Source: Candidatus Onthocola gallistercoris | GTDB taxonomy: Bacteria > Bacillota > Clostridia > Lachnospirales > Lachnospiraceae | Direction of reading: 5' to 3' | Length of the DNA stretch: 64,000 nt | Assembly: GCA_018715345.1 (NCBI GenBank) | Contig: DVLT01000038.1 | Span: 7,614-71,613, forward strand | Shown here: positions 1 through 64,000 of the stretch, one piece after another | How the letters are laid out: each line of letters starts with the position of its first letter | Position numbering within the stretch: position 1 is the stretch's first letter | Notes under the pieces: model-generated | What the model was told of the DNA's origin: nothing | The model's database searches: none | What the model saw: only the letters and a program-made list of their open reading frames with translations | Position numbers and translations under genes: made by a program

Positions 1-801
1 TTCCCGGTGGTAACAAATGATGATCACTATTATGGTATGATCTCCCGCCGATCCTTGATCAATATGGAGAGCAAAAAGGTCATTTTGGTGGATCACAATG
101 AGCAGGCCCAGGCTGCGGAAGGTGTGGTGGAAGCGGAGATCATCGAGATCATCGATCATCATAAGCTGGGAACGGTGGAGACGATCCAGCCGGTGAAAGT
201 CCGGAGCCAACCGGTGGGCTGCACGGCCACGATCATTTACCAGATGTATCGGGAAAATGCCATTGACATTCCGAAAGATACGGCGGGTATATTGTGTGCA
301 GCGATCATTTCGGACACACTTTTGTTCCGTTCGCCCACCTGCACGATGGAGGATGAGTCGGCGGCCAATGTCCTTTCAAAGATCGCCGGGATCGATATGG
401 AATTGTTTGCCGCGGAAATGTTCGAGGCGGGAAGCAATCTGAGGAAAAAGACAGATTCGGAAATCTTTTATCAGGACTATAAGATGTTCTCCTCCGGTGA
501 GATCCATTATGGTGTGGGTCAGGTCATTTCCATGAACAGCGAGGAACTGGAAGATATACAGGGACGGATGCTGGCGTATATGGAATCTGTCCGGGAGTCC
601 AAAAGACTGTCCATGGTGCTGTTTATGCTGACAAATGTCCTTACCGAATCCACACGGCTGTTGTTTGTGGGTAAGGAGGCCAAAATATATGTGGAGACCA
701 GTTTTGGCATGACGCCTCATAATGATTATGTGGACCTTCAGGGCGTTGTGTCCAGGAAGAAACAGCTCATACCGCGGCTTATGGCCACGCTGCAGCAGTA
801 G
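1..801 (+). CDS. CBS-domain family II (DHH/DHHA2) inorganic pyrophosphatase paralog, C-terminal part; the 5' end lies outside the window
   Basis: Frame 1 is open from base 1. Carries VDHNE and IIDHHKLG DHH motifs and a DHHA2-type tail (VSRKKQLIPRL). Aligns residue by residue with the C-terminal half of the next ORF. Confidence 0.8.
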   Translation, partial: FPVVTNDDHYYGMISRRSLINMESKKVILVDHNEQAQAAEGVVEAEIIEIIDHHKLGTVETIQPVKVRSQPVGCTATIIYQMYRENAIDIPKDTAGILCAAIISDTLLFRSPTCTMEDESAANVLSKIAGIDMELFAAEMFEAGSNLRKKTDSEIFYQDYKMFSSGEIHYGVGQVISMNSEELEDIQGRMLAYMESVRESKRLSMVLFMLTNVLTESTRLLFVGKEAKIYVETSFGMTPHNDYVDLQGVVSRKKQLIPRLMATLQQ

Positions 802-814
802 GAGGTGGAAGAAG

Positions 815-2467
815 ATGACAAATAAAAAAATCTATGTTATCGGACATAAGAATCCGGATACGGATTCCATCTGCTCCGCCATTTCCTATGCTTATCTGCG
901 AAATAAAATGACAGGCGATAACTATGTGCCGGCAAGGGCAGGAAGGATCCCGTCGGAGGCAAAGTTCGTCTTGGACTATTTTAAAGCGGACAGGCCGATC
1001 TACGTGGAAGATGTGCGGGCCCAGGTGCGGGATATGAATTTAAATCCCCCCTGTTGTGCGTCACCGGAAACCAGTCTGAAAGACGCCTGGAATCTTCTGT
1101 TGGATCAAAAGCGGTCCACGCTTTGTGTGGTGGATGAAGATCAGAAACTTTTAGGCTTGATAACAAAAGGTGATATCACAAAGACATACATGGGGGTGTA
1201 TGACAGCAAAATACTTTCCCAGACGAGAACGCCTTATAAGAATATACTGGAAACATTAAACGGTGAAATGCTGGTGGGAGACCCGGACGGCGTTGTGGAA
1301 CATGGAAAAGTGCTGATCGCTGCGGCCAATCCGGACCTGATGGAAGAGTATGTGGAAAACGGAGATATGGTCATGGTGGAGAACCGTTATGAATCTCAGC
1401 TCTGCGCCATTGAGATGAACGCCGGCTGCCTGATCGTCTGCATGAACGGTGAGATCCAGCCCGGTATCCTGAAACTGGCGCAGGAGCGGGGATGTTCCAT
1501 CATCCGGACGGCGTATGACACATATATAGCCGCCCGTCTGCTGAACCAGAGTATTGCGTTGAAGCACTTTATGGTAAAAGATAATCTGCTGACATTTAAA
1601 CTGGATGACTATATCGATTATGTGAAAGAGATCATGGTGAATAACCGGCACCGCTCTTTCCCCATTGTCAGCCTGGATGGGAAGGTACTCGGCATGTTTA
1701 GCCGGCAGATGCTGGTGGATATACAGAAGAAGCGGGTGGCTCTGGTGGATCATAATGAAGCCAGTCAGGCTGTGGACGGCATACGGGATTGTGATCTGCT
1801 GGAAATCGTGGATCATCATAAACTGGGGTATGTGGAAACCTTGACGCCGGTGTTCTTCCGAAACCAGCCGGTGGGCTGTACTTCAACGATCATTTATATG
1901 ATGTTCCAAGAACATCAGATCAGGATCCCTAAAAAGATCGCCGGACTGATGTGTTCTGCCATATTGTCAGACACGCTCCTGTTCCATTCGCCCACCTGTA
2001 CGCCCCTTGATAGAAAGGCTGTGGAAGAGTTGGCCAAGATCGCAGGGATCGATCCCCAGACGTATGCCATGCAGATGTTTTCAGCGGGAAGCGATCTGCA
2101 GAATAAGTCGGATGCCGAAGTATTTTATCAGGATTTCAAAAAATTCTCCGCAGGAGATATCCAGTTTGGCGTGGGCCAGATCATGTCTCTGGATCCGGGG
2201 GAGCTGGACCGGGTAAAAGAACGGCTGATCACCTTCCTGCCCAAGGCAAAACAGGACCATGGGCTGGACATGATCTTCTTTATGCTGACAGATATCCTGG
2301 AAGAATCCACTTTCGTCCTGTGCTCCGATGAGGAAGCGCTGGCGGTGGCCCGCAGAAGTTTTGCCGTGGAAGGACAAGAGCAGGACAATGGTATGTATGT
2401 CCGGAAGATGGTATCCAGGAAAAAGCAGTTTATCCCCAAGATCGTGGATACACTTCAGGAACAGTAG
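815..2467 (+). CDS. CBS/DRTGG-domain family II inorganic pyrophosphatase (CBS-PPase)
   Basis: ATG 815 follows GGAGGTGGAAG. N-terminal HKNPDTDSICSA DHH motif, then CBS pair plus DRTGG-like insert, then VDHNE, VDHHKLG and a DHHA2 tail. The longer ORF-track start at 722 lacks an RBS. Confidence 0.85.
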   Translation: MTNKKIYVIGHKNPDTDSICSAISYAYLRNKMTGDNYVPARAGRIPSEAKFVLDYFKADRPIYVEDVRAQVRDMNLNPPCCASPETSLKDAWNLLLDQKRSTLCVVDEDQKLLGLITKGDITKTYMGVYDSKILSQTRTPYKNILETLNGEMLVGDPDGVVEHGKVLIAAANPDLMEEYVENGDMVMVENRYESQLCAIEMNAGCLIVCMNGEIQPGILKLAQERGCSIIRTAYDTYIAARLLNQSIALKHFMVKDNLLTFKLDDYIDYVKEIMVNNRHRSFPIVSLDGKVLGMFSRQMLVDIQKKRVALVDHNEASQAVDGIRDCDLLEIVDHHKLGYVETLTPVFFRNQPVGCTSTIIYMMFQEHQIRIPKKIAGLMCSAILSDTLLFHSPTCTPLDRKAVEELAKIAGIDPQTYAMQMFSAGSDLQNKSDAEVFYQDFKKFSAGDIQFGVGQIMSLDPGELDRVKERLITFLPKAKQDHGLDMIFFMLTDILEESTFVLCSDEEALAVARRSFAVEGQEQDNGMYVRKMVSRKKQFIPKIVDTLQEQ

Positions 2468-2484
2468 AAAGGCGGTATCTCTAA

Positions 2485-3060
2485 ATGGATAAATTACAAT
2501 GGCGACCGGGGAATATGCTCTATCCGGTGCCGGCTGTACTGGTGAGCTGTGGTGGGAAAAACGGCGAGAAAAACATGTTGACGATAGCTTGGGCCGGGAC
2601 GGTCTGCTCCGATCCGGCCATGGTTTCCATATCTGTCCGTAAAGAACGGTATTCCTACGATATGATCCGGGAGACTGGGGAATTTGTGATCAATCTGACC
2701 ACGGAAGCCCTGGCAAAAGCAGCCGACTACTGCGGTGTGCGTTCGGGAAGAGATGTGGATAAATTCCAACAGACCGGGCTGACGCCTGAGATGGGGACGC
2801 TGGCATATGCGCCTGTGATCCGCGAAAGTCCCGTATCCATAGAATGCGTGGTGGAACAGATCCTGCCGTTGGGCAGCCATGATATGTTCATCGCAAAGGT
2901 CAAGACGGTTTTTGTGGATGGAAAATACATGGATGAAAAGGGAACGTTCCATCTGGAAAAAGCCTGTCCCATCGTCTATTCCCATGGGCAGTATTTCGGA
3001 CTGGGAGACGGGATCGGTAAATTTGGTTATAGTGTGCGGAAGAAGAAAAAGAAAAAATAG
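2485..3060 (+). CDS. Flavin reductase-like (flavoredoxin) domain protein
   Basis: The YPVPAVLVSCGG...NMLTIAWAG pattern is typical of the FMN-binding split-barrel flavin reductase family. Ends in a KKKKKK tail. Confidence 0.7.
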   Translation: MDKLQWRPGNMLYPVPAVLVSCGGKNGEKNMLTIAWAGTVCSDPAMVSISVRKERYSYDMIRETGEFVINLTTEALAKAADYCGVRSGRDVDKFQQTGLTPEMGTLAYAPVIRESPVSIECVVEQILPLGSHDMFIAKVKTVFVDGKYMDEKGTFHLEKACPIVYSHGQYFGLGDGIGKFGYSVRKKKKKK

Positions 3061-3084
3061 AGACCGGAAGAGATGGCTGGGCTA

Positions 3085-4296
3085 TCAGTCATCTCTTTTG
3101 TCATTTTCAGAAGGAGAAGTCAGGCTGCTGCCCCGGATGATGGCGGAATCGCCGTATTTTTGACGGATAGCATCCAAGGCTTTGTCGAGTTTCTGATGCC
3201 GGATGTGGGAAGCGGCCTCAAATAGATCCATCTGGTGGACAGGCGCATCGGACAGCTTGGAAGTACGCAGCCCCAACAGACGGATGGGCTGACCTGTCCA
3301 TAGTTCGTTAAATAGTTCCATGCCTGTCTGGTGGAGGATGGCAGGGTCTTGCACAGCTTCCGGCAGTTGCTTTTGATGGGAGAAGGAACGGAAGTCACTA
3401 TACTTGATCTCCACACTGACCATGCCGGCAAAAAGCCGGGCAGCGCGCAGGCGGAGGGAAACTTTTTTTGCCAGTTCCAAAAGAACCTGGGAAGCTTCCG
3501 AAACACTGGTGACATCTGCGGATAAAGTGGTGGAGTGACCGATCCCTTTGGCTGCCTGGGTGCGGGTCTCCACCGGACTTTTTTCAATACCATTGGCATA
3601 TTCCCAGATCGTCCGGCCGTGGGACTTGAGATGGGCATAGAGTATATTGGGATCGGTATGGGCCAGCTCACCGATGGTACGGATTCCCAGCAGTTCCAGA
3701 CGTGCAGCAGCGGCATGGCCGACCATGAACAGATCCTCAACGGGCAGTGGCCACATCTTTTCCGGGATCTCTTCCGGGAAAAGGGTATGGACCCGGTTGG
3801 GTTTTTCGAAGTCGCTGGCCATCTTGGCCAAAAGAAAATTCGTGGATATACCCACGTTCACCGTGAATCCCAGTTCGTTGAAAATCCGCTGGCGGATAAT
3901 GTGGGCGGCCTTCACCGGGGAATGGTCATCCCCTGGGAAAGGACGATAGACCATAAAGCATTCATCGATACTATAGGGACGGATATCATCGGAATATTCT
4001 GCGAGGATCTTACGCATCTCCTGGCTGAATTGACGGTAAAGATCATGATCTGGAGGGATCAGCAGAAGATGTGGGCACTTTTTAAGCGCATCTGTGACCG
4101 GCTCGCCGGTGCGTACATGATACCTTTTGGCGGGAATGGACTTGGCCAGGATAACGCCCCGGCGTTTAGATGTGTCGCCTCCAACGGCCGCATCCACTGT
4201 CCGGAGATCGGTGGGATAACCCTTAGAAAGCATATGAACAGCGCTCCAGCTCAGATAAGCAGAATTGACGTCGATATGAAAGATCACAGGGCACAC
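3085..4296 (-). CDS. dinB: Y-family DNA polymerase IV
   Basis: FHIDVNSAYLS, SIDECF and LLAKMASD motifs. GTG start preceded by GGAGGTGG (reverse complement of 4301-4310). Confidence 0.9.
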   Translation of the reverse strand: MCPVIFHIDVNSAYLSWSAVHMLSKGYPTDLRTVDAAVGGDTSKRRGVILAKSIPAKRYHVRTGEPVTDALKKCPHLLLIPPDHDLYRQFSQEMRKILAEYSDDIRPYSIDECFMVYRPFPGDDHSPVKAAHIIRQRIFNELGFTVNVGISTNFLLAKMASDFEKPNRVHTLFPEEIPEKMWPLPVEDLFMVGHAAAARLELLGIRTIGELAHTDPNILYAHLKSHGRTIWEYANGIEKSPVETRTQAAKGIGHSTTLSADVTSVSEASQVLLELAKKVSLRLRAARLFAGMVSVEIKYSDFRSFSHQKQLPEAVQDPAILHQTGMELFNELWTGQPIRLLGLRTSKLSDAPVHQMDLFEAASHIRHQKLDKALDAIRQKYGDSAIIRGSSLTSPSENDKRDD

Positions 4297-4369
4297 AGCG
4301 CCACCTCCCTATATGTATAAAATATAAGATCAGTATAACGTTTTCAGGGGAAAATTTCAACTGGAAAAT

Positions 4370-4383
4370 CGAATATATGTTCG
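4370..4383. promoter_or_regulatory. LexA (Cheo/SOS) box upstream of dinB
   Basis: CGAATATATGTTCG differs at one position from the Firmicute consensus CGAAC-N4-GTTCG. It lies 74-87 nt upstream of the dinB start. Confidence 0.6.
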
Positions 4384-4469
4384 CATAAAGCGCTGGGATT
4401 TCACATTTATATGGTTGAAGCATACAGTAGGTTGCGTTAAAATAGAAAACATGACAGGAGGAAACCAAA

Positions 4470-4976
4470 TTGGATAATATCATACTTATCGGCATGCCCG
4501 GAGCAGGGAAAAGTACATTGGGCGTGGTTCTTGCAAAGATCATGAATTATGGGTTTGTGGATTCTGACCTCAGGATACAGGCGCAGGAAGGGAAAAAACT
4601 GTACGAACTCATTGAAGAATACGGGATAGAAGGCTTTTTGAAGATCGAGGACCAGGTAAACAGGCATATCTGTGATAATCAGGTTGTGATCGCCACCGGC
4701 GGCAGTGCTGTTTATAATGAAGTTTCCATGGAATATCTGAGAAGTACAGGCCTTGTAGTTTATCTATGTATCTCCTGTGATGCGCTGAAAGAAAGACTGG
4801 GAGATCTGGATCAAAGGGGCGTCGTTTTAAAGAAGGGTTTTACTGTGGAAGATCTTTATGAAGAACGTCGGCCTTATTATGAAAGATACGCAGATATCAT
4901 CGTAGATCTGGACGGCTTGTCCATGGAAGAAGCAATAAGGAAGTTGGTTTATGAAATTAATGCATATAAAGAGTAA
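4470..4976 (+). CDS. aroK: Shikimate kinase
   Basis: GMPGAGKST P-loop and VIATGGGAV-like motif. TTG start 8 nt after AGGAGG (4456-4461). Confidence 0.85.
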   Translation: MDNIILIGMPGAGKSTLGVVLAKIMNYGFVDSDLRIQAQEGKKLYELIEEYGIEGFLKIEDQVNRHICDNQVVIATGGSAVYNEVSMEYLRSTGLVVYLCISCDALKERLGDLDQRGVVLKKGFTVEDLYEERRPYYERYADIIVDLDGLSMEEAIRKLVYEINAYKE

Positions 4977-7563
4977 AGAAAAATCAGGGAAAAGGCGCTG
5001 GTATATCCGGTACCGTTGGCAGCTGCTGGCGTTTCTCATACCCATCGTGGTGGCGGCGACTGCCTTTATATGCCAAGGCGTATGGCCTTTTGGCAGCCGA
5101 GGCATCAGTATCATTGATTCCTATCATCAGTATGTGCCTTTTTTTTCCGAGCTGCAGTATAAATGGCGGCATTTGGACAGTATGGCGTATACATGGCATG
5201 GCGGATTGGGAACGAATTTTATTTCCATTTATGCGTATTATCTGGCCAGCCCGCTGAATCTTTTGCTCATACTCATGCCCAGAAATCTGATCATGGAAAC
5301 TTTTGCGATCATTTATCTGCTAAAAATAGGCTTGTGCGGGCTGACATTTTACACTTATCTGAGCCGGAGACTGGGAAAAGGCGGTCTGACTGCTGTTGTT
5401 TTTTCCGTAACGTATGCGTTAAGCGGTTATGTGATCGGTTATGGCTGGAATATCATGTGGCTGGACTGTATTGCGCTTTTACCGATCATCTTGATGGGGT
5501 TGGAAAAGCTTGTCCATCAGAGGGACGGCCTGACCTATGGGCTGGCTCTGGCATTGTGCATTTACTGCAATTATTATATATCCATCATGATCTGCATCTT
5601 TCTTTGTCTGTATTTTGCAGTGCAGCTCATCTTGATGAAGAGAAAAACGATCCGGAAAATAGGGGCCGCAGTGGGAAGATTTACCGGGTATTCCCTGCTT
5701 TCCGGCGCTTTTGGGGCAGTGATGCTGCTTCCGGCTTTTTGTACACTCCTTTCCACAAAGTCTGCTGAAAGTGAATTTCCAACGGCGGTCACTTTTTATA
5801 CAGAAACAGCCGAATTGTTTGGCCAGCATCTGGCGGCTGTGGCCCCCACATCCCTGACGGGTGATCCGAATCTGTACTGCGGTCTGTTCATACTGCTGCT
5901 GATCCCGCTGTATTGGATGAATAAAAAGATCGATTTAAAGGAAAAAATAATTTACAGCCTTCTGGCAGCGTTTATGCTTTTTAGTCTGAATATGAATATT
6001 CTGGCATATATATGGCAAGGATTCCATTTTCCCAACGGTCTGCCCGGAAGATTTTCTTTTATTTACATTTTTCTGCTGATCCGTATGGGCTATGAAGGAT
6101 TTATAAAAAGAAGCGGATGGCCAAAATATTTTTGGTTTTTATCGGCAGTGCCGGCATGCGTCTTACTGGGATGGTCGGTATTCCATCAGGTGGAGAATAT
6201 TTCAGATATCGTATTTTGGATCAACATTGCTCTGACCGGGATCTATATTGTCCTGATCGGTATGGCTGCCCTCCGATGGAAAGGACGCCGGAGTGCCACG
6301 ATCGCTCTTGTCAGTCTGTTCCTTGTGGAAATATGCGGCAATAGTGTTTATGGTCTGTGTGCCAATGGAACAGTGGACAGAAAAGGCTATTACAGCGATC
6401 AGGATGCGGTGGAGGAATTGAAAGGGCGGGTTGCTGCCCAGGATGACAGTTTTTATCGGATGGAAGTGGAAGAAAGGCGCGGCAGGGATGATGTGACCTG
6501 GCATAATCTTCCGGGAATGTCTCTCTTTTCTTCAACGGTGAACGCAGGGACGGACAATCTGATGCGTCGCCTGGGATTTTATGCGGTGACAAACAAATAC
6601 AGCTATGAGGGCGCCACTCCCGAGACCGATGCCATCTTGAACATTAAATACCTTTTGAGCAACAAAAAGCAGGAGACCATCCGTACATTCGAGTGGGAAG
6701 ATTCGGCGGACGGCAAAAACCTGTATAAAAATGACATGGCCCTTGGGCAAGGGTTTATGGTATCCGAAGATATATTGAACTGGGATTATGAGCAGACGAA
6801 TCCGTTTAATGTGCTGAACAGCTTTAATCAGGCAGCAACAGGAAGTTCCCAGCTTTTGTATCAAAGCTTTGGGATCGGTGTCCCGGAGGCGGAAGGGTGC
6901 AGCGTGGAACAGGATACGTGGGCGGATTTCAGCTATTCCCATGGCGAAGAAGGGGGAACGCTTACCTGGACCTATACTGCCCAGTCTGATGAAGAAGTGT
7001 ATATTTACTTTAAAGCAACCCGCTGCGAACGGCTGAGGGTGGAAACGCCGGAAGGCAGCGCAAGCTATACAGATGAGGATGGTCATATCGTGGAGATCGG
7101 CAATCTGTCGGCGGGTGACACGGTTACTCTGACCTTTGAACTGGATGATGCCTATGAAAGCGGAACGATCAAACTCATCGGCGGCCGCCATGACATCCAT
7201 GCTTTTTACGGAATGGTCGATGCCCTCCGGCAAAGTACATGGCGTGTGGATGAATATACCAGTACCATGCTTTCTGGAACAGTCCAAGCGGCACAGGATG
7301 GCATATTATTCACATCTGTACCTTATGAAGAGGGCTGGACGGTTTATGTGGATGGCAAGGAAGTTGAGGCGGAAGCCATCGGTGGCGGCCTGATAGGTAT
7401 ACCATTGGAACAGGGAGAGCATATCGTGAAAATGGTCTATAAAGCTCCTGGATATTTCCCTGGAATTTGTATAACTTTAGGGGCAGCTCTTATATTTGGC
7501 CTGATATTATGGCGTAGGGGCATGGGAAAAAATTACAAAATTTTACAAAAGTGTAAAATCTAA
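4951..7563 (+). CDS. YfhO-family polytopic membrane protein (glycosyl-transfer associated)
   Basis: About 870 aa with many TM helices. The N-terminal IDSYHQYVPF motif and large C-terminal extracytoplasmic domain are typical of YfhO. Confidence 0.7.
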   Translation: MKLMHIKSKEKSGKRRWYIRYRWQLLAFLIPIVVAATAFICQGVWPFGSRGISIIDSYHQYVPFFSELQYKWRHLDSMAYTWHGGLGTNFISIYAYYLASPLNLLLILMPRNLIMETFAIIYLLKIGLCGLTFYTYLSRRLGKGGLTAVVFSVTYALSGYVIGYGWNIMWLDCIALLPIILMGLEKLVHQRDGLTYGLALALCIYCNYYISIMICIFLCLYFAVQLILMKRKTIRKIGAAVGRFTGYSLLSGAFGAVMLLPAFCTLLSTKSAESEFPTAVTFYTETAELFGQHLAAVAPTSLTGDPNLYCGLFILLLIPLYWMNKKIDLKEKIIYSLLAAFMLFSLNMNILAYIWQGFHFPNGLPGRFSFIYIFLLIRMGYEGFIKRSGWPKYFWFLSAVPACVLLGWSVFHQVENISDIVFWINIALTGIYIVLIGMAALRWKGRRSATIALVSLFLVEICGNSVYGLCANGTVDRKGYYSDQDAVEELKGRVAAQDDSFYRMEVEERRGRDDVTWHNLPGMSLFSSTVNAGTDNLMRRLGFYAVTNKYSYEGATPETDAILNIKYLLSNKKQETIRTFEWEDSADGKNLYKNDMALGQGFMVSEDILNWDYEQTNPFNVLNSFNQAATGSSQLLYQSFGIGVPEAEGCSVEQDTWADFSYSHGEEGGTLTWTYTAQSDEEVYIYFKATRCERLRVETPEGSASYTDEDGHIVEIGNLSAGDTVTLTFELDDAYESGTIKLIGGRHDIHAFYGMVDALRQSTWRVDEYTSTMLSGTVQAAQDGILFTSVPYEEGWTVYVDGKEVEAEAIGGGLIGIPLEQGEHIVKMVYKAPGYFPGICITLGAALIFGLILWRRGMGKNYKILQKCKI

Positions 7564-7674
7564 TTTACAAATATTATCATTATGCTATAATATAAAAGAT
7601 AAAAATCAGGACGGCTTCGGCCGTACAGTGGAAAAGTCAGTATTTTAGAATAACATATATTGAGGTGTACCGGA

Positions 7675-8967
7675 ATGAGACAATATGTGATAAAGGGCGG
7701 TAACCCATTGGTTGGAGATGTCACCATAAGCGGTGCGAAGAATGCGGCGTTGGGTATCCTGGCGGCGGCGATCATGAGCGATGAGGACGTCCTCATCGAC
7801 AACCTGCCCGATGTGAGTGATATCAATGTTTTGCTTCAGGCTATCGCATCCACAGGAGCTAAAGTTGTCCGGGTTGACAGGAATACAGTAAAGATTAACG
7901 GAAAGAGTATACGCAGTTATCGGATCGATGACTGTTTTATCCGCAAGATTCGGGCTTCCTACTATCTTTTGGGAGCTTTATTGGGCAAGTATAAAGAGGC
8001 GGAGGTTTCTCTGCCAGGCGGCTGTAATATCGGAAGCCGTCCCATCGATCAGCATTTGAAGGGCTTTAAAGCTTTGGGAGCCCATGTGGAGATCGAAAAT
8101 GGCATGATCATGGCAAAAGCCGAACATTTGAGAGCCAGACACATCTATCTGGACATGGTTTCCGTAGGCGCCACGATCAATATCATGATGGCGGCAGTCA
8201 TGGCAGAAGGACGTACGATCATCGAAAATGCCGCGAAAGAACCTCATGTGGTGGATGTGGCGAATTTTCTCAATTCCATGGGTGCTGATGTGAAGGGCGC
8301 CGGAACGGACGTGATCCGTATCCGCGGCGTCCAGAAGCTTCACGGATCGGAATATACCATCATACCGGATCAGATCGAGGCCGGAACATTTATGTGCGCA
8401 GCCGTGGCCACACGGGGCGATATCACCATTCGCAAAGTGATCCCGAAACATCTGGAATCTATTTCTGCAAAACTGGAAGAGATGGGCGCTTTTGTGGACG
8501 AGATGGACGATTCGGTCCGTGTTGTGGCTGAAGGCCGTCTCCATCCAACCAATGTTAAGACGCTGCCCTATCCCGGATTCCCGACGGATATGCAGCCCCA
8601 GACAGCCATCGCTCTGGCTTTGGCTGACGGCACCAGTGTGGTGACAGAAAGTATTTTTGAGAACCGTTTTAAATACATGGATGAACTGGCGCGTATGGGA
8701 GCCCGGGTGAAAGTTGAAGGCAACAGCGCCATCATCACCGGGATCAAGCAGTATAAAGGCGCTCATGTGAGCGCACCGGATCTGCGGGCCGGAGCAGCTC
8801 TCGTCATCGCCGGCCTGGCGGCGGACGGTTATACCACCATCGACGGTATCGAATATATCCAGAGGGGATATGAAAACTTTGACGGAAAGATCCGTTCCCT
8901 TGGCGGCTGTATCGAACTGGTGGAAGATGATAAAGATATTCAGAAATTCAAATTAAAGATCAGTTAA
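7675..8967 (+). CDS. murA: UDP-N-acetylglucosamine 1-carboxyvinyltransferase
   Basis: ISGAKNAAL, GGCNIGSRPID (catalytic Cys) and FPTDMQ motifs. ATG 7675 lies 7 nt after GAGGTG. Confidence 0.9.
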   Translation: MRQYVIKGGNPLVGDVTISGAKNAALGILAAAIMSDEDVLIDNLPDVSDINVLLQAIASTGAKVVRVDRNTVKINGKSIRSYRIDDCFIRKIRASYYLLGALLGKYKEAEVSLPGGCNIGSRPIDQHLKGFKALGAHVEIENGMIMAKAEHLRARHIYLDMVSVGATINIMMAAVMAEGRTIIENAAKEPHVVDVANFLNSMGADVKGAGTDVIRIRGVQKLHGSEYTIIPDQIEAGTFMCAAVATRGDITIRKVIPKHLESISAKLEEMGAFVDEMDDSVRVVAEGRLHPTNVKTLPYPGFPTDMQPQTAIALALADGTSVVTESIFENRFKYMDELARMGARVKVEGNSAIITGIKQYKGAHVSAPDLRAGAALVIAGLAADGYTTIDGIEYIQRGYENFDGKIRSLGGCIELVEDDKDIQKFKLKIS

Positions 8968-9033
8968 GGCTTGACTTAACCTATAAAAGCTGATACAATC
9001 ACCCAACAAGGAAACAATTTGATATTTGCACAA

Positions 9034-9140
9034 TTTCTCTTATTCAGAACAATGGAGCCTAAGGAGCGATGATATTGTGGCAACCCCTGGGATATGGAAG
9101 GTGCCTGCCTGAGCGAGTAAAATCGAACAATAAGAGGGTT
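9034..9140 (+). promoter_or_regulatory. SAM-I (S-box) riboswitch aptamer
   Basis: P1 arms CTCTTAT (9037-9043) and ATAAGAG (9130-9136). Internal GGCAACC and GGTGCC elements. Located in the metK leader. Confidence 0.75.
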
Positions 9141-9152
9141 TGATCGACATCA

Positions 9153-9176
9153 AGTCCGCTTTTGGCGGACTTTTTC
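9153..9176 (+). terminator. Riboswitch expression-platform terminator
   Basis: AGTCCGC-TTTT-GGCGGACT hairpin followed by TTTTTCTTT. Confidence 0.7.
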
Positions 9177-9267
9177 TTTGCTCTGGAAGAAAGCTTTGCT
9201 GCCCTTGCAGAACAGACAACTCTCCGAGTATAAGGTACGGTTAAGAGAAAAGAAAAGGAGGACATGA

Positions 9268-10461
9268 ATGGATAAAATCTTATTTACATCAGAATCAGTG
9301 ACAGAAGGCCATCCGGATAAAGTATGTGACGCGGTTTCAGACGCCATTCTGGATGCGATCATGGAACAAGATCCCATGGGACGTGTGGCCTGCGAGACCG
9401 CCACGACCACGGGCCTGGTCATGGTCATGGGTGAGATCACCACCACAGCCCAGCTGGACATCCAGAAGATCGTCAGAGATACTGTGCGGGAGATCGGCTA
9501 TACAAAAGGCGAGTACGGATTTGACGCAGACACCTGCGCTGTTATGGTCGTACTGGATAAGCAGTCGGAAGATATCGCTTTGGGCGTGGATAAAGCGTTG
9601 GAAGCCAAAGAAAACAAAATGTCCGATTCGGAGATCGAAGCGATCGGCGCCGGCGACCAGGGTATGATGTTTGGCTATGCGTCCAATGAAACGGAAGAAT
9701 ATATGCCTTATCCCATTGCTCTGGCCCATAAACTGTCCAGAAAGCTGGCAGAGGTCCGCAAAGACGGTACCCTTTCCTACCTTCGTCCCGATGGTAAGAC
9801 ACAGGTGACGGTGGAATACGATGAAAACGGACGTCCAAGCCGTCTGGATGCGGTGGTATTGTCCACACAGCATGATCCGGATGTGAGCCAGGAACAGATC
9901 CATGAAGATATCAAAAAATATGTGTTCGACACAGTACTTCCGGCAGATATGGTGGATGAAAATACTCAGTTCTTCATCAATCCCACCGGACGGTTTGTCA
10001 TTGGAGGCCCCCATGGGGACAGCGGTGTGACCGGCCGGAAGATCATCGTGGATTCCTACGGCGGCTATGCCCGTCACGGCGGCGGCGCCTTTTCTGGAAA
10101 AGACTGTACGAAGGTGGATCGTTCCGCCGCATATGCAGCCCGTTATGTGGCTAAGAACATTGTGGCGGCCGGACTGGCGGATAAATGCGAGATCCAGCTG
10201 TCCTATGCCATCGGTGTGGCGCAGCCCACCTCCATCATGGTGGATACCTTTGGTACAGGAAAACTTTCCGAGGAGAAGCTGGTTGAAATGATCCGGGAAA
10301 ACTTTGATCTGCGTCCGGCAGGCATCATCAAGATGCTGGATCTTCGCCGGCCCATCTATAAACAGACAGCGGCTTATGGCCATTTCGGAAGAAATGATCT
10401 GGATCTGCCCTGGGAGAAACTGGATAAGGTGGAGACATTAAAAAAATATCTGGATAAATAA
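9268..10461 (+). CDS. metK: S-adenosylmethionine synthase
   Basis: [19 protein letters not shown] and GGGAFSGKD signature motifs. AGGAGG RBS. Confidence 0.95.
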
Positions 10462-10507
10462 GATGAAATATACTGCGGGGCAGACGGCATTTTCTGTCTG
10501 TCCCGGG

Positions 10508-10555
10508 GTGATCAAAAAGGCATGAAAACCGAGATTTTCATGCCTTTTTGATCAC
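10508..10555. terminator. Perfect 21-bp inverted repeat, bidirectional terminator-like
   Basis: GTGATCAAAAAGGCATGAAAA, loop CCGAGA, then TTTTCATGCCTTTTTGATCAC. Internal A and T runs flank the GC core. Confidence 0.6.
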
Positions 10556-10601
10556 CTGATCTATTCCCTATATGGTAAAATGAAATAAAGGGGGGGGTTT
10601 T

Positions 10602-10979
10602 ATGAATGAAAAAAAGACAAGTCTCGGCTTGATCCTGGTCAGTCTGATCTTTTTTGTCATGTTCCTGTATCTGGATACGCTTTTTCTGGATGCCCGGGAA
10701 CATATGATGACCACCTATCAGTCGGATCGGTTCCTGCGGGTCTATCTTTATGAAGCTCTGCTGTCAGTGATCTTGATCTTTGCTCATTTTCTGGCGGCAC
10801 ATGTGGGCAGAACATTATTTGTCCTGTGGGGTGCAGTGATGAGCCTGCTTATGGCCGGAGGGACTGTCTGGCTGTTTATGCATTTCACATTTGAGGTGCT
10901 TTTAGTACTGACAATGATACACATATCTGCGTGGATCTTCGGCTGGATCAGCCGATGCCGCGGGGAACAGCAATCATAA
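10602..10979 (+). CDS. Small hypothetical membrane protein (about 4 TM)
   Basis: TGGTAAAAT -10 box, G-rich RBS, hydrophobic segments. No recognisable family. Confidence 0.45.
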   Translation: MNEKKTSLGLILVSLIFFVMFLYLDTLFLDAREHMMTTYQSDRFLRVYLYEALLSVILIFAHFLAAHVGRTLFVLWGAVMSLLMAGGTVWLFMHFTFEVLLVLTMIHISAWIFGWISRCRGEQQS

Positions 10980-11094
10980 AGAGGGGGCTGCCGATCATGA
11001 ACGGTATGCTTTTCTCTGGACGGACAAGTGAAAGAATGCAACTTGTCCTTTGGGAAAGCGTACATCCTCTGATCGGACAGCCCCTTGTTTTTAG

Positions 11095-11622
11095 TCAGTC
11101 AGCTATATTTTCGATCAATGGTCCCAGATATTTTTCATCGACCCAGTCGCATTTTTTGCCGGAAGCCGCAAGAAGCGCCTTCATCCATGGCTCGCATACG
11201 TCTGGATCTTTGCCGTTGATCATTTTCTGGAGAAGTTTGCACAGCGTCCGGTCTTTAAAAGTCATACGGCTTTCATCCCAGGCGCCTCGGGCATAAAAAA
11301 GAGGGATTTTTCCGGACAATTCCTTTAAATTATTTTTGCGGACCTCCTCTATCGCTTTGTCATCATAGGGTGAAGCGCCGACGCAAAGAACGGCGATTTT
11401 CTTATCTCGGATATAAGGATAGTTTTTGCGCAGCACGTCCATGCCAGATATGCCGCTGGCGTAAATGGCTCCGGCGAAGATAAAACACTCATATCTGGCC
11501 GCCATATCTTTTTGGAATGACCTGGCGTCAAGAATATCACAGGCAAGTTTTTCCTTTAAAAGTTCCGCATATCTTTTCGTGGCTCCATATTTGGAACGAT
11601 ATAAAACAAGAATATGATCCAT
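11095..11622 (-). CDS. Flavodoxin-domain protein
   Basis: ILVLYRSKYGATKRYAE N-terminus is typical of long flavodoxin-like proteins. Confidence 0.6.
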   Translation of the reverse strand: MDHILVLYRSKYGATKRYAELLKEKLACDILDARSFQKDMAARYECFIFAGAIYASGISGMDVLRKNYPYIRDKKIAVLCVGASPYDDKAIEEVRKNNLKELSGKIPLFYARGAWDESRMTFKDRTLCKLLQKMINGKDPDVCEPWMKALLAASGKKCDWVDEKYLGPLIENIAD

Positions 11623-11775
11623 TTTTTCCCTTCTTTCCCATATTGAAAAACTATTTTTATCATCTTGTTTCTTATATGTCTCTCTATCATATCATAGAAT
11701 GAAGATAAATATTTTCAGATAATTATAAAAAGTTTATGAAATTCCCGCACCTTTCGTAAAATTGAAAAAAGAATA

Positions 11776-12103
11776 TGGTATAATGTTCACGAAAGCAATG
11801 AGCCGTGCGCGGACAAACGTAAGACGTTTTGTACGCATGCGTACGGAAAACGTCTTACGGATGGAAGCATAGGGCGAATGCCCGTGAGCGAGTGGAGCGG
11901 AGGCGGAACGAGCCGGGCACGGCGTGAAGGATCGGCCTTCCTTGCTGGCGCAAGGATCATACCGAAAAGCCACGGCTTGGGAAGCAAATGTCGCATACGC
12001 GCCGCTTTCTTCCCTGCGCACGTGGTATAATGTTCACGAAAGGGCGGAAAGCCTGGCACGGCGTGAAGGATCGGCCTTCCTTGCTGGCGCAAGGATCATA
12101 CCG
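11776..12103 (+). repeat. Partly duplicated promoter-leader module
   Basis: TGGTATAATGTTCACGAAAG occurs at 11776-11795 and 12023-12042. An identical 49-mer, GGCACGGCGTGAAGGATCGGCCTTCCTTGCTGGCGCAAGGATCATACCG, occurs at 11916-11964 and 12055-12103. Confidence 0.8.
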
Positions 12104-12168
12104 GGAGGTTACGGCTTTGAAAACTGGACGGTGAGGAGATACCTGAAAAGTTTGAAAGGGATGAATAT

Positions 12169-13641
12169 ATGAAACTGGGTACACGCATGAAAATAACATA
12201 TGCAATGGTATTCATTGTGCCGCTTTTGCTGATCGGCATCAGTTTCTGGGGGATAGGAAGACTGGAGCTGCAGCAGTTGGGAGGCAGATATGGTGTTGCA
12301 GATGCGAATCTGAGTATTACATCGGACCCCTTTTCCATGTTCAACAATATCGGCAATACGGTGATCAGCCAGTTGCAGACGACTATACAGGAAAAACCAG
12401 CCGCTTTGGATGACGTATCCTATCTGGAAGATATCAATAGTCAGCTGGGTACCTATTCTTCTTTTATCATCGTAAGAAGACAGGGCGAGATCTACTTCAA
12501 TGGAAGCGATGATGACGATGTTGTGATCGAAGACACGGATGGCTATCAACCGGCAGGAAATTATATTATCGGCGATACCCCCTACCATCTGAGGCAGATC
12601 GATTTTAATTTTGCCAATGGGGATGAGGGAAGTATCCAGATCCTCACACCGGTGACCATGGTGGTGGATCAGCTCAGGAATATTTATACTCGACTGCTGG
12701 TCATATCTGTCATCATCCTGTTTGTGGCCAGTAGTATTGCCATTTTTTGGCTTTATCAAAGCATTGTTCAGCCGTTGGGCAAGTTAAAGGTGGCAGCGGA
12801 GAACATAAAAGACGGTAATCTGGATTTTAATGTGGTCACGGAAGCGGAGGACGAGATCGGTGAATTGTGTACGGCGTTTGAAGAGATGCGTTCCAAGTTA
12901 AAAGAGCAGATCGATATTAATATGCAGTATGAAAAGGAAAACAAAGAACTGATCAGCAACATTTCCCATGACCTGAAAACTCCGATCACAGCCATCAAAG
13001 GCTATGTGGAAGGTATCCGGGACGGTGTGGCGGACACACCGGAAAAAATGGACAAATATATCCGGACCATTTATAATAAGGCAACTGACATGGATAAACT
13101 GATCGATGAGCTGTTTTTGTACTCCAAGTTGGACAGCAATTCGTTGAATTATTCCTTTGCCAAGATCAATGTGAATGATTATTTCGAGGATTGTGCGGAT
13201 GAAATATCACTGGATCTGGAATCCAGGAACATTATTTTCTCCTATCATAATTATGTGGATAAGGACACGATCATCATTGCGGACCCGGAACAGCTTAAGC
13301 GGGTGATCAATAATATCGTGGGTAATTCGGTCAAATATACCGGCAATAAGCAGGGCGTTATCAGCCTGCGCATCAAGGATGAACCGGAATTTATCCAGGT
13401 GGAGATCGAGGACAATGGAAAAGGCATTGCCAAAAATGAACTGCCTCGGATCTTCGAAAGAAGCTATCGGACAGATGCCTCCAGAAATTCTTCCCAGGGC
13501 GGAAGCGGTCTGGGCTTATCCATAGCAAAAAAGATCATAGAAGAGCATGGCGGGAAAATATGGGCGAGAAGCACAGAGGGTATGGGGACCACCCTATGCT
13601 TTGTTTTAAGAAAATACAGGGAGAGTGGTATATATGAGTAA
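12169..13641 (+). CDS. Sensor histidine kinase (extracytoplasmic loop, HAMP, HisKA, HATPase)
   Basis: Two TM segments. H-box SHDLKTPIT, N-box NNIVGNSVKYT, G-boxes DNGKGI and GGSGLGLSI. Confidence 0.85.
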   Translation: MKLGTRMKITYAMVFIVPLLLIGISFWGIGRLELQQLGGRYGVADANLSITSDPFSMFNNIGNTVISQLQTTIQEKPAALDDVSYLEDINSQLGTYSSFIIVRRQGEIYFNGSDDDDVVIEDTDGYQPAGNYIIGDTPYHLRQIDFNFANGDEGSIQILTPVTMVVDQLRNIYTRLLVISVIILFVASSIAIFWLYQSIVQPLGKLKVAAENIKDGNLDFNVVTEAEDEIGELCTAFEEMRSKLKEQIDINMQYEKENKELISNISHDLKTPITAIKGYVEGIRDGVADTPEKMDKYIRTIYNKATDMDKLIDELFLYSKLDSNSLNYSFAKINVNDYFEDCADEISLDLESRNIIFSYHNYVDKDTIIIADPEQLKRVINNIVGNSVKYTGNKQGVISLRIKDEPEFIQVEIEDNGKGIAKNELPRIFERSYRTDASRNSSQGGSGLGLSIAKKIIEEHGGKIWARSTEGMGTTLCFVLRKYRESGIYE

Positions 13642-14323
13642 AATTTTGATCATAGAAGATGAGGTCAGCATAGCGGAACTGGAAAAGGACTATTTGGAAT
13701 TGAGCGGTTTTGAAGTAACGATGGAGCATTCTGGCGAGACAGGACTTGAAAGAGCGTTAAAAGAGCCCTTTGATCTGATCATCCTGGATCTGATGCTGCC
13801 CGGTATCGATGGATTTGAAATCTGTAAAAAAGTGCGGGAAGAGAAAAACATCCCTGTGCTGATGGTTTCAGCCAAGAAGGAAGATATCGACAAGATCCGT
13901 GGACTGGGCCTGGGTGCAGACGATTATATCACAAAGCCCTTCAGTCCCAGTGAATTGGTGGCTCGTGTGAAAGCCCATATGGCCAGATATGAACGTCTTA
14001 TTGGCAGCGCCGCTAAGACAAATGAGATCATCGAGATCCGGGGGCTGAAGATCGACAAGACAGCCCGCCGGGTTTATGTGAATGGAGAGGAAAAAGCGTT
14101 TACTACAAAAGAGTTCGATCTGCTCACTTTCCTGGCAGAAAATCCCAATCATGTGTTTAAAAAGGAAGAACTGTTTAACAAGATATGGGATATGGAGTCA
14201 GTGGGTGATATCGCAACGGTCACCGTACATATTAAAAAGATCAGAGAAAAGATCGAGTTTAATACCTCTAAGCCCCAATATATTGAAACGATCTGGGGCG
14301 TGGGATACCGCTTTAAAGTCTGA
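13634..14323 (+). CDS. OmpR/PhoB-family response regulator
   Basis: ILIIEDE...DLIILDLMLPG receiver domain and winged-helix tail (IETIWGVGYRF). The ATG overlaps the kinase stop by 8 nt. Confidence 0.9.
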   Translation: MSKILIIEDEVSIAELEKDYLELSGFEVTMEHSGETGLERALKEPFDLIILDLMLPGIDGFEICKKVREEKNIPVLMVSAKKEDIDKIRGLGLGADDYITKPFSPSELVARVKAHMARYERLIGSAAKTNEIIEIRGLKIDKTARRVYVNGEEKAFTTKEFDLLTFLAENPNHVFKKEELFNKIWDMESVGDIATVTVHIKKIREKIEFNTSKPQYIETIWGVGYRFKV

Positions 14324-14341
14324 TAAGAAGGGGAAGGATCA

Positions 14342-15022
14342 ATGGAACCGGAGATTTTATATGAAGATAAATTTGTGATCGTCTGTGTGAAACCGGAGGG
14401 TATGCCGTCCCAGGACGACCATTCCTCGACCATGGACATGGTCAGCTGGCTAAAAAATCATGTTTCCGGGGCCATCAGCGGAAAACCGCCTTATATCGGT
14501 GTGGTACATCGGCTGGACCGGCCGGTGGGCGGCGTGATGGTCTATGCAAAGACACCTCAGGCGGCAAAGGAACTGAGCCGCCAGTTTGCGGAACATAAAA
14601 CGGATAAAGTGTATACTGCAGTACTGACTGGCAAACTTCCGGCAAAGAAAGGGATTTTGACAGACTGGCTAATGAAGGGCAGAGATAATCTGTCCCAGGT
14701 GACGACGGCTAAAGCTTCGGGTAGCAAGGAGGCCAGGTTGTCCTACCAGGTGATCCGGTCCAAATATGAAACAGGACGGACATGGACGCTGGCGCAGATC
14801 GCCCTGGATACGGGCAGACACCACCAGATACGGGTCCAGATGGCCCACGCCGGCGCCGGCGTATACGGAGACCGAAAGTATAACCCGGATGGCCCGATCC
14901 TTCCAGAGGCCGGAGGTATCGGCCTGTTTGCGTCAAAGTTGACGTTCACCCATCCGGTGACCAGGAAGAAGATGACCTTTCAGGCCAAACCGACGGGCCG
15001 GATCTTTCAGATGTTTTCCTGA
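14342..15022 (+). CDS. RluA-family pseudouridine synthase (no S4 domain)
   Basis: HRLDRPVGGVMV catalytic Asp motif and HQIRVQ motif. Confidence 0.8.
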   Translation: MEPEILYEDKFVIVCVKPEGMPSQDDHSSTMDMVSWLKNHVSGAISGKPPYIGVVHRLDRPVGGVMVYAKTPQAAKELSRQFAEHKTDKVYTAVLTGKLPAKKGILTDWLMKGRDNLSQVTTAKASGSKEARLSYQVIRSKYETGRTWTLAQIALDTGRHHQIRVQMAHAGAGVYGDRKYNPDGPILPEAGGIGLFASKLTFTHPVTRKKMTFQAKPTGRIFQMFS

Positions 15023-15198
15023 AAGGGGCCGGATCATATGCCAACCGACAGGTGTGGTCTCGGTGGCATATTTCCTTGAAGGCATGAGGCAATGGCACGA
15101 CAAAGCGTTGATGTAAATCAGTAAAGATCACAAATCCCTTCTGTTCAAAGGTCAGCCAGATATGGTAAAATGGATAAAAAGGGATGGAGGGGACATGG

Positions 15199-16569
15199 AT
15201 GGCGATAAATATACCGGAAAAAGCGGCATGGATCCTGAAGCAGCTGAATGCCCATGGCTATGAAGCCTATGTGGTGGGCGGATGTGTCCGGGACAGCATT
15301 TTAGGCAGGGCGCCGGAGGACTGGGACATAACCACTTCTGCCAAGCCGGAGCAGATCAAAGCGGTTTTCTCAAGGACGGTGGATACGGGAATTGCCCATG
15401 GCACGGTGACAGTATTGGTGGATCGGGAAGGGTTTGAAGTGACCACGTACCGTATCGATGGCGCCTATGAAGATCATCGGCATCCGAAGGAAGTGGCCTT
15501 TACTGCGGATCTGAAAGAAGATCTTAGACGCAGAGATTTTACGATCAATGCCATGGCCTATCATCCGGATACAGGATTAGTGGACTGTTTTGGCGGTCTG
15601 GAAGATCTTAAACAAGGGATCATCCGCTGTGTGGGCGAACCGATACAGCGATTTGAGGAAGATGCGCTGAGAGTACTGAGGGGTATCCGTTTTTCTGCGC
15701 AGCTTGGGTTTGCGATCGGACCGGAGACGGAAGCGGCCATACGGGCAAAAAGTCCGGATCTGAAGCGGATCAGCGCGGAACGTATCCAGGCGGAGCTGGT
15801 GAAGCTGCTCATCTCGCCTCATCCGGAATATATAAAAAAGGCCTGTGAACTGGGAGTGACGGCGGTGATCCTGCCGGAATATGACCGGATCGTAGGTGTT
15901 GACCAGCATACGCCCAATCACATTTATGATGTGGAGGAGCACACGCTGATCGCTTTGAAAAATATTGACGCCACGCCGATCCTCAGACTGACCATGCTGA
16001 TCCATGATTTCGGGAAACCTGTGGTCAAAAAGACAGACGGAGGACGGGATATTTTTTACAGACATCCGGAAGTGAGCGCAGTCATGGCCAGGGATATATT
16101 AAAACGGCTGAAGTTCGATAACTATACGCTGGAGCATGTGTACCGGCTGGTGAAGTGGCATGGACTGAAATATTATCCCACAGAGAAAAGCGTCCGACGG
16201 GCCCTGAACCGAGTAGGCGCGGATATCTTTGAAGATTTTATCCGTGTACAGCGGGCGGATGTATCTGCCAAGAATCCGGCGGTGGTGCCGGAGAAGCTGA
16301 GGCTGTTGGATGAAAAAGAAAAGATATATCGTCAGATCATTGAGCGAGGCGACTGTTTTGAAGTGCGGACATTGGCGGTGGGAGGAAAGGATCTGATCCA
16401 GGCCGGCATTGAACCGGGGCCTCTTCTGGGAGCAGTACTTGAACGCCTGGTGGAACGGGTGATCGACGATCCGGAGCTGAACACAAAAGAGCGGCTGATC
16501 GCGCTGGCGCTGAAAGAGAAGGATGATCCCTCCATCTTTGATGAGAAAGCGTATTTCTTTGAAAAATAA
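15199..16569 (+). CDS. cca: CCA-adding tRNA nucleotidyltransferase
   Basis: GGCVRDSILGR...DWDITT head-domain motif, RRDFTINA, C-terminal HD-like region. ATG 15199 lies 7 nt after GGAGGGG; the track start at 15184 sits inside the RBS. Confidence 0.85.
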   Translation: MAINIPEKAAWILKQLNAHGYEAYVVGGCVRDSILGRAPEDWDITTSAKPEQIKAVFSRTVDTGIAHGTVTVLVDREGFEVTTYRIDGAYEDHRHPKEVAFTADLKEDLRRRDFTINAMAYHPDTGLVDCFGGLEDLKQGIIRCVGEPIQRFEEDALRVLRGIRFSAQLGFAIGPETEAAIRAKSPDLKRISAERIQAELVKLLISPHPEYIKKACELGVTAVILPEYDRIVGVDQHTPNHIYDVEEHTLIALKNIDATPILRLTMLIHDFGKPVVKKTDGGRDIFYRHPEVSAVMARDILKRLKFDNYTLEHVYRLVKWHGLKYYPTEKSVRRALNRVGADIFEDFIRVQRADVSAKNPAVVPEKLRLLDEKEKIYRQIIERGDCFEVRTLAVGGKDLIQAGIEPGPLLGAVLERLVERVIDDPELNTKERLIALALKEKDDPSIFDEKAYFFEK

Positions 16570-16588
16570 AAAGTACATAAAATAAAGC

Positions 16589-16629
16589 AAGGGGCGTAAA
16601 GCATCAGATAATGACTTTACGCCCCTTTT
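16589..16629. terminator. Bidirectional rho-independent terminator between convergent genes
   Basis: AAGGGGCGTAAAG, loop, CTTTACGCCCCTT, flanked by an A run and a T run. Confidence 0.7.
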
Positions 16630-16630
16630 G

Positions 16631-18466
16631 TCATAGAAAGGTTTCTGAAATTTCCGTGTCGCCGTTGGCAGTATAGCTTGTGATTCCCTCTCCCACATTG
16701 GGGTATTTTTGTGAGTAGACAAGATCGGCCAGAAATGCAAGGGCAAGGGCAGCGCACAAAATACGCAGCGTATGGAAAGGAATCTTCAGGATCAGGCTAT
16801 CCAGTATGGGAGCCAGCACGTAAGCGATCATCAGACCGCCAATACCAAAAACCAGAAGCCCTTCCGCGCAGATCCGTCCGTGCAGATTCAGGAAGTATCC
16901 GCTGTAGTCCCACCACTTTGTCCCGCCTGAGGTGATTTCCATGATATAGGAGGTCATATATTCCAGAATGCCGCATACCAGGACAATGGATGTAAATTCG
17001 ATCAGCGGGCGTTTCCGGAATCGGCTGAGTAGAGTCAGGATCAAAACACCGCCGGAACCGTAGATCGGAAGCCAAGGGCCATGCAAAGCTCCCCGATTGA
17101 CAAAAATACCGTCTGTGATCAGATGGAGACAGACCTCCCACAGCCAGCCGATAAAAGAAAAAGTGAAAAAGATCAGGATGAGGGACCAGACGGAGTATCG
17201 GCGCATATAGTTCAGTGAAGCCACCAGTTTACGTCTGGCGCTTTCAGGGATGGGATAGAGACGGCCGGGATAAGTCAGACCATTTGCCGCATCTTCCAGT
17301 TCTTCATTTTTCAGCTTCAGAGCCTGATATTGTTCATACTGTTTTTCTTTTTCCGTGCGGAAGAAAAGGATCCCCAGATATTTAGCGAAGAATCCGCGTA
17401 TGCCGACGGGTTCTTCCGGATCCTTTATATGTTCGTTCATGGTGATGACCACGTCATTGTAAACCGCATTCAGTGTTTCCTGATCGGCCTGTTTGTACAG
17501 ATAAATATCCGCCAGACGTTCTGTCCCGGGGATCTGGTTCTCCTTTGCCTGCTGTCTAAGCTGCACATAATATTCTGTAAACGATGCGATGATATACGGA
17601 TTGATATAGAGGATATCTGCGATACCCAGTGTCAGTCCGCCCACAACATACCACCCGAGAAAGGAAAACTCAAAACGGAAACATTCCCATTTATGTCCTT
17701 TCATCATCCGGCGGGAAAGGTTGATGGCTTCCCGGGCTTTCATGTCCGGATTTTCAGCGGCAATATAGGGGACCAGAAAATAAGAGTAATGTTTGATCAT
17801 ACCGCCGATAATGGTCAGACTCCAGAGGAATTGGAAAATATATTTGACGAACATGATCCAAGAGGCTTGGAGCCATTTTTTAACACGCAGAAGGAAAATA
17901 AAACGCTGCAGAGGAACCTTCTGATAAGTGCGGCCTTCCAAAAAGATCCGCCGCATGATAATGCCGTAAGTGTTTTGGATAAGGAACCAGAAAAGGAAAA
18001 AGCAGAGTGTGCCACCGATGATCAGAACCATCACGCCGGCATTTTCTGATCCGGTAATGGAGTTGACGGCTGCTGTAAAAGTGATCAGGATCGATCCGGA
18101 GGTAAGCTGATTGACAATACCGGAAAGGACGCCGCGGGTCCGTCCAAACATGGGATTGCCGGAATGGGACTGTTCCACCGCCTTGGTTTTCAGGTCCTGG
18201 GAAAGGGCTCGGCCTTCTTCCAAGTCGTTTTCCAGGATGTCCTGGAGGACATCCCGCCAGGTCACACCCAGGGGCACAGTCGTATATACTTTCGGATCAG
18301 TGAAATGCGTTTTCAGAGCTTCCCTGTTTTGAGCATGGGAAAAATTTAAGGAGGCGGAAAATTCAGAGGCAAAAAAAGCGGCGATCAGACAAGCTGCCAT
18401 GAAGATAAAATAATGCTTTTTCAACGCTGCTTTGCCTTTCCGTTTCATTTCTTTTCGAGTTATCAT
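16631..18466 (-). CDS. Membrane protein: DUF975-like N-terminal half fused to a CmpB-like C-terminal half (the family named putative ABC transporter type IV)
   Basis: N-terminus MKRKGKAALKKHYF... plus FSFLGWYVVGG is typical of DUF975. C-terminal WEVCLHLITDGIFVNRGALHGPWLPIYG is typical of the CmpB-like family. Confidence 0.55.
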   Translation of the reverse strand: MITRKEMKRKGKAALKKHYFIFMAACLIAAFFASEFSASLNFSHAQNREALKTHFTDPKVYTTVPLGVTWRDVLQDILENDLEEGRALSQDLKTKAVEQSHSGNPMFGRTRGVLSGIVNQLTSGSILITFTAAVNSITGSENAGVMVLIIGGTLCFFLFWFLIQNTYGIIMRRIFLEGRTYQKVPLQRFIFLLRVKKWLQASWIMFVKYIFQFLWSLTIIGGMIKHYSYFLVPYIAAENPDMKAREAINLSRRMMKGHKWECFRFEFSFLGWYVVGGLTLGIADILYINPYIIASFTEYYVQLRQQAKENQIPGTERLADIYLYKQADQETLNAVYNDVVITMNEHIKDPEEPVGIRGFFAKYLGILFFRTEKEKQYEQYQALKLKNEELEDAANGLTYPGRLYPIPESARRKLVASLNYMRRYSVWSLILIFFTFSFIGWLWEVCLHLITDGIFVNRGALHGPWLPIYGSGGVLILTLLSRFRKRPLIEFTSIVLVCGILEYMTSYIMEITSGGTKWWDYSGYFLNLHGRICAEGLLVFGIGGLMIAYVLAPILDSLILKIPFHTLRILCAALALAFLADLVYSQKYPNVGEGITSYTANGDTEISETFL

Positions 18467-18688
18467 AGGCGTTTTCCAGAACTGTCTAAATCAGACAGTT
18501 GTTTGATCCTTTCTCTTTATCTTCTTTTCAGCAGGCAAGAGGTCGGAAAATATCTGTTAAGCGTTACAAAAACCTGCAGATCTTAAATACAGTATAACAA
18601 AAATCTGGTATGTAAGGCAATCTATACCTATGTATTCTATGAAAGTCATTTATTCTTCCGGGATCGCGGGAAGTCGGCTGGATCTGAG

Positions 18689-18732
18689 GAACAAAAAGAT
18701 CTGATCCCGGATGGATACCTGGGATCAGATCT
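18689..18732 (-). terminator. Rho-independent terminator of the 18749-19237 gene
   Basis: Perfect 12-bp stem: AGATCTGATCCC (18697-18708) pairs with GGGATCAGATCT (18721-18732). Followed by TTTTGTT on the minus strand. Confidence 0.6.
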
Positions 18733-18748
18733 TAAACTTAACAAAAAA

Positions 18749-19237
18749 TCATTTTTTTCCTGCCGCTGCGGCCGCTTTACTGCGAAGCCGGGCGAGTAAT
18801 CCTTGTTTCTTTTTAGGCGGCATGGTGAGCGCCGGACCTCTCAGGCTTCTCACACTCATAATGTAGATGCCGCTGACCATGGCGCGGACTTCCTGTTTGA
18901 CTGGAAGCATCTCAAAAGCGGTGTCATCGCACATCAGCGTCATGATCCTCGGACCGACCTTTGCTTTAACAACGGGTATTTTTGAACGGCGCAGGTACTT
19001 GGGCGTTGATTCGATAACGACTTTTGGCAAGCCGGATTCTTTCATCTTCAATCGTTTTTTATCAATGATAAGCATAGTCATCGGTTGGGCAGCGGCTTCC
19101 ATCTGCTGTTGGGATGCTTCCGCTTTTTTCTGTTGTTTTGAACCCCAAATGGCGATGGCGATAAAGGCTGCCAACAGCACGACGAGCACAATGATCAGAA
19201 TCGTGACAGGTAATGGCATCAGTAATAAAGGTGTCAT
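18749..19237 (-). CDS. Hypothetical N-terminally membrane-anchored protein
   Basis: One N-terminal TM helix, a Gln/Ala-rich linker and a basic tail. No family recognised. Confidence 0.4.
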   Translation of the reverse strand: MTPLLLMPLPVTILIIVLVVLLAAFIAIAIWGSKQQKKAEASQQQMEAAAQPMTMLIIDKKRLKMKESGLPKVVIESTPKYLRRSKIPVVKAKVGPRIMTLMCDDTAFEMLPVKQEVRAMVSGIYIMSVRSLRGPALTMPPKKKQGLLARLRSKAAAAAGKK

Positions 19238-19282
19238 CCTCCGTTCCCTCCTTAGTGTTTATCAATCTTATTAATTGTAGCA

Positions 19283-20011
19283 TCAATCAGGGATGTTTTC
19301 AAGCATCATTTCCTGTATGATCGCCTGTGTCCGGGCGCCCAGATGTTTCTTTTCGGCCGGTGATAATCCGGTGGGATCGATGGGTTTCCCAAAGGTGACG
19401 GTGACGGTGGCCTTTTGTACTTTTGGAATATGAGTTTCAAAAATATTTTCCGTGTTGTATACAGCCACAGGAACGATCGGCCTTCCGCTCTTGACGGCGA
19501 TCCTCATGGTGCCTTCTTTAAAAGGTTTCATTTCGCCGCCAAGTCCGCGGGTCCCTTCGGGAAAGACAAAAACAGATGTATTACCCTTTAAAAGATCCGT
19601 ACACTTCGCTATGGTTTTCATACCCTTTCGCAGATCATCCCTGTCAAGGAACTGACAGTTCATCAGGATCATCCATATATTCACAAAGGGGAATTTGAGC
19701 ATTTCTTTTTTGGAAAGAAATGCGGTGTTGTTTTTGACCAGAGGATAGCAGGTTACAATGTCATAGTAACTCCTATGGTTGGACACATAGAGTACCGGGG
19801 TATCCTTTGGCACATTTTCAAGGCCGGATATAACGACCCGGGTTCCGCTGATCACGAGGATGATCCGAAATCCCAGACAGGCGATCGCCTGAGAGGCTTT
19901 TGCCCGGGCTTCTTTGCTGAAAAGTCCCACGATCAGGACGACCAGATACAGAGGGATACTGATGATAAAAAACAGGAGCAGGAAAATACAGATAAGTATA
20001 AAACGTATCAT
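19283..20011 (-). CDS. plsC: 1-acyl-sn-glycerol-3-phosphate acyltransferase
   Basis: NHRSYYD (HX4D) and FPEGTR motifs. ATG 20011 overlaps the malQ stop (ATGA). AGGAGG lies 8 nt upstream. Confidence 0.8.
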   Translation of the reverse strand: MIRFILICIFLLLFFIISIPLYLVVLIVGLFSKEARAKASQAIACLGFRIILVISGTRVVISGLENVPKDTPVLYVSNHRSYYDIVTCYPLVKNNTAFLSKKEMLKFPFVNIWMILMNCQFLDRDDLRKGMKTIAKCTDLLKGNTSVFVFPEGTRGLGGEMKPFKEGTMRIAVKSGRPIVPVAVYNTENIFETHIPKVQKATVTVTFGKPIDPTGLSPAEKKHLGARTQAIIQEMMLENIPD

Positions 20012-21576
20012 GATCTGCCTCCTGTTCTGCCAAAGAGCAAGGAAAGCGACCGCAGATGGGCGGCTGTATCCGCTTTCAGGTCTTTGGACTGAAATCTCCA
20101 CGCCCAATTATTGCCGGCAACCCCCGGTATGTTCATCCGGGCTTTGCTGCCCAGTCCCAGTACATCCTGCAGCGGGAAGATCGCATATTTGGCCGTGGAG
20201 GACAGGGCTGCCCGAATAAAATCCCAGTGGACGCTGGAACCGTCCGTATTCATATAGCGGCGGACCTTGTCCCGGGAATCCTCGGAAGCCTGAGCATACC
20301 AGCCGATGGTGGTATCATTGTCATGGGTGCCTGTGTAGCATATACAGTTGCGGATAAAATTGTGGGGCAGGTAATTGTTTTCAGCCGTGTTGTCGAAGCC
20401 AAACTGGAGTACCCGCATACCAGGGAATCCGTAATGGTCGCGCAATGCTTCCACGGCAGGCGTGATGATCCCCAGGTCTTCGGCGATAATAGGCAGATGT
20501 TTGCCCAGAGCCTGGATGACCGCGTCAAAAAAGTCCGTCCCGGGACCAGTGACCCATTTCCCGTGGATGGCGGTTTCTTCGCCGTAAGGAATGGACCAGT
20601 AAGCTTCGAAACCACGGAAATGATCGATACGCAGCATATCAGTCAGCCGGAGTTGGTGACGGATCCGCCGGATCCACCACCGGTAACCGTCCTTCCGATG
20701 GTTTTTCCAAAGGTAGAGGGGATTGCCCCAAAGTTGTCCCGTGGCGCTGAAATAGTCCGGCGGCACGCCGGCCACAACGGTGGGAAAGCCGTTTTCATCC
20801 AGATTAAACAGCTGCTGGTCAGCCCACACATCGGCGCTGTCTAAAGCCACAAAGATCGGGATATCCCCGATGATCGTGATATGTTTGGAAGCGGCATAGT
20901 CCTTTAATTTCGCCCATTGTTTATAGAAAATATATTGGACAAACCGATAATAGTCGATGTCATCTGCCAGTTCCTGCCGGGCAATTTCAATGGATAGCGG
21001 TTCAAGTGTACGGTAGGGGACTTCCCACTGGCTCCAGGGTCTGCCGTCATGGGCGTCTTTTAACGCCATGAACAAGGCGTAATTATCCAGCCAGGAACCC
21101 TCTTTTTTGCAGAAAGCCTGAAATTCTTCCACATAAAGAAGGATAGGCGTCTGTTTAAAATGTTCATACGCTTTCCTCAGAAGGCGGGTCTTGAACAGGA
21201 TGGCCTCGCCATAATCCACATGGGTGTCGTCCCATTTGGGCATATCCGCCACGTCCTCCTCTGCCAGCAGCCCATCTTGGATGAGCAGATCCGGGCTGAT
21301 GATCAGCGGCTGCCCTGCAAAGGAAGAGAAAGACTGGTAAGGAGAATCGCCAAAACTGGTGGGACCAAGGGGCAGACACTGCCAGAGCGTCTGTCCGGCC
21401 GCTTCCAGAAAATCAATAAATCCATAAGCGCCTTCCCCCATGTCACCGATGCCGTATGGGGAAGGAAAAGATGTTGGATGGACAAGTATGCCGCTGTAGC
21501 GGCCGTTGTCTTCAGTAGGAAGGTTCACATGAATAACCTCTTTCTTAAATAATATTTGTTGTTTTATATTGTACAC
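20008..21576 (-). CDS. malQ: 4-alpha-glucanotransferase (amylomaltase, GH77)
   Basis: SGILVHPTSFPSPYGIGD, GDIPIFV, DHFRGF and YTGTHDN motifs. Both candidate starts are GTG (21576 or 21528); 21528 has the better AAAGAGG RBS. Confidence 0.9.
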   Translation of the reverse strand: MYNIKQQILFKKEVIHVNLPTEDNGRYSGILVHPTSFPSPYGIGDMGEGAYGFIDFLEAAGQTLWQCLPLGPTSFGDSPYQSFSSFAGQPLIISPDLLIQDGLLAEEDVADMPKWDDTHVDYGEAILFKTRLLRKAYEHFKQTPILLYVEEFQAFCKKEGSWLDNYALFMALKDAHDGRPWSQWEVPYRTLEPLSIEIARQELADDIDYYRFVQYIFYKQWAKLKDYAASKHITIIGDIPIFVALDSADVWADQQLFNLDENGFPTVVAGVPPDYFSATGQLWGNPLYLWKNHRKDGYRWWIRRIRHQLRLTDMLRIDHFRGFEAYWSIPYGEETAIHGKWVTGPGTDFFDAVIQALGKHLPIIAEDLGIITPAVEALRDHYGFPGMRVLQFGFDNTAENNYLPHNFIRNCICYTGTHDNDTTIGWYAQASEDSRDKVRRYMNTDGSSVHWDFIRAALSSTAKYAIFPLQDVLGLGSKARMNIPGVAGNNWAWRFQSKDLKADTAAHLRSLSLLFGRTGGRS

Positions 21577-22169
21577 GATTTTTTCAGCTTTTCATAGTAT
21601 TCTTCCAATGTCAGATGATTTTCCTCCATCCAACGGGCCAATTCCGGCCCCACATACCGGAGGTGCCAAGGTTCCCAGGCATATCCGGTCATGGATTCTT
21701 TTTCCGGCGGATAGCGGAAGATAAAGCCGAAAAGACAGGCATGGCCAAGGAGCCAATGATATTCCGGTGTGCGGGCAAATTCCTCGGTCAGCTGGGAACC
21801 GATAAAAGGTGAGGAAATATCCATGGCAAGACCGGTCTGGTGTTCGCTGGCCCCCGGCGGAGCAGAATAGCGGAGCGTATGTTCCTTGCCCATGGTTTTC
21901 AGGTTCGCTTCATATATTTCTTTTTGACGGTCATAAGAACGATAGCCGGAAACGGCAGTGAGGGGATGAAGCGATTCTTGCGCGGCGCGAAACAGCGTTT
22001 CCAATGCTTTTGCAGCGGGGAAACGCATATAGCGGCGCATATCCGCAGGATCGTCGGCAAAGGGAACGTTTACCGGGATCAGATCCAAAGGAATATCGTT
22101 CCGGGAGAGGGGATGACTTTTATTGACGAGGATAGTAATGGAAGGATCAAAGGGAAAATGTATGCTCAT
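21564..22169 (-). CDS. VanY/M15B-family D-alanyl-D-alanine carboxypeptidase
   Basis: SGYRSY, SEHQTGLAMDI and EPWHLRYVG zinc-peptidase motifs. Confidence 0.8.
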   Translation of the reverse strand: MSIHFPFDPSITILVNKSHPLSRNDIPLDLIPVNVPFADDPADMRRYMRFPAAKALETLFRAAQESLHPLTAVSGYRSYDRQKEIYEANLKTMGKEHTLRYSAPPGASEHQTGLAMDISSPFIGSQLTEEFARTPEYHWLLGHACLFGFIFRYPPEKESMTGYAWEPWHLRYVGPELARWMEENHLTLEEYYEKLKKSCTI

Positions 22170-22271
22170 GAATGGTGGGCTCCGTTACTTTTTTACAGTA
22201 TATGCAGAAAAACGGAGAACATTGTACAGACTTTCCGAATAGGCTGTCATAGATGAAAAAAGGAGGCTGTT

Positions 22272-22637
22272 ATGAATTATCAGACACTGCATCAAATGAA
22301 TCTGCAGAGTATTTTCGGCGAAAATCCCTGGGAACAGGAAGACACATTTTTAAAAGACCGGGCATACAGAAAGCGTATGTTTTCGGATACGTGCCGTCAG
22401 ATGTGCGATCATGTGGCGGATGTGTGTGACAGTGAGGAGTACGACGGCAGCTGTATGTATGATGAGTATCCGGATCCGACAGCCATCGAGCGTTTGGCGC
22501 AGAAAGCCTATGCCAAGTGCGGTTCCCCGGAACCATCGGATATGTGTCGGAATATGGTAACAGCACTTTTATACGACGAAATCTGTTATCGGAGATGCCG
22601 GCGCAGGAATTTCAAAAGGCGGCTGCAGCCAAGATAA
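22272..22637 (+). CDS. Hypothetical Cys-rich acidic protein with a basic tail
   Basis: ORF with an AGGAGG RBS. No family recognised. Confidence 0.4.
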   Translation: MNYQTLHQMNLQSIFGENPWEQEDTFLKDRAYRKRMFSDTCRQMCDHVADVCDSEEYDGSCMYDEYPDPTAIERLAQKAYAKCGSPEPSDMCRNMVTALLYDEICYRRCRRRNFKRRLQPR

Positions 22638-22750
22638 ATTTACCCTTGCGGAGTAAGGGGCCATCCTGTTATACTTAGGATAGATAAATGGGAATCCATA
22701 CCCCGTAGTCCGCTACGGGGTATCTTGATTATCTGAAGGGATGAATCAGA

Positions 22751-23932
22751 ATGGAAGTTCTTATGAATATATTGACAGAGACGTTGACAGAAGATCTGTC
22801 CGAGATGACCATGAGCGGCCGAAGGGGGGCCGGGGATGTGAAAAAGATCCACATCCGACCGGTGCTGATGAAGGACGGGCTCATGTTCCAGGCCGCCTCT
22901 TATACGGAGAATAAAGTCTATCACAGGAACCTGACGGCACAGGATATGATCCCGTGGCTGGCAGAAGAGATGAAGGAGCATTACAGACAGCTCCAGATAC
23001 GGACCAAAGACCGGATGATCACAGTATTGTGCAGCAAAAAAGGAAAGGTGACGGTCAGACAGAAACAGACCGCGCCGGTCTGCTTGGCCCCCATGGCCCA
23101 TAACCGGCAGAAGCAGTACATTTTGCCTGAAGGTATCCCGATCCCCTTTTTGGTGGATCTTGGCGTCATGAGTCCGGAAGGAAAGATCATCCGCAAAAAA
23201 TATGATAAATACCGTCAGATCAATCGATTTTTGGAATTTATCCAGGATATCCTGCAGGATCTTAAAAAGATGGCGGGAAACAGGCCGATGACCATCATCG
23301 ATTTTGGCTGCGGCAAATCCTATCTGACATTTGCCATGTACTATTATCTTCATATTATGAATCATTGCCAAGTGCGTATGATCGGCCTGGATCTGAAGGA
23401 AGATGTGATCCGCCATTGCAATGAACTGAGGGATCGGTACGGATATGACCATCTGGAATTTTTACAGAGCGATATTGCAGATTATGAAGGCGTTTCCAGA
23501 GTGGACATGGTGGTGACCCTCCATGCCTGTGATACGGCCACCGATCATGCTCTTTATAAAGCCATTTGCTGGAATGCGGGGGTCATACTGTCTGTGCCTT
23601 GCTGCCAGCATGAACTGAACGGCCAGATGGCCTGCGATACATTGGAACCGGTATTAAAGTACGGACTGATAAAAGAGCGTATGGCTGCACTGGTAACAGA
23701 TGGCCTGCGAGGGCGGCTGCTGGAAGCGGCTGGTTATAAAACCCAGTTACTGGAATTTATCGACATGGAGCATACGCCGAAAAACATTCTGATCCGGGCG
23801 ACACGGCAAGTGGCGCAGGCCAGGACAGCGCTGGAAGATGGGAAGGACATGGCAGATTATGATGCCTGCTGCAGGATGCTCCATGTGCAAGGAACTCTGG
23901 ATCGTTTGATGCGTCCGGGATACAGGAGCTGA
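22751..23932 (+). CDS. Class I SAM-dependent methyltransferase
   Basis: IIDFGCGKSYL glycine-rich SAM-binding motif. Confidence 0.7.
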   Translation: MEVLMNILTETLTEDLSEMTMSGRRGAGDVKKIHIRPVLMKDGLMFQAASYTENKVYHRNLTAQDMIPWLAEEMKEHYRQLQIRTKDRMITVLCSKKGKVTVRQKQTAPVCLAPMAHNRQKQYILPEGIPIPFLVDLGVMSPEGKIIRKKYDKYRQINRFLEFIQDILQDLKKMAGNRPMTIIDFGCGKSYLTFAMYYYLHIMNHCQVRMIGLDLKEDVIRHCNELRDRYGYDHLEFLQSDIADYEGVSRVDMVVTLHACDTATDHALYKAICWNAGVILSVPCCQHELNGQMACDTLEPVLKYGLIKERMAALVTDGLRGRLLEAAGYKTQLLEFIDMEHTPKNILIRATRQVAQARTALEDGKDMADYDACCRMLHVQGTLDRLMRPGYRS

Positions 23933-23939
23933 TATAGAT

Positions 23940-26492
23940 ATGAAAAGACATAAAAAGATCATAGGGATCACAGGATTTTATATATTATCTTTTATCGTGG
24001 CTGTTTTTTTATTCGGATATATTTTAAATTACAGCAGTACCCATCCGGCCAGAGGCCAGGGCTCCACTTCGCTGGCAAAACTCAGCGTGAAAAGCAGCGG
24101 TATGGAGTTGAACAAGATGTACGGTTTTGCCCAGGAAATGTCTCAGGAATATTTGCGTACATGCATTACCCCTGTTTCGGATAATCAGACGATCGTGCTG
24201 AAAGTGGAAGAAGGGGACAGCGCGGTGGACAGTATCCGTTATATCCTTTATGACGATACCGGTGAGAACGAACTGGAAAATGGAGAATGTGAAGCGATCC
24301 AGTGGGTCGAAGGGGAAAAGCAGACCCAGCTTCGGCTGAACACCGGGTTGGATCGGCGGGAAGAGTATTGCCTGAAATTGATCGTGAGAGATGAAAATGG
24401 TGAAGAATATAACTATTATACCCGTGTGATCAGCGGTTCCGATGTGCTGGCTTACGATAAGCTCCAGTTTGCCTTGGATTTTCACAGCGCGACCTTCCAA
24501 AAGGAATCTGCAGAACGACTTGCCGATTACCTGGGGGTTTACGACAGCACTTACGGCAGAGATTTCCGCCATGTCAACCTCCATTCCGGAAGCGATCTGA
24601 TCACCTGGGGTGAGTTGGCTCCGGTGATCGAAGGCGATGTGGATATCACCATCAAAGGCCTGGACAGGCAGTCGGCCCAAATCCAGCTTATTTATACCGT
24701 GTCTGCGACGGATGATGAGGGAAAAAGTTATGAATATATGGTGACAGAACTGTATGATGTCGTTCAGTCCGGCAGCGATATACGGCTGTCGGATTACAGT
24801 CGGACCATGGAGGAGAAGCTGGATCGGACATCCTTTATCTTTTCGGATGATCAGCTCCGGGTCGGCATGATCGATGAGGACAGTCTGGATCTGCATATTT
24901 TCGGCATCCAGGAACCGGAAGTGACGGAGACAGAAACAGCTGCGGAAGGGGAGACAACAGCAGAGGATACCATCGAATATAACACTTATATCAGTTTTGT
25001 GGGTGATGGACGCCTGTGGGTATATAACACAAAAGACAACATTCTGAACCAGGCATTTTCCTTTGAAGGGGATACGCCGTCCGATACCCGGGATGCCAGT
25101 TATCTGAACCATGGCATACGGGTGATCCGGACAGAGGACAACGGCGATATGTTTTTTATCGTTTATGGCTATATTTATAATGGGACCGGAGAAGGCCATT
25201 TTGGTATTCAGGTGAATGAATATTCCATGCAGGATAACACGTCCTCGGAACTGCTTTTTATTCCTTATGACAAGAGTTTCCAGATGCTGCGTCAGGATAT
25301 TGAGACAATGGCCTTCATGGATGGCAATGGTCAGTTATATTTGTGTCTGGAAGATACATTGTATTGTTTTGACGTATATATGAAAACCTATGAAACAGCC
25401 TTTGAGCAGGTCCTGGAATCCGGATGCGATATTTCCGGCAGCGAACAGAGTTTCGTATATGCGGACAATCCGGATGGGGACGGTAAGGCCGAAAACCTCA
25501 TCTGGATGGATCTGGAAACCGGCGAGAGCAAAACCATCTCATCAGAAGGACGATTGGAAAAACAGATCGGTTTCCTGGAGAGTGATTATGTGTATGGCGT
25601 CTACAGCAGTGATGGATCCCGTATGGAAAGCTTGCGTGTTGTGGATGAAGATCTGAATATTGTGAGAGAATATACAGTGGATAACGGTTATATCACCGAT
25701 GCGCAGATACAAGATACGGTTCTGACGATCCACCGGGCAGACAACAGCGGCCAGACTATGGCAGACGATTTCATTTTGAAATACGACAGTTCCGGTCAGG
25801 TGATCAACGCCCAAACGATCAGCGCGGGAGAACGTATGCAGGAAACGGCGATCGCCACAAATGAATATGGTTATGATACGCCGATCGTCCAGACTGCCAG
25901 AGTTGTGGTCGCCTATCGGGATACGACGATGGATTTTTCTTTGGGCGACCAGGAGTTTGCCGGTTTTTACGTATATAATCAGGATCGTCTGCAAAAGTTC
26001 AATACCTTTGCCCAAGCATATACGGCGGCTCTGGCCAATGGGGGCAAGGTGGAGGACAGCAGCGGAAAGACGATCTGCCATCCCAATACAGTCAATGAGA
26101 CGGATCTGGACGGTTATGAGATCGCCCAGTCAGATACACAAGAAGGCCAGATGCAGGCAGTGATCCAGTGGCTGATGACCTATGAGTCCCAGGAGGGGAC
26201 TCCGGCGATCGACACAACAGATATGGCAGAAGCAATGTCAGCGAATCTGCCGAATGTCCATGTGGTGGATATGACAGGCATCGGGTTGGATGACGCTCTG
26301 GCCATGGTGACGGAAGGTTATCCTCTGGTGGTAAAAAATTCCGAGGGCCGCTGGTGCGTTGTGGAAGGCTATACAAACGGTTACATTATCATCGCGGACC
26401 CGGGCGACGGTACGGTTTCGGGCTATGAAGAGGCCTATGCCATCGCGGGTATCGCGTCATCGGGCAATGTGATCTACAGCTATTACCGATAA
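23940..26492 (+). CDS. Large hypothetical membrane-anchored extracytoplasmic protein
   Basis: One N-terminal TM segment followed by about 800 acidic residues that look beta-rich. The C-terminal ~110 aa are vaguely like a papain/C39 fold, but without a clear Cys/His pair. Confidence 0.45.
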   Translation: MKRHKKIIGITGFYILSFIVAVFLFGYILNYSSTHPARGQGSTSLAKLSVKSSGMELNKMYGFAQEMSQEYLRTCITPVSDNQTIVLKVEEGDSAVDSIRYILYDDTGENELENGECEAIQWVEGEKQTQLRLNTGLDRREEYCLKLIVRDENGEEYNYYTRVISGSDVLAYDKLQFALDFHSATFQKESAERLADYLGVYDSTYGRDFRHVNLHSGSDLITWGELAPVIEGDVDITIKGLDRQSAQIQLIYTVSATDDEGKSYEYMVTELYDVVQSGSDIRLSDYSRTMEEKLDRTSFIFSDDQLRVGMIDEDSLDLHIFGIQEPEVTETETAAEGETTAEDTIEYNTYISFVGDGRLWVYNTKDNILNQAFSFEGDTPSDTRDASYLNHGIRVIRTEDNGDMFFIVYGYIYNGTGEGHFGIQVNEYSMQDNTSSELLFIPYDKSFQMLRQDIETMAFMDGNGQLYLCLEDTLYCFDVYMKTYETAFEQVLESGCDISGSEQSFVYADNPDGDGKAENLIWMDLETGESKTISSEGRLEKQIGFLESDYVYGVYSSDGSRMESLRVVDEDLNIVREYTVDNGYITDAQIQDTVLTIHRADNSGQTMADDFILKYDSSGQVINAQTISAGERMQETAIATNEYGYDTPIVQTARVVVAYRDTTMDFSLGDQEFAGFYVYNQDRLQKFNTFAQAYTAALANGGKVEDSSGKTICHPNTVNETDLDGYEIAQSDTQEGQMQAVIQWLMTYESQEGTPAIDTTDMAEAMSANLPNVHVVDMTGIGLDDALAMVTEGYPLVVKNSEGRWCVVEGYTNGYIIIADPGDGTVSGYEEAYAIAGIASSGNVIYSYYR

Positions 26493-26540
26493 CAGTCACA
26501 GGATACGCTGGTAATATCCAGACGATCATAAGGAGAGGCT

Positions 26541-27815
26541 ATGGGAGATAATTTTATACTGCGGGGGGATATATGCTGGAGCACCGGACCGGATACGATG
26601 GAGACAGTGCGGAATGGCTGGATCGTATGTGAAGAAGGCAAATGCGCCGGTGTATTCACCCGACTGCCGGAACAATATAAAGGACTGCCGGTTACAGATA
26701 CCGGCGGGCAGCTGATCGTTCCCGGACTGACAGATCTTCATCTGCACGCACCCCAGTATACCTTCCGGGGAATGGGGACGGATCTGGAACTTTTGGATTG
26801 GCTGGAAAATCATACATTTCCTGAAGAAGAAAGATATGAGGACATGTCGTATGCGTCAAAGGCCTATGACATTTTCGCCCAGGATCTGAAAAACAGCCCT
26901 ACAACACGGGCCTGTGTGTTTGCCACGGTGCATCGGGAAGCTACAGAGTATCTTATGGAGGCTCTGGAACAGACCGGACTGTGTACCTATGTGGGGAAAG
27001 TGAACATGGACAGAAATGCGCCGAAAGCGCTGTGCGAAGGCGGCGCAGCCGCTTCAGCAAAAGAGACGCGAAGATGGCTGGAGGATATCCGGGGAAGATT
27101 TTCCCATACCCGCCCCATACTGACGCCCAGGTTTGTGCCTGCCTGTTCCGATGAACTGATGGGTGAACTGGCAAAGATACGAGAAGAATGGAACTTGCCG
27201 GTCCAGTCCCATTTGTCGGAAAACCAAAGCGAGGTGGAATGGGTAAAGGAACTTATGCCGGAGGCTGAATTTTATGGAGATGCCTATGACCGGTTTGGGC
27301 TTTTTGGCGGTGCTGGCCCGGCGATCATGGCCCACTGTGTCTGGTCCGATGACAGGGAGATGGGGCGGATGAAAGACCGGGGCGTCCATATTGCCCATTG
27401 CCCCCAGTCCAATATGAATCTGTCCTCTGGGATCGCGCCGGTGAAGAAATATCTGTCCTCCGGTTTACGGCTGGGACTGGGAAGCGATATGGCCGGAGGA
27501 TATCATCTGTCTATTTTCCGTGCCATGCTGGAAGCTGTACAGGTATCCAAGCTTCGTTGGCGGCTGGTGGATCAGGACCTGGCTCCGCTGACCCTTAAAG
27601 AGGCTTTTTATATAGGAACTAAAGGTGGCGGGAGCTTTTTCGGGAAAGTGGGAAGCTTTGAAAAAGGCTATGCTTTCGATGCTGTGGTCATGGATGACCG
27701 GGGCATCCGGACCGCCAGAGACCTGTCAGTAAAAGCGCGGGTAGAAAGAATGATCTGTATGTCTGAGCAGTGCACGATGACTGCCAAGTATGCAGAAGGA
27801 CGGCGTATTTGCTGA
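26541..27815 (+). CDS. guaD: Guanine deaminase (amidohydrolase superfamily)
   Basis: PGLTDLHLHAPQ, HLSEN and AHCPQSNMNLSSG motifs. AAGGAGAGG RBS. Confidence 0.75.
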   Translation: MGDNFILRGDICWSTGPDTMETVRNGWIVCEEGKCAGVFTRLPEQYKGLPVTDTGGQLIVPGLTDLHLHAPQYTFRGMGTDLELLDWLENHTFPEEERYEDMSYASKAYDIFAQDLKNSPTTRACVFATVHREATEYLMEALEQTGLCTYVGKVNMDRNAPKALCEGGAAASAKETRRWLEDIRGRFSHTRPILTPRFVPACSDELMGELAKIREEWNLPVQSHLSENQSEVEWVKELMPEAEFYGDAYDRFGLFGGAGPAIMAHCVWSDDREMGRMKDRGVHIAHCPQSNMNLSSGIAPVKKYLSSGLRLGLGSDMAGGYHLSIFRAMLEAVQVSKLRWRLVDQDLAPLTLKEAFYIGTKGGGSFFGKVGSFEKGYAFDAVVMDDRGIRTARDLSVKARVERMICMSEQCTMTAKYAEGRRIC

Positions 27816-27835
27816 CATGCAGAGGAGGAAATGAG

Positions 27836-29215
27836 ATGAAGGAACAAACACTGTGTGAGAAACTGTTCCATTTAAAGGAAAATGGAACAAATGTAAAGAC
27901 GGAAGTCATAGCAGGTGTGACCACGTTTATGACCATGGCTTATATCTTGGCGGTCAACCCATCGATTTTGAGTGCGGCCGGTATGGATTCCGGCGCTGTT
28001 TTTACAGCAACGGCCCTGGCGGCGTGTGCGGCAACGATCATGATGGCTGCGTTTTCCAATTATCCGTTTGCCTTGGCTCCCGGTATGGGGTTGAATGCTT
28101 ATTTTGCATTTACTGTGGTGGGACAGATGGGATATTCGTGGGAAATGGCTTTGGCCGCCGTTTTTATCGAAGGACTGATCTTCATACTGCTTTCCCTGAC
28201 CAATGTGCGGGAAGCGATCTTTAATGCCATTCCCATGCCGTTAAAATATGCGGTATCCGCCGGTATCGGCTTATATATAGCCCTCATCGGTCTGGAAAAT
28301 GCGGGGGTGGTCGTGGGGAATGAGTCCACTTTGATCGCCATGTTCAGCTTTAAAACATCCCTTGCCGACGGGACTTTTTCAACAGCCGGTATCACGGTTT
28401 TGCTCACATTGATCGGTGTGCTGATCACCGCATTTTTGATGATCAAAAAAGTTAAAGGAAACATACTTTGGGGTATTTTTATCACATGGGCTCTTGGGAT
28501 CATCTGTCAGTTCATCGGTTTATATCAGCCGGATGGGGTCGATTATGCCAGCCTCCTTCCGGATTTTTCCAAGGGATTTTCCATACCGAGTCTGGCTCCC
28601 ACATTTATGCATATGGATTTTTCCAGAGTCTTTTCTCTGGATTTTCTGGTCATCATGTTTGCCTTCCTATTTGTGGATGTGTTTGACACACTGGGTACAT
28701 TGATCGGTGTGGCTTCCAAAGCAGACATGCTGGATAAAGATGGGAAGCTTCCCCGCATCCGGGGCGCGCTTTTGGCGGATGCTGTGGGAACAGCAGTCGG
28801 AGCGGTGCTTGGCACCTCCACCACTACAACGTTTGTGGAAAGCGCTTCCGGCGTGGCGGAAGGCGGACGGACAGGGCTGACTTCCATAGTGACAGCCATA
28901 CTGTTCGGTTTGGCTCTGTTTTTATCCCCCATCTTTTTGGCGATCCCATCTTTTGCGACGGCGCCGGCGCTGATCATCGTTGGTTTCCTGATGATCTCGT
29001 CCATCGTTAAGATCGATTTTGACAGCCCGACCGATGCGGTTCCGGCCTTTATCACCCTGATCGCCATGCCTTTTATGTACAGCATTTCGGAAGGTATCGC
29101 TCTGGGCGTCATCTCTTATGTTGTATTGAATCTGATTTCCGGTAAGGCAAAGAAGATCACGCCGCTTATGTATGTACTTGCCATACTTTTTGTATTGAAA
29201 TATATACTTGTATAA
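27836..29215 (+). CDS. NCS2/AzgA-family adenine-guanine-hypoxanthine permease
   Basis: TEVIAGVTTFMTMAYILAVNP N-terminus and about 12 TM helices. ATG 27836 follows GAGGAGGA. Confidence 0.85.
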   Translation: MKEQTLCEKLFHLKENGTNVKTEVIAGVTTFMTMAYILAVNPSILSAAGMDSGAVFTATALAACAATIMMAAFSNYPFALAPGMGLNAYFAFTVVGQMGYSWEMALAAVFIEGLIFILLSLTNVREAIFNAIPMPLKYAVSAGIGLYIALIGLENAGVVVGNESTLIAMFSFKTSLADGTFSTAGITVLLTLIGVLITAFLMIKKVKGNILWGIFITWALGIICQFIGLYQPDGVDYASLLPDFSKGFSIPSLAPTFMHMDFSRVFSLDFLVIMFAFLFVDVFDTLGTLIGVASKADMLDKDGKLPRIRGALLADAVGTAVGAVLGTSTTTTFVESASGVAEGGRTGLTSIVTAILFGLALFLSPIFLAIPSFATAPALIIVGFLMISSIVKIDFDSPTDAVPAFITLIAMPFMYSISEGIALGVISYVVLNLISGKAKKITPLMYVLAILFVLKYILV

Positions 29216-29333
29216 GGCAGAGCGCAGAATGGCCTTCATTACGTTCCCTTAGCGCGGATGACCGTTGCAGGGGTGTTATGCTGACATGAAGCGTTTTATA
29301 TTGAACTTGAACGGAAAGAAATAGAATTTTTTT

Positions 29334-29412
29334 GCCGGCAGACGAGGCCGGTCTCCCAATTTGGATGAGATATCTGATGCTCGGGAGGCCGGCTTTGTCT
29401 GCTGGCTTTTTT
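29334..29412 (+). terminator. Long compound hairpin terminator after the permease gene
   Basis: Outer arms GCCGGCAGAC and GTCTGCTGGC, inner arms GGTCTCCC and GGGAGGCC, followed by TTTTTTG. Confidence 0.55.
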
Positions 29413-29473
29413 GTTATTTCTTTGGAAGGTATGCATGGATTTTAGGATCATGGATGCGGCAGAAAAATATATG

Positions 29474-29524
29474 TGGTATAATGATCACACAAAGTGTGAT
29501 CCAGGCCGATATGTATCGGCCTGG
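29474..29524 (+). promoter_or_regulatory. Extended -10 promoter followed by two perfect palindromes (candidate operators or leader hairpins) of the xanthine dehydrogenase operon
   Basis: TGGTATAAT at 29474-29482. GATCACAC-AAA-GTGTGATC at 29483-29501. CCAGGCCGAT-ATGT-ATCGGCCTGG at 29501-29524. Confidence 0.45.
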
Positions 29525-29619
29525 TGCAGTGAGATATGGGAGAGAGGGGCCGCCGATGTATGCCGGCGTATATTCTAAAGACTAGAAGAGACAAGGACTT
29601 GAAAACAAGGGGGTATTTT

Positions 29620-31932
29620 ATGGAGATCGGCAGAAGCAGGCATCGTGTGGATGCCTGGTCGAAAGTCACAGGAGAGGCAAAATATACAGCAGATCTTTTT
29701 CCGGATAACTGTCTGACAGCAAAAGTGATCCGCAGTACCATTGCCAATGGCCGGGTGCTGTCCATGGACACCCGGGAAGCATCTAAAGTACCTGGTGTCG
29801 TAAAGATCATCACCTGCTTTGACGTACCGGATAGACAGTTTCCCACACCGGGCCATCCCTGGTCTGTGGAAAAATCCCATCAGGATATAGCGGATAGGAA
29901 ACTGCTGAATGAAAGGGTCCGAGTGTATGGTGATGATATAGGCGTCGTCATTGCGGAAAATGAGATCGCAGCAGCCCGAGCAGCCCGTTTGGTCAAAGTG
30001 GCCTATGAAACTTATGAACCGCTGCTTTCGGTGGAGGCAGCCATGGCGCCGGAAGCCTCACAGATCCACGAGGAAAAGCCGGGGAACGTGGTGGCCAGTT
30101 CTGGATTTCAAGTGGGTGAGGGCGACTTTGATGAGATAAAAAAAGAAAAGGCTCTGATCTATGTCAACGGCACCTACCAAACCCAGACAGTCCAGCACTG
30201 TCATCTGGAAGTGCCGGTATCCTTTGCTTACATGGATCATGACCGGATCGTGGTGGTCACATCCACCCAGATCCCCCATATCGTCCGGCGGGTCATCAGC
30301 CAGGCATTGGGCGTTGGAATGGGACGTATCCGGGTCATCAAACCCTATGTGGGCGGCGGATTTGGCAATAAACAGGATGTACTTTATGAGCCCTTGTGCG
30401 CGTTTCTCACCACCCAGGTGGGCGGACGGCCGGTGAGGATCGAATTGAGCCGGGAAGAGACACTGGCTTGTACACGGGTGCGCCATGCCATCACCTTTAA
30501 ACTGGAAGGTCTGGTCAGTAAGGAAGGACGGCTGATCGCCCGGCGATTCACCGGTTATTCCAATCAGGGCGGCTATGCCTCCCATGCCCATGCCATCATG
30601 GCCAACGCATCCAACATATTTAAACAGCTTTATCAGGATGAAAAGGTTCTGGAGAGCAAAAGCTATACTGTCTATACCAATATTGCCACTGGCGGAGCCA
30701 TGCGAGGCTATGGCATTCCCCAGGGGGATTTTGCCACAGAAGCTTTTATCGAAGATCTGGCTTACGCAGCAGGTATGGATCCCCTGGAATTTCGGCTGAA
30801 AAACTGTATGAGGGAAGGATATACCGACCCCCATCTGGGAATCGGCTGCTATTCATACGGCTTGAAAGACTGTATCGAAAAAGGCAGGGAATATATCCAT
30901 TGGGATGAAAAAAGAAAAGCTTATGCCCATCAGACAGGTCCGGTCCGCCGGGGTGTGGGGATGGCCATTTTCTGCTATAAGACTGGGGTATACCCCATCT
31001 CTTTGGAAACCGCCTCCTGCCGGATGATCCTGAACCAGGATGGTTCCATGCAGCTTCAGATGGGCGCTACGGAGATCGGACAGGGCGCGGACACGGTATT
31101 TACCCAGATGGCGTCAGAGAGTACGGGCATATCTGTGGAAAAAATAAATATACAGACCGTTCAGGACACGGATGTGTCCCCATTTGACACGGGGGCCTAT
31201 GCTTCCCGACAGACATATGTGAGCGGCAAAGCCATTAAAAAAACCGGCGAACTGTTTAAAGGGAAAATACTGGAATACGCTTCAGAAAAACTGAATATCC
31301 CGGCGGAGATGATGGACATCCGGGAAGATGAGATCATTGATAAAAATAGCGGCGATATCCTGCTGTCTGTGGGGGCGCTTGCAGAAGAAGCTTTCTACAG
31401 TCTGGAACATTCGGTACACATCACAGCAGAAGCAACCAGCCACTGTAAGGAAAATACCTTTGCCACAGGCGCCTGCTTCGTGGAACTGGAAGTGGATATT
31501 CCGGTGGGGCAGATAAAAATACTGGACATGATCAACGTTCATGACAGCGGACGGCTCATCAATCCAAAGCTGGCGCAGGCCCAAGTCCACGGCGGGATGA
31601 GTATGGGGTTGGGATATGCCCTCAGTGAAAAACTTTTGTATGACGACAAGGGACGTCCGTTAAACGACAACTTGTTGGATTACAAATTGCCCACAGCTTT
31701 GGATACGCCGGATCTGCACGTGGCATTTGTTGAACTGGACGATATCACAGGCCCCTATGGCAACAAGGCATTGGGAGAACCGCCGGCTATTCCGGTGGCT
31801 CCGGCAGTAAGGAATGCCATGATCCAGGCAACGGGGATTCATTTTAATGAATTACCCCTGGATCCCCAGACGCTGGTGGAACGTTTTATCCGGGAAGGAC
31901 TGATAGAGACGGAGGAGACAGCCTATGTATGA
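29620..31932 (+). CDS. Xanthine dehydrogenase family, molybdopterin-binding large subunit
   Basis: VDAWSKVTGEAKYTAD N-terminus and GGGFGNK, GQG and GEPP motifs. ATG 29620 follows AAGGGGG. Confidence 0.85.
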   Translation: MEIGRSRHRVDAWSKVTGEAKYTADLFPDNCLTAKVIRSTIANGRVLSMDTREASKVPGVVKIITCFDVPDRQFPTPGHPWSVEKSHQDIADRKLLNERVRVYGDDIGVVIAENEIAAARAARLVKVAYETYEPLLSVEAAMAPEASQIHEEKPGNVVASSGFQVGEGDFDEIKKEKALIYVNGTYQTQTVQHCHLEVPVSFAYMDHDRIVVVTSTQIPHIVRRVISQALGVGMGRIRVIKPYVGGGFGNKQDVLYEPLCAFLTTQVGGRPVRIELSREETLACTRVRHAITFKLEGLVSKEGRLIARRFTGYSNQGGYASHAHAIMANASNIFKQLYQDEKVLESKSYTVYTNIATGGAMRGYGIPQGDFATEAFIEDLAYAAGMDPLEFRLKNCMREGYTDPHLGIGCYSYGLKDCIEKGREYIHWDEKRKAYAHQTGPVRRGVGMAIFCYKTGVYPISLETASCRMILNQDGSMQLQMGATEIGQGADTVFTQMASESTGISVEKINIQTVQDTDVSPFDTGAYASRQTYVSGKAIKKTGELFKGKILEYASEKLNIPAEMMDIREDEIIDKNSGDILLSVGALAEEAFYSLEHSVHITAEATSHCKENTFATGACFVELEVDIPVGQIKILDMINVHDSGRLINPKLAQAQVHGGMSMGLGYALSEKLLYDDKGRPLNDNLLDYKLPTALDTPDLHVAFVELDDITGPYGNKALGEPPAIPVAPAVRNAMIQATGIHFNELPLDPQTLVERFIREGLIETEETAYV

Positions 31933-32833
31933 TTTCGACAAAATATACCATGCGGCCAGTGTGGAAGAAGCCGTCTGCATGCTTCAGAAAGATGAAAACA
32001 GTATGATCATATCCGGCGGGACCGATGTGCTGATCAAACTTCGGGAAGGCCGTCTGACCGGCTGCAGCCTGGTGAGTATCCATGATATCGAAGAATTGAA
32101 AAGTATTTATATGGAGGAGGACGGCACGATCGTCATCGGACCGGCAGTGTCCTTTTCCCAGGTGACAAACCACCCCATCATCCGGCAGTATCTGCCCTTT
32201 TTGGGAGAAGCAGCCGATACGGTGGGCGGACCTCAGATCAGGAACATGGGTACCATTGGCGGCAATATATGCAATGGAGCCACCAGCGCGGATACGGCAT
32301 CTACTTTAAAAGCCCTGAATGCCCAGCTGATCCTTGTGGGCAGCGGCGGTGAAAGAAGGTTGCCCATCCATGATTTTTATACCGGTCCAGGTAAGACGGT
32401 GCGCGGTCGGGATGAAGTGATGACCCAGATCCGCATTGCCCGAAAAGATTATGAAAATATGTACGGCCAATATATAAAATACGGCAAACGAAATGCCATG
32501 GAGATCGCCACCTTAGGCTGCGCTGTCCTTGTCCGGACGGATGAGACAAAGACACGGGTGGAGGACATCCGCATTGCCTACGGTGTGGCGGCCCCTACGC
32601 CCATCCGGTGTTTCAGGACGGAAGAGACGCTGAAAGGCCGGCAGATCGATGAAACCTTGTTTGCGATATTGCGCAGAGATGTGTTGGAAGAGGTATCCCC
32701 CCGCTCCAGCTGGCGGGCGTCGAAAACCTTCCGGATCCAGTTGATCAAGGAACTGGGAGAACGGGCTTTAAGACAGGCGCTTGCAAAGGCAGGGGTTACG
32801 GATATCAGGGAAGGAGGCGCAAAGGATGCTTAA
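31925..32833 (+). CDS. Xanthine dehydrogenase family, FAD-binding subunit
   Basis: ISGGTDVLIKL and MGTIGGNICN motifs (CO dehydrogenase flavoprotein fold). Overlaps the upstream gene by 8 nt. Confidence 0.85.
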   Translation: MYDFDKIYHAASVEEAVCMLQKDENSMIISGGTDVLIKLREGRLTGCSLVSIHDIEELKSIYMEEDGTIVIGPAVSFSQVTNHPIIRQYLPFLGEAADTVGGPQIRNMGTIGGNICNGATSADTASTLKALNAQLILVGSGGERRLPIHDFYTGPGKTVRGRDEVMTQIRIARKDYENMYGQYIKYGKRNAMEIATLGCAVLVRTDETKTRVEDIRIAYGVAAPTPIRCFRTEETLKGRQIDETLFAILRRDVLEEVSPRSSWRASKTFRIQLIKELGERALRQALAKAGVTDIREGGAKDA

Positions 32834-33293
32834 GATCATACATATGAATGTCAATGGCAAAGATCAAGAAGTAGCCATCGATGTCCGGGAATCTTTGGCA
32901 GATACCCTCAGAAACCGTTTGGGACTGACCAGTGTGAAAAAAGGCTGTGAAGTGGGGGAATGCGGCGCTTGTACTGTTTTAGTGGACGGGGTATCCGTTG
33001 ATTCCTGCATCTATCTGACTATATGGGCAGAAGGACATAAAGTGTTGACTGTGGAAGGCCTGAAGGGGGAAAATGGCGGCTTGACGCCGATCCAACAGGC
33101 TTTTGTGGACGAGGCGGCCGTCCAGTGCGGCTTTTGTACGCCGGGGCTGATCCTTACAGCTGTTGAACTGGCGGGAACCGGAAAAACTTATACTCGGGAC
33201 GAACTGCGAAAACTCATATCCGGCCATCTGTGCCGCTGCACCGGTTATGAAAATATTTTAAATGCCTTTGAAAAAATCGTAGGAAAAAAATAA
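32826..33293 (+). CDS. Xanthine dehydrogenase family, [2Fe-2S] subunit
   Basis: CEVGECGACTV and QCGFCTPG...CRCTGY cluster motifs. GGAAGGAGG RBS. Confidence 0.9.
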   Translation: MLKIIHMNVNGKDQEVAIDVRESLADTLRNRLGLTSVKKGCEVGECGACTVLVDGVSVDSCIYLTIWAEGHKVLTVEGLKGENGGLTPIQQAFVDEAAVQCGFCTPGLILTAVELAGTGKTYTRDELRKLISGHLCRCTGYENILNAFEKIVGKK

Positions 33294-33494
33294 AAAAAGT
33301 GAAAGGATTTGCTGACTTGGATCGTATTATATATGAAAACATAAATCGTATGAATGATGGGAGGATCGCCGGCTGCATGGGCGCCGGATGTTTGAGATAC
33401 ACCTGCGACGGCACCGGCGGCGGAATCGGGGCGCCATGGGGAAGGGCACGGAAACGGAAAACAGCATAAAAACCGAAAAGGCGAGTGAAAAAGC

Positions 33495-33540
33495 CCCCTC
33501 TTTACTGGATAAGATCCGTAAAGAGGGGAGATTTTTTATT
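33495..33540 (+). terminator. Rho-independent terminator
   Basis: CCCCTCTTTAC (33495-33505) pairs with GTAAAGAGGGG (33518-33528), followed by ATTTTTTATTTT. Confidence 0.7.
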
Positions 33541-33583
33541 TTCGATGCATTCGTTTTGTTTAACAAAGACCCGATCCCAAGAA

Positions 33584-34699
33584 CTATTTTAAGTTTTCCG
33601 GGTTCAGCGCCTCCAGTTCCGGCAGGACGAAACGGCCGTCTTTGCGGATGAGTACGTCGTCAAACCAGATCTCACCGCCGCCGTACTCCGGCCGCTGGAT
33701 GCAGACCAGATCCCAGTGGATGGAGGACTGGTTGCCATTGGGCGCTTCGTCATAGCAGTTGCCTGGTGTAAAATGGAAGGACCCCATGATCTTCTCATCA
33801 AAAAGCGTGTCCTTCATCGGCTTGAGTATATAGGGGTTGACGCCAATGGCAAATTCGCCCACATAGCGGGCGCCATCATCGGTGTCCAGAACCTTTTCCA
33901 GCCGTTTGCTGTCATTGGCAGACGCCTGGACGATCCGTCCGTCCTTAAAAGTAAAGGAAATATTTTCAAAAGTAAATCCCTGAAAGACAGCCGGCGTGTT
34001 GTAGGTCAGCGTACCGTTGATGGAATCTTTTACCGGGGCGGTGAACACTTCGCCATCGGGGATGTTCATCTCACCGGCACATTTGACAGCCGGGATATCT
34101 TTGATGGAAAAAGTCAGATCCGTCCCGGGACCGGTGATACGGACTTGATCGGTGCGCATCATCAGTTCCACCAGGGGCGTCATGGCCCGATCCATTTTCC
34201 CATAATCCAGTGTACACACATCAAAATAAAAATCTTCAAAGGCCTCCAGACTCTGGTTGTTCAACTGGGCCATGGCGTTGTTGGGATAACGCATGACACA
34301 CCAGCGGAGTTTGGGGACACGGATGTTATGATGGACCGGCGTTGTGTAGAATGTGTTGTACAAAGCCATCTTTTCCGGCGGTACATCGGAAAGTTCGGCG
34401 GTGTTGTCCGCCCCCCGGACAGCCAGATAGCAATCCATGCGGGACATTTCGTAAGCATCGGTTTCCGCCATCAATTTCAGCTGTTCTTCCGTGCAGTGCA
34501 TCAGCATCTCCCGTTCCACCCGGGGATTTGTATAATGGGGGAAAGGCAGAGCGCCTGCGGCATAGGTTTCCTTGATCAGCTGGCGGGCCAGCGGTTCGGT
34601 GGCGCTGCCGGTATAGTGGATATAAACTTTATCACCTGGTTTGACACGGATGGATGTATGGATCAGATTGTACGCCATACGTTTGATACGGTCATCCAT
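33584..34699 (-). CDS. M29-family aminopeptidase (AmpS/PepS type)
   Basis: About 370 aa. IRVKPGDKVYI N-terminus and GEFAIGVNP and HFTPGNCY motifs. Confidence 0.75.
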   Translation of the reverse strand: MDDRIKRMAYNLIHTSIRVKPGDKVYIHYTGSATEPLARQLIKETYAAGALPFPHYTNPRVEREMLMHCTEEQLKLMAETDAYEMSRMDCYLAVRGADNTAELSDVPPEKMALYNTFYTTPVHHNIRVPKLRWCVMRYPNNAMAQLNNQSLEAFEDFYFDVCTLDYGKMDRAMTPLVELMMRTDQVRITGPGTDLTFSIKDIPAVKCAGEMNIPDGEVFTAPVKDSINGTLTYNTPAVFQGFTFENISFTFKDGRIVQASANDSKRLEKVLDTDDGARYVGEFAIGVNPYILKPMKDTLFDEKIMGSFHFTPGNCYDEAPNGNQSSIHWDLVCIQRPEYGGGEIWFDDVLIRKDGRFVLPELEALNPENLK

Positions 34700-34834
34700 A
34701 ATAAAAGCCTCCTTATAAAATGCTTAAAAACGGGGATTTACTGGATAGTATACCACTTTTTAGGCTTTACGAATACGCGATTTTAGAGTAAAATGGAAAA
34801 TAATCGACTTTTACCGGTACAGGAGGTTGGAAAG

Positions 34835-36226
34835 ATGCAGCTTACAACTGTGAGAGAGTTATATAAAGAGACAGAGAAATACATCGATAAAAAAGTAAAG
34901 ATCGGCGGTTGGCTGAGGAACATCCGGGATTCAAAAACATTTGGCTTTTTGATGGTCAACGATGGAAGTTTTTTCCAGACACTTCAGGTTGTGGTGGATG
35001 AGAAACTGCCGAATTTTTCCCAAGTATGCCATCTGAACGTGGGCGCGGCAGTGATCGTGGAAGGAACACTGGTGGCGACGCCGAAGGCGAAGCAGCCCTT
35101 TGAGATACAGGCGGAGAGTGTGGAGATCGAAGGTGTGTCCTCCCCCGATTATCCCCTCCAGCCAAAGCGGCATTCCTTTGAGTATCTCCGGACGATCACC
35201 CATCTGCGGCCCCGGACGAATACTTTTGCGGCTGTATTCCGTGTGCGTTCGCTGATCGCCTATGCGATCCATAAGTTTTTCCAGGAACGGAACTTTGTTT
35301 ATGTGCATACGCCTCTGATCACCGGCAGCGACTGTGAAGGCGCAGGCGAGATGTTTAGGGTGACGACTTTGGATATGGATCAGGTGCCCAGGAAAGCGGA
35401 CGGAAGCGTGGATTACAGTAAGGATTTCTTTGGGAAAGAGACGAACTTGACAGTCAGCGGTCAGTTGAACGGCGAGACGTTTGCCATGGCTTTCCGCAAT
35501 ATTTATACTTTTGGGCCCACATTCCGGGCCGAAAATTCCAACACCACCCGACATGCGGCTGAGTTTTGGATGATCGAGCCGGAGATTGCTTTTGCGGATC
35601 TTCAGGACAACATGGATCTGGCAGAGGATATGCTCAAGTACATCATCCGTTATGTACTGGAGAATGCGCCGGAGGAGATGGCCTTCTTTAACCAGTTTGT
35701 GGATAAGGGGCTGATCGAACGTCTGGAACACGTGCTCAACTCGGATTTTGCCCATGTGACTTACACAGAAGCGGTGGAAATACTTGAGAAGAATAACGAT
35801 AAATTTGACTATAAAGTTCATTGGGGAAGCGATCTGCAGACAGAACATGAGCGGTATCTGACGGAACAGATTTTCAAACGTCCGGTATTTGTGACCGATT
35901 ATCCGAAGGAGATCAAGGCATTCTATATGAAACAGAATGACGATGGAAAGACAGTGGCCGCCATGGATCTGCTCGTGCCGGGCATTGGTGAGATCATCGG
36001 CGGAAGTCAGAGGGAAGATAACTACGATCGGTTAGTGGAACGTATGGAAGAACTGGGACTGAACAAAGAAGATTATGATTTCTATCTGGATCTTCGTAAA
36101 TATGGTTCTGTACGCCATGCCGGCTATGGTCTGGGATTTGAAAGATGCGTCATGTATCTGACCGGTATGGCCAATATCCGGGATGTCCTTCCCTTCCCCA
36201 GGACAGTTAAGAACTGTGATATTTAA
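34835..36226 (+). CDS. asnS: Asparagine--tRNA ligase
   Basis: [23 protein letters not shown] domain and class II motifs [21 protein letters not shown] and [11 protein letters not shown] 34835 follows AGGAGG. Confidence 0.9.
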
Positions 36227-36362
36227 CGAAACATCCGAACCTGCGGTATGGCAGGGCAGTTGACGTGAACAGGGGCCTGACCTTTTGAGAGGACAAGGCC
36301 CTTTCTGTTTTCCAATACATTTTTCAGGGGTTTTATTTGATACATCAGAGGAGAGACATAAG

Positions 36363-38183
36363 ATGCGAAAAGAGAAAACTTACGGAAAGGCAGTCAGGAT
36401 ATACAGCTGGATCGTGTGCGGCATAACGCCGGCGGCGGCCTTCTGGCTTTTGGAGACCATGACCCATGAGATATCCACCATGACATGGCCGCTGATCCTT
36501 TTAAATCTGCTGTTTTATTATCTGGTTTATGGGCTGATACTGGCTCTGTCCAAGCGGAGTTTTGCCGCCTTGACGATGGGAACGTTGATCTTTGCCTTCA
36601 TCGGACTGGCGGATTATTATGTGATCACTTTCCGGTCAGCGCCCATATTTCCGTGGGATCTGTTAAGTCTTGGAACAGCGGCGACTGTATCGGACAATTA
36701 TTCCTATGCGTTGGAGACGGAACAGATCGGAAAGGTGATCGGCTTTGTCATCCTGCTTGCGGCCGGTATGTTTACCCGGATACGGATCCGATATGCTTCT
36801 TTCCAGAGGGGCTTGCTGACGGTGCTGCTGATCGTCACCGGGATCGCGGCTTATAGTTCGGCGGTCCAGACGGAAAGCCTGCACAATGCGGTGGGCTTTT
36901 ATCCCTATCTTTTTACTCCCAACAGCTTTTACCAGAAAAACGGTTTCATGGTCAGCTTTCTTTCCAATATGCAGTATCTGCGGATTTCCGAACCAAAAGG
37001 TTATGATCCGGAGTCGGTGGAGGCGATGATGGAACCCTATATTGAGGAAGCAAAAGCGCAGCAGGCGGAGGAGACAGTACAGCCGAATATCATCGTTATC
37101 ATGAATGAAGCTTTTTCCGATCCTTCGGTTTTAGGGGAGTTTGAGACAAATGCGGATTATATGCCATTTATCAACAGTCTCCCCGAGGAAATGAAGGGAT
37201 CGGTTTATGTGTCTGTGAAAGGCGGCAATACGGCCAATACGGAATATGAATTTTTGACCGGTGATTCCATGGCCTTTCTGCCCCAAGGATCCATCCCCTA
37301 TCAGCAGTATATGACAAAGGACACGCCAGGACTGGTGTCATGGCTCCAGCAAAAAGGGTATGAAACGATTTCCATGCATCCGTATAATGCCTCTGGTTGG
37401 AACCGGGACGATGTGTATGAATGGCTTGGTTTTTCCACCCGTCTTTTCAAAGGCGCCTTTGAAGGCGCTGAGATCATACGGGAATATGTGAGTGACGCAG
37501 CCACATATGATAAGATCATAGATCTTTATGAAAATAAGGACGAGGATACGCCATTGTTCATATTTGACGTGACCATGCAAAATCACAGCAGTTATTCTAA
37601 AAACTACAGTAATTTCACACCGGATATCCAGATGGAGGGAACCGGGGCCAATGAACAGATCAACAAATATCTGTCGTTGATAAAGAAATCCGATGAAGCC
37701 TTCCAGGGGCTGACGGAATATTTTTCCCAGACGGATGAACCGACAGTCATCCTCATGTTTGGCGACCATCAGCCCAATGACTGGGTGGTGGATCCCATTT
37801 ACGAGGCCAATGGAGAGGTACAGGATGAACTTTCCTTTGAAGAAAGCCAGGAAAGATACAAAGTGCCCTATGTATTGTGGGCCAATTATGATCTGGATAC
37901 AGAGGCGGAAGAGGTGACCAGCGTCAATTACCTGGGAGGCATCCTGCTGAAAGCAGCCGGACTGTCTTTGAGTCCTTATCAGTATTTTCTGGAAGATCTG
38001 TCCGAACAGATCCCGGTCATCACCGGCAATATGTACATGAACAGCCAGGGGGATATACATAACCACGAGGAACCGGATGATGTGGAGAATGAAGAAGCTT
38101 TGCTGAATTATGAACGGCTTTGTTATTATCATCTTTTTGAAGAGGATATGGATCAAAGTCTGTTTGGGATCGGGGAGGAGTGA
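36363..38183 (+). CDS. LTA synthase-family (LtaS-like sulfatase) membrane protein
   Basis: N-terminal TM bundle plus an extracellular sulfatase domain (IIVIMNEAFSD, GGNTANTEYEFLTG). Confidence 0.75.
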   Translation: MRKEKTYGKAVRIYSWIVCGITPAAAFWLLETMTHEISTMTWPLILLNLLFYYLVYGLILALSKRSFAALTMGTLIFAFIGLADYYVITFRSAPIFPWDLLSLGTAATVSDNYSYALETEQIGKVIGFVILLAAGMFTRIRIRYASFQRGLLTVLLIVTGIAAYSSAVQTESLHNAVGFYPYLFTPNSFYQKNGFMVSFLSNMQYLRISEPKGYDPESVEAMMEPYIEEAKAQQAEETVQPNIIVIMNEAFSDPSVLGEFETNADYMPFINSLPEEMKGSVYVSVKGGNTANTEYEFLTGDSMAFLPQGSIPYQQYMTKDTPGLVSWLQQKGYETISMHPYNASGWNRDDVYEWLGFSTRLFKGAFEGAEIIREYVSDAATYDKIIDLYENKDEDTPLFIFDVTMQNHSSYSKNYSNFTPDIQMEGTGANEQINKYLSLIKKSDEAFQGLTEYFSQTDEPTVILMFGDHQPNDWVVDPIYEANGEVQDELSFEESQERYKVPYVLWANYDLDTEAEEVTSVNYLGGILLKAAGLSLSPYQYFLEDLSEQIPVITGNMYMNSQGDIHNHEEPDDVENEEALLNYERLCYYHLFEEDMDQSLFGIGEE

Positions 38184-38187
38184 GTCT

Positions 38188-39255
38188 ATGCGATTTATAC
38201 ATACAGCAGATATCCATTTGGGGGCAGCGCCGGATAAGGGCAGCCCCTGGTCTGGAAAGCGGGAGCAGGAGATAAGGGAAAGTTTTTACCGTCTCCTCGA
38301 TCTGGCCAATGATGAAGGCATTGAACTTTTGCTGATCGCCGGCGATCTGTTCCATCGCCCTCCGCTGAAGCGGGAACTTAAAGAACTGAACTACCGGTTT
38401 GAGTCCATGTTCCAGACCCGGGTGGTCATGATGCCGGGAAATCATGACTTCTTAGGACCGGCATCCAATTACAACGGCTTTGAATGGGCGGATAATGTGA
38501 CGTTCTTTGGAAAAGAGTCCATGCAAAGAAAACACTTTCCCAAGTGGGATCTGTGGGTGTATGGCCTGGGGTATTGTCACAGAGAGATAAAGAAACCGCT
38601 GTACGATCATGTGCGTCCTGGAGACGAACCGGGAACCCATATCCTTCTGGCACACGGCGGGGACGAAAAGCATATTCCCATCGATTTTAAACAACTCTGC
38701 ACAGCCGGTTTCGACTATGCGGCATTGGGTCATATCCACAAGCCCCAGGTCATCGTTCCGGATCGGATCGCCTATTCCGGTTCACTGGAACCGACAGATC
38801 GGCTGGATGTGGGCCAGCGGGGATACATTTTGGGAGAGATCGAAGATACGCTCCATCCACAAGTTTCCACACAGTTTTGCCCATTTTCTGTCCGGGAGTA
38901 TAAAAACATCCGGATACCTTCCGATGTGGATATGACGTTGGGGAAATTGGAAGAAACCCTGAAACGGCTCATCGGCTCCGAAGGCAGTCAGCACATATAC
39001 AATATATGCCTCCAGGGATTCCGGGATCCGGACATCCGCTTTGACGAGGATGTGTTGATGAAACTGGGCAACATCGCTTCTGTGAAAGATGAGACCCTTC
39101 CCTGGTTTGACTTTGATCAGTTGTATGCGGATAACCGGGATAATCTCATCGGACGGTTTATCGGGAAAGTCCGGGAGATGCCCATGGATGACAAGAGGCG
39201 GCAGCAGATACTGACAGTAGGGATCCAGGCTTTGTACAGCCAGGAAGATAGGTGA
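38188..39255 (+). CDS. SbcD/YhaO-like metallophosphoesterase (DNA repair exonuclease)
   Basis: IHTADIHLG, GDLFH, GNHD and GHIH phosphoesterase motifs. Confidence 0.8.
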   Translation: MRFIHTADIHLGAAPDKGSPWSGKREQEIRESFYRLLDLANDEGIELLLIAGDLFHRPPLKRELKELNYRFESMFQTRVVMMPGNHDFLGPASNYNGFEWADNVTFFGKESMQRKHFPKWDLWVYGLGYCHREIKKPLYDHVRPGDEPGTHILLAHGGDEKHIPIDFKQLCTAGFDYAALGHIHKPQVIVPDRIAYSGSLEPTDRLDVGQRGYILGEIEDTLHPQVSTQFCPFSVREYKNIRIPSDVDMTLGKLEETLKRLIGSEGSQHIYNICLQGFRDPDIRFDEDVLMKLGNIASVKDETLPWFDFDQLYADNRDNLIGRFIGKVREMPMDDKRRQQILTVGIQALYSQEDR

Positions 39256-39259
39256 CGTC

Positions 39260-41182
39260 ATGATCATAAAAGATTTATATATGCAGCATTTCGGAAAGTT
39301 CCATGACAGACATATCCGGCTGGATCGGGGAATGAACATCATCTACGGGGACAATGAAGCCGGTAAGTCCACCATGACCAGTTTCATTGAAGCCATGTTT
39401 TTCGGGACCGAACGGGCCCGGGGAAAGGCGGCCAGAAAAGATATGTACAGTCGTTATCAACCCTGGGAAGGCGGACGAAACTACGAAGGCCGTATGACAG
39501 TGGAAGATAACGGGGAGACCTTTCGCCTCAGCAGGAATTTTTATAAGGAAGATCCGTCTTTTTCAGTGGAACATATGCAGAGCGGGAAAAAGGTTTCGTT
39601 GGCGGATGAACGGATCGATGACTTGTTTGACGGCCTGACCCGGCCAAATTTTAAAAATACCCTTTGTATCGGTCAACTGTCCGGACGGCCGGACAGTCAG
39701 TATGGGCTGTCTTTGCAGGCACAAATGGCCAATGCGGCAAAGACCAGCACAACGGGGGTGGATTTAAAAGGCGCGTTGGAATACCTGAAAAAGGAACGGC
39801 GTCAATATGACTCAAAAGCCATCAAAGACCGTCTGCAGGCCATCGATGACCAGTTAAACGGTACCGTCCCGTTGATGGATCCGGAGGAATACGATAGACA
39901 GCATGCTCGACTGGAACAGCAGATCAAGGACAATGAGGCCCGGATACGGGAAGCCCGACAGTCGGGAAAGACGGCCCGAAAAAAAGATCAGAAGCAGCGG
40001 ATGGAGGCCATACGCCTTCTGGAAGAGAATAATTATCTGGCTGAAGAATATCAGCGGAAAAAAGCCCGATATAACGCCCTTGGCAAAAAAGCATCCAGAG
40101 GGGATTATCAGACGCTGCAAAGGCAGTGGCGGGAAGCCAGAGATACGTATAATCAGTCTTACGATAAATTGTCCCGGAGAAATGGAAGAGATCTGGCCAT
40201 CTTATTTTCGGTGATGATGTTTGGCCTCCTCATACTGATGGTATTTTTCTTTCTGAAAAATTCCACCATATACCGCATCGGAGCCTGCCTGGTGTTTGCC
40301 GCTGTACTCATCGGCTGCGCCCTGCTTTTGATGACTGGACGCGGCCAGTTAAAACGGCGGACGCGCAAGGCCAGGGAAGCTATGGAACAGTACCAGGAAC
40401 AGATGGAAGAAGGCATGGCCGGCCAGGGACAGGCTCGGGAAAGGGAAACCCTGCGCCAGGAATTGATCCGGCTGAAAGAAAAGTATGATGCGATCCAAGA
40501 ACCCCTTCAGGAATATATGGATATATACGGGGAAGATCTGTCCCTGATCGACGAGGAAGAGGACGGAGAAGATGTCCTTGAGCCGTTGAACCGGGAGCGG
40601 GAGGAACTGATACGGAAGAAGGAGCAGCTAAATGCCCGGAAAGAATGGGCCGACCGGGCGGAGGCAGACCGGATGGCCCTGGAAGAGGAAGCGTCGGTTC
40701 TTCAAGAAAAAATGGCGGAAAATGAAGAACAGTCGGGGATCATCGAGGAATGTGCGGAGATCATCAGATCTCTTTCGGAAGACATCCACGGGGATTTCGG
40801 GCAGGAGCTGAACCAATGGGTATCCGGGATCTTTAACCGGATGACCGGCGGCAAATATCCATCGGTCCGTGTGGACGAGCAGTTGGGCATCCAGGTGGAT
40901 GACGGACATCAGTTTGTGGATATCGACCTGTTGAGCCAGGGGACAAAAGATCAGTTATACCTGTCCCTTCGGCTGGCCATGGTCCACCTGCTTTTTGGCG
41001 GCAAACCCATGCCGGTGATCCTGGATGATACCTTTGCCAGTTTTGATGACAGCCGGATGGCGGAGACGCTGCACTGGCTGGGAAATGAAACGGGTTTGCA
41101 GGTCATCATCCTGACTTGTCATCATCGGGAAGCGGCCGCACTGGATGAAATGGGTATGGATTACCATTATGTGGAATTGTGA
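39260..41182 (+). CDS. SbcC/YhaN-like AAA ATPase with coiled coil and a central TM pair
   Basis: Walker A GDNEAGKST, long charged coiled coils, two central hydrophobic helices, C-terminal LILDDTFASFD Walker B. Confidence 0.7.
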   Translation: MIIKDLYMQHFGKFHDRHIRLDRGMNIIYGDNEAGKSTMTSFIEAMFFGTERARGKAARKDMYSRYQPWEGGRNYEGRMTVEDNGETFRLSRNFYKEDPSFSVEHMQSGKKVSLADERIDDLFDGLTRPNFKNTLCIGQLSGRPDSQYGLSLQAQMANAAKTSTTGVDLKGALEYLKKERRQYDSKAIKDRLQAIDDQLNGTVPLMDPEEYDRQHARLEQQIKDNEARIREARQSGKTARKKDQKQRMEAIRLLEENNYLAEEYQRKKARYNALGKKASRGDYQTLQRQWREARDTYNQSYDKLSRRNGRDLAILFSVMMFGLLILMVFFFLKNSTIYRIGACLVFAAVLIGCALLLMTGRGQLKRRTRKAREAMEQYQEQMEEGMAGQGQARERETLRQELIRLKEKYDAIQEPLQEYMDIYGEDLSLIDEEEDGEDVLEPLNREREELIRKKEQLNARKEWADRAEADRMALEEEASVLQEKMAENEEQSGIIEECAEIIRSLSEDIHGDFGQELNQWVSGIFNRMTGGKYPSVRVDEQLGIQVDDGHQFVDIDLLSQGTKDQLYLSLRLAMVHLLFGGKPMPVILDDTFASFDDSRMAETLHWLGNETGLQVIILTCHHREAAALDEMGMDYHYVEL

Positions 41183-41228
41183 TAAAGACAAAAAAAGCGT
41201 ATAAAAGTACAAAAAATAAGTCGAATCC

Positions 41229-41287
41229 GGACAGAAAATGACAGAATCCGGACACATCATTCCAAAGGGATAAATATATGATACAAT
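41229..41287 (+). promoter_or_regulatory. Promoter P1 with a tripartite direct-repeat operator (candidate LytTR site)
   Basis: GGACA (41229) N6 GACAG (41240) N5 GGACA (41250), then 27 nt, then TGaTACAAT with -10 at 41282-41287. The wider 11-mer GAATCCGGACA is repeated with 21-bp periodicity. Confidence 0.55.
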
Positions 41288-41302
41288 ACGGAGGCAGAGA
41301 TC

Positions 41303-42028
41303 ATGGGGGAAAACATGAGAATAGCAGTTGTGGATGACGAACCCTTTTTCCAGGAGGAAATCATACGATGTCTGAAGGAGAGCGGGAGAAAACTGGGGAT
41401 ACGGATGAGTATCGAAAGTTTTGATTCGGCAGAGCAGCTGCGCCGGGAGATTAGGGAAACCGGAACCTTCAGCGCCTATTTTCTGGATTACAGTCTGGAA
41501 GGGGAGAATGGTTTTGAACTGGCCCAGTATCTGAACCGTCATGGCGAGCATCCGTATATCATCTTTGTCACTTCCTATGACGGGATGGCGGTGGATGCTT
41601 ACCAGCTGGATGCGTTCCGGTTTATTCCAAAGCTGGAAATGGAATCGCGGATCGAAGAGGCTGTAACAAGTATATACAGGGAATGTCAGCCGGGAAACCG
41701 GCGGTATTATATCCTGGTAACCAGAGATCGGATCGATCGGGTGGATTACCGGGATATCCTGTATTTCAAAAAGGATGGACGATATACCCAGCTGCGGACG
41801 GCCAGACATTGGGTCAGTATCCGCAAATCTCTGAAGGAAATATGGGACGAGCTGCCGCCGGAAGAATTTGTTTTTGTCAACAAAAGCTGTATTGTCAATC
41901 TGAGCCATACAGTGGGTGTCCAGGAACGGTATGTGATCCTGAGCAGCCGGGAGGAGCTGCCCATCAGCCGCTCCCAGTACAAACCCGTCAGAGACAAGAT
42001 TTTTGAATACTGGCAGGCGAAAAGATGA
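41303..42028 (+). CDS. LytTR/AlgR-family response regulator (RR1)
   Basis: Receiver domain (IAVVDDE, FLDYSL) and C-terminal LytTR domain (ILYFKKDGRYTQL...FVFVNKSCIVNL). GGAGG lies 8 nt before ATG 41303. Confidence 0.85.
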   Translation: MGENMRIAVVDDEPFFQEEIIRCLKESGRKLGIRMSIESFDSAEQLRREIRETGTFSAYFLDYSLEGENGFELAQYLNRHGEHPYIIFVTSYDGMAVDAYQLDAFRFIPKLEMESRIEEAVTSIYRECQPGNRRYYILVTRDRIDRVDYRDILYFKKDGRYTQLRTARHWVSIRKSLKEIWDELPPEEFVFVNKSCIVNLSHTVGVQERYVILSSREELPISRSQYKPVRDKIFEYWQAKR

Positions 42029-43335
42029 GTCTATTTTACGCAATTTGGGAATTTGTATATTGTTTTGCAGAACTGTTTGTCACATGGCGGCTGTTGTCGG
42101 CCATTTTTCTCCTTCCCCATCGTGTGAGGGAGGATTGGAAGGCGTTTCTCTGGTTCGTGCCCCTGGGGATCATTCAGGGCGTGAATGCCCAGGGTGTTAT
42201 GATGTCCATCGCCATATTGTATATCAATATCGCCTATATGACTGTCCTGTATGTGAAAAAGGCGGAGACGGATAAAAAGGATGTGCTGCTGATCGTGGCA
42301 ACCGTGTGCAGTTCATTCTATCTGTTCCGGCTGGCGACGATACATTTGATCGGATTTTTATTGGATATCGGGGAGTTTGGCCGATATCTTTACATGGAGC
42401 ATAGTATTGAACGGCTTTTGGTACAGCTATTCCAAATAGTATGCCTGGCCATTTTAAGCGGAGGTTTGACGCATCATTTTGAAAAGTCGCCTTTTGACAT
42501 GGAATGCTGGCGTTGGACATTGCTTTTGGTAACAGTGACAGAGAATCTGGCTGTCATTTATTTTCAAGGGATTTTTATTAATTACCAGTGGAAGGATATC
42601 CTACAGGATGTTTTGTTGCTGTCCTTTGTGCTGCACATACTGGCAACACTCGTTCTGGCCAAGTTCCAATGGCGGTATCAGAAGATGCGGCTGGACACGG
42701 CGGACATACGGAATGCGGAGATACTGGACAAGTATCACCAGTTGGAAGAAGTGCAGAAGGCACAGGCGTCCATGCTCCATGACTTGAGGAATTATCTGGT
42801 GGTCTTAAACGGGGAGATCAGCATGGGTAACCGGGAAGCGGCCAAAAGGACGCTGAGAGATATCATAGATACTGTGCCCAACGTGGAACCTAAAACCTAT
42901 ACCGGCCACGGCGTCATCGACTGGCTGCTCCGGGTAAAAAGCGCGGAGGCGGCGGAAAAGGGCGTGGAGATGTTCATCGCCGGCGATAAGGTGGGCGAAC
43001 TGGCCATCACCGAACTGGAGATATGTACGCTGCTGGGTAATCTTTTGGACAATGCGGTGGAAGCGGCCCAGAAGGCTCCGGAGAAATGGGTGGATGTGGA
43101 GATCTGGCGGGAAAAGGATCTTTTGTTCCTGAATGTGGGCAACAGTCTGGCGGAGCCGCCAAAGCAGAGTGGAAGGTATTTCCTCACCTCCAAGCAGGAC
43201 AAGATGCACCATGGCATCGGCCTGAGAAATGTGGACCGGGTGGTGAGAAAATATAGCGGCAAGCTGAACTTCAAAGTGGACGAGGAACGGTTTGACGCGG
43301 AAGTCATATTAAATGCGAAAAGGAGACAGGAATGA
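42025..43335 (+). CDS. AgrC/HPK10-type membrane histidine kinase (GHKL)
   Basis: 6-7 N-terminal TM helices. H-box MLHDLRNYL, N-box LLGNLLDNAVEAA, G-box HGIGLRNV. ATGA overlap with the RR1 stop. Confidence 0.8.
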   Translation: MSLFYAIWEFVYCFAELFVTWRLLSAIFLLPHRVREDWKAFLWFVPLGIIQGVNAQGVMMSIAILYINIAYMTVLYVKKAETDKKDVLLIVATVCSSFYLFRLATIHLIGFLLDIGEFGRYLYMEHSIERLLVQLFQIVCLAILSGGLTHHFEKSPFDMECWRWTLLLVTVTENLAVIYFQGIFINYQWKDILQDVLLLSFVLHILATLVLAKFQWRYQKMRLDTADIRNAEILDKYHQLEEVQKAQASMLHDLRNYLVVLNGEISMGNREAAKRTLRDIIDTVPNVEPKTYTGHGVIDWLLRVKSAEAAEKGVEMFIAGDKVGELAITELEICTLLGNLLDNAVEAAQKAPEKWVDVEIWREKDLLFLNVGNSLAEPPKQSGRYFLTSKQDKMHHGIGLRNVDRVVRKYSGKLNFKVDEERFDAEVILNAKRRQE

Positions 43336-43481
43336 TGAGAGAACAGAACATGGACAGGATCAACGTGGAAGAAGTGAAAAGTGAAATGGAACAGATGAAA
43401 TCTTTCAAAAACGCAGAGATTGAGCCGAGAATGTCTATTACAGTTACATGTACAGCACTCTTTACAGTTATCTGCTGTTGA
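43332..43481 (+). CDS. Lanthipeptide precursor peptide (LanA-like), 49 aa, absent from the ORF track
   Basis: AGGAGA at 43321-43326. The ATG overlaps the kinase TGA. Translation: MMREQNMDRINVEEVKSEMEQMKSFKNAEIEPRMSITVTCTALFTVICC. A LanM gene starts 87 nt downstream. Confidence 0.8.
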   Translation: MMREQNMDRINVEEVKSEMEQMKSFKNAEIEPRMSITVTCTALFTVICC

Positions 43482-43491
43482 TCGAATAGTC

Positions 43492-43531
43492 AAAAAGGGA
43501 TAAAAATCCGCTGATTTTTATCCCCTTTTTG
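43492..43531 (+). terminator. Intercistronic hairpin/terminator between precursor and lanM
   Basis: Perfect 12-bp stem: GGGATAAAAATC (43497-43508), loop CGCT, GATTTTTATCCC (43513-43524). Followed by CTTTTTG. Confidence 0.75.
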
Positions 43532-43568
43532 TTACCATAAAGATTTTATTGGATGTTGGGGGAACGTT

Positions 43569-46559
43569 ATGTTTGATAAAAGACAAAGTTATCTGAATGA
43601 GCGGATCTACAAAAAGCATGAGGGAGGTGTGCGGACGCCGGAGTTATGGAAAGAGCTGTTTGGGGATGCATCATGTCAGATGATCGAAAACCGTTATCCA
43701 CAGGTGCGCGCCTATTTTGCCCAGGAACCCTATACAGTGGAAGAGGGTTGGCCGGATGCTTGCGACGGAAAGATCTTTACCCTGTATCAGCACGGGTTTT
43801 ATCACGGAAAAGCCCAATGGAATAAAGAAGTATTTGACAGCTTCTACATTCCATGGCTGAGCACGGCCAGGGAATATTTCCGATACATTTATCCGGACAG
43901 CAGACAGGATACGGCCTTTTTTACGGAGGGTTTGCCAGGATTCCGAAAAAAGATGGTCACTTTGTCTTTAAGGGTACTGATCCAGGAGATGAAAGTCTGG
44001 GGCGATGATGGGGAATCGGGAGAACTATACCAACGATACAACGAGGATGCCTTAAAGGATGAGATTTATGTCGATCAACTGTATGAAAAATATCCGGTCA
44101 TGCTGCGGGAATTGATCCGGTGTGTTCGTCAGACATGTGAATCCATCAAAGAATGTTTGGAATATCTGGAAAAAGACCGGGGGGAGATCTGCCAAAGGCT
44201 GCTGGGAGGCCGTTCCTTTGGAAAAGTAACAGTAGTCAAAGATGCTTTGGGCGATACCCATCATAATGGGCGATCCGTACTGGAACTGACCTTGGATACA
44301 GGAGATAAACTGATCTATAAACCCCATAACCTGGAGCATGAAGCGTTTTATCAAGAGATGACCCATATTTTATCAGAAGGCTGTCGGGTGGAAACCTATG
44401 TCCGACCCATTATTTGCCGGGAAGATCACGGATGGGAAAAACAGATCGAAGCTTCTTCATGTGGGACCCGGGAAAACGTACAGGATTATTACTACCGGAT
44501 GGGTATCCATCTGTTTAGCGCCTGGCTGTTTTCTGTAAAAGATCTGCATTACGAAAATATCATTGCCATGGGAGTTTATCCGGTTTTTGTGGATACAGAA
44601 GCGCTGTTGGTGCCGGAACGAAAGGGGGATCCGGAGCTTTTGTTCGAAGTGGAACGGTGGAAGAATCAGTCGGTCCTTGCCACCTGTCTGCTGCCTTCCC
44701 GGACTCCCGGTTTTGGAAGGGATATCAGCGGCATCTGCGGAAGCGGCGGAAAAAGCTGCCTGAAAACCCCCACAGTGCTGGATCCTGGAACCGGGAAGAT
44801 GCGCATGGGGTATGCCATGGGAGATATGGCGGAAGGCAAAAACATCCCCCGAACGCCAAGGGGATATGAGGTTCCAGAAAACTTTGCGGATGAGATTGAA
44901 AAAGGATTCACAGATGCTTTTCAGTATGCCTTGTTTATCAAGTCCCGGCTGATGAAAGCCGTGGAGGATCGGAAGGATATAAAGGGACGGTATCTATACC
45001 GATATACCCAGGAATATACATTAAATCTGTGGAGTTCCTATAACCCTTTGTTTTTATCAGATGGGGGTATGCGCCACATGTTTCTCATGAACATGGCAGA
45101 GAATAAGGAAAGCCAAACGATCCGCCGGATCAATGATCTGGAAATCGAGCAGATGCTTGGCGGAGACATTCCCTATTTTACGGCGGATTCCCTGGATACC
45201 GGCTTGCATGATCCTAAAGGGGAGATGGTGGAAGGGTGGTTTGCGGAAACGCCAAAGGCGATGGCGGCCCGCCGGATCTGCCGACTGTCAGAGCAGGATA
45301 TGGGAAATGAACGGACGGCGATAAGGGAAGCTTTTGACCGGAATTTTTCCCTCAACGATATGGTATGTACGGCAGAAACGGACAGGGAAACAGTCGTACG
45401 TTGGATACTGGAAAAAATCGATGGGGAAAAGATCCTCCTGCATGATGGCAGCGTGGCCTGGGTACAGAAAGACTACAGCGCCGAAGGCCAGGGGGCAAGG
45501 ACTACGGATATATTAAGCATGAACCTGTATGACGGTATCGGCGGGATCGCCTTGTTCATTGCCGCCGGCTGGAAAGTGCTCAAAGACGACAGACTTCGGC
45601 AGATGATGGATGTGTTGAGACAGACATTATTTGCCTATACGGATCAGATGATGCAGTTGGAGCGAAAGAGCAAGACCGGCGCTTTCGGCGGTGAGGCATC
45701 CATTGTCTATACCTATCATCTGTTGTATAAGATCACAGGAGAAAAGATCTATCTCACCTATAGCCAGCGACATGTGAAGATACTGGAACGGTATATAGAA
45801 ATGGACGACTGGTATGATGTGGTGGATGGAAATGCAGGAGCCATCCTTGTGCTTTTAAATCTTTACGAGGAGACGGAAAAGGGGCGTTATCTCCGGGATG
45901 CCATTAAAGCCGGCATATGTCTGCTTGAGCACCATGTGGAGCAGCAGCAGGGGATCGCCTGGAAAAACAAAGCGTCCGGTCAGATGTTGGCAGGCTTTTC
46001 CCACGGCGACAGCGGAATGTTCCTGGCATTGTCCCGGCTGTATCATCATACCGGTGATGAAGGCGTTCTGGATGTGTTAAAGCAGATCCGGGAACATGAG
46101 ATGTCACTGTATGTGGAAGAAGTGGACGACTGGCTGGATCTTCGGGGAAAGACGCCCGAAGTGCGGGAAACGGTGGCCTGGTGCCACGGCGCGGGCGGTA
46201 TCCTTTTGTCCCGCCTGAAAAGCTATCCCTATCTGACGGGAACGTTGAAGGAAGAGGTGGCGAAAGATATCCATCGGGCAGCCCAAAAGGCGGCGGTTGG
46301 CCATATACGGAAGGACTTCTGTCTCTGCCACGGCAATTTCGGGAACCGATGGATCCGGGATGCCTATAGGCTTTTTTCAGGAGAGACCGGGACAGAAAAA
46401 CCGGTGTCCGACCTGTTGATAGAAAAGATCCGAGAGCATGGGCTGGAAGCGGAAGAAAGCCGGCGTTACAGTCTGATGCACGGCCTGGCCGGCATCGGCT
46501 ACGGCCTGCTGCGGGAGATGGATCCGTCCCTGCCGGATATACTGGCAGTGGAAGTGTAA
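43569..46559 (+). CDS. lanM: Class II lanthipeptide synthetase LanM
   Basis: 996 aa. N-terminal DUF4135-type dehydratase region. C-terminal LanC-like cyclase with GFSHGDSG, WCHGAGG and CLCHGNFG (Zn-ligand and catalytic His motifs). Confidence 0.9.
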   Translation: MFDKRQSYLNERIYKKHEGGVRTPELWKELFGDASCQMIENRYPQVRAYFAQEPYTVEEGWPDACDGKIFTLYQHGFYHGKAQWNKEVFDSFYIPWLSTAREYFRYIYPDSRQDTAFFTEGLPGFRKKMVTLSLRVLIQEMKVWGDDGESGELYQRYNEDALKDEIYVDQLYEKYPVMLRELIRCVRQTCESIKECLEYLEKDRGEICQRLLGGRSFGKVTVVKDALGDTHHNGRSVLELTLDTGDKLIYKPHNLEHEAFYQEMTHILSEGCRVETYVRPIICREDHGWEKQIEASSCGTRENVQDYYYRMGIHLFSAWLFSVKDLHYENIIAMGVYPVFVDTEALLVPERKGDPELLFEVERWKNQSVLATCLLPSRTPGFGRDISGICGSGGKSCLKTPTVLDPGTGKMRMGYAMGDMAEGKNIPRTPRGYEVPENFADEIEKGFTDAFQYALFIKSRLMKAVEDRKDIKGRYLYRYTQEYTLNLWSSYNPLFLSDGGMRHMFLMNMAENKESQTIRRINDLEIEQMLGGDIPYFTADSLDTGLHDPKGEMVEGWFAETPKAMAARRICRLSEQDMGNERTAIREAFDRNFSLNDMVCTAETDRETVVRWILEKIDGEKILLHDGSVAWVQKDYSAEGQGARTTDILSMNLYDGIGGIALFIAAGWKVLKDDRLRQMMDVLRQTLFAYTDQMMQLERKSKTGAFGGEASIVYTYHLLYKITGEKIYLTYSQRHVKILERYIEMDDWYDVVDGNAGAILVLLNLYEETEKGRYLRDAIKAGICLLEHHVEQQQGIAWKNKASGQMLAGFSHGDSGMFLALSRLYHHTGDEGVLDVLKQIREHEMSLYVEEVDDWLDLRGKTPEVRETVAWCHGAGGILLSRLKSYPYLTGTLKEEVAKDIHRAAQKAAVGHIRKDFCLCHGNFGNRWIRDAYRLFSGETGTEKPVSDLLIEKIREHGLEAEESRRYSLMHGLAGIGYGLLREMDPSLPDILAVEV

Positions 46560-46648
46560 AAAAGTTGTAAGAACTGGCGGAACGGATGCTATAACCGGAC
46601 GTTATATGGTAAAATCAATAGTAGGAGACGAACTGTATATAGATTGTT

Positions 46649-47455
46649 TTGGCAGGCAGCAGAATCGTGTCTGAAAATCAAGCATACACAGAAGGTCAGA
46701 AACTGCCCGGATATCTGAAGATCGGGATTGTGGACGATGAAGTTTATTTCCAGGAACAGATATATGGCATTTTAAAGAAATGTGAAAAATGTTTAAAAAT
46801 CCGCATGGATATCCGGATATTTTCTTCGGCAGAGGAGCTGATGGAAAGTCTGAATGAGAAAGAAATATTTACAGCCTTTTTTCTGGATTATCGTCTGGGC
46901 GATGACAATGGTTTTGCGCTGGCAGAAAAGATCCAAGCCTTTTTACCGGATGCTTTTTTGATCTTTGTCTCCTCTTACTCGGAAAAAGTATTTGATGCGT
47001 TTCGGCTGAAAGCTTTTCGATTTATCCCCAAAACGGATATGGAAAAACGTATAAGCGAGGCTATCGGGTCGATTTACCGGGAATTGGAAAGCGTGAATAC
47101 GGCATATTATGTGGTGGCAACGGGCCAGGGAATGGAACAGATCTGTTTCAGGGATATACTTTATGTCCGTAAAGAAGGCAAATACAGTGTGATCGTGACC
47201 AAGGCGGGTGAAAGACGTGTGAGAAAATCGCTGAAGGAGATTTCCGGGGAATTGCGGGAAAACGAATTTGCCTATACGGCAAGAGATTATATTGTTAATC
47301 TGGAGCATATATCCGGTTTTTCCGGCAATGATGTGATCTTGGAAGACGACTGTTTGATTCCGGTAAGCAGAGAGAGGAGAAAGGACCTAAAACAAAAAAT
47401 TTGGGACTATTACGAACAAAAGAGGAAGGAATCGAAAAATAGAAATAAAAATTAG
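46649..47455 (+). CDS. LytTR-family response regulator (RR2), paralog of RR1
   Basis: IGIVDDE, FLDYRL and a LytTR domain (ILYVRKEGKYSVI...YIVNLEHI). There is no in-frame ATG before the receiver domain. Candidate starts are TTG 46649, GTG 46667 and ATT 46643, all poorly spaced from AGGAGA (46623-46628). Confidence 0.75.
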   Translation: MAGSRIVSENQAYTEGQKLPGYLKIGIVDDEVYFQEQIYGILKKCEKCLKIRMDIRIFSSAEELMESLNEKEIFTAFFLDYRLGDDNGFALAEKIQAFLPDAFLIFVSSYSEKVFDAFRLKAFRFIPKTDMEKRISEAIGSIYRELESVNTAYYVVATGQGMEQICFRDILYVRKEGKYSVIVTKAGERRVRKSLKEISGELRENEFAYTARDYIVNLEHISGFSGNDVILEDDCLIPVSRERRKDLKQKIWDYYEQKRKESKNRNKN

Positions 47456-47472
47456 AAAGATACGGTATTCAA

Positions 47473-47531
47473 GGACAAAAAAAGACAGTTGGAGGACAAT
47501 CCTCTGCGAATTTTTTAGAAACTGTTATACT
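47473..47531 (+). promoter_or_regulatory. Promoter P2 with the same tripartite operator as P1
   Basis: GGACA (47473) N6 GACAG (47484) N5 GGACA (47494), then 27 nt, then TGtTATACT with -10 at 47526-47531. Confidence 0.55.
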
Positions 47532-47640
47532 GGAACCAACGAATGAAGCTGGCTTATTCAAAAGATTTAAGGGGGGCGATACCGTTGGGGATGGAACAAT
47601 GGAAACTGCAGACAATCAGAAAAGGGAGGAGAGGAAGAGT

Positions 47641-48057
47641 ATGAGGAAAAGGATATCAGCTATTCTAATGACAAGCTTAGTGGCTTTTTTGACAATCAGC
47701 CAGTTTGGGGGAAATGCTTTTGCGGGGAATATTTCAGATACGGAATATTACTTTTCAATTGATTACGCTTTAGACACAAGAGATACACCGGCACGGACAA
47801 AATATGATGATACTTCACATTATATGTATCCAAACCGTTATATTAATCAGTCATATGTTGCTTGGGGAGTTGGATGCGCTTGGAATGGTACTGAAATTGA
47901 AAGTTATGATGAACTTGCGATAACGATTACAGGACCTTACGAATATTATATTCCGAATTATTGTTATGAAAATGATAGACCAATGGCGCGAGTAAGAGCA
48001 TATTCTTATTATGATGATTTATCAGTGGCTGGTGTATGGAGCCCAGATAGTATTTAA
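47641..48057 (+). CDS. Small secreted Tyr-rich protein of unknown function
   Basis: GGGAGGAGAGGA RBS. Sec signal MRKRISAILMTSLVAFLTISQFGGNAFA with predicted cleavage before GN. The mature protein is about 110 aa with 17 Tyr and 2 Cys. The gene is visibly AT-richer than its neighbours. Confidence 0.6.
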   Translation: MRKRISAILMTSLVAFLTISQFGGNAFAGNISDTEYYFSIDYALDTRDTPARTKYDDTSHYMYPNRYINQSYVAWGVGCAWNGTEIESYDELAITITGPYEYYIPNYCYENDRPMARVRAYSYYDDLSVAGVWSPDSI

Positions 48058-48103
48058 CAAAATGTGTATAAAGTATACATATGAAAGTTATAAAAAATCT
48101 GAA

Positions 48104-48124
48104 GGGGTCTTTATTTAAGACCCC
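48104..48124 (+). terminator. Weak hairpin after the secreted-protein gene
   Basis: GGGGTCTT, loop TATTT, AAGACCCC. The T tract that follows is poor (TCTCTG). Confidence 0.35.
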
Positions 48125-48152
48125 TCTCTGAGAAACTGTTGGAGGTGAAATT

Positions 48153-48914
48153 TTGAGAAGAATATGCGGTATATTGGCCGTGGTACTTTCCTTTTTTACC
48201 CTTGGGTGCGCCTGTTCCGCTCCGGCGGACACGGAAACGGAGAGTCCGGCTCAGACCAACTATGTGGCAGAAGCGCATAAAGGGGAGACAACGGACGTGT
48301 TGCTTGAGGACGGCGGGGGGCCCCGGGGGGAACAGCCGGAGGAGATCATGCCGGAAGCAAAGCTGTTTGATCAGGAACAGCAGGTGAGAAACGGTGATAT
48401 CCAGTTGACCTTTCAGACGATCACCTATTATGACAATGTGGACGAATCAGGGATACAGTTGGGTGAAGATGCGGAAAATTACTGGATCCGCTATGATGTG
48501 ATCGATGAATCCGGCCAGTGCCTGGATCATGCGCGTATTGCCATGGCACAGGTAAACATCGCCAACCTGTCGGAGAAGGCGGAAACCATCAGCCTGATGG
48601 AATTTAACCTTCGGTTTTATGAGCCGGACACGGGGAACGCTTCTGTGACACGGGAAGTGGGTTATGCCGATCCGCTCCAGTCCAATGACGATCCAAAGAA
48701 GATGTATGAATATACGTTTGAACCGGGAGAAGATGTGGATTTCACTTTAGGTTATGTATTAAGAAGTGAGGATGTGGAAAGGATGGAAAAGGGAGAGCTG
48801 ATTCCCACCATGGAAGTGAACAACCGGGGATATCTTCCCACAGAGGAGATGACGAAGGATCATCTGGATGAAATGGCTTACATAGAACTTCCGATTCCGG
48901 AGGAAGAACCATGA
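48153..48914 (+). CDS. Putative lipoprotein (LanI-like position)
   Basis: TTG start after GGAGGTG. Signal peptide ending FFTLGCAC (lipobox-like), then an acidic extracytoplasmic domain that looks beta-rich. Confidence 0.55.
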   Translation: MRRICGILAVVLSFFTLGCACSAPADTETESPAQTNYVAEAHKGETTDVLLEDGGGPRGEQPEEIMPEAKLFDQEQQVRNGDIQLTFQTITYYDNVDESGIQLGEDAENYWIRYDVIDESGQCLDHARIAMAQVNIANLSEKAETISLMEFNLRFYEPDTGNASVTREVGYADPLQSNDDPKKMYEYTFEPGEDVDFTLGYVLRSEDVERMEKGELIPTMEVNNRGYLPTEEMTKDHLDEMAYIELPIPEEEP

Positions 48915-49741
48915 GAAAGATGATAAAGACAGAATTGCGCAGGGCCTTCTGCAACCGGACGTTTTTTGTCATCCTCGGGCTTGGGCTGGCTTTTGTCATA
49001 TGGCATACCGTCCAATACAAAATACCCTATACCCGGTCGCTGGGAGTGAGTTATCACGGGGAAGAGCTCTATCCTCATAATGTATATCAGGAATGTATTC
49101 TTGGCAACAGTATGAGTGTTCATGCTTATATTTACAGCATGTGCCTTCCCATATTGGCGGCGCTCCCCTTTGGCGCGTCTGCCTGCCAGGATCGGCAGAG
49201 CGGATACCGGGATCAGATCCTGACCCGGACAAAACGGAGCACATATTACCAGGCAAAATGGATTGCCGCCTTTCTTTCCGGCGCGGCGGCGGTTGTCCTT
49301 CCGATGATTTTTGATTTTATTGTGACCCTGTGGTTTTTTCCGACGCTGCCCGGAGACAGTATGAGCCGTTGGGACAGTGTGGGGATCGATGGGATGATGG
49401 CAGAAATTTATTATCATATGCCCATGGTATATATGCTGGCAAAGTGGATGTTCCTGGCTGCTTTTGGCGGTATTTTCGCAACAATGTCGCTGACTGCGGG
49501 GATGTTCGCAAAAAATATGGTTGTCGTACTGTTGACACCGGTCCTTGTCCAACTTTTATATAATTCGGCGACATCGTATCTGAATGCCCGGAACTGGCAG
49601 TTTATGGCGTATTATACGGTTTATCAGCCGTTGTTTTCCATGCGGCTGTGGAAACCTGTTCTGGTGGGCGGCATCATGCTGCTTATCTGCCTGCTTTTAT
49701 ATTGCCGGAAGGCAAGCGTGAAGGACGCGTTAAATACATAG
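48911..49741 (+). CDS. ABC-2-type transporter permease
   Basis: Six hydrophobic segments. 4-nt overlap with the upstream gene. Immediately precedes an ABC ATPase gene. Confidence 0.6.
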   Translation: MRKMIKTELRRAFCNRTFFVILGLGLAFVIWHTVQYKIPYTRSLGVSYHGEELYPHNVYQECILGNSMSVHAYIYSMCLPILAALPFGASACQDRQSGYRDQILTRTKRSTYYQAKWIAAFLSGAAAVVLPMIFDFIVTLWFFPTLPGDSMSRWDSVGIDGMMAEIYYHMPMVYMLAKWMFLAAFGGIFATMSLTAGMFAKNMVVVLLTPVLVQLLYNSATSYLNARNWQFMAYYTVYQPLFSMRLWKPVLVGGIMLLICLLLYCRKASVKDALNT

Positions 49742-49753
49742 GAGGGGATTCAT

Positions 49754-50419
49754 ATGTATGTGGAGTTGAAAGATGTTTCCAAGCAGATCCGTCGCAGCCC
49801 GATACTGAACCATATAACGGTGGGATTTGAAAAGGGACGCATATATGGCCTGAAAGGAAAAAACGGATCCGGAAAGACCATGCTTTTGCGCATGATCGCC
49901 GGTCTGATCCTTCCAAGTTCCGGCCAGGTGCTGATCGATGGAAAAATACTTGGAAAAGATATGTCCTTTCCTGAGAGTATCGGCATACTTATCGAAAATC
50001 CGTCCTTTATAGGCGGCGAAACGGGGCTTTCCAATCTATCCATTCTGGCGTCTATTCAGAAAAAAGCGGATCGGAAAGATTTGGAAGAAACTCTTGAACG
50101 GGTGGGGCTGAATCCCGGGGATAAACGGATTTACAGAAAGTACTCCCTCGGCATGAAGCAGCGGCTGGGTATCGCGGCGGCGATCATGGAAAAACCGGAT
50201 ATCATCCTTCTTGATGAACCGATCAATGCCCTGGATGACAAAGGGGTGGAAGCGGTACGGCAGATACTGGCAGAAGAGAAGAAACGGGGAGCGCTGATCA
50301 TCGTTGCCTGTCATGATGAGACAGAACTCCGGCTGCTTTCAGATGAGATTTTTTATATGCAGGGCGGAGAGATCACAGACCATGAGATACTGGAGAAGGA
50401 ACGGGAGGATAAGCCGTGA
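49754..50419 (+). CDS. ABC transporter ATP-binding protein
   Basis: Walker A GKNGSGKT, signature YSLGMKQR, Walker B IILLDEP. Confidence 0.9.
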   Translation: MYVELKDVSKQIRRSPILNHITVGFEKGRIYGLKGKNGSGKTMLLRMIAGLILPSSGQVLIDGKILGKDMSFPESIGILIENPSFIGGETGLSNLSILASIQKKADRKDLEETLERVGLNPGDKRIYRKYSLGMKQRLGIAAAIMEKPDIILLDEPINALDDKGVEAVRQILAEEKKRGALIIVACHDETELRLLSDEIFYMQGGEITDHEILEKEREDKP

Positions 50420-50961
50420 GATATAAATATTTGTGGACGGCTGTGGCCGTCATCTTTGCTGTGACCGGCATCATCGCGGCGGTACGGAGCGTACAGCTGA
50501 ACCATCAATATCCCGTTCCCAGGAACGTGATGGTTTCGGAGAATACACCGGCAGAAAAGAACGGATGCGCCATTACAGTGACGGACAGCGTCCTGGAACC
50601 GCTGGCGGATGACATGGAAGATCTGCCTGTGGGCGAACCGATATATATGGTCAAGGCATCGCTGCGGATCGAGAATATCAGTGACTATGACAGCAGCATC
50701 TATCTGACAGATTTCGGATTACAGTCGGATATATGGTATAACCAGATGAGCCGGCACGAGACGACGGTGCTGAATCCGGAACTGGAATCCGCCGTCATAA
50801 CTTTACATCCGGGAGAATCCGAAGAAATCGTGCTTCCTTTTATGATATATTGGGACAGGGGAATGGAAGAAATGGCAAAACAGCTTATGGCGGGCGAGGC
50901 AGATTTGGATCTTGTCATCACTCAGTATCCGGTCAAACGGTTCTGCCGGCTGTCTTACTGA
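50416..50961 (+). CDS. Membrane-anchored extracytoplasmic protein, possibly DUF4352-like
   Basis: One N-terminal TM segment and a C-terminal domain that looks beta-rich. 4-nt overlap with the ATPase gene. Confidence 0.45.
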   Translation: MRYKYLWTAVAVIFAVTGIIAAVRSVQLNHQYPVPRNVMVSENTPAEKNGCAITVTDSVLEPLADDMEDLPVGEPIYMVKASLRIENISDYDSSIYLTDFGLQSDIWYNQMSRHETTVLNPELESAVITLHPGESEEIVLPFMIYWDRGMEEMAKQLMAGEADLDLVITQYPVKRFCRLSY

Positions 50962-50979
50962 CAGAAAAGAAGTGAAAAG

Positions 50980-51615
50980 ATGGGTAATAAAAAGATGATC
51001 TGGCTGCTGCCTGTTTTCGGAGCCATCCTGCTTATGGATATCCATCAACGGGCGGCTACATACAATATATTTTTTGCGTCCGATGGCGTTTTGGGATTTC
51101 TGATCTATCTTTCATCCATGGATACGGCGATTTATCCGATCCTGCTCCTTCTGCCAGCATATTTAAGTGTCCGAAGATATTTTCGGCTTGCTGTGATCAT
51201 ACGGAAGAAACATCGGAAAAGACTGGTATGGGAACAGACCAGAAACCTGATGCTGTTGGCGGGGCTGTTTTCGCTTTTGTATACAGCGCTTGCCTTCAGA
51301 GAAGTTTTAGGTAGACTGTGGCAGCCGGTGCCTGCAGAAGTATGGTTCCTGTTTTTGATCTTTAATTTTTTTAAACAGTCTTTTTTTATGCAGGTTTTTC
51401 TTCTGTGCCGGTGGATCAGCGGACACTATATACCGGGCATCCTTCTGGTGATTTGGTGCTGTGTTGCTGCCGCCCGGACGGCTGTGCCGGCTTTTGTATT
51501 CGGAACGATGGAAAAGACGTTGTTTTTCTGCCTGATTTTTTTGATGACGGATACCTTATTGCTGATACTGAATCTGGCAGCGGGGAAAAGATGTGATTTT
51601 ATTGAAAATACGTAA
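50980..51615 (+). CDS. Polytopic membrane protein
   Basis: About 6 hydrophobic segments. No family recognised. Confidence 0.45.
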   Translation: MGNKKMIWLLPVFGAILLMDIHQRAATYNIFFASDGVLGFLIYLSSMDTAIYPILLLLPAYLSVRRYFRLAVIIRKKHRKRLVWEQTRNLMLLAGLFSLLYTALAFREVLGRLWQPVPAEVWFLFLIFNFFKQSFFMQVFLLCRWISGHYIPGILLVIWCCVAAARTAVPAFVFGTMEKTLFFCLIFLMTDTLLLILNLAAGKRCDFIENT

Positions 51616-52435
51616 AAAAAGCAGCCTGAGCGGAATGATCCGTTATGATATGGCCCAGGGAATATGGAAAAATATCGGCTGGTTTTTGCCGGTGGTTTAC
51701 TTTACTTTCGCGTTCTTTGCGAAAACACGGCAGATGCTGGCTCTGCCCTTTGCCCCTCCGGTGGATAAGATGGGGCTGACAGATCTGGTTTTTTCATTTT
51801 TTGCCGGTATGGAGACATATCATCCGGGTCCCGGGCAGATGTTTGATCCGCCCATCCAGTGGCTGCTTGTCTTTTTTTATCTTTCTTTTCTCATCAGTTT
51901 CTATCCCGCCGCGGATATGAAAAAATATGGGCGGAATCTGATGATCCATGTCAAGAGCCGGGAAGTTTACTGGTACAGTAAATGTCTGTGGGTTTTTGCG
52001 ACAACCATGGTTTATTATGGACTGATCCTGCTTTTGATGGCCATTTTTCTTTTGATGACCGGAAACTATTCACCGGGGTTTCATAAAGATACAGGGGCAT
52101 TTCTGGCCGGTGTGATCGTTGGTCCGGAAACGGGAGCAGAGATTTGTTTTTTCATCCTGGTGACACCTTTTCTGGTCATGCTTTCTTTGGCCCTGTTCCA
52201 GAATCTGCTGAGTTTCGTGCTGTCGCCGGTTTACGGATTTTTGGTCAATATCGGTTTGGTCATCTGTTCGGCGTTTTTTAATACCAGTCTATGCGTGGGG
52301 CAGATTGCCATGTTCAAGAGAAGTTTTATTTTGGGCGGAAGTGTGGGATGGCCCCATCTGGTCATACCGATACTGCTCTCTGTACTCAGCATCCTGGCAG
52401 GCGGTATGTATTTTAAACGAAAAGATATCCTGTAA
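51593..52435 (+). CDS. Polytopic membrane protein (ABC-2 permease-like)
   Basis: About 6 hydrophobic segments. Overlaps the upstream gene. Confidence 0.45.
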   Translation: MILLKIRKKSSLSGMIRYDMAQGIWKNIGWFLPVVYFTFAFFAKTRQMLALPFAPPVDKMGLTDLVFSFFAGMETYHPGPGQMFDPPIQWLLVFFYLSFLISFYPAADMKKYGRNLMIHVKSREVYWYSKCLWVFATTMVYYGLILLLMAIFLLMTGNYSPGFHKDTGAFLAGVIVGPETGAEICFFILVTPFLVMLSLALFQNLLSFVLSPVYGFLVNIGLVICSAFFNTSLCVGQIAMFKRSFILGGSVGWPHLVIPILLSVLSILAGGMYFKRKDIL

Positions 52436-52476
52436 AAATACACATGACCTTTATCTGAAGGCCATGTGTATTTTTA
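52435..52476. terminator. Bidirectional terminator between convergent genes
   Basis: AAAATACACATGACC, loop, GGCCATGTGTATTTT (one mismatch). Flanked by A and T runs. Confidence 0.6.
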
Positions 52477-52493
52477 TTTCCCGGGAAATGGGA

Positions 52494-53012
52494 TCATTTA
52501 CTTGCTTTTTCTTTCAGAAGGATATGTCTGGGAAGTCCGCCGTAACACAGCCGGGTATCTGCGATCCGATAACCGGAGGCGAGCATATTGTTCAGACTGA
52601 AAACATTATCCGGATGGACGGTGCACATATAATACCGGTAGGAGCTGTCCTGGAGCAGTTCTTCCGCCGCAGCCAGCATCCGGGCCTGCAGGTGATGTCC
52701 CCGGGCAGCCGATGTGACAACCGCCGTGTCCATGTGGGCCACAGCCGACAGTTGATCATCGTCCATGTCAAGGAAGCGGCCAAGATTACCGGGATCTGTG
52801 CCGGGAAAATCGATGGCAAAGAAACCGGCTGCATCGCCGCCGTCGGATAAAGCCAGAACAGTAAAGCCTTTGTGGGAGATGTGGGCGCGGATATAGTTTT
52901 CGTCATCAGCCACAAACCAGTCCGGATCAGCCGCGGTGTCCACCGCTTCGGCCATCAGCCGGACAATGGCCGGAATGTGGGATGGGTCCGCTTTCCTAAA
53001 TGAATAATCCAT
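52494..53012 (-). CDS. GNAT-family N-acetyltransferase
   Basis: Length and pattern (IPAIVRLM...VVTSAARGHHLQARML) are typical of the GNAT acetyl-CoA-binding core. ATG 53012 is preferred over TTG 53036. Confidence 0.6.
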   Translation of the reverse strand: MDYSFRKADPSHIPAIVRLMAEAVDTAADPDWFVADDENYIRAHISHKGFTVLALSDGGDAAGFFAIDFPGTDPGNLGRFLDMDDDQLSAVAHMDTAVVTSAARGHHLQARMLAAAEELLQDSSYRYYMCTVHPDNVFSLNNMLASGYRIADTRLCYGGLPRHILLKEKASK

Positions 53013-53243
53013 GTGAAGAAACCTTTCTGTGATCAAAGTGCCTGATCCAGCCAGCAGTCCGCTGGCGCCACAGACCTGATAAATATTTTATCATAATTTT
53101 TGGTGTATTTGGACGGGTGATATTTAAATACCATCTTCCCGTCCGTTGTTTTTCAAAGAACTTCGATTTTTACCAAAATAAATTTTATTTCCCATTTAGA
53201 AGTTCAGGCAGATAATATATGGGCAAGCGGCGCTGTGAAAAGG

Positions 53244-53282
53244 CAAAAAAAGACCCCCAGGTACGCTAAGTTTACCTGGGGG
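53244..53282 (-). terminator. Rho-independent terminator of prs
   Basis: Minus strand reads CCCCCAGGTA, loop, TACCTGGGGG, followed by TCTTTTTTT. Confidence 0.7.
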
Positions 53283-53332
53283 CAGATAGTCATCTGGTCA
53301 TATCAGTCAGATCCTGTTTTAAAACAATCCGA

Positions 53333-54511
53333 TCAGATATGCTGTCCGTAACGTTTCATCAGGGCATGGATCTTATCGTAGGGATCCAGAAGCTCGCTGA
53401 TGGAGTGATCATGATTCAAAGAATCAATGATCAGCGCAGTATATTTACTCATATCAACACTTACATAATATGGGCGGGAAAGCAGTTCCGGTGTCTGATA
53501 GATGCAGTTGGTCGTCAGAACTTTGGAAATGATCCCCTGTTCATAGTATCGGTCAAACTCAGCAAGGCCGTTGGTGAACAGTCCGAAGGTAACGGCCACA
53601 AAAACTCTTTTTGCTCCGCGCTTTTTCAGTTCCTTGGCCACATCCAGCATACTTTCGCCGGAAGAGATCATATCATCGATGATAAATACGTCTTTGCCTT
53701 TCACGGATGATCCCAGAAATTCGTGGGCCACGATGGGATTGCGGCCATTGACGATGCGGGAATAGTCCCGGCGTTTATAGAACATACCCATGTCCACTTT
53801 CAGAACGTTGGCATAGTAAGTTGCCCGGCTCATGGCGCCTTCATCCGGGCTGATGATCATCAGATGATCTTTATCCACCCGCAGATCATCCACGGAACGG
53901 AAGAGAGCCTTCATAAACTGATAAGTGGGCTGAACGCTGTCGAAACCGCTGACCGGAATGGCATTCTGGACACGCGGATCGTGGGCATCGAAGGTAATGA
54001 TGTTCTCAACCCCCATGGAGCGCAGTTCCTGAAGGGCGATGGCACAATCCATGGATTCCCGGTTCGTCCGTCTATGCTGACGGCTTTCGTAGAGAAACGG
54101 CATGATCACGTTGATCCGGCGGGCTTTGCCGCAGGCAGCGGCGATCAGACGCTTCAGATCCGCAAAATGGTCATCAGGTGACATGCGGTTTTCGTGTCCG
54201 CACAGTTTATAAGTGATATTGTAATTTGTGACGTCAACAATGAAGTACAGATCTTTGCCTCGGATAGATTCGTGGATCGTGCCTTTGGCTTCACCGGAGC
54301 CAAAACGGGAACACTTACTGCTGATCAGATAGCTGTCCCGCTGATAGTCCTCGAACAGGATGTTGGAACGGTGTTCACCGGTGCGGTCGTTTCGCCATGA
54401 AACAATGTAATCATTGACTTTTTGCCCGAGGGCGGCACTGCTCGCCAGGGGAATGATGCCAAGCGGTCCCACAGGAATGGTTTCTTTGAAATCGATGCTG
54501 AGCTGACTCAT
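53333..54511 (-). CDS. prs: Ribose-phosphate pyrophosphokinase (long form)
   Basis: DAHDPRVQN and PRPP-binding loop FIIDDMISSGESM. Confidence 0.8.
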   Translation of the reverse strand: MSQLSIDFKETIPVGPLGIIPLASSAALGQKVNDYIVSWRNDRTGEHRSNILFEDYQRDSYLISSKCSRFGSGEAKGTIHESIRGKDLYFIVDVTNYNITYKLCGHENRMSPDDHFADLKRLIAAACGKARRINVIMPFLYESRQHRRTNRESMDCAIALQELRSMGVENIITFDAHDPRVQNAIPVSGFDSVQPTYQFMKALFRSVDDLRVDKDHLMIISPDEGAMSRATYYANVLKVDMGMFYKRRDYSRIVNGRNPIVAHEFLGSSVKGKDVFIIDDMISSGESMLDVAKELKKRGAKRVFVAVTFGLFTNGLAEFDRYYEQGIISKVLTTNCIYQTPELLSRPYYVSVDMSKYTALIIDSLNHDHSISELLDPYDKIHALMKRYGQHI

Positions 54512-54736
54512 TTCTTACCTCCGTAATATGGTTGATGAAGTTAGTATGTATAATAATTGAAAAAACACACATGATCCTGTCCTTCTAAAAAACAGCCGAA
54601 AGGACAGAACCGATAAAGCATTAAAATTATGGACTATATCCCTGATTATGTCAAGAAAATTGTCGAAATTTGGCGCTTTGTGTTTTTAAAATTCTTTTGT
54701 ATGACCTGTACAGCTGTCGGAGTACCTGGATGGCTG

Positions 54737-55753
54737 TCAGGATAAGGCTTTCCGGATGCGGATATCATCGCCCACCAGGAGAAGGATATCATAGTAGCTG
54801 ATGATCCGGGCAAAGATACGTTCGCTATAAATGTCCTGGATCTCTTCCAAAGAGAGATTCGTTGATATGATCGTGGATTTTTTACGAAGCTGTCTTTCAT
54901 TGATACATAAAAACAGCTGGGAAATGGTAAAGGTGTTGGTCATCTCGGTCCCGAGATCGTCGATGATCAACGCGTCACAATCCATCAGCGCGTCAAATAA
55001 TGCGTTTTCGGAAAGATCTTCAGAAGTTTCCGGAGATCCAAAAGTGTGAGTCTCAAATATTTCGATCAATTCAAAAGATGTAAGGTATAATACGGTTTTG
55101 GACTGATCCAGCAGTTCTTTGGCGATACAGTGGGTGAGAAATGTCTTGCCTACCCCGGTCTTGCCATAGATAAAAAGGTTGGAAGGCTGGTCGTCAAAGT
55201 GACGGATAAATTCCCGGCATCGATCCAAAATATCTTCCATATTCCGGCGAGGGCTGATCCCCAGTTTTTTATCTTTTTCCACAGGATAGTAGTCCAGATT
55301 AAATGTGGAAAAGTTCTCTTCTTCCAGTAATACGCCAAGATTGGAATGGATGGCCAACTCAGCGGATACGGCGGCCTGGAAACAACGGCATTTCTGTCCG
55401 TCATGCCAGCCGGTATCCTGGCAGAGGGGACACTGATAGCGCATGTCTGCGTAGTCCTCAGGGAAACCGTACTCCCTGAGCAGTTCTTTCTGCCTGCTTT
55501 GCAAAGTCTCGGTATGCTCCCGGAGAGACGAGATCAGCGCCTGACTGTCGGAAGAAACATTGCCAGCTGTTCCCAGAGCCCGCTGGCGGGCTGCCGATGC
55601 ACAGGCGGCGACAATATCGCTTTCGATACGGCCATATTCAGGGATCTTATCATAAATCTCACGTATACGTATCTGCTGATCCCGGCGATCTTCGGCCTGG
55701 ATCTGATCATAATGGCGCATGATGGCTTGATACAGAGAATTATTTAACGACAT
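54737..55753 (-). CDS. DnaC/DnaI-like helicase-loader ATPase
   Basis: Cys-rich N-terminal region (CPLCQDTGW...CRC), Walker A GKTGVGKT, Walker B LIIDDLG. Confidence 0.75.
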   Translation of the reverse strand: MSLNNSLYQAIMRHYDQIQAEDRRDQQIRIREIYDKIPEYGRIESDIVAACASAARQRALGTAGNVSSDSQALISSLREHTETLQSRQKELLREYGFPEDYADMRYQCPLCQDTGWHDGQKCRCFQAAVSAELAIHSNLGVLLEEENFSTFNLDYYPVEKDKKLGISPRRNMEDILDRCREFIRHFDDQPSNLFIYGKTGVGKTFLTHCIAKELLDQSKTVLYLTSFELIEIFETHTFGSPETSEDLSENALFDALMDCDALIIDDLGTEMTNTFTISQLFLCINERQLRKKSTIISTNLSLEEIQDIYSERIFARIISYYDILLLVGDDIRIRKALS

Positions 55754-55780
55754 AAACGCACTCCTTTATCAGATGAGATA

Positions 55781-56872
55781 TCAATCTTTAGGACGGACGG
55801 AAGCGTGGAGCTTCTCAGCCAGTTTCTTTTCAATATCATCATAATCATATGTACGCTGCTTGAAATGGGTAAAACGGTTGGGAGCCGGAGCCGGTTTTTT
55901 CGGCTGTCCGGCGCTGGATGAAGCCCCGCCTTTCTTTCTGGACTTTTCATGGATCGTATCCAGGACCTTTATATCTTGCATGGAAGAAACCTTCTGATCA
56001 TGCCACCGTGTCAGTATGGAATCGGCATATTTAAAACTGGCTGCATGGGTATTCTGTATGGTCCTGCGGCAGGCTTCGGTGATGATGTCCTGGGTAAAGC
56101 CATACTCCCGGTTCCATCTGCGGATATACTTCAGTTCCTCGTCGGCGAGAAAACGGCCGCTGATCCCAAATGCTTTGATAACGCTCTGGTTCAGCTGGTT
56201 ATAGATCATGCTGCGTTCCTTTGCCTGTTCCACTGTATCGATATGGTCCTCTTTCCAGGAAATGGCCACGGTTTCAATGTAGCTGAACTTCCGATGACCG
56301 CCGGAAATACAATATTCAAATAGATATTCGATCAGATCTGTGGAAAAGCCCAGGTCTTTATAAAAAAAGACGATCGTATTCATCTCTGGCTGGCTCAGGG
56401 GCCGGCCCATGTACTGCTGGATGATGAAGATCAGCTGGTCTCCGTTCTGATGATCCATGAAATCGTTGATCTCGGACATGGGATAGGTGGGCTTGACGAT
56501 CGGACTGTTCCCTGCTGTGTCCCGGGGAACCGGATGGTTTTCACGGGGTGGGGCAGCAGAAGCGTCCGGCGCTTTCAGCTCGATCTGACAGAGTGTACCC
56601 TGATCCCAGGATAAGGCAAGAAGCCCCTTCTTCTCCCAAAAGAGGAGGGCACGCAGGACATCGTTCTCTGTAAGGCAGAAAATATCAGCCATCTTTTCAG
56701 AAGAAATGTCTGCGGATGTATCCTGGCTCCAACGAAGTAAATATAGATAGATCTTTACAAATTCCCCATTGGCATCCGTCATGTCATGATCGATAAAATC
56801 ATTGGAAATGACAGTTGAACCTGACGGTATGCGGTTGGTCAGATGTATGGCGGTCATAACTCCACTCCCCAT
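55781..56872 (-). CDS. DnaD-domain replication initiation protein (Firmicute DnaB/DnaD type)
   Basis: N-terminal winged-helix-like region (FVKIYLYLLRW) and DnaD-type repeats (ELKYIRRWNREYGF). Sits directly upstream of the DnaI-like gene. Confidence 0.7.
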   Translation of the reverse strand: MGSGVMTAIHLTNRIPSGSTVISNDFIDHDMTDANGEFVKIYLYLLRWSQDTSADISSEKMADIFCLTENDVLRALLFWEKKGLLALSWDQGTLCQIELKAPDASAAPPRENHPVPRDTAGNSPIVKPTYPMSEINDFMDHQNGDQLIFIIQQYMGRPLSQPEMNTIVFFYKDLGFSTDLIEYLFEYCISGGHRKFSYIETVAISWKEDHIDTVEQAKERSMIYNQLNQSVIKAFGISGRFLADEELKYIRRWNREYGFTQDIITEACRRTIQNTHAASFKYADSILTRWHDQKVSSMQDIKVLDTIHEKSRKKGGASSSAGQPKKPAPAPNRFTHFKQRTYDYDDIEKKLAEKLHASVRPKD

Positions 56873-56952
56873 TTATTATTAAAGCTGATCCTGCTGTATT
56901 TTGTAAGGTCAGTATAGCACAGATAAAAAAATTTGAGAATAGCCCCGAAAAT

Positions 56953-57235
56953 TTGTGGATGGATAAATACACCTTGTGGAAAGTGTGGATAATGTGGATA
57001 ACTTTTGTGGATAAATTTTATGTAGAATTTTGAAGTCGAAAAAACAAGATAGAATAGGGGTTTTAACACATTCTTAACAATTTTGTAGCAAGACATTATG
57101 TAAATGAGCTTATCCACAAGGGGAGTTGGACAAAAATGTTGATAAACTTGTGGATAATGTGGATAAGTACCGGGAAATAGGATAAATATGGGATAAAAAA
57201 ATGTGAATAAAAAAGTTGAAAACTTTTTTATCCAC
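56953..57235. promoter_or_regulatory. DnaA-box cluster
   Basis: Perfect TGTGGATAA at 56983, 56992, 57005, 57148 and 57157. Perfect TTATCCACA at 57109 and 57227. One- or two-mismatch boxes at 56953, 57136 and 57201. Confidence 0.75.
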
Positions 57236-57244
57236 ATCATAGTT

Positions 57245-58621
57245 TTATCTGAGCAGATCTTCGCCCACGGTGAAGATATCTCCGGCGCCCATGGTGATCA
57301 GAATGTCTCCCGGTTGACAATGGGTTTTGAGGAAATCTTCGATTTCTTTAAAGGACGGGAAATAATCCGCTGCCACATTCCGCTTCTGCAGTTCCGCCAG
57401 CAGATCTTTGGAATGGATCATGCCTGTATCCGCTTCCCTTGCCGCGTAGATATCGGCCAGTACCACGTGATCGGCTAAAGACAAGGCCTTGGCAAAATCT
57501 TTTAAAAAGGCTTTTGTCCGTGTATAGGTATGGGGCTGGAACACGCACCATACCTGGCGGTGGGGACAGTTGGCTGCTGCTTTGAGGGTAGCCTCGATCT
57601 CGGTCGGATGGTGGGCATAGTCATCGATGACGGTGACGCCGCCGGTTTCACCCTTATACTCGAACCGGCGGTCTGTGCCTTTAAAAGCTTCTAATCCTTT
57701 TCGGATGGCATCCATAGAGATGTTCAGCTCCAGTGAAGCGGCAATGGCAGCCAAGGCGTTGGATATATTATGGATGCCGGAAACACTCAAATGGAAACGT
57801 CCCCGGTTTTCTCCGTGGATGATCAGATCGAAACTGCCGCAGGCATGATCGTCAAAGGCGATGTTGGCTGCTGTAAGGTCGGCAGGTTTATCCAAACTGT
57901 AGGTGATGACTTTGCAAGGCAGATCAGCGGTGAAATATTCCACATGATCGATATCTTTGTTGATGACCAAAACACCGTCTTTGCCCGGTTTTTCGGCAAA
58001 AAGCCGGAAAGAGCGGCGGATATCATCGATATCCTTAAAGAAATCCAAATGATCCTCTTCCACATTCAGTATCAGGACGATCCTGGGATCAAATTTTAAA
58101 AAGCTGTTCGTATATTCACAAGCCTCTGTGATAAAATTTTCCGAACGACCGACCCGGATATTGCCGCCGATATCTTTAAGGATCCCTCCCACAGAGATCG
58201 TCGGATCACAGCCGCCTTGCATCAGGATCAACGACAGCATGGATGTGGTCGTGGTCTTGCCATGGGTTCCGGAGACCGCGATGGAATTGCGATAGTGGGA
58301 CATGATCTGCCCCAGGAGCTCTGCCCGGTCAAAATGGGGGATGTTTCTGCGAAGAACTTCTTTATATTCCGGATTATCCGGATGGATGGCAGCGGTATAG
58401 ACAGCCAGATCGATATCGTCTGTGATATTTTCAGCGCATTGGCCATAATGGATCATGGCGCCATGGGATTCCAGTTTTTCTGTTATAGGTGAAGGTTTCA
58501 TGTCGGAACCGCTGACTGTGAATCCTCTTTCCAGAAGCACTTCAGCCAGACCGCTCATGCTTATACCGCCGATACCGATAAAATGAATGTGTATCGGCTG
58601 TTCAAAATTGACTTTATACAT
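57245..58621 (-). CDS. murC: UDP-N-acetylmuramate--L-alanine ligase
   Basis: IHFIGIGGISMSGLA and GTHGKTTTTSM motifs, Mur ligase middle and C-terminal domains. Confidence 0.9.
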   Translation of the reverse strand: MYKVNFEQPIHIHFIGIGGISMSGLAEVLLERGFTVSGSDMKPSPITEKLESHGAMIHYGQCAENITDDIDLAVYTAAIHPDNPEYKEVLRRNIPHFDRAELLGQIMSHYRNSIAVSGTHGKTTTTSMLSLILMQGGCDPTISVGGILKDIGGNIRVGRSENFITEACEYTNSFLKFDPRIVLILNVEEDHLDFFKDIDDIRRSFRLFAEKPGKDGVLVINKDIDHVEYFTADLPCKVITYSLDKPADLTAANIAFDDHACGSFDLIIHGENRGRFHLSVSGIHNISNALAAIAASLELNISMDAIRKGLEAFKGTDRRFEYKGETGGVTVIDDYAHHPTEIEATLKAAANCPHRQVWCVFQPHTYTRTKAFLKDFAKALSLADHVVLADIYAAREADTGMIHSKDLLAELQKRNVAADYFPSFKEIEDFLKTHCQPGDILITMGAGDIFTVGEDLLR

Positions 58622-59007
58622 CTTATGGACACTCCCTGTTATTCATATATTCTTGAAAATGCCGATCCGCATTTTCCTTTGTTTTCCTATTATAACGTCT
58701 TTTGCATTAAAATAAAAGTCTTTCCTTTGACAAAAGCGGCAGGCCGTCATTATGGGGAAATACGTATGATGGGACAAGAGTTGTGGGGAAGATGACGTTA
58801 AGAAATATGGATGAGGCAAAATATACAAAAGCTATATGTTAAAATTGTGTAAAATTAAGTATCAAGATGACCGCCTTGACGAAAAATGTCGGAAAAATAC
58901 ACATTTTTTGGTGTTGTATTCAAGAAAATTAGTAAAAACTGTTCACTTTTTTGCGCGAAAGTGGTATAATACATAAATCATAGAGATAAACAGCAAGAGG
59001 TGATTAC

Positions 59008-60279
59008 GTGGTTAAGAAGGAAATGATTGCCATGCTTTTGGCAGGAGGACAGGGAAGCCGATTGGGTGTGCTCACTGCCAATGTAGCCAAGCCAGCGGTT
59101 GCATTTGGCGGCAAGTACAGGATCATCGATTTCCCGTTGAGCAACTGTATCAATTCAGGGATCGATACAGTTGGTGTCCTGACACAGTACAGACATTTAA
59201 GATTGAACACACACATTGGAATCGGTATTCCGTGGGATCTGGATAGAAATAATGGCGGTGTGACATTGCTTCCGCCATATGAGAAGAGCAGCAACTCGGA
59301 CTGGTACACCGGTACGGCGAATGCTATTTTCCAGAACCTGGAGTATATTGAAAGTTATAATCCGGAATATGTCCTCATCTTAGGCGGGGATCATATTTAT
59401 AAGATGGATTATCAGGTTATGCTGGACTTCCACAAGTCAAGGAATGCGGACGTGACCATCGCCTGCATGCCGGTACCGTGGGAAGAGGCCAGCCGTTTTG
59501 GCGTTGTCGTAGCCGATGACAAGGGCAATATCAAAGAGTTTGAAGAAAAGCCGGAAAAGCCGAGCAGCAACCTGGCTTCCATGGGTATTTACATTTTCAA
59601 CTGGAAGCTGCTGCGGGAAGCTTTGATCACGCTTAAAGATCAGCCGGGGTGCGATTTCGGTATGCATGTTATCCCGTATATACATAATCGCAGCCACAAT
59701 TGTTATGCTTATGAGTTTAACGGATACTGGAAAGACGTGGGTACCTTAGGCTCCTACTGGGAAGCAAACATGGAACTTATTGATATTATTCCCGAGTTCA
59801 ATCTCTATGAAGAATTTTGGAAGATATATACCAACAATGATATCATCACACCACTGTATTTTGCAGAGAACTCCAAAGTAGAGCGCTGCATCATCGGCGA
59901 AGGTTCTGAGATCCACGGCGAAGTCTATAACAGTGTCATCGGTTCCGGTGTCATCATCGGTGAAGGCACGGTGGTAAAAGATTCCATCATCATGCGGGGC
60001 ACGGTGATCGGCAAAAACTGTAAGGTGGACAAGGCTATCATCGCAGAACGGGTTGAGATCGCCGACAATGTGGAATTTGGCGTGGGAGACTACGCAGAGA
60101 GTGCGCTGAATCCGAAGGTTTACGCTTTCGATCTGGCAACGATCGCAGAGAATTCCTCTGTACCTGCCAATGTAAAGATCGGCAAGAATACAGCCATTGA
60201 CGGAAAGACTGTTCCGGAAGACTATCCGGACGGTGTGCTTGCAGGCGGACAATATATTATTAAGGCAGGTGAGATGTGA
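59008..60279 (+). CDS. glgC: Glucose-1-phosphate adenylyltransferase
   Basis: [20 protein letters not shown] and left-handed beta-helix repeats. GTG start after AGAGGTG. Confidence 0.9.
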
Positions 60280-61403
60280 TGAGAGCAGTAGGTATGGTTT
60301 TAGCGGGCGGAACGAATAACCGTATGGGCGAATTGTCCAGAAAGCGTGCGGTTGCAGCGATGCCGATGGCCGGAAGCTATCGTTGCATTGATTTTGCTTT
60401 GAGCAATATGAGTAATTCCCACATTCAGAAAGTGGCTGTACTGACCCAGTACAATGCCCGCTCTTTAAATGAACATTTAAATTCCTCCAAGTGGTGGGAT
60501 TTCGGACGGAAGCAAGGCGGACTGTTCGTGCTGACGCCGACGATCACAGCAGAGAACAGCTCCTGGTATCTGGGAACAGCGGATTCGATCTATCAGAATC
60601 TGGATTTCCTGAGACATTGCCATGAGCCTTATGTGATCATTACTTCCGGCGACTGCGTATATAAGCTGGATTATAATAAAGTGCTGGAATATCATATTAA
60701 TAAAAAAGCGGATATCACAGTCGTATGCAAGGAGATGCCGGAAGATACGCCGAACCTGTCCCGTTTTGGCATCGTCAAGATGGATGATGACGGAAGGATC
60801 GTTGATTTTGAGGAGAAACCCCTTGTTGCCCAGACGAACACCATTTCGGCAGGCGTATATATTATCCGCCGCCGGCTTCTGATGGAGCTGATCCAGAAGG
60901 CTCATGACGAAGGAAGAAATGATTTTGTACAGGATATCCTGATTCGTTATAAAGATGTGAAGAAGATTTATGGCTATAAGCTGGATGGCTATTGGAGCAA
61001 CATTGCCATGATCGATGACTATTATAGAACGAACATGGATTTCCTCAAGCCGGAAGTTCGGGAATACTTCTTCAGACAGTATCCTGGCATCTATTCAAGA
61101 GTGGAAGATCTGCCGCCGGCCAAGTTTAATCCGGGTTCGGATATCCGTAATTCACTGATCTCCAGTGGATGTATTCTTAACGGCCATGTTGAAAACACGA
61201 TACTTTTCAAAAAAGTATATGTGGGCAACAACTGTGTCATTAAGAATTCCATTATTCTCAACGATGTTTATATCGGTGACAACACAGTTATTGAAAACTG
61301 TATCGTGGAAAGCCGAGACACGATCCGGGCGAATTCGTCCTATATTGGCGAACCGGGCAGAGTACGCATTGTCGATGAGAGGAATGACAGATATATTCTT
61401 TAA
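60276..61403 (+). CDS. glgD: Glucose-1-phosphate adenylyltransferase regulatory subunit
   Basis: GlgC paralog with a degenerate N-terminal motif ([12 protein letters not shown]). 4-nt overlap with glgC. Confidence 0.85.
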
Positions 61404-61420
61404 GACTTGGGGGGAGCAAC

Positions 61421-61702
61421 GTGCAGATCACAGATGTTAGAGTACGTAAAGTTACAAAAGAAGGAAAGATGAAGGCAGTCGTATCGATAACCCTGGACAA
61501 TGAATTTGTTGTCCATGATATCAAGGTTATCGAGGGCGAGAAAGGGTTGTTCATCGCCATGCCCAGCAGAAAAGCTGCAGATGGCGAGTACAGGGATATT
61601 GCGCATCCGATCAATTCAGAGACGAGAGAGCGTATCCAGTCCATCATCCTTCAAAAATACGAAATTGCTGTTTTGGAAAATGAAACCGAGGCATCTGCAT
61701 AA
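61421..61702 (+). CDS. spoVG: Septation protein SpoVG
   Basis: [11 protein letters not shown]...[37 protein letters not shown] start after GGGGGGAG. Confidence 0.9.
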
Positions 61703-61737
61703 CCGCTGATGCGGTATATGTGTCAATAAAAAGAGGG

Positions 61738-61779
61738 AAAGCTGCCGCGCCGAAGCGTTATCGGAGCGGCAGCTTTTTG
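61738..61779 (+). terminator. Rho-independent terminator after spoVG
   Basis: AAAGCTGCCGC, loop, GCGGCAGCTTT, followed by TTG. Confidence 0.7.
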
Positions 61780-61869
61780 TCTCATATCAGCCAGGCTGCC
61801 TTGACAAAAAAAATGCGAAAGGGTATGCTTTACCGGACAGAGTTGGAAAAAAGGAGAGAAGAGGAAGTC

Positions 61870-62448
61870 ATGTACTTGATAGCTGGTTTGGGAAATCCAA
61901 CAAAACAATACAGCCACACCCGCCACAACGTGGGATTTGATATGCTGGATGCCATCGCTGATGCTTTTCAGATTTCTGTGAGTACCCGTAAGCATAAGGC
62001 GCTGATCGGCCGGGGGATCATCGGCGGTGAGCGGGTGGTCTTGGCAAAGCCTCAGACGTTTATGAATCTGAGCGGAGAGAGCATACGGGAAATCTGTGAT
62101 TTCTATAAAATAGAGCCGGAACATATGATCGTCATATATGATGATATCAGCTTGGATGTGGGCCAACTGAGGATCCGGGCAAAGGGAAGCGCCGGCGGCC
62201 ATAATGGCATCAAAAGTATCATAGCTCATCTGGGGACCATGGAATTTCCAAGGATAAAAGTAGGCATCGGAGGAAAGCCGGAAGGATGGGATCTGGCAGA
62301 CTATGTTTTGTCCAGATATTCCGCCGCAGAACAGGAAGCGCTGGACGAAGCGGCGTCCCAGGTGGTAAAGGCAGTGGAAATGATGGTGCAGGATGACATA
62401 GCCGGCGCCATGAATCAGTTTAATGGTAAGAAAAAGCCAAAGGAGTAG
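61870..62448 (+). CDS. pth: Peptidyl-tRNA hydrolase
   Basis: LIAGLGNP...YSHTRHNVGF and GSAGGHNG motifs. ATG 61870 follows AAAAGGAGAG. The longer track ORF spans the spoVG terminator. Confidence 0.9.
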   Translation: MYLIAGLGNPTKQYSHTRHNVGFDMLDAIADAFQISVSTRKHKALIGRGIIGGERVVLAKPQTFMNLSGESIREICDFYKIEPEHMIVIYDDISLDVGQLRIRAKGSAGGHNGIKSIIAHLGTMEFPRIKVGIGGKPEGWDLADYVLSRYSAAEQEALDEAASQVVKAVEMMVQDDIAGAMNQFNGKKKPKE

Positions 62449-62451
62449 GAC

Positions 62452-64000
62452 GTGAAACTATTTACAGAACCGCTGGAAGCATTAAGTGAATATCGGGAAT
62501 TGAAAGAAGATATCCTACAGGACAGACTGCCCGCCTACGTGGCGGGCTGTGTGGATTCCCAGAAATGCCATTGGATCAGCAGTGTTTCCGAAGCGTATCC
62601 GACGAAGCTCATCATCACCTACAGTGAAGCCAGAGCAAAGGCATTGTATGAGGACTACCGTTTTTTTGACCGGGATGTTTTTATCTATCCGGCCAGAGAT
62701 GTGATCTTTTATAATGCGGATGTACACAGTCATCTGCTTGTATCAAAGCGTCTGGCGGTTTTGAAGCGTCTGATGGAAGGTGAACGGATGACTGTCATCA
62801 CCACAGTGGATGGCCTGATGGATGCGCTGGTCCCCCTGGAAGTGCTGAAACAGCAGATCATCCGTTTGTATGAAGGCGCAGTGGTCAGCCAGGATCAACT
62901 GATAAAAAGACTGGTCAATATGGGATTTGAACGGACAGGACAGGTGGAAGGACCGGGACAGTTTTCCATCCGGGGTGGGATATTGGACGTTTATAACCTG
63001 ATGGATGATTGCCCTTACCGGATCGAATTTTGGGATGATGAGATCGATACGATACGCAGTTTTGATGTGCAAAGTCAGCGCTCCATAGAAAGATGCGAGA
63101 CATACAATATCTATCCGGCAGCTGAGATGGTCTTTTCCGGGGACAAGATCCGAAAAGGGTTGTCGGCTATAAAAAAAGATGTGGAAAAACAGAAAAAGAA
63201 ATTCGCCGGAGAAGGGCAGCAGGAGGCGGCCGGCCGGCTGGACCGGATTTATGAAGACGCCAGGGACGCTTTTGAGGGGGGTTACGGGGAATCCAATGTG
63301 GATAGCCTGATCCGGTATTTCTATCCGGAAACCGTATCTCTGGCGGAGGATTTTGACCGGGAGCAGACCCTCGTCTTTCTGGATGAACCCCATCGGATCG
63401 CAGAAAAAGCGGAAGGTGTGACCCGGGAATTTGAAGAAAGTATGAAAGGACGGCTTGAAAAAGGCTATATCCTACCGCGGCAGATGGAAGTATTGGTGGA
63501 TGTACGGCAGATTTTCCGTCTGCTGGAGCAGCGAAAGACCATATTACTCAGCACATTGGAACAGCGGCAGATGCCCATGGCTTTCAAAAGTCAATATCAT
63601 CTGGATGTGAAATCCATACAGCCCTATAACCGGAATTTCGAACTGTTGGTCAAAGATCTGAAACGCTGGAAGAAGAAACAATATCAGATCATCCTGGTCG
63701 CCCAGTCCAAAACCCGGGCGCAACATCTGGCAGCGGATCTGGAAAGTTATGAACTGACGGCTGCGGCAGTGGATGATCTGGAAAGTTCCGTATTGCCTGG
63801 CCAGATCATCATCTGCGGCGGACGCCTTCATGGCGGTATGGAATACACATCGTTGCATTTTGTCATCTTATCGGAAAGCGATATTTTCGGGGAAGAAAAA
63901 CGGAAGCGTCGAAAAAAAACAGCTCCGGAAGGTCAGAAACTGAACAGTTTCATGGATCTGAACATCGGAGACTATGTGGTCCATGAAAATCACGGGTTGG
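62452..64000 (+). CDS. mfd: Transcription-repair coupling factor, N-terminal part; continues beyond the window and is absent from the ORF track
   Basis: GTG 62452 lies 6 nt after AAAGGAG. I read the frame as open to base 64000. Contains UvrB-homology region motifs (GQFSIRGGILDVY, RIEFWDDEIDTIRSFD) and ends in DLNIGDYVVHENHGL. Confidence 0.85.
   Translation, partial: MKLFTEPLEALSEYRELKEDILQDRLPAYVAGCVDSQKCHWISSVSEAYPTKLIITYSEARAKALYEDYRFFDRDVFIYPARDVIFYNADVHSHLLVSKRLAVLKRLMEGERMTVITTVDGLMDALVPLEVLKQQIIRLYEGAVVSQDQLIKRLVNMGFERTGQVEGPGQFSIRGGILDVYNLMDDCPYRIEFWDDEIDTIRSFDVQSQRSIERCETYNIYPAAEMVFSGDKIRKGLSAIKKDVEKQKKKFAGEGQQEAAGRLDRIYEDARDAFEGGYGESNVDSLIRYFYPETVSLAEDFDREQTLVFLDEPHRIAEKAEGVTREFEESMKGRLEKGYILPRQMEVLVDVRQIFRLLEQRKTILLSTLEQRQMPMAFKSQYHLDVKSIQPYNRNFELLVKDLKRWKKKQYQIILVAQSKTRAQHLAADLESYELTAAAVDDLESSVLPGQIIICGGRLHGGMEYTSLHFVILSESDIFGEEKRKRRKKTAPEGQKLNSFMDLNIGDYVVHENHGL

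Follow-up and report, generated by a model that had tools for sequence, protein, structure and literature searches.

A candidate lanthipeptide pheromone for an AgrC-type sensor kinase in a gut Lachnospiraceae gene cluster

What does an AgrC-type sensor kinase respond to when the gene in the pheromone position beside it encodes not an AgrD-type precursor but a small Ser/Thr/Cys-rich peptide followed by a lanthipeptide synthetase? The locus examined here lies in a 64-kb stretch of DNA from Candidatus Onthocola gallistercoris (hereafter, the window), and an earlier note, made from the sequence alone, proposed that a LanM-modified peptide acts there as the signal of a LytTR/HPK10 circuit. Our analysis showed that the arrangement described in that note is real: the genes, both ATGA overlaps, the hairpin and the P1 operator are all where it placed them. 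More importantly, comparison with closely related strains showed that the peptide core and the sensor region of the kinase vary together, which points to a lanthionine-ring quorum-sensing signal that we could not find described. Profile searches, a scan for transmembrane (TM) segments, RNA folding and alignment to known structures gave the following features, all on the plus strand.

41223..41254 (+), P1 operator, a presumed LytTR binding site: two perfect 11-nt direct repeats, GAATCCGGACA, at 41223 and 41244, 21 bp apart start to start
41282..41287 (+), P1 -10 box, TACAAT, exactly 27 nt after the second GGACA
41303..42028 (+), RR1, a response regulator with receiver (PF00072) and LytTR (PF04397) domains, aligning over its full length to ComE (4cbv, E = 1.6e-6)
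42025..43335 (+), AgrC/ComD-type (HPK10-like) histidine kinase with a GHKL domain (PF14501, 77.5 bits), 6-7 hydrophobic TM segments and the H-box MLHDLRNYL; its start overlaps the RR1 stop by ATGA, and its only PDB hits are AgrC and are not significant
42283..42672 (+), hypervariable sensor segment of the kinase, aa 87-216, roughly TM3 to TM6
43332..43481 (+), precursor peptide (lanA), 49 aa, with leader MMREQNMDRINVEEVKSEMEQMKSFKNAEIEPR and core MSITVTCTALFTVICC, no GG/GA cleavage site, an ATGA overlap with the kinase stop and an AAGGAG Shine-Dalgarno 7 nt upstream
43491..43531 (+), stem-loop followed by a T run, -18.4 kcal/mol, z = -5.9, a presumed attenuator or partial terminator between lanA and lanM
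43569..46559 (+), LanM, class II lanthipeptide synthetase, 996 aa, DUF4135 + LANC_like (TIGR03897, 637 bits), with catalytic and zinc-ligand motifs intact (DLHYENIIA, SHG, WCHG, CLCHG) in an alignment to LicM2 (6st5, E = 3e-67)
46649..47455 (+), RR2, a second REC + LytTR regulator, a paralogue of RR1 at 43% identity and specific to the window's lineage
47473..47498 (+), P2 operator, GGACA-N16-GGACA (AAGGACAA / TGGAGGACAA)
47526..47531 (+), P2 -10 box, TATACT, 27 nt after the second GGACA
47641..48057 (+), with an alternative start at 47599, secreted Tyr-rich protein of unknown function, with a signal peptide, a mature form of about 110 aa, two Cys and the C-terminus GVWSPDSI
48153..52435 (+), ABC module B: a DUF5027 lipoprotein with lipobox TLGC (48153-48914), a 6-TM permease (48911-49741), an ABC ATPase (49754-50419), a single-TM protein (50416-50961) and two polytopic membrane proteins (50980-51615 and 51593-52435)

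Several details of the original description required correction. The P2 operator had been described as the same as that of P1, but it is a related element rather than the identical 11-mer, sharing the GGACA cores, the 21-bp phasing, 19 of 26 positions and the 27-nt distance to the -10 box. The exact pattern GGACA-N16-GGACA occurs only at these two places in the window, against a chance expectation that we estimate at about 0.1 for an exact match, although the second P2 repeat is overlapped by a terminator-like hairpin at 47490-47506. The permease had been assigned to the ABC-2 type, yet it matches no ABC-2 or LanE/G family model, and that label rests on topology and context only. The 1-kb stretch that includes the gene for the secreted protein has a GC content of 0.40 against about 0.48 elsewhere, and the secreted protein itself gave only weak, non-significant DUF2712 hits. 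The cluster as a whole is an island between sbcCD-like genes and GNAT/prs genes.

New evidence that the peptide is the ligand of the kinase comes from strain comparisons, in which related loci are numbered L001 onwards. Among the window and 12 metagenome contigs that are ~99% identical to it elsewhere, background diversity (π) is 0-0.03 and peaks occur at only two places, 42300-42699 in the kinase sensor (π 0.15-0.26) and 43400-43599 in the 16-residue peptide core and the spacer that follows it (π 0.06-0.145), separated by about 660 nt of kinase-domain DNA that is 98-99% identical. The sensor segment of the window shares 66% nucleotide identity with L013, L014 and L016 and 88.7% with L018, while its flanks are 98-100% identical, and dS is saturated in this segment against 0.04-0.08 in the flanks and 0.02 in LanM, indicating that the alleles are old, as in agr groups. 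Each sensor allele pairs with its own core variant or variants. Sensor type 1, found in the window and L003 (and assigned to L004 by its identical peptide and 99.2% overall identity), pairs with MSITVTCTALFTVICC; type 1', in L018, with TSITVTCTELLTIICC; type 2, in L013-L016, in which aa 107-160 are the most divergent part, with (V/A)TITVTCTALFTVICC; and the L001/L008 lineage with TSITVTCTALLSLICC. The peptide leader, in contrast, is nearly invariant. This is the pherotype pattern known from agrD/agrC and comC/comD, and is what is expected of a ligand-receptor pair. The co-variation nevertheless rests on four sensor alleles in nine loci where both regions are covered, with three further core variants (L005, L007 and L017) lacking sensor sequence. 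It is not strictly one-to-one, since type 2 pairs with both VT- and AT- cores, the size of the sensor change does not scale with that of the peptide change, and the localised divergence could partly reflect imported recombinant blocks.

Other components of the locus do not track the core. LanM is 99.3% identical across variants, ABC module A is 99.0% identical between L002 and L018, and module B, over the stretch present in L018 (48207-50539), is 99.3% identical to that of the window, although the cores differ. The adjacency of kinase and peptide also recurs, with homologues of the peptide, in three other lineages. The order RR-HK-peptide-LanM is found at 63% LanM identity in L001/L008 and at 31% in L012, the two lineages in which the contig extends far enough to show LanM, and HK-peptide-hairpin recurs in L021; an equivalent hairpin is present in L001 and L021. 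In contrast, kinase relatives at 26-27% identity (L019 and L020) have no LanM. The operator architecture is likewise conserved, as GGACA-N16-GGACA lies upstream of RR1 in L001, L003, L013-L016 and L018, the 27-nt distance holds at both P1 and P2 of L001, and L001/L008 carry a perfect pair of TGGAGGACAA at the place equivalent to P2. No LanT or LanP is present in the window or in the orthologous loci L008, L018 and L012, so that the refuting condition named beforehand, a canonical LanT/LanP in orthologous loci, is not triggered, and no agrB/agrD, LanT (C39) or S8 protease was found in the cluster or among the ten large window ORFs tested.

The interpretation offered in the earlier note is partly supported. 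Placement of the peptide in the pheromone position of an AgrC/ComD-type kinase and LytTR circuit is now better supported than the sequence alone allowed, but the claim that the peptide acts mainly as a signal is not established, as a dual antibiotic and autoinducer role like that of nisin is equally possible. Translational coupling, which had been taken as support, is not conserved in its strict form, the gap between kinase and peptide genes being 5 nt in L001, 12 nt in L021 and 72 nt in L012. RR2 is absent from L001/L008 and L012, and its membership in the core circuit is not established. The same holds for the secreted protein, which is 29% identical to its L001 counterpart, as an essential output of P2: in L002 and L018 the P2 promoter and the 5' part of its gene are deleted, showing that the P2 output is not essential to the loop.

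We propose, with moderate confidence, that the locus is an autoinducing circuit in which a class II lanthipeptide is probably the cognate extracellular ligand of an AgrC/ComD-type polytopic histidine kinase. In this model, P1 would drive RR1, the kinase and lanA, and the hairpin after lanA would let only part of the transcription continue into lanM. LanM would dehydrate Ser/Thr in the 15-16-residue core ([ST]-I-T-[VA]-x-C-[TS]-x-x-x-[TS]-x-I-C-C) and close up to three thioether rings. The peptide would leave the cell without a LanT, most plausibly through the ABC module or modules, and lose its leader after the Arg/Lys that precedes the core through an unidentified, possibly environmental, trypsin-like protease. 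The mature peptide would then bind the variable TM3-TM6 region of the kinase, and phosphorylated RR1, together with RR2 in this lineage, would bind the GGACA-N16-GGACA repeats at P1, giving positive feedback, and at P2, which would express the secreted DUF2712-like protein and the ABC module. Our data show the gene content, the intact LanM motifs, the shared and conserved operator architecture, the recurrence of the kinase-peptide adjacency (with LanM downstream where the contig allows) and the localised co-diversification, whereas the modification pattern, the export route, the cleavage site, ligand binding and the assignment of each regulator to a promoter are inferred.

Alternative explanations deserve consideration. 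It is possible, if not quite as well supported, that the peptide is primarily a narrow-spectrum lantibiotic that also autoinduces, as nisin, subtilin, mersacidin and pneumolancidin do, a reading that is compatible with sensing but opposed to a mainly signalling role. Core diversification would then reflect an arms race with competitors' immunity, and the P2 operon would supply export and self-protection. Autoinduction by lantibiotics through a cognate kinase is the rule in characterised loci (PMC4742701), several ABC modules occur per locus, and small uncharged class II lantibiotics such as mersacidin exist. Both ABC ATPases have the lantibiotic-protection family TIGR03740 as their best hit, although at 163 and 179 bits they fall far below the family cut-off of 310, and the permeases match no LanE/G model. 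However, the core has no charged residue in most variants and lacks the TxS/TxEC lipid II motif, the ABC modules do not track core variants, no LanT is present, and L012 has the cassette with no ABC module within 10 kb, beside a fatty-acid/polyketide cluster. We regard it as about as likely as not that the peptide also kills competitors.

It appears less likely that this is a conventional lantibiotic cluster whose kinase senses something else, such as an unidentified peptide, the unmodified precursor, a leader fragment, or envelope stress caused by the antibiotic, with the lanthipeptide only a regulated antimicrobial product and the ABC modules serving as LanFEG/LanI-type immunity. Besides the ATPase hits, tandem, mosaic ABC modules with lipoproteins resemble bacteriocin immunity islands, LytTR systems driven by a separate unmodified pheromone control lantibiotic loci, as with ComCDE and Smb in S. 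mutans, and agr genes lying next to lanM clusters are documented (PMC10301443). Yet those hits are far below the family cut-off and the permeases match no LanE/G model, the cluster contains no other candidate pheromone gene and no AgrB/AgrD, it is the kinase sensor and not the ABC modules that co-varies with the core, and near invariance of the leader while the sensor varies argues against a leader-derived signal. Decay of the locus, with no mature product made and variation reflecting relaxed constraint, is very unlikely. The absence of a dedicated transporter or protease, the P2 deletions in L002 and L018, and a variant ending in CG instead of CC (L007) would be consistent with it, but all reading frames are intact, dN/dS is low in LanM, RR1 and the kinase catalytic half, the LanM motifs and the leader are preserved, the core keeps its Ser/Thr/Cys scaffold across lineages with 31-63% LanM identity, and variation is confined to two spots rather than spread across the locus.

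Among described systems, agrBDCA of Staphylococcus and Clostridia and fsrABDC likewise pair a polytopic AgrC-type kinase bearing a PF14501 ATPase domain with a LytTR regulator, use an autoregulated promoter with two direct repeats about 21 bp apart and a ribosomal peptide made cyclic through a cysteine sulfur, and form allelic specificity groups with hypervariability confined to the peptide and the kinase sensor. Here there is no AgrB and no AgrD-type precursor, the ring would be a thioether (lanthionine) made by LanM rather than a thiolactone or lactone made by AgrB/FsrB, the gene order is RR-HK-peptide-enzyme, and the two hypervariable spots are separated by a conserved kinase domain. The three-component systems plnABCD, sppIP-K-R and comCDE/blpRH also carry the pheromone gene in the same operon as an HPK10-type kinase and LytTR regulator(s), with direct-repeat operators before several operons and with pherotypes (comC/comD, blpC/blpH), and plnABCD, like this window, has one kinase and two LytTR regulators. 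Their pheromones, however, are unmodified double-glycine peptides exported by ComAB-type C39 transporters, whereas this locus has no GG leader and no C39 transporter, and a LanM is part of the operon. In Clostridium acetobutylicum the lanM-type gene CA_C0082 lies immediately downstream of an AgrC/AgrA-type system and under its control (PMC10301443), but CA_C0082 homologues are truncated (670-728 aa), lack the zinc ligands and dehydratase residues, have no lanA and coexist with agrBD, and CA_C0082 is not needed for signal synthesis; here LanM is full length with intact motifs and an adjacent precursor gene.

In the autoinduction of nisin (NisRK), subtilin (SpaRK) and pneumolancidin (PldKR), a modified lanthipeptide is sensed by a kinase encoded in its own cluster and switches on biosynthesis and ABC genes, and a hairpin follows the structural gene (PMC4742701). 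The regulators of those systems are of OmpR or other non-LytTR types, their kinases are not known to be AgrC-type, and the clusters carry LanT and/or LanP and recognisable LanFEG/LanI, whereas the present locus combines an HPK10-like kinase with LytTR regulators, no LanT or LanP and a leader without a GG site. Both an agr-like circuit and lantibiotic autoinduction are thus familiar, and what differs here is that a lanthipeptide probably serves as the ligand of an AgrC/ComD-type kinase, in which case strains would carry different matched peptide-sensor alleles, or pherotypes, of a lanthionine-ring quorum-sensing signal.

The eleven-kilobase stretch forms a discrete island between sbcD/sbcC-like genes (38110-41182) and GNAT/prs genes on the other strand, and every gene listed in the earlier note is present, so that its observation holds, with one qualification concerning the second promoter. 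The genes and associated elements are as follows.

41303-42028, RR1, a response regulator with receiver and LytTR (PF04397) domains
42025-43335, histidine kinase with a PF14501 domain (77.5 bits) and six to seven hydrophobic segments
43332-43481, 49-codon ORF whose ATG overlaps the kinase stop (ATGA) and which is preceded by AAGGAG
43491-43531, a 17-20-bp stem with a T run (-18.4 kcal/mol, z = -5.9)
43569-46559, LanM (TIGR03897, 637 bits)
46649-47455, RR2, a LytTR (PF04397) regulator 43% identical to RR1
47641-48057, low-GC gene for a signal-peptide protein
up to 52435, a DUF5027 lipoprotein, a six-TM permease, an ABC ATPase, a single-TM protein and two polytopic membrane proteins

Elsewhere in the window, an 850-aa ORF on the plus strand (23940-26492) matched no Pfam family at E <= 1e-5.

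By domain content the synthetase is a bifunctional class II enzyme, with an N-terminal dehydratase (DUF4135) domain and a C-terminal LanC-like cyclase domain (PF13575 at 280 bits, PF05147 at 198 bits, and TIGR03897 well over its cut-off of 304). In an alignment with LicM2 (6st5, E = 3e-67), the dehydratase motifs (DLHYENIIA, GDTHHNG, YKPH) and the cyclase acid/base and zinc-ligand motifs (SHG, WCHG, CLCHG) are retained. We considered whether the locus might be equated with the CA_C0082-type inactive LanM-like effector, one of the truncated, motif-less proteins that follow agr operons in solventogenic clostridia (PMC10301443), and rejected this because the LanM described here is full length, has intact motifs and is accompanied by a precursor gene. 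The predicted core of the 49-aa precursor contains five Ser/Thr and three Cys, and this scaffold is conserved in four lineages. In the kinase, H252, D253 and N256 of the H-box are invariant across five homologues, although PDB matches to AgrC were not significant; RR1 aligns with ComE.

P1 carries a perfect 11-nt direct repeat, GAATCCGGACA, with a 21 bp spacing. The earlier note held that P2 has the same operator, and this needs qualifying: the 11-mer does not recur at P2, even when two mismatches are allowed. The exact pattern GGACA-N16-GGACA, however, occurs only twice on either strand of the 64-kb window, at 41229 (P1) and 47473 (P2). The two 26-mers agree at 19 positions, and in both the second GGACA is followed by exactly 27 nt and then a -10 hexamer, TACAAT at 41282 and TATACT at 47526. 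The same architecture and 27-nt distance hold at both promoters of L001, a relative whose LanM is only 63% identical. Paired direct repeats about 21 bp apart, upstream of the system's own operon and of a putative target operon, are thus a feature shared with agr/com/pln-type systems. One caveat is that a terminator-like hairpin at 47490-47515 (TGGAGGACAATCCTCTG followed by a T run), which could belong to RR2, overlaps the second P2 repeat; the same sequence might serve both as the RR2 terminator and as a regulator binding site.

The LanM lineage is isolated: apart from a 99% and a 63% relative, the next hits drop to 31% identity. The 63% lineage (L001, L008 and L009; an uncultured Lachnospiraceae MAG) sits at the same chromosomal place after sbcC and has RR1, kinase, a 48-aa peptide, hairpin, LanM, P2, a secreted protein and ABC modules, but no RR2. 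A 31% relative from an AT-rich organism (L012, a JGI 3300077312 contig) again has a LytTR regulator, a PF14501 kinase, a 61-aa peptide and LanM. At L012:5663-23330 this cassette lies between a NusG paralogue/Lactamase_B gene pair and a run of accD/accA, BCCP, biotin carboxylase, ACPS, acyltransferase, ACP and ketosynthase genes, followed by a gene for a product of over 1800 aa, rather than by ABC genes. This may be a quorum-controlled polyketide or fatty-acid cluster, or a lipidated lanthipeptide pathway. An operator search in L012 found a 21-bp-spaced direct repeat (ATAATGCTAAGTTA / ATAAGACTAAGTTA) at 7063-7097, upstream of a 183-aa ORF that precedes the regulator and kinase in the same operon, but none before the downstream acc/PKS genes. 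A LanM at 30% identity (L010:155-14320, Logan SRR31560078) sits next to a PadR regulator, a MatE exporter, a glycosyltransferase, a TPR protein, a cyclase, an ACP, two ketosynthases and an acyltransferase, with no convincing precursor ORF in the 780-nt gap upstream of LanM. Kinase relatives at 26-27% identity (L019, L020) have no LanM, showing that the LanM link is confined to a narrow clade. At L020:2926-9090 (GCA_910575155.1), a LytTR regulator and a kinase 26% identical to that of the window are followed by a 384-aa protein, three membrane proteins and an ABC ATPase, without a peptide gene; it may be an orphan sensing/transport module.

The family is rare. An exhaustive profile search of 1.84 billion representative proteins found only three peptide clusters, and L012 adds a fourth lineage. 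The third cluster, P0057, lies 12 nt after a kinase C-terminus and before a similar hairpin (L021). A metagenome scan with the LanM alignment, in which only two peptide patterns were used, confirmed nothing, and a scan with a degenerate DNA pattern for the core returned no hits but is uninformative, as its spacer was 18 N instead of 16. In four lineages the peptide gene abuts the kinase gene, with a 4-nt overlap in the window and gaps of 5, 12 and 72 nt in L001, L021 and L012, respectively, a relationship of position that does not by itself establish function. The cores align as [ST]-I-T-[VA]-x-C-[TS]-x-[LF]-[FL]-[TS]-x-I-C-C.

Leader ends and cores of the precursor peptides, by lineage
Window: EPR-MSITVTCTALFTVICC
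L001: EPK-TSITVTCTALLSLICC
L021: ALR-SITALCTELFTIICC
L012: NPDAIY-TITVGCSGFLTLICC

None of these has a double-glycine site, and three have Arg or Lys just before the core. No LanT with an ABC_membrane/Peptidase_C39 architecture and no subtilisin-type LanP is encoded in the cluster, in the ten large ORFs tested elsewhere in the window, or in the flanks of L008, L018 (a contig from the window's own population) and L012. Similarly, no Pfam family corresponding to an AgrB-type protease or a ComAB-type exporter was found in any cluster protein.

The decisive comparison came from twelve metagenome contigs of the same species-level population, recovered through the peptide, the kinase and LanM. Against the window they are 98-100% identical in sbcC, P1, RR1, kinase residues 1-86 and 217-436, the leader, LanM and RR2. 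Two segments diverge sharply: kinase residues 87-216, with 66% nucleotide identity in L013/14/16 and 88.7% in L018, and the 16-codon core with the spacer that follows it, at 60-94%. Sliding-window diversity over the 13 sequences shows two peaks, at 42300-42699 (π 0.15-0.26) and 43400-43599 (π 0.06-0.145), against a background of 0-0.03. Synonymous divergence is saturated in the sensor segment, compared with 0.04-0.08 in the rest of the kinase and 0.02 in LanM. These are old alleles embedded in a young background, as in agr specificity groups, and the variable part maps to the region from the third to the sixth predicted membrane segment. Where both regions are on one contig, the pairing is consistent.

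Pairing of kinase sensor alleles with peptide cores
Type 1: window and L003 (L004 by its identical peptide and 99.2% overall identity); core MSITVTCTALFTVICC
Type 1': L018; core TSITVTCTELLTIICC
Type 2: L013-L016; core VTITV... or ATITV...

The ABC modules do not follow the peptide. Module A is 99.0% identical between L002 and L018, and module B is 99.3% identical between the window and L018, although their cores differ at four positions including a charge change. The component that tracks the core is the kinase sensor, and it is neither the synthetase nor the transporters. One further peptide variant (L007:626-775) ends in ...FICG instead of ...ICC and has lost one of the two terminal cysteines; it could be an inactive allele, a sequencing error in a low-coverage contig, or a variant with a different ring pattern.

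The simplest reading is that the mature LanM product is the ligand of the kinase, and the circuit would then be an agr/com-like autoinduction loop with a lanthipeptide pheromone and natural pherotypes. We hold this sensing model with moderate confidence, since the sample is small (four sensor alleles), the pairing is not strictly one-to-one, and three further core variants lack sensor sequence. While the arrangement of the genes and the localized variation are read directly from the sequences, the dehydration and cyclization of the peptide and its ring pattern, its export, the removal of its leader, its binding to and activation of the kinase, and the division of labour between RR1 and RR2 are inferred. 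Export would most plausibly proceed through the ABC-2-like modules, whose ATPases also resemble DrrA and the PSM exporter PmtC. The leader would be removed after Arg/Lys by an unidentified protease, possibly an environmental trypsin-like one, for which the trypsin-dependent bacteriocins of gut Ruminococcus are a precedent.

The interpretation in the earlier note, that the lanthipeptide may act mainly as the quorum signal, is therefore supported only in part, as the evidence does not decide between a signal alone and a signal that is also an antibiotic. An antibiotic role is suggested by the presence of one to three tandem ABC modules with lipoproteins per locus, and by the fact that characterized lantibiotics usually autoinduce (PMC4742701). 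The lantibiotic-protection family (TIGR03740) is the best hit for both ATPase paralogues, but at 163 and 179 bits against a cut-off of 310. In contrast, none of the membrane proteins matched a MutE/EpiE or MutG permease family in NCBIfam or Pfam, even at E <= 5, the core is short and mostly uncharged, the ABC modules do not co-vary with it, and L012 lacks an ABC module nearby.

The region after LanM/RR2 (window 47451-52435; L018:13883-21171; L002:4783-9523; L008:11094-20793) is a recombination mosaic, an array of one to three paralogous ABC modules, each with a lipoprotein or anchored DUF5027/DUF5028 protein. L018 and L002 carry an extra module A, whereas the window has only module B. In L002 and L018 the P2 promoter and the 5' half of the secreted-protein gene are deleted, and a remnant of an L001-type gene is fused after RR2; the secreted protein is therefore dispensable. 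It is 29% identical between lineages and has a conserved GVWSPDSI end, but an AlphaFold2 model from a single sequence reached a pLDDT of only 38 and was unusable. Pfam and NCBIfam searches at relaxed thresholds with the permeases, the anchored protein and the secreted protein gave only non-significant hits, to DUF2712 for the secreted protein (window 47641-48057 and L008:11094-11513; E = 0.05-0.15) and to DUF2705 for the last membrane protein (51593-52435; E = 0.6). These families derive from the Bacillus subtilis yybN-yybJ ABC operon of unknown function, which would be a possible distant relative of the P2 operon; the only relevant paper found lists YybJKL as a type V exporter of unknown function.

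Compared with characterized systems, the locus resembles agr in its AgrC-type kinase, LytTR regulator, repeat operator, presumed sulfur-cyclized peptide and specificity alleles, but differs in the absence of AgrB/AgrD. It would work like nisin-type autoinduction, yet the regulators are LytTR rather than OmpR-family proteins, the kinase has no HisKA hit, only PF14501/PF02518, and LanT, LanP and the permeases of a LanFEG transporter were not found. It resembles plnABCD in having one kinase and two LytTR regulators, but only in this lineage. Co-location of agr genes and lanM clusters has been noted (PMC10301443), although there agrBD supply the signal. Literature searches, within an open-access corpus, found no report of a lanthipeptide acting as the ligand of an AgrC-type kinase.

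It is also possible, although we regard it as unlikely on present evidence, that RR-HK-lanA-lanM is a portable, dedicated quorum-sensing cassette in which a lanthionine-bridged peptide replaces the thiolactone AIP as ligand of AgrC-type kinases. In this view the peptide would have little or no antibiotic role, and the cassette, existing as pherotypes within a gut Lachnospiraceae species, would be wired to different outputs in different lineages: a secreted protein plus ABC modules here, and possibly a NusG/LoaP-associated fatty-acid/polyketide cluster in L012. Leader removal would rely on an external trypsin-like protease, coupling signalling to the gut environment.

Two well-studied paradigms have so far been kept apart: lantibiotic autoinduction, which uses non-LytTR two-component systems, and Agr/Com-type peptide quorum sensing, which uses thiolactone or unmodified peptides. 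This locus joins them, in that a LanM product appears to be the ligand of an AgrC-type receptor and the pair shows natural specificity alleles. If this is confirmed, thioether rings would join the chemistry of Gram-positive pheromones, and naturally matched peptide/receptor variants would be available for dissecting ligand recognition by polytopic HPK10 kinases. Some lanthipeptide clusters in gut Clostridia would then be communication devices rather than antibiotic clusters, which matters for genome-mining surveys that count them as antimicrobials.

Follow-up and report, generated by a model that had tools for sequence, protein, structure and literature searches.

A probable LytTR operator at two promoters of a class II lanthipeptide locus with an AgrC-like kinase in Candidatus Onthocola gallistercoris

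The stretch of DNA analyzed here (the window; 64,000 nt of Candidatus Onthocola gallistercoris, GCA_018715345.1 DVLT01000038.1:7614-71613) contains a lanthipeptide locus whose genes, assigned with Pfam and NCBIfam profile searches, all lie on the + strand. RR1 (41315–42028) encodes a response regulator with a receiver domain (Pfam Response_reg, 54.1 bits) and a LytTR domain (61.7 bits). Its reading frame opens at 41303, and the ATG at 41315 (MRIAVVDDE, with GGGGG before it) matches the start of the orthologue. The start is most likely this ATG, not 41303, because a transcript beginning about 7 nt past the −10 element would be without the GGAGG at 41290–41294, and because the orthologue in a Lachnospiraceae metagenome-assembled genome (locus L001) starts at the equivalent position, behind GGGGG. 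Counted from the Met at 41315, the conserved aspartate of the FLDY motif is Asp58. The RR1 stop is overlapped by the start of a membrane histidine kinase gene (42025–43335), the product of which has a hydrophobic N-terminal region with multiple transmembrane segments, an LHDLRN H-box, and a GHKL domain (HATPase_c_5, 77.5 bits), and is of the AgrC/ComD-like type. The kinase stop is in turn overlapped by the ATG of lanA (43332–43481), which encodes a 49-aa precursor, MMREQNMDRINVEEVKSEMEQMKSFKNAEIEPRMSITVTCTALFTVICC; both junctions, RR1/kinase and kinase/lanA, are ATGA overlaps. The RR1-kinase-peptide operon that the first-pass annotation had placed behind the promoter P1 was thus correctly recognized, the peptide being a LanA-type precursor. 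Its core, SITVTCTALFTVICC, contains five Ser/Thr and three Cys residues and is conserved in L001, and the precursor matched no Pfam or NCBIfam family. In the gap between lanA and lanM lies an intrinsic terminator or attenuator (43497–43531, + strand; −18.4 kcal/mol, z = −4.8), and an equivalent hairpin is conserved in L001. The lanM gene (43569–46559) encodes a class II lanthipeptide synthetase of 996 aa with the Pfam domains DUF4135 and LANC_like, a TIGR03897 score of 636.7 bits (cut-off, 304), and the zinc-ligand motifs WCHG and CHG at residues 871 and 920.

A LanM with an adjacent LanA, as expected of a class II lanthipeptide cluster, is therefore present. In contrast, the region from 38 to 54 kb contains no C39 or ABC_membrane exporter (LanT(P)), and LanA has no GG/GA leader cleavage site: its leader ends in EPRM (EPKT in L001). 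In both LanA orthologues, EP(R/K)x abuts the conserved core SITVTCTAL..ICC (43424–43434 in the window). Maturation of LanA may depend on a trypsin-like or other external protease together with a different exporter, and the conserved EP(R/K) before the core hints that this protease is extracellular and trypsin-like. The hallmarks of an agr locus, AgrB and an AgrD tail, were likewise not found in this region: the AgrB family had no Pfam match among the 16 proteins of 38–54 kb, and LanA has no AgrD-like C-terminal tail, the peptide ending in ...TVICC.

Downstream of lanM, RR2 (46649–47455; likely start, GTG at 46667) encodes a second LytTR response regulator, a paralogue of RR1 (43% identical) with an intact receiver domain. 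Its LytTR domain scores 61.8 bits, which, like the 61.7 bits of RR1, is above the Pfam cut-off of 22.6 bits. No regulator genes other than those of the RR1/RR2 system were found by Pfam in 38–54 kb. The promoter P2 follows RR2 and precedes a gene for a small secreted protein (47599–48057; signal peptide from Met 47641), which is 30% identical to the L001 protein o151, encoded at the same position. The remainder of the P2 operon (48153–52435) encodes a DUF5027 lipoprotein, an ABC-2-like permease, a LanF-like ABC ATPase, a DUF5028-like protein, and two membrane proteins; the Pfam matches in this interval are DUF5027 and ABC_tran, and the DUF5028 label is taken from the annotation of a related assembly (L016). 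The best NCBIfam match of the ABC ATPase is TIGR03740 (lantibiotic protection), with 163 bits, below the cut-off of 310. These genes are presumed to form an immunity/transport module. On the other side of the locus, upstream of P1 (38110–41182), a Metallophos phosphoesterase and a 640-aa AAA/SMC-like ATPase form an SbcCD-like pair, which is syntenic in L001, L009, and L016 and shows no sign of belonging to the regulon.

The first-pass annotation had described a tripartite operator, GGACA-N6-GACAG-N5-GGACA, at 41229 and, with identical spacing, at 47473. The exact motif is GGACAGAAAATGACAGAATCCGGACA at P1 (41229–41254, + strand) and GGACAAAAAAAGACAGTTGGAGGACA at P2 (47473–47498, + strand). When both strands of the 64-kb window were searched with up to two mismatches allowed, these were the sole matches, against 0.04 expected from dinucleotide shuffles, and none of 100 shuffles contained two copies. 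A composite pattern that adds the phased extended −10 element (GGAC-N17-GGAC, 23–25 nt, TGnTAnnnT) also occurs twice in the window, only at P1 and P2, whereas 300 Markov-1 simulations gave an expectation of 0.003 per window. The repeat with a 21-bp period claimed for P1 was recovered as well: the 11-bp sequence GAATCCGGACA occurs at 41223–41233 and again at 41244–41254.

Two tandem 21-bp units, each of the form rACmG-N5-GGACA, describe the operator better than three equivalent sites do, because in L001 an rACmG-type element also precedes the distal GGACA. Each unit has about 15 informative positions, and the 21-bp period places both units on the same face of the helix. At P1, the proximal unit (GACAG-AATCC-GGACA, 41240–41254) includes the supposed middle element, GACAG, as its upstream half, and the distal unit (AGTCG-AATCC-GGACA, 41219–41233) has an intact GGACA core and a degenerate upstream half. 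At P2, the proximal unit (GACAG-TTGGA-GGACA, 47484–47498) is complete and the distal unit (CGGTA-TTCAA-GGACA, 47463–47477) retains the GGACA core alone, so that in the window both proximal units are complete and both distal units keep only GGACA. The middle element varies, from GACAG in the window to GACCG or AACCG in L001, and is absent in a more distant clade described below. The term “tripartite” fits the GGACA/GACAG/GGACA succession of this window, but it does not describe the general structure.

Single units were set aside as evidence. ACNG-N5-GGACA occurs 11 times in the window, against 1.4 expected from dinucleotide shuffles, with one copy at the 5′ end of lanA (43343–43356). Most of these hits lie inside genes, and the excess probably reflects codon or purine-strand bias rather than additional binding sites; dinucleotide shuffles do not model codon bias.

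Both operators are followed by an extended −10 element: TGaTACAAT at P1 (41279–41287; hexamer TACAAT, 41282–41287) and TGtTATACT at P2 (47523–47531; hexamer TATACT, 47526–47531). With the operator included, P1 spans 41219–41287 and P2 spans 47463–47531, on the + strand. At both promoters, the −10 hexamer lies 27 nt beyond the final A of the proximal GGACA; the 27 nt that the first-pass annotation had put before TGaTACAAT is accurate for the hexamer TACAAT, but only 24 nt separate the operator from the TG. It had also noted the lack of a good −35 box, in agreement with our scans: with 16–18 bp spacing, the best hexamer at either promoter matches TTGACA at no more than three of six positions, and neither P1 nor P2 was among the promoters listed by a sigma-70 scan. 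Transcription is predicted to start at about 41294 (P1) and 47538 (P2). When +1 is assumed to lie about 7 nt 3′ of the −10, the two units occupy about −75 to −61 (distal) and about −54 to −40 (proximal). The last base of the proximal GGACA is thus at about −40, 4 nt before the −35 hexamer slot (17-bp spacing assumed); this gap is 9 nt if a 9-mer is registered on ACmG-N5. In the P2 leader, a 16-nt box, GGGGGCGATACC(G/A)TTG, is present in the window (47572–47587) and in L001 (about 6309–6324), approximately 12–19 nt 5′ of the conserved ATG, within a leader that has otherwise diverged. No significant RNA fold was detected in the P2 leader, and Rfam had no match anywhere in 40.5–53.5 kb.

RR1 is rare. 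Among 5.8 billion proteins, we found one cluster at 100% and one at 71% identity, and the next matches were only about 32% identical, so the RR1 clade comprises just two lineages in that set. A scan of GTDB genomes yielded one orthologous locus, L001, and a scan of JGI metagenomes yielded only L024, a strain variant of the window locus; the contigs carrying P0001 and P0002 contributed nothing further. L001 has the gene order RR1-HK-lanA-lanM of the window, with identities of 72% for RR1, 61% for the kinase, and 63% for LanM, and RR2 is absent. The L001 RR1 promoter reads GGACAaaaaacGACCGaacacGGACA, 27 nt, and TGgTATAAT, with the units GACCG-gatac-GGACA (850–864) and GACCG-aacac-GGACA (871–885). 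A second promoter, directly 3′ of lanM, reads GGACAaaaatcAACCGatggaGGACA, 27 nt, and TGaTATAAT, with the units TACCG-ttgga-GGACA (6204–6218) and AACCG-atgga-GGACA (6225–6239). Both therefore retain GGACA-N16-GGACA, the 27 nt, and TGnTATAAT. Between the window and L001 promoters, 21 of 26 operator positions are identical, compared with 10–12 of the 40 bp upstream and 12–16 of the 27-nt spacer; the four promoters of the lanthipeptide loci count as two orthologous pairs, not as four independent samples. Because L001 carries both operators without RR2, an RR1-type regulator suffices there. The same contrast was seen among close relatives: in the 119-nt promoter windows of L024, L017, and L009, all seven substitutions fall in the 27-nt spacer and none in the operator or the −10, and the length of the spacers (41255–41281 and 47499–47525 in the window) is constant.

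Six independent assemblies (L016–L021), 98.7–99.5% identical to the window, are without P2. In L016, the segment corresponding to 47451–48206 of the window is swapped for about 5 kb (L016 10785–15740), and likewise in L017–L021. The lost segment comprises the last codons of RR2, P2, the gene for the secreted protein, and the 5′ part of the DUF5027 gene; in its place are an o151-like gene, which is truncated, and a second ABC module, the orthologue of the P2 operon of L001. This arrangement without P2 is the commoner one, whereas that of the window recurs in L024, and control by P2 is therefore dispensable in nature. A 19-nt sequence, AAAAAAGTTGTAAGAACTG, is identical at 46559–46577 of the window, before RR2, and at 15591–15609 of L016, before the DUF5027 gene; in both, CGGACG and then a TGnTAAAAT extended −10 lie 3′ of it. 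This segment may mark a recombination junction of the two arrangements or form a second, perhaps constitutive, promoter cassette. The CGGACG half-site, 8–10 nt before TGnTAAAAT upstream of RR2, was rejected as a third operator because it has no partner repeat and its spacing is not fixed.

The homologues that are 30–35% identical to RR1 form a separate clade, 65–84% identical among themselves and paired with a short, soluble HATPase_c_5 kinase. At five of the seven loci fetched, the regulator/kinase pair adjoins a divergently transcribed pair of genes for ABC proteins of about 600 aa. In each of these five, the sole GGAC-N17-GGAC within about 10 kb lies in the regulator/ABC intergenic region, facing the ABC genes, with TGnTAnnnT 27 nt (in L012, 28 nt) further on. 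The sites are all on the − strand (L010, 7904–7846; L012, 3923–3862; L068, 3928; L070, 4925; L071, 4915) and read aatttaaGGACAAAATC..AATTCGCGGAC, 27/28 nt, and TGtTATGAT. L014 and L069, the remaining two loci, lack the ABC pair and had no site of the GGAC-N17-GGAC type in the DNA fetched. In this clade, the first half of the unit (rACmG) is entirely unconserved. Over all nine promoters, the invariant positions are the distal GGACA, two A's of an A-tract, the proximal GGAC, and the TG, TA, and T of the extended −10; the GGACA cores are 21 bp apart in nine of nine, and the distance to the −10 is 27 nt in eight. The only genes that the distant loci have in common with the window locus are those for the LytTR regulator and the kinase, and the motif is therefore tied to that regulator family. 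The distant module appears to be an uncharacterized regulator-operator-ABC unit present in several gut Clostridia. Matches to GGAC[AG]-N16-GGAC[AG] in the high-GC sequences L030–L067 were discarded, as they lie inside receiver-domain coding sequence (LLDMKMPEMDG).

The arrangement established by experiment for LytTR activators consists of two direct repeats 12 (11–13) bp apart, 4–11 bp 5′ of the −35, at promoters that often have an extended −10, and it results in positive autoregulation (PMC6193735). The first-pass annotation had proposed an operator of this type, beside the −35 region of activator-dependent promoters, and several lines of evidence support it: the repeats are direct, not inverted, and about 21 bp apart centre to centre, as in that paradigm (PMC6193735); the proximal repeat lies 4 nt from the −35 position, within the 4–11 bp range; two LytTR regulators, RR1 and RR2, are encoded beside the promoters; and the arrangement is conserved at both L001 promoters and at the five loci of the distant clade. 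The LytTR consensus [TA][AC][CA]GTTN[AG][TG] (WMMGTTNRK) has no match inside 41219–41254 or 47463–47498, the closest sequence being ACAGTTGGA (47485–47493), with eight of nine positions, and the AgrA 9-mer ACAGTTAAG is likewise not matched by the repeats. The first half of the unit, ACAG/ACCG, resembles the 5′ end of LytTR 9-mers such as ACAGTTAAG of AgrA and ACCGCTTAT of BrsR, and functional LytTR repeats can depart from the family consensus (PMC6193735). PDB sequence searches with the LytTR domain returned only ComE (with the full-length query) and, weakly, 3d6w; AgrA was not found. In the AgrA-DNA structure, the LytTR domain contacts two successive major grooves. By analogy, a footprint of about 15 bp per protomer would fit a LytTR domain spanning two major grooves.

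The anatomy and rarity of the motif, its conservation, and its co-occurrence with one regulator clade are direct observations. On these grounds, we consider it likely that the motif serves as operator for the LytTR regulator encoded in the locus itself, with RR1 the likeliest binder and RR2 perhaps sharing the site. We infer binding, activation, the transcription starts, and the kinase signal, and the following mechanism is proposed. The kinase would sense a peptide, most economically (and probably) the mature lanA product, and phosphorylate RR1. An extended −10 of the TGn type without a −35 implies that RNA polymerase would need a bound dimer of the phosphorylated regulator for its recruitment, and an RR1 dimer on the two units would recruit it to P1 and P2. 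Transcription from P1 would yield RR1, the AgrC-like kinase, and lanA, that is, positive autoregulation, and lanM would be reached, in attenuated form, by read-through of the conserved terminator at 43497–43531. Transcription from P2 would express the gene for the secreted protein together with the ABC/immunity genes. RR2 might bind the site as well or compete for it and, judging from L001, would be dispensable for maintenance of the operator.

It is less probable, and on balance unlikely, that RR2 binds the operator instead of RR1 or competes for it as an anti-activator or second input. RR2, 43% identical to RR1, retains an intact receiver as well as a LytTR domain, its gene lies immediately 5′ of P2, and many residues of the LytTR domain are common to RR1, RR2, and the distant clade. 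The sequences do not distinguish RR1 from RR2 as the binder. However, L001 has both operators and no RR2, P1 lies directly 5′ of RR1 in the usual autoregulatory layout, and the distant clade with this operator is no nearer to RR2 than to RR1. The exclusive version, in which RR1 acts elsewhere, is unlikely given L001.

We regard as quite improbable the reading that the site is a repressor operator or the target of an unrelated factor, or that the A-tract and repeats serve only as a structural, UP-like element. The departure from the canonical LytTR consensus and the A-tract that follows the distal GGACA in nine of nine promoters would be compatible with such readings, but a site from about −40 to −75 at a promoter lacking a −35 has the placement expected of an activator; moreover, the motif co-occurs with one LytTR regulator clade across otherwise unrelated operons, and the locus contains no further regulator gene. 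Finally, P1 and P2 could come from one duplicated promoter, and a terminator-like hairpin (TGGAGGAcaaTCCTCTG with a T-run) overlaps the proximal unit of P2, but a chance likeness or a non-functional remnant of promoter duplication, with the proximal GGACA of P2 belonging to an RR2 terminator, is scarcely credible: two occurrences were observed against 0.003–0.04 expected, the motif is conserved in L001 and at five distant loci with diverged flanks, and the hairpin, rejected as a terminator, folds no better than shuffles (z = −0.1), is absent from L001, and is weakened by L024 substitutions that leave the GGACA repeats intact.

The operator of the locus's LytTR regulator, as proposed here, resembles those of AgrA (P2/P3), ComE, BlpR, PlnC/D, and the Streptococcus mutans regulators HdrR and BrsR in its direct repeats, the centres of which are about 21 bp apart (9 + 12 bp; PMC6193735). 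As at P1 and P2, the repeats in known LytTR operators lie a few bp from the −35, next to a core promoter that is weak or has an extended −10. Known LytTR systems also positively autoregulate their own operon and have a second promoter for effector or immunity genes (PMC6193735), as predicted here. Unlike in the known operators, the core is GGACA after rACmG-N5, with about 15 bp of information per unit, and the distance to the −10 is 27 nt in eight of nine promoters, belonging to two regulator clades about 32% identical. The putative regulatory device is thus a LytTR direct-repeat operator of a known kind, and the principle is not new; what is new is the predicted core sequence and the fixed 27-nt phasing common to two regulator clades.

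The locus resembles agr (agrBDCA) in that one operon encodes a LytTR regulator, a multi-pass GHKL (HATPase_c_5) kinase, and a small precursor peptide, and in its putatively autoinducing promoter architecture. RR1 scores 22 bits against the NCBIfam AgrA model, for which the equivalog cut-off is 400; it is of the same type as AgrA but not an orthologue. The locus differs from agr in lacking AgrB (Pfam, 38–54 kb) and an AgrD-like tail, in having a complete LanM after the peptide, and in its gene order, RR-HK-peptide. With autoinduced lantibiotic clusters, it would share structural-gene and immunity promoters under a two-component system encoded in the cluster, and a lanA transcript that would end at a leaky terminator before the modification gene. 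The regulators of nisin (NisRK), subtilin (SpaRK), and the class II systems BovKR and SalKR are of the OmpR or LuxR type. Those clusters have EnvZ-like kinases and other types of operator, whereas here a LytTR regulator is paired with a kinase of the AgrC-like type, the gene of which is translationally coupled to lanA.

In the literature searched, the only relevant paper on LytTR or AgrC together with a lanthipeptide concerned CA_C0082 (PMC10301443). In clostridial agr loci, an agr-type two-component system lies beside this gene of the lanM family, the expression of which depends on AgrA; its homologues are truncated (670–728 aa) and without zinc ligands, and the loci have no LanA and a complete agrBD (PMC10301443). 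In contrast, the LanM described here is full length (996 aa) with zinc-ligand motifs and has an adjacent LanA, and the locus has no agrBD. We found no description, in that literature, of a complete class II lanthipeptide pathway combined with an AgrC-like/LytTR pair and with lanA inside the RR-HK operon.

A further, tentative proposal, which we hold to be possible but somewhat doubtful, is that the locus is an agr-like autoinduction circuit with LanM and LanA in the roles of AgrB and AgrD, and that the thioether-cyclized lanA product is the signal of the kinase. If so, phosphorylated RR1, acting through the GGACA tandem operator, would boost production of RR1 itself and induce the ABC/immunity operon, and the response would be tuned or uncoupled by RR2 and by the deletion of P2 that occurs naturally in most strains. 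The analysis provides a concrete predicted operator for an uncharacterized clade of LytTR regulators in gut Clostridia: two copies of rACmG-N5-GGACA at a 21-bp period, placed 27 nt 5′ of an extended −10. The clade would include regulators that act on ABC transporter operons of several other species. The analysis further defines the putative regulon and promoter parts of a new and rare class II lanthipeptide cluster, which should be useful for heterologous activation, and gives a basis for asking whether a lanthipeptide can be the signal of an agr-type kinase.

A different tandem was observed in L002 (Oscillospiraceae), which encodes a 22%-identical LytTR regulator. Between the kinase stop (7414) and the next gene start (7597), CCTTGTCTAWTYGGACA occurs twice on the − strand as a perfect 21-bp tandem (7425–7461). 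Read on the + strand, it is TGTCC-N5-GACAAGG, past a terminator and 26 nt before TGgTAATAT. This tandem is apparently another LytTR operator of the GGACA/TGTCC kind, in the opposite orientation.

Follow-up and report, generated by a model that had tools for sequence, protein, structure and literature searches.

What does a 49-codon ORF lying between a histidine kinase gene and a lanM gene encode, and what might its product do? The ORF, here called lanA, occupies positions 43332-43481 (+) of the window (the whole stretch of 64,000 nucleotides that was analyzed). Reading the window again from the ATG at 43332 to the TGA at 43479-43481 yields MMREQNMDRINVEEVKSEMEQMKSFKNAEIEPRMSITVTCTALFTVICC, so the ends and translation given in the original prediction are exact; also correct were its AGGAGA ribosome-binding site, 5 nt before the ATG, and the ATGA overlap through which the lanA start shares bases with the kinase TGA (43333-43335). 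A second ATG directly follows the first, and translation could just as well begin there and yield 48 aa; the alignment of one ortholog, from locus L011, starts at M2. An antisense ORF of 198 aa (42897-43493) overlaps the kinase gene and has no family match, and was therefore taken as spurious. The features of the locus are collected in Table 1.

Table 1. Features in and around the lanA locus (window positions)
Feature	Position	Strand	Basis or remark
LytTR-type box 1, GGACA-N16-GGACA	41229..41254	+	Within perfect GAATCCGGACA direct repeat at 41223 and 41244, 21-bp period
-10 hexamer TACAAT	41282..41287	+	27 nt after box 1
Response regulator, receiver and LytTR DNA-binding domain	41303..42028	+	PF00072, PF04397
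AgrC/ComD-type histidine kinase, 436 aa, ~6 predicted TM segments and HATPase_c_5 (GHKL)	42025..43335	+	Domain match
Ribosome-binding site AGGAGA of lanA	43321..43326	+	Sequence reading
lanA leader, codons 1-33 (MMREQNMDRINVEEVKSEMEQMKSFKNAEIEPR)	43332..43430	+	Variant comparison; near-invariant in close strains
lanA core, codons 34-49 (MSITVTCTALFTVICC) and stop; hypervariable cassette	43431..43481	+	Variant comparison
Hairpin separating lanA from lanM, an intrinsic terminator or attenuator with 12-bp stem (43497-43524) then T run	43497..43534	+	Kept in L011
LanM, class II lanthipeptide synthetase, full length, 996 aa	43569..46559	+	TIGR03897 637 bits; DUF4135 and LANC_like
Second, orphan LytTR response regulator	46649..47455	+	Domain match; absent from L011
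LytTR-type box 2, GGACA-N16-GGACA	47473..47498	+	-10 TATACT 47526-47531; L011 counterpart 10929-10954
Secreted protein rich in Cys, Tyr, Trp	47599..48057	+	Weakly DUF2712-like
DUF5027 lipoprotein, LGC lipobox in its signal peptide; candidate for immunity	48153..48914	+	Domain match
Six-TM permease-like protein (48911-49741) and ABC ATPase (49754-50419); candidate immunity pump and/or exporter	48911..50419	+	TIGR03740 163 bits, under cut-off
Membrane-anchored DUF5028-like protein and two polytopic membrane proteins	50416..52435	+	Sequence analysis

The 49-codon ORF is a genuine gene and is conserved: it is present in 18 related loci that were fetched, each of which has LanM beside lanA wherever the locus reaches downstream. 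The identical product is called as an intact ORF in 17 public contigs; five variants share 84-96% identity, one ortholog at 56% identity retains the same flanking genes, and three distant relatives were found. The gene is intact beside lanM in a species with 63% LanM identity and in a lineage where LanM is only ~30% identical, and the adjacency is kept in L001/L011, L016, L005, L018 and L002. L016 keeps the kinase-peptide-LanM order at 25-28% kinase and 29-31% LanM identity, and L015 keeps the kinase-peptide order. Substitution patterns indicate purifying selection (dN 0.096 vs dS 0.62 between the window and L005; pN 0.205 and pS 0.815 between the window and L011). Short and without a family match as it is, lanA has next to no chance of being a random ORF without a product, a reading refuted by its in-frame conservation over at least four lineages, with pN far below pS, and by its ribosome-binding site, translational coupling and terminator.

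Neither the peptide nor its profile has a meaningful match in Pfam (E <= 10, all seven family members scanned), NCBIfam (E <= 1) or PDB sequences, and the family is likewise unmatched by the lantibiotic precursor models of Pfam and NCBIfam at those thresholds. The long repeat proteins P0007-P0011 returned by an exhaustive HMM search were discounted as low-complexity matches: P0010, on reading, is a Glu/Ala/Gln-rich tandem-repeat protein, and the others contain 5-10 separate matched stretches each. The peptide strings were not found in the literature searched, nor was the peptide found in the supplementary material of the Walker 2020 paper on lanthipeptide mining or of the Hungate1000 bacteriocin paper, and JGI metagenome contigs scanned with the core pattern contained no relative. 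LanA and its relatives probably constitute a small, undescribed family from uncultured Lachnospiraceae-type bacteria of gut type.

Comparison of the variants divides the peptide into two parts, a conserved leader and a variable core, which meet precisely at the R33|M34 junction that had been proposed from the window sequence. The leader is charged and conserved, and it is rightly termed atypical: with not a single Gly in the peptide, there is no GG, GA or GS site, and every lineage has an Arg or Lys close to the junction (0-3 residues ahead of the core, as seen in six lineages). The last 16 residues, which form the window core, do hold five Ser/Thr and three Cys as counted in the original prediction, and are uncharged and very hydrophobic. 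Across the family the mature core would span 15-18 residues with zero Lys/Arg and a GRAVY of 1.4-2.0, with the consensus [ST]-I-T-x-x-C-T-x-L-[FL]-[TS]-x-[IV]-C-C. I36, T37, C40, T41 and C48 are invariant among the variants, and positions 35 (S/T) and 45 (T/S) are always Ser or Thr; C49, and with it the terminal CC and the full set of three Cys, occurs in 8 of 9 variants, the remaining one (P0004) ending in ICG.

Within this conserved framework, the core varies sharply between near-identical strains, and the variation is strictly localized. Nucleotide diversity (π) reaches 0.225 in the 48 coding bases of the core, compared with 0.04 in the leader and 0.006 in lanM; between the window and L005, the core and stop differ at 20 of 51 nt and lanM at 20 of 2991 nt. 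The divergence hot spot begins at codon 34 (binomial p = 2e-30). This localized hypervariability suggests that strains have diversified in the specificity of a signal or weapon and, lying beside a near-identical synthetase gene, represents a natural experiment in LanM substrate tolerance. Between distant lineages the kinase sensor domain (window 42025-42670) has diverged more than the core has, and the system is in this respect unlike the usual private pheromone-receptor pairs. Neither the hypervariability nor the Agr-like two-component coupling described below featured in the original prediction.

The lanthipeptide reading draws support from the LanM encoded next to lanA, whose DLHYENIIA, VDTE, WCHGAGG and CLCHGNFGN motifs are intact and align to LicM2, from the conservation of the Ser, Thr and Cys residues of the core, and from an adjacency that persists to ~30% LanM identity. 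On these sequence grounds lanA is very likely the precursor of a class II (LanM-dependent) lanthipeptide and the LanA substrate of the adjacent enzyme. In the proposed modification, LanM would bind the charged 33-residue leader and dehydrate the conserved Ser/Thr 35, 37, 41 and 45, with C40, C48 and C49 joining in as many as three thioether rings; the likely pattern, 35-40, 37-48 and 41-49, is of the lacticin-481/salivaricin-A type. Alternatively, LanM might ignore the peptide, which would then be an unmodified hydrophobic pheromone or small membrane peptide, its adjacency to lanM coincidental or the enzyme serving another substrate. No HMM marks lanA as a lanthipeptide, and the gene belongs to a two-component operon from which a terminator separates lanM. 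We nevertheless regard this as highly improbable: neither a second precursor nor any further Cys- and Ser/Thr-rich small ORF was found in the cluster or window, the residues that are invariant are precisely Ser/Thr and Cys, and among the loci that retain the adjacency at ~30% LanM identity is one with no terminator and a peptide-LanM gap of 23 nt.

If LanM does modify the peptide, the product could still be an ordinary lantibiotic of the lacticin-481/salivaricin-A kind that binds lipid II, with the two-component system simply regulating the locus in response to another signal. The resemblance had been noted from the terminal CC, and part of it stands: the ring pattern is alike, but membership of the lacticin-481 family is not borne out. 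Both groups have a lanM gene beside the precursor gene, an [ST]-I-[ST]-x-x-C motif, a C-terminal CC and three Cys, at a spacing that permits the same three-ring topology; the leaders may also share a stretch of the form E-V-x-x-E-L/M. The match as scored by hhalign is marginal (P 0.017, probability 2.7%), pairing SITvTC with TIShEC, ICC with TCC and the leader E-L/M with E-L, and the similarity of the N-terminal leader to class II leaders is weak. The acidic residue before the ring-A Cys has a role in lipid-II binders. Members of the lacticin-481 group have Asp or Glu there, in a ring-A motif T-x-S/T-x-D/E-C, whereas the lanA family has Thr or Leu (S/T-I-T-V/A/F-T/L-C). They also carry a GG/GA site and a LanT peptidase-transporter, both lacking at the lanA locus. 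The lanA core further differs in having no N-terminal linear tail and no cationic residue, and in its far higher hydrophobicity (GRAVY ~1.4-2.0 vs ~0.1), and its regulator is of LytTR/AgrC type with lanA inside the regulatory operon. Considering also that no Pfam or NCBIfam lantibiotic model matched even at E = 1-10, an ordinary lantibiotic is unlikely. The lanA peptide is probably a previously undescribed form of class II lanthipeptide and, if confirmed, would present a compact, uncharged and unusually hydrophobic lanthipeptide scaffold from uncultured gut bacteria.

Such a peptide would still have to be exported and freed of its leader. Among the scanned ORFs of the 64-kb window there is no C39-ABC transporter or other ABC-membrane fusion protein, no S8 protease and no LanT or LanP. 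The propeptide may leave the cell via the ABC system of the cluster, and the leader would probably be removed after Arg33 by a trypsin-like protease encoded outside the cluster, either host trypsin or an unlinked bacterial enzyme. Lanthipeptide proteases encoded outside their clusters are common (PMC8960859), and among gut Lachnospiraceae trypsin matures two RiPPs whose clusters encode no protease: nisin O, from Blautia obeum (PMC11811420), and ruminococcin C (RumC), from R. gnavus (PMC6760926). The lanA locus shares with both its Lachnospiraceae setting, the lack of a leader protease in the cluster, and an Arg or Lys at the leader-core junction (PMC11811420; PMC6760926); the absence of a protease combined with a basic junction residue fits an emerging theme of host-trypsin-activated RiPPs in Lachnospiraceae. 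The comparison differs in that nisin O is a class I lanthipeptide (LanBC) and ruminococcin C a sactipeptide, that their regulators are not Agr-like, and that trypsin cleavage is demonstrated for these two and only predicted for the lanA peptide. The Pro-Arg at the junction also raised the possibility of a NisP-type site, for which the motif is (Ala/Gly-5)-(Ala-4)-x-x-(Arg-1), cut by a subtilisin-like LanP (PMC10885120). This was rejected because positions -4 and -5 misfit (only Arg-1 of E-I-E-P-R agrees) and the Pro is not conserved; the window, moreover, has no S8 protease. In the P0014 lineage the basic residue is found 3 residues ahead of the core, which, together with the unconserved P2 Pro, makes the exact cleavage point uncertain.

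The genes upstream of lanA point to how it may be controlled. In every lineage with visible context, lanA is the last cistron of an operon encoding a LytTR response regulator and an AgrC-like histidine kinase, and this operon sits behind a LytTR-type direct-repeat promoter, with the same box in three lineages. Apart from the GAATCCGGACA repeats around box 1 the window has no perfect pair, and the GGACA box pattern occurs three times where 0.17 would be expected. The third occurrence, a GGACA-N17-GGACA at 23823, was rejected as a chance match, lying in a coding region with no -10 at the fixed spacing. The five predicted boxes (two in the window, two in L011, one in L016) have a period of 21-22 bp and stand exactly 27 nt from their -10 elements, and their arrangement matches the published rule for LytTR sites, 9-bp repeats with a 12-bp spacer (PMC2766830; PMC4227749). 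A promoter of this architecture would drive the regulator-kinase-lanA operon. Directly upstream of lanM there is no box-like repeat, and terminator read-through is therefore assumed; given the strong hairpin after lanA, just part of the transcripts would reach lanM.

Peptide genes that share an operon with an AgrC/ComD-type (HPK10) kinase and a LytTR regulator are also found in the Sil, Blp, Com and Pln modules, and in such class II bacteriocin and competence modules, too, a pair of direct repeats spaced at a 21-22-bp period marks the promoters (PMC2766830). The pheromones of these modules are unmodified, carry a double-glycine leader and leave through a C39-ABC transporter, unlike the presumed LanM substrate encoded here, and the gene order of the lanA operon (regulator, kinase, peptide) is different. 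A second parallel lies in clostridial agr operons that are followed by a LanM-like gene, such as CA_C0082 of C. acetobutylicum (PMC10301443). There too an AgrCA-type two-component system adjoins a LanM-family gene, which in the case of CA_C0082 is under quorum control (PMC10301443). However, CA_C0082-type proteins are 670-728 aa long and lack the zinc ligands and dehydratase residues, whereas the LanM described here is full length with its motifs intact. The clostridial operons contain AgrB and AgrD and no LanA; the lanA locus has LanA and neither of these, no AgrB domain being detected in any ORF of the cluster and no AgrB in the window. Unlike a thiolactone pheromone of the AgrD type, in which a C-terminal recognition tail follows the ring Cys, the lanA peptide ends at CC with no tail.

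These data suggest that the lanA peptide is probably an autoinducing peptide and possibly also a bacteriocin. The uncharged, hydrophobic 16-residue product would be sensed by the AgrC-like kinase of its own operon and would then induce this operon together with the second one, which encodes the secreted protein, the lipoprotein and the ABC genes. There is a precedent in salivaricin A (SalA), which is a lantibiotic and at the same time the autoinducer of its own locus through SalKR (PMC4162386). A stronger version of the idea assigns the peptide no antibiotic role at all and sees in it a pheromone devoted to quorum sensing that would do the work of an Agr autoinducing peptide with thioether bridges, LanM/LanA standing in place of AgrB/AgrD. 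The last-cistron position of lanA in an AgrCA-like operon, the LytTR boxes upstream, the linkage of LanM-like genes to clostridial agr operons (PMC10301443), and a very hydrophobic core of 15-18 residues that lacks both Lys/Arg and the acidic ring-A residue of lipid-II binders are all in keeping with it, and the allelic hypervariability of the core recalls pherotypes. Yet the co-regulated lipoprotein and ABC cassette is of the type that serves lantibiotic self-protection, the core motif is strongly conserved although the kinases are only 25-41% identical, and signaling combined with killing is common among lantibiotics; we therefore consider an exclusive pheromone possible but on balance doubtful. 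Equally tentative is the fuller speculation that LanM/LanA have taken over signal production from AgrB/AgrD in an Agr-type circuit, in which an uncharged tricyclic thioether peptide would be the cognate ligand of the AgrC-like kinase, the core alleles would define pherotypes within one species, and dependence on host trypsin for activation would let the circuit sense location in the gut as well as cell density. If confirmed, the coupling of an autoinducing lanthipeptide to its kinase would be a natural case of a lanthipeptide gene inside an Agr-like sensing operon, and would lend functional context to the unexplained clostridial agr-LanM linkage. The GC content gives no island signature in the window. 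Extra regulators are a further likeness to nisin O, which has two RK systems (PMC11811420), the lanA locus having its second response regulator.

The proposed lanA ORF was recovered exactly where the original prediction placed it, and re-reading of the sequence confirmed an ATG at 43332, a TGA at 43479-43481, an AGGAGA ribosome-binding site at 43321-43326 and overlap of the start with the stop of the 436-aa ORF that precedes it. Its translation is MMREQNMDRINVEEVKSEMEQMKSFKNAEIEPRMSITVTCTALFTVICC; because a second ATG directly follows the first, a 48-aa product is equally possible. As claimed, the N-terminal 33 residues are highly charged, the C-terminal 16 contain five Ser/Thr and three Cys, and a GG-type site is lacking, with zero Gly anywhere in the peptide. 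An antisense 198-aa ORF (42897-43493) was taken as spurious: it falls within the kinase gene and matches no known family.

Gene calls on 17 public metagenome contigs give an identical protein. In public protein collections, searched by word matching and exhaustively with HMMs, the family is otherwise small, comprising only five variants of 84-96% identity (P0001-P0005), one 56% ortholog from an uncultured Lachnospiraceae MAG (P0006) and three distant members (P0012, P0013 and P0014). The P0006 locus shares the flanking chromosomal genes (sulfatase, metallophosphoesterase, AAA ATPase) and the order response regulator (RR)-kinase (HK)-peptide-LanM, with LanM 63% and HK 61% identical. In a distant lineage (L016), where identity falls to 29-31% for LanM and 25-28% for HK, the HK-peptide-LanM order and core motif persist; in another (L015), the same type of kinase gene again lies upstream of the peptide gene. 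Codon-level comparison of the peptide gene gave dN 0.096 and dS 0.62 against a close strain (L005), and pN 0.205 and pS 0.815 against a related-species locus (L011), indicating purifying selection on the reading frame. Disruption of the ORF beside LanM, the check named by the original prediction, was seen in 0 of the fetched loci containing a LanM gene, whether whole or truncated at the end of a contig. Judged from sequence, the ORF is a real gene in a conserved operon, and the reading of its product as a lanthipeptide-type precursor is supported.

Features of the proposed lanthipeptide cluster
Feature	Coordinates	Strand	Remarks
LytTR response regulator (RR)	41303-42028	+	
AgrC/ComD-type kinase (HK)	42025-43335	+	about six TM segments and HATPase_c_5 domain
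Peptide gene (lanA)	43332-43481	+	
Terminator	43497-43534	+	12-bp-stem hairpin and T run, 3' of peptide gene stop
LanM, 996 aa	43569-46559	+	TIGR03897, 637 bits
Second, orphan LytTR regulator	46649-47455	+	
Secreted protein	47599-48057	+	Cys/Tyr/Trp-rich, weakly DUF2712-like
DUF5027 lipoprotein	48153-48914	+	
Six-TM permease-like protein	48911-49741	+	
ABC ATPase	49754-50419	+	top NCBIfam match is lantibiotic-protection ATPase, below cut-off
Three more membrane proteins	50416-52435	+	

LanM is intact by sequence: it can be aligned over its full length to LicM2 (PDB 6st5) and retains both dehydratase motifs, DxHxEN and D-x-E, along with the Cys/His motifs for the zinc ligands. No second candidate precursor was found in the cluster or window, and the peptide is very probably modified by LanM. 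In the closest Agr-beside-LanM precedent, CA_C0082, the LanM is by contrast a truncated, catalytically dead protein that occurs together with AgrBD (PMC10301443).

The core is hypervariable. In an alignment of six near-identical strains, nucleotide diversity (π) is 0.010 at the kinase 3' end, 0.040 in the leader, 0.225 in the core, 0.138 in the intergenic region and 0.006 at the lanM 5' end. Whereas about 0.65% of lanM bases differ from the window (20/2991 in L005), 20/51 core bases differ in L005 (binomial p 2e-30) and 10/51 in another close strain, L018 (p 2e-12). Synonymous divergence follows suit (core pS 0.78 vs lanM 0.02), such that the core variants look like old alleles swapped as a cassette while the ring-forming residues stay constant; this pattern suggests that the mature peptide is under diversifying or balancing selection. 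The hot spot starts at codon 33/34, where cleavage is proposed, and independently supports this leader/core boundary. The lanA-lanM spacer (43482-43568) takes two forms among the window, L005 and L018, set apart by a 17-nt insertion and a number of base changes immediately 5' of the lanM RBS; both retain the terminator hairpin.

Across nine variants the core consensus is [ST]-I-T-[VAF]-[TL]-C-T-x-[LVF]-[FL]-[TS]-x-[IVT]-C-[CG], with I36, T37, C40, T41 and C48 invariant. Leaders diverge strongly between lineages, yet keep an acidic E-x-x-x-E-L/M stretch. In a profile-profile comparison, the lacticin-481 group, represented among others by SalA1 and streptococcin A-FF22 with sequences verified in PMC4162386, matched only marginally (P 0.017, probability 2.7%). 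The alignment places S-I-T-V-T-C on T-I-S-H-E-C, I-C-C on T-C-C, and the leader E-L/M on the group's E-L. Lacticin 481 has rings 9-14, 11-25 and 18-26; by analogy, rings 35-40, 37-48 and 41-49 may plausibly form here. Membership of the group nevertheless fails on four counts: the peptide has no HMM match; it lacks a GG/GA site and its cluster a LanT; the family has Thr/Leu where the group has Asp/Glu before the ring-A Cys; and the core has neither tail nor cationic residues, the cores here containing zero Lys/Arg with a GRAVY of 1.4-2.0, whereas that of the group is about 0.1. The peptide represents an undescribed precursor family. This does not amount to a new category, as there are precedents for class II lanthipeptides, for unclustered proteases and for lantibiotics that act as autoinducers; what distinguishes the family is lanA inside an Agr-like operon, an uncharged hyper-hydrophobic core and a sharply localised allelic hot spot within it. 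Antimicrobial activity is conceivable but uncertain.

A basic residue precedes the core throughout (EPR|M, EPR|A, EPK|T, ALR|S, QER|G), lying in P0014 as a Lys three residues further upstream. Positions -4 and -5 misfit the NisP motif (PMC10885120) and Pro at P2 is not conserved, suggesting only generic trypsin-like specificity. Pfam scans covering the cluster ORFs plus 32 more from elsewhere in the 64 kb, namely the largest ones and those directly next to the cluster, gave no hit to a C39 peptidase-ABC transporter, a subtilisin-like protease or AgrB; by sequence, protease and LanT are absent from this set. Trypsin-matured, protease-less clusters are documented in gut Lachnospiraceae, namely nisin O (PMC11811420) and RumC (PMC6760926), and it is reasonably likely that an unlinked enzyme of trypsin-like type cuts after Arg33. 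Export of the propeptide through the cluster ABC system is a tentative suggestion.

The RR gene is preceded by a perfect direct repeat, GAATCCGGACA, with copies at 41223 and 41244 (21-bp period); no other perfect pair of its type occurs in the window. GGACA-N16/17-GGACA occurs three times against 0.17 expected; two sites are intergenic, before the RR and secreted-protein genes, and both corresponding L011 places carry the pattern, as does L016 directly upstream of its peptide gene. At 5/5 sites (window, L011, L016) the second repeat lies exactly 27 nt from a TAnAnT hexamer. The third match (23823-23849) lacks a -10 at this spacing and was dismissed as chance; just 3' of it is an 850-aa ORF (23940-26492, +) without Pfam hits at E <= 1e-5. 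The architecture matches that of published LytTR regulators, with 9-10-bp repeats spaced 11-12 bp apart immediately 5' of the promoter (PMC2766830; PMC4227749). The precursor is thus driven by a promoter of LytTR-bound architecture, its regulator presumably being the RR of the same operon. The mature peptide may well be sensed by the AgrC-like kinase.

The genes for the secreted protein, the lipoprotein and the ABC proteins follow a second LytTR-type promoter. The small secreted protein (11094-11513 in L011), with its own conserved LytTR-box promoter, could be an immunity factor or second secreted effector. The orphan LytTR regulator follows lanM in the window and close strains and is missing from the L011 locus; co-activator and anti-activator are possible roles. 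In close strain L002, LanM is 99.1% identical and the core the same, yet the downstream cassette (5050-9521; 280-aa, 270-aa, DUF5028, 246-aa and ABC proteins) differs from window 47599-52435 and resembles that of L011; strains can thus exchange the putative immunity/transport module. The downstream border of the cluster adjoins a DnaD/DnaI-type helicase-loader pair (54737-56872, -), consisting of a DnaB_2 (replication initiation/membrane attachment) gene and an IstB/DnaA-like ATPase gene. Elsewhere, a SAM riboswitch (RF00162, 56.8 bits; 9037-9136, +) lies upstream of an S-adenosylmethionine synthetase gene (9268-10461).

Follow-up and report, generated by a model that had tools for sequence, protein, structure and literature searches.

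Two predicted LytTR-type promoters share a tandem operator in a lanthipeptide locus

Gene content of the locus

The window analysed here (the whole stretch of DNA, 64 kb in length) contains a gene cluster arranged as two putative transcription units, each preceded by a predicted promoter, P1 or P2 (Table 1). Downstream of P1 lie genes for two response regulators (RR1 and RR2), an AgrC-like histidine kinase, a LanA precursor peptide and the lanthipeptide synthetase LanM, which at 996 aa has intact WCHG and CHG zinc-ligand motifs. RR2 is 43% identical to RR1, from which it differs in having 17-22 extra residues at the N-terminus and a basic tail at the C-terminus. Gene callers place its start later than that of the 268-aa RR2 ORF. 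In both proteins the receiver retains its acidic pocket, its phospho-acceptor Asp and its conserved Lys. The spacer between LanM and RR2 contains an extended -10-like sequence, TGgTAAAAT (46607-46615), without a GGACA operator, from which RR2 may be transcribed independently of any operator. Outside the species, no close relative of RR2 turned up in a homologue search; a search of PDB sequences with RR1 did not bring up the AgrA LytTR-DNA structure, and a metagenome scan with an alignment of three regulators returned only the same species (L036) and unrelated receiver domains.

No cluster gene matched the AgrB family, and lanA and lanM sit between the kinase and RR2. Neither agrB nor a C39 peptidase/ABC exporter was found among the individually scanned cluster genes. 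Outside the cluster, the check for an exporter or agrB covered 10 ORFs of at least 400 aa, a size class in which an AgrB of ~200 aa would not show.

The first gene of the P2 unit encodes a 138-aa secreted protein, to which the precomputed Pfam annotation assigns PF10916 (DUF2712) and our own Pfam-A scan (E<=0.01) no family. For the ABC ATPase, the best NCBIfam model ('lantibiotic protection ABC transporter ATP-binding subunit', TIGR03740) scored 163 bits, where the curated cut-off is 310, and the membrane proteins of this unit had no family match. At the 3′ end of the unit there is a hairpin followed by a T-run, near 52436-52476.

Table 1. Features of the locus, given as positions in the window.
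Feature	Position	Strand	Description
P1 operator	41219-41254	+	Distal unit AGTCGAATCCGGACA, spacer GAAAAT, proximal unit GACAGAATCCGGACA
P1 operator core	41229-41254	+	GGACAGAAAATGACAGAATCCGGACA
P1 extended -10	41279-41287	+	TGaTACAAT (TGATACAAT), 24 nt 3′ of operator
RR1	41303-42028	+	Response regulator, receiver (PF00072) and LytTR (PF04397)
AgrC-like histidine kinase	42025-43335	+	Polytopic N-terminal half and HATPase_c_5/GHKL (PF14501)
lanA	43332-43481	+	49-aa precursor ending ...EIEPR/MSITVTCTALFTVICC; start overlaps kinase stop codon
Hairpin after lanA	43497-43524	+	12 bp with T-run; terminator- or attenuator-like
LanM	43569-46559	+	Class II lanthipeptide synthetase, DUF4135 and LANC_like
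RR2	46667-47455	+	Response regulator, receiver (PF00072) and LytTR (PF04397); start GTG 46667 or TTG 46649
P2 distal (left) unit	47463-47477	+	CGGTATTCAAGGACA; GGACA at 47473-47477; 5′ sub-site degenerate
P2 operator core	47473-47498	+	GGACAaaaaaaGACAGttggaGGACA / GGACAAAAAAAGACAGTTGGAGGACA
P2 spacer between units	47478-47483	+	A6; most related sites also A-rich
P2 proximal (right) unit	47484-47498	+	GACAGTTGGAGGACA; first bases ACAGTT
Weak hairpin	47490-47516	+	GGAGGA/TCCTCT with T-run; overlaps proximal GGACA
P2 spacer, operator to extended -10	47499-47522	+	24 nt
P2 extended -10	47523-47531	+	TGtTATACT (TGTTATACT); hexamer TATACT at 47526-47531
Secreted protein	47641-48057	+	138 aa, signal peptide; first P2 gene
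DUF5027 protein	48153-48914	+	Lipoprotein-like
Membrane protein	48911-49741	+	276 aa; homologues in L001/L002
ABC ATPase	49754-50419	+	
DUF5028 protein	50416-50961	+	
Membrane protein	51034-51615	+	
Membrane protein	51635-52435	+	

Sequence and geometry of P1 and P2

The first-pass annotation had described the same operator upstream of each unit, and the two 26-nt strings that it quoted match the window exactly. The phasing that it gave for the repeated elements, 11 and 10 nt from start to start, is the same in P1 and P2, and the first spacer is A-rich in both (GAAAAT and AAAAAA, respectively). It had also placed the extended -10 at 27 nt from the operator. The distance is indeed equal at the two promoters; however, 27 nt separate the proximal unit from the -10 hexamer, whereas the last GGACA lies 24 nt from the TG. 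At each promoter, 4 nt separate the end of the proximal unit from the -35 position. P2 has no usable -35, the sequence there (TCTGCG, 47503-47508) being a 2/6 match to TTGACA, and that of P1 is poor (ATTCCA, 3/6). Such a layout, with a poor -35 and a TG-extended -10, is what would be expected of activator-dependent promoters. The P2 transcript is predicted to start near 47538.

The strongly conserved positions, GGACA and GACAG, are identical between P1 and P2, and the 5′ sub-site of the distal unit is degenerate at both. The pentamers inside the units differ (AATCC/AATCC in P1 and TTCAA/TTGGA in P2), so that one regulator need not bind both promoters with the same affinity. The flanking sequence is as dissimilar as had been claimed, with identities of 8/24 in the spacer, 25/60 upstream and 15/60 downstream. 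Therefore, P2 is not a recent duplication of P1.

Within the window this arrangement is confined to the two promoters. A search for GGACA-N5-8-GACAG-N4-7-GGACA gave 2 matches, P1 and P2, against 0.00 in 100 shuffles, and even the bare GGACA-N16-GGACA occurs nowhere else on either strand of the 64 kb. The full 20-base pattern would be expected to match by chance 2e-7 times per window. Moreover, when the 59-nt P1 block was compared ungapped and without any choice of positions, P2 was the best of 127,884 segments of that length (33/59 identities, with 30 for the runner-up).

The distal unit of P2 starts 8 nt past the stop codon of RR2. Because RR2 ends so close to the operator, with only a weak hairpin in between, a degree of read-through from P1 is likely to reach the P2 unit, which may already be expressed in this way. 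This hairpin (47490-47516) could act as a leaky terminator for RR2 read-through; its fold was not better than that of shuffled sequences (z = -0.85). A riboswitch, an attenuator or a strong terminator at P2 was considered and rejected, the folds of the RR2-P2 spacer and the P2 5′ UTR being no better than shuffles. No RNA family from Rfam was found within 33000-56000.

Recurrence in other genomes

One genome for each of 185,579 species was scanned for GGACA-N6-GACNG-N5-GGACA-N24-TGNTA. This gave 18 matches, a number near the raw chance expectation, 12 of them in Clostridia and mostly in Lachnospiraceae. A homologue of RR1/RR2 and/or of the kinase was present inside the 8-kb locus for 10 of the 12 Clostridia matches and for none of the 6 from other phyla. 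Unforced second operator sites were found in three loci (L010, L016 and L023). In L010 and L016, agrB-RR-HK follows the first site and a 50-aa AgrD-like peptide the second. In L023 (from a Ruminococcus sp. MAG), the first site lies before RR-HK-LanM, exactly 24 nt 5′ of TGTTATAAT, and the second directly 3′ of LanM, ahead of a small secreted peptide. One regulator serves two such promoters in each of these loci. The two-promoter design is therefore recurrent, and a single regulator suffices there. In an alignment of five promoters from three species (P1 and P2 of the window, P1 of L001, and P1 and P2 of L023), both GGACA elements, including that of the P2 distal unit, and TGnTAnAnT are invariant, together with five scattered single columns, four of which are A.

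Three Lachnospiraceae MAGs (L001, L002 and L021) are syntenic with positions 33500-43335 of the window, having the same flanking genes, the RR-HK pair and the P1 operator. In L001 and L021, whose kinase is 61% and regulator 71% identical to those of the window, the P1 operator and its 24-nt distance are kept. The closest relative, L001, is without lanA, lanM, RR2, the secreted protein and P2, and its membrane/DUF5028/ABC block is found directly 3′ of the kinase. Therefore, a separate P2 is not essential to the system. From their joint absence in L001, RR2, P2 and the lan genes seem either to have been inserted into an older module of a two-component system plus ABC genes or to have been lost from it.

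More distant kinase homologues (L083-L086) have no GGACA repeats; in two of them, L085 and L086, repeats of another sequence are found, with a period of 22 bp. These stand between the kinase and the next operon: two copies of ATTTCGnCAA before an ABC block in L085 (4960-5000), and two copies of AAATTTCGACAAA before agrD-agrB in L086 (6353-6400). Both have the same P2-like design with another repeat sequence. As these distant homologues use other repeats, the GGACA consensus is subfamily-specific.

In four Lachnospiraceae loci (L011, about 2860-2945 on the minus strand; L012, 6068-6150; L015, 5764-6050; and L017), a stretch of 80-300 nt without a convincing ORF comes after the operator and promoter and is conserved in pairs of species, with the regulator gene 0.3-1 kb further downstream. 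This conserved stretch may represent a long leader, or else a small regulatory RNA. An environmental metagenome contig (L059, 1467-1535) was seen to contain a 21-nt unit, GGACATTGTTCGTGCGTCCGn, four times in tandem; it also encodes a response-regulator receiver domain, and its repeat is unrelated to that of the window.

Variation among strains

Among 14 same-species contigs, the 185-nt spacer between RR2 and the gene for the secreted protein contains four SNPs (47501, 47511, 47521 and 47525). None of these falls in the operator, the TG or the -10 hexamer, position 47525 being the N of TGN. The four SNPs make up one haplotype and are all located 3′ of the operator and 5′ of the hexamer; those at 47501, 47511 and 47521, at intervals of exactly 10 nt, lie in the 24-nt spacer.

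Four independent assemblies (L087-L090) have a tandem duplication or cassette swap in the region corresponding to 47328-48999 of the window. At the junction, DUF5027 and the 276-aa membrane gene, represented by its first ~30 codons, run into the last ~42 codons of RR2. An intact P2 follows, and then a diverged secreted-protein/DUF5027 pair of 58-86% nucleotide identity, with 78% protein identity for the secreted protein; 100% nucleotide identity resumes at 48720. The P2 operator and -10 are retained here beside a cassette that is down to about 70% identity. The cassette region is a second hypervariable region of the locus.

Between the window and other same-species strains (L004-L007 and L030), the locus is 98-100% identical except for the sensor half of the kinase and lanA. 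The sensor half (42025-42684) has 82-85% nucleotide identity among strains, with the changes clustered at residues ~109-160. The LanA alleles are distinguished mainly by the pair of residues that follows EIEPR (MS, VT, AT or TT), and ITVTCTALFTVICC is invariant. Taken together, the variation in kinase sensor and lanA resembles the pherotype signature of agr and comCD. The RR-HK-LanA-LanM module is also found in two other taxa (L023 and L083). Between the AgrC-like kinase and LanM, peptides are encoded at 43332-43481 in the window, at 3540-3680 in L083 and at about 4600-4760 in L023. In these three unrelated loci the peptide ends in hydrophobic residues followed by CC (...FTVICC, ...FTFLCC and ...LTILCC). 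No obvious double-glycine cleavage site is seen in any of the three, nor is a LanT/C39 exporter encoded close by.

Nature of the operator and regulation of the two units

We consider it likely that P2 is an activator-dependent promoter of the LytTR class, with two tandem units of ~15 nt, a 21-bp period, an extended -10 and no usable -35. LytTR promoters have two direct repeats at ~21-22 bp from centre to centre (9 bp plus a 12-13-bp spacer), located directly 5′ of a poor -35; P1 and P2, with a period of 21 bp, show this canonical AgrA/ComE/PlnC layout. The locus contains LytTR regulators and a kinase of the HPK10/AgrC type, and the repeats stand before both a regulatory operon and an effector/transport operon. 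P1 and P2 have every feature of a LytTR-dependent promoter that can be looked for in sequence. The first-pass annotation had counted three half-sites at each promoter, a description to which we prefer two tandem units, each with the core nACAG-N5-GGACA and with their GGACA elements 21 bp apart at P1 and P2 alike. At related sites the whole 14-15-nt unit is repeated with a 21-bp period. The 10-nt stretches before each GGACA, which are positions outside the search pattern, are 7-9/10 identical within most of these sites (e.g. CAGAATACGGACA twice and ACGGATTACGGACA twice). Examples of unit pairs are TACAGAATACGGACA/GACAGAATACGGACA, AACGGATTACGGACA/GACGGATTACGGACA and TGCAGATTACGGACA/GACAGATTACGGACA, with a linker that is mostly A-rich. 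Because related sites have this longer repeat unit, the supposed middle half-site, GACAG, is best read as the 5′ part of the promoter-proximal unit.

A winged-helix regulator of the OmpR/PhoB type bound to three equivalent, helically phased half-sites would account for the three occurrences of GACA at 10- and 11-nt spacing in P1 and P2. However, the ~14-15-nt unit and 21-bp period of related sites argue against this, as does L001, where the 5′ part of the distal unit is intact and four sub-sites alternate (GACCG/GGACA/GACCG/GGACA). Moreover, no winged-helix regulator was found among the scanned cluster genes (41303-52850), the scan elsewhere covering ORFs of at least 400 aa, which are too long for a regulator of ~230 aa; such an operator is therefore very improbable. 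That the resemblance of P2 to P1 is a coincidence or a functionless remnant, the proximal GGACA being for instance merely part of an RR2 terminator hairpin, is hardly credible. The weak hairpin and T-run do overlap that GGACA, but they fold no better than shuffled sequence and have no comparable counterpart at P1. In addition, the chance expectation is of the order of 2e-7, the motif recurs next to LytTR genes in many genomes, and at P2 it is kept across strains and in the duplicated cassette.

P1 and P2, read as LytTR-type promoters, are very probably switched on together by the response regulators of the locus itself. A shared operator and geometry do imply co-regulation, as the first-pass annotation proposed, but 'direct evidence' of one regulon was too strong a phrase for binding and induction that are inferred from sequence. 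The same applies to activation, to which regulator acts at P2, to the signal and to what the P2 genes do. Co-regulation is supported as firmly as sequence by itself allows, because the motif is unique to P1 and P2 in the window, is associated with LytTR and AgrC-like genes elsewhere, forms two-promoter designs in three other loci and is invariant within the species. In the proposed circuit, the single AgrC-like kinase would phosphorylate RR1 and/or RR2, and a phosphorylated LytTR dimer would bind the two repeat units of an operator on one helix face and recruit RNA polymerase. Because the same operator stands at the same distance in both promoters, activation of the kinase would raise the P1 and P2 units together. 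P1 would drive RR1, the kinase, lanA, lanM and RR2, resulting in positive autoregulation, while P2 would drive the secreted protein, the lipoprotein and the ABC block, with a possible role in protection or export. The likely signal would be the LanM-modified LanA peptide.

As RR1 and RR2 are paralogues of only 43% identity, different regulators, or a pair of activator and antagonist, could therefore serve P1 and P2. A cascade in which RR1 autoregulates P1, and RR2, as the last product of the P1 operon, goes on to activate P2 would be in keeping with the divergence of the two proteins and with pentamers that are not the same in P1 and P2. It would also fit the position of RR2 immediately 5′ of P2, the joint absence of RR2, lanA/lanM and P2 from L001, and residues at the base contacts of AgrA (a weak comparison) that are similar, not identical, between RR1 and RR2 (T/S, K/R and a shared SR). 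However, L010, L016 and L023 have one regulator for two promoters, GGACA and GACAG are identical in P1 and P2, and two paralogous regulators bind the same promoters in the pln system (PMC2714321); we regard the cascade as somewhat unlikely. In L. plantarum, co-expressed LytTR paralogues act oppositely on one promoter set (PMC2714321), and by analogy both regulators could bind both operators here, with one of them activating and the other (e.g. RR2) damping expression or shutting it off, as with PlnC/PlnD. The N-terminal extension and basic tail that distinguish RR2 from RR1 would suit this arrangement, as would the possible RR2 promoter at 46607-46615, which has no operator. Nevertheless, both proteins keep the acidic pocket, phospho-acceptor Asp and Lys of the receiver, and no sequence feature marks RR2 as a repressor, which leaves opposing regulators as a quite improbable arrangement.

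Novelty and implications

Joint control of P1 and P2 through a shared operator is a well-known design for a peptide-signalling locus, and one that a specialist would expect. The surrounding circuit, with LanA/LanM in the place of AgrD/AgrB and pherotype-like variation, is more novel. It could be an agr-type circuit in which LanM-modified LanA replaces the AgrD/AgrB thiolactone peptide as the signal for the AgrC-like kinase, with pherotypes. We hold this to be a serious possibility, if not quite a probable one, because only the sensor half of the kinase and the first two residues of the LanA core vary among strains that are otherwise nearly identical and because the module recurs in L023 and L083. 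If it is true, the output promoter would be P2, serving a second polymorphic cassette (the secreted protein and the lipoprotein) and a protective/export ABC system. The literature searched contained no account of an nACAG-N5-GGACA consensus for LytTR regulators. Likewise, the text searched, which covers the literature incompletely, yielded no account of lanA/lanM serving as the peptide module of an AgrC/LytTR pair.

The shared operator ties the lanthipeptide biosynthetic operon to its probable protection/export operon. Moreover, it defines, from sequence, an operator rule for a LytTR subfamily in uncultured gut Clostridia, namely two copies of nACAG-N5-GGACA with a 21-bp period, followed after 24 nt by TGnTAnnnT. 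This rule could be used to predict agr-like regulons in Lachnospiraceae genomes.

Comparison with known systems

Like S. aureus agr P2/P3 and the agr loci of clostridia and Lachnospiraceae, the window combines a LytTR regulator, an AgrC-like kinase, two promoters, 21-bp direct repeats and, as proposed, positive autoregulation. The 9-mer consensus of the AgrA box is ACAGTTAAG. The proximal unit of P2 begins with ACAGTT, the core of the S. aureus AgrA box. The strict box is absent, however, as the proximal unit of P1 has ACAGAA, the distal units have no match and the conserved core is GGACA; P1 and P2 are not strict AgrA boxes because the consensus differs. The same GGACA-type operator is found in L010, L016 and L025, and these are true agr loci with agrB and AgrD-like peptides. 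Among the related loci, agrB/agrD are present in L010, L025 and L086. In contrast, the window has lanA/lanM in that position and no evident RNAIII-like effector, and its locus is not an agr locus because agrB and agrD are missing from the cluster.

In the nisin (NisRK; PnisA/PnisF) and subtilin (SpaRK) systems, structural and immunity ABC operons share an operator and are co-induced by the lantibiotic. Those systems use regulators of the OmpR/PhoB type and kinases of the EnvZ type, whereas the window has LytTR regulators and an AgrC-type kinase. It is therefore not of the NisRK type, because both of its regulators are LytTR-type and not OmpR-type.

A lanM-like gene, CA_C0082, lies directly 3′ of an AgrC/AgrA pair in Clostridium acetobutylicum and is controlled by that pair (PMC10301443). 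Its homologues are 670-728 aa in length, are without the zinc ligands and dehydratase residues, and occur alongside agrBD (PMC10301443). In contrast, the 996-aa LanM of the window has both domains and the WCHG/CHG motifs, is accompanied by its own lanA and has no agrBD beside it.

Each ComE site is a pair of imperfect direct repeats of 9 bp, joined by a 12-nt linker (PMC4005675). In Streptococcus pneumoniae these boxes (comCDE, comAB and comX) are likewise tandem repeats before regulatory and export operons and are bound by a LytTR dimer (PMC4005675), but the consensus is another, there is a single regulator and the peptide signal is unmodified.

The pln promoters have 9-bp repeats with a 12-bp spacer directly 5′ of the -35/-10, the right repeat being the better conserved (PMC2714321). 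The pln regulon of Lactobacillus plantarum C11 (PlnB, PlnC and PlnD; five operons) likewise has one AgrC-type kinase and two co-expressed LytTR paralogues. In both systems, tandem repeats on one side of the helix precede regulatory and transport/effector operons, and the right repeat is more conserved than the left. The repeat itself differs, being TACGTTAAT in pln and nACAG-N5-GGACA in the window, as does the length of the conserved unit (9 and ~15 nt, respectively). Moreover, the pln signal is an unmodified double-glycine peptide, whereas that of the window is probably a LanM-modified peptide, and the two regulators of the window, unlike those of pln, lie at opposite ends of their operon.
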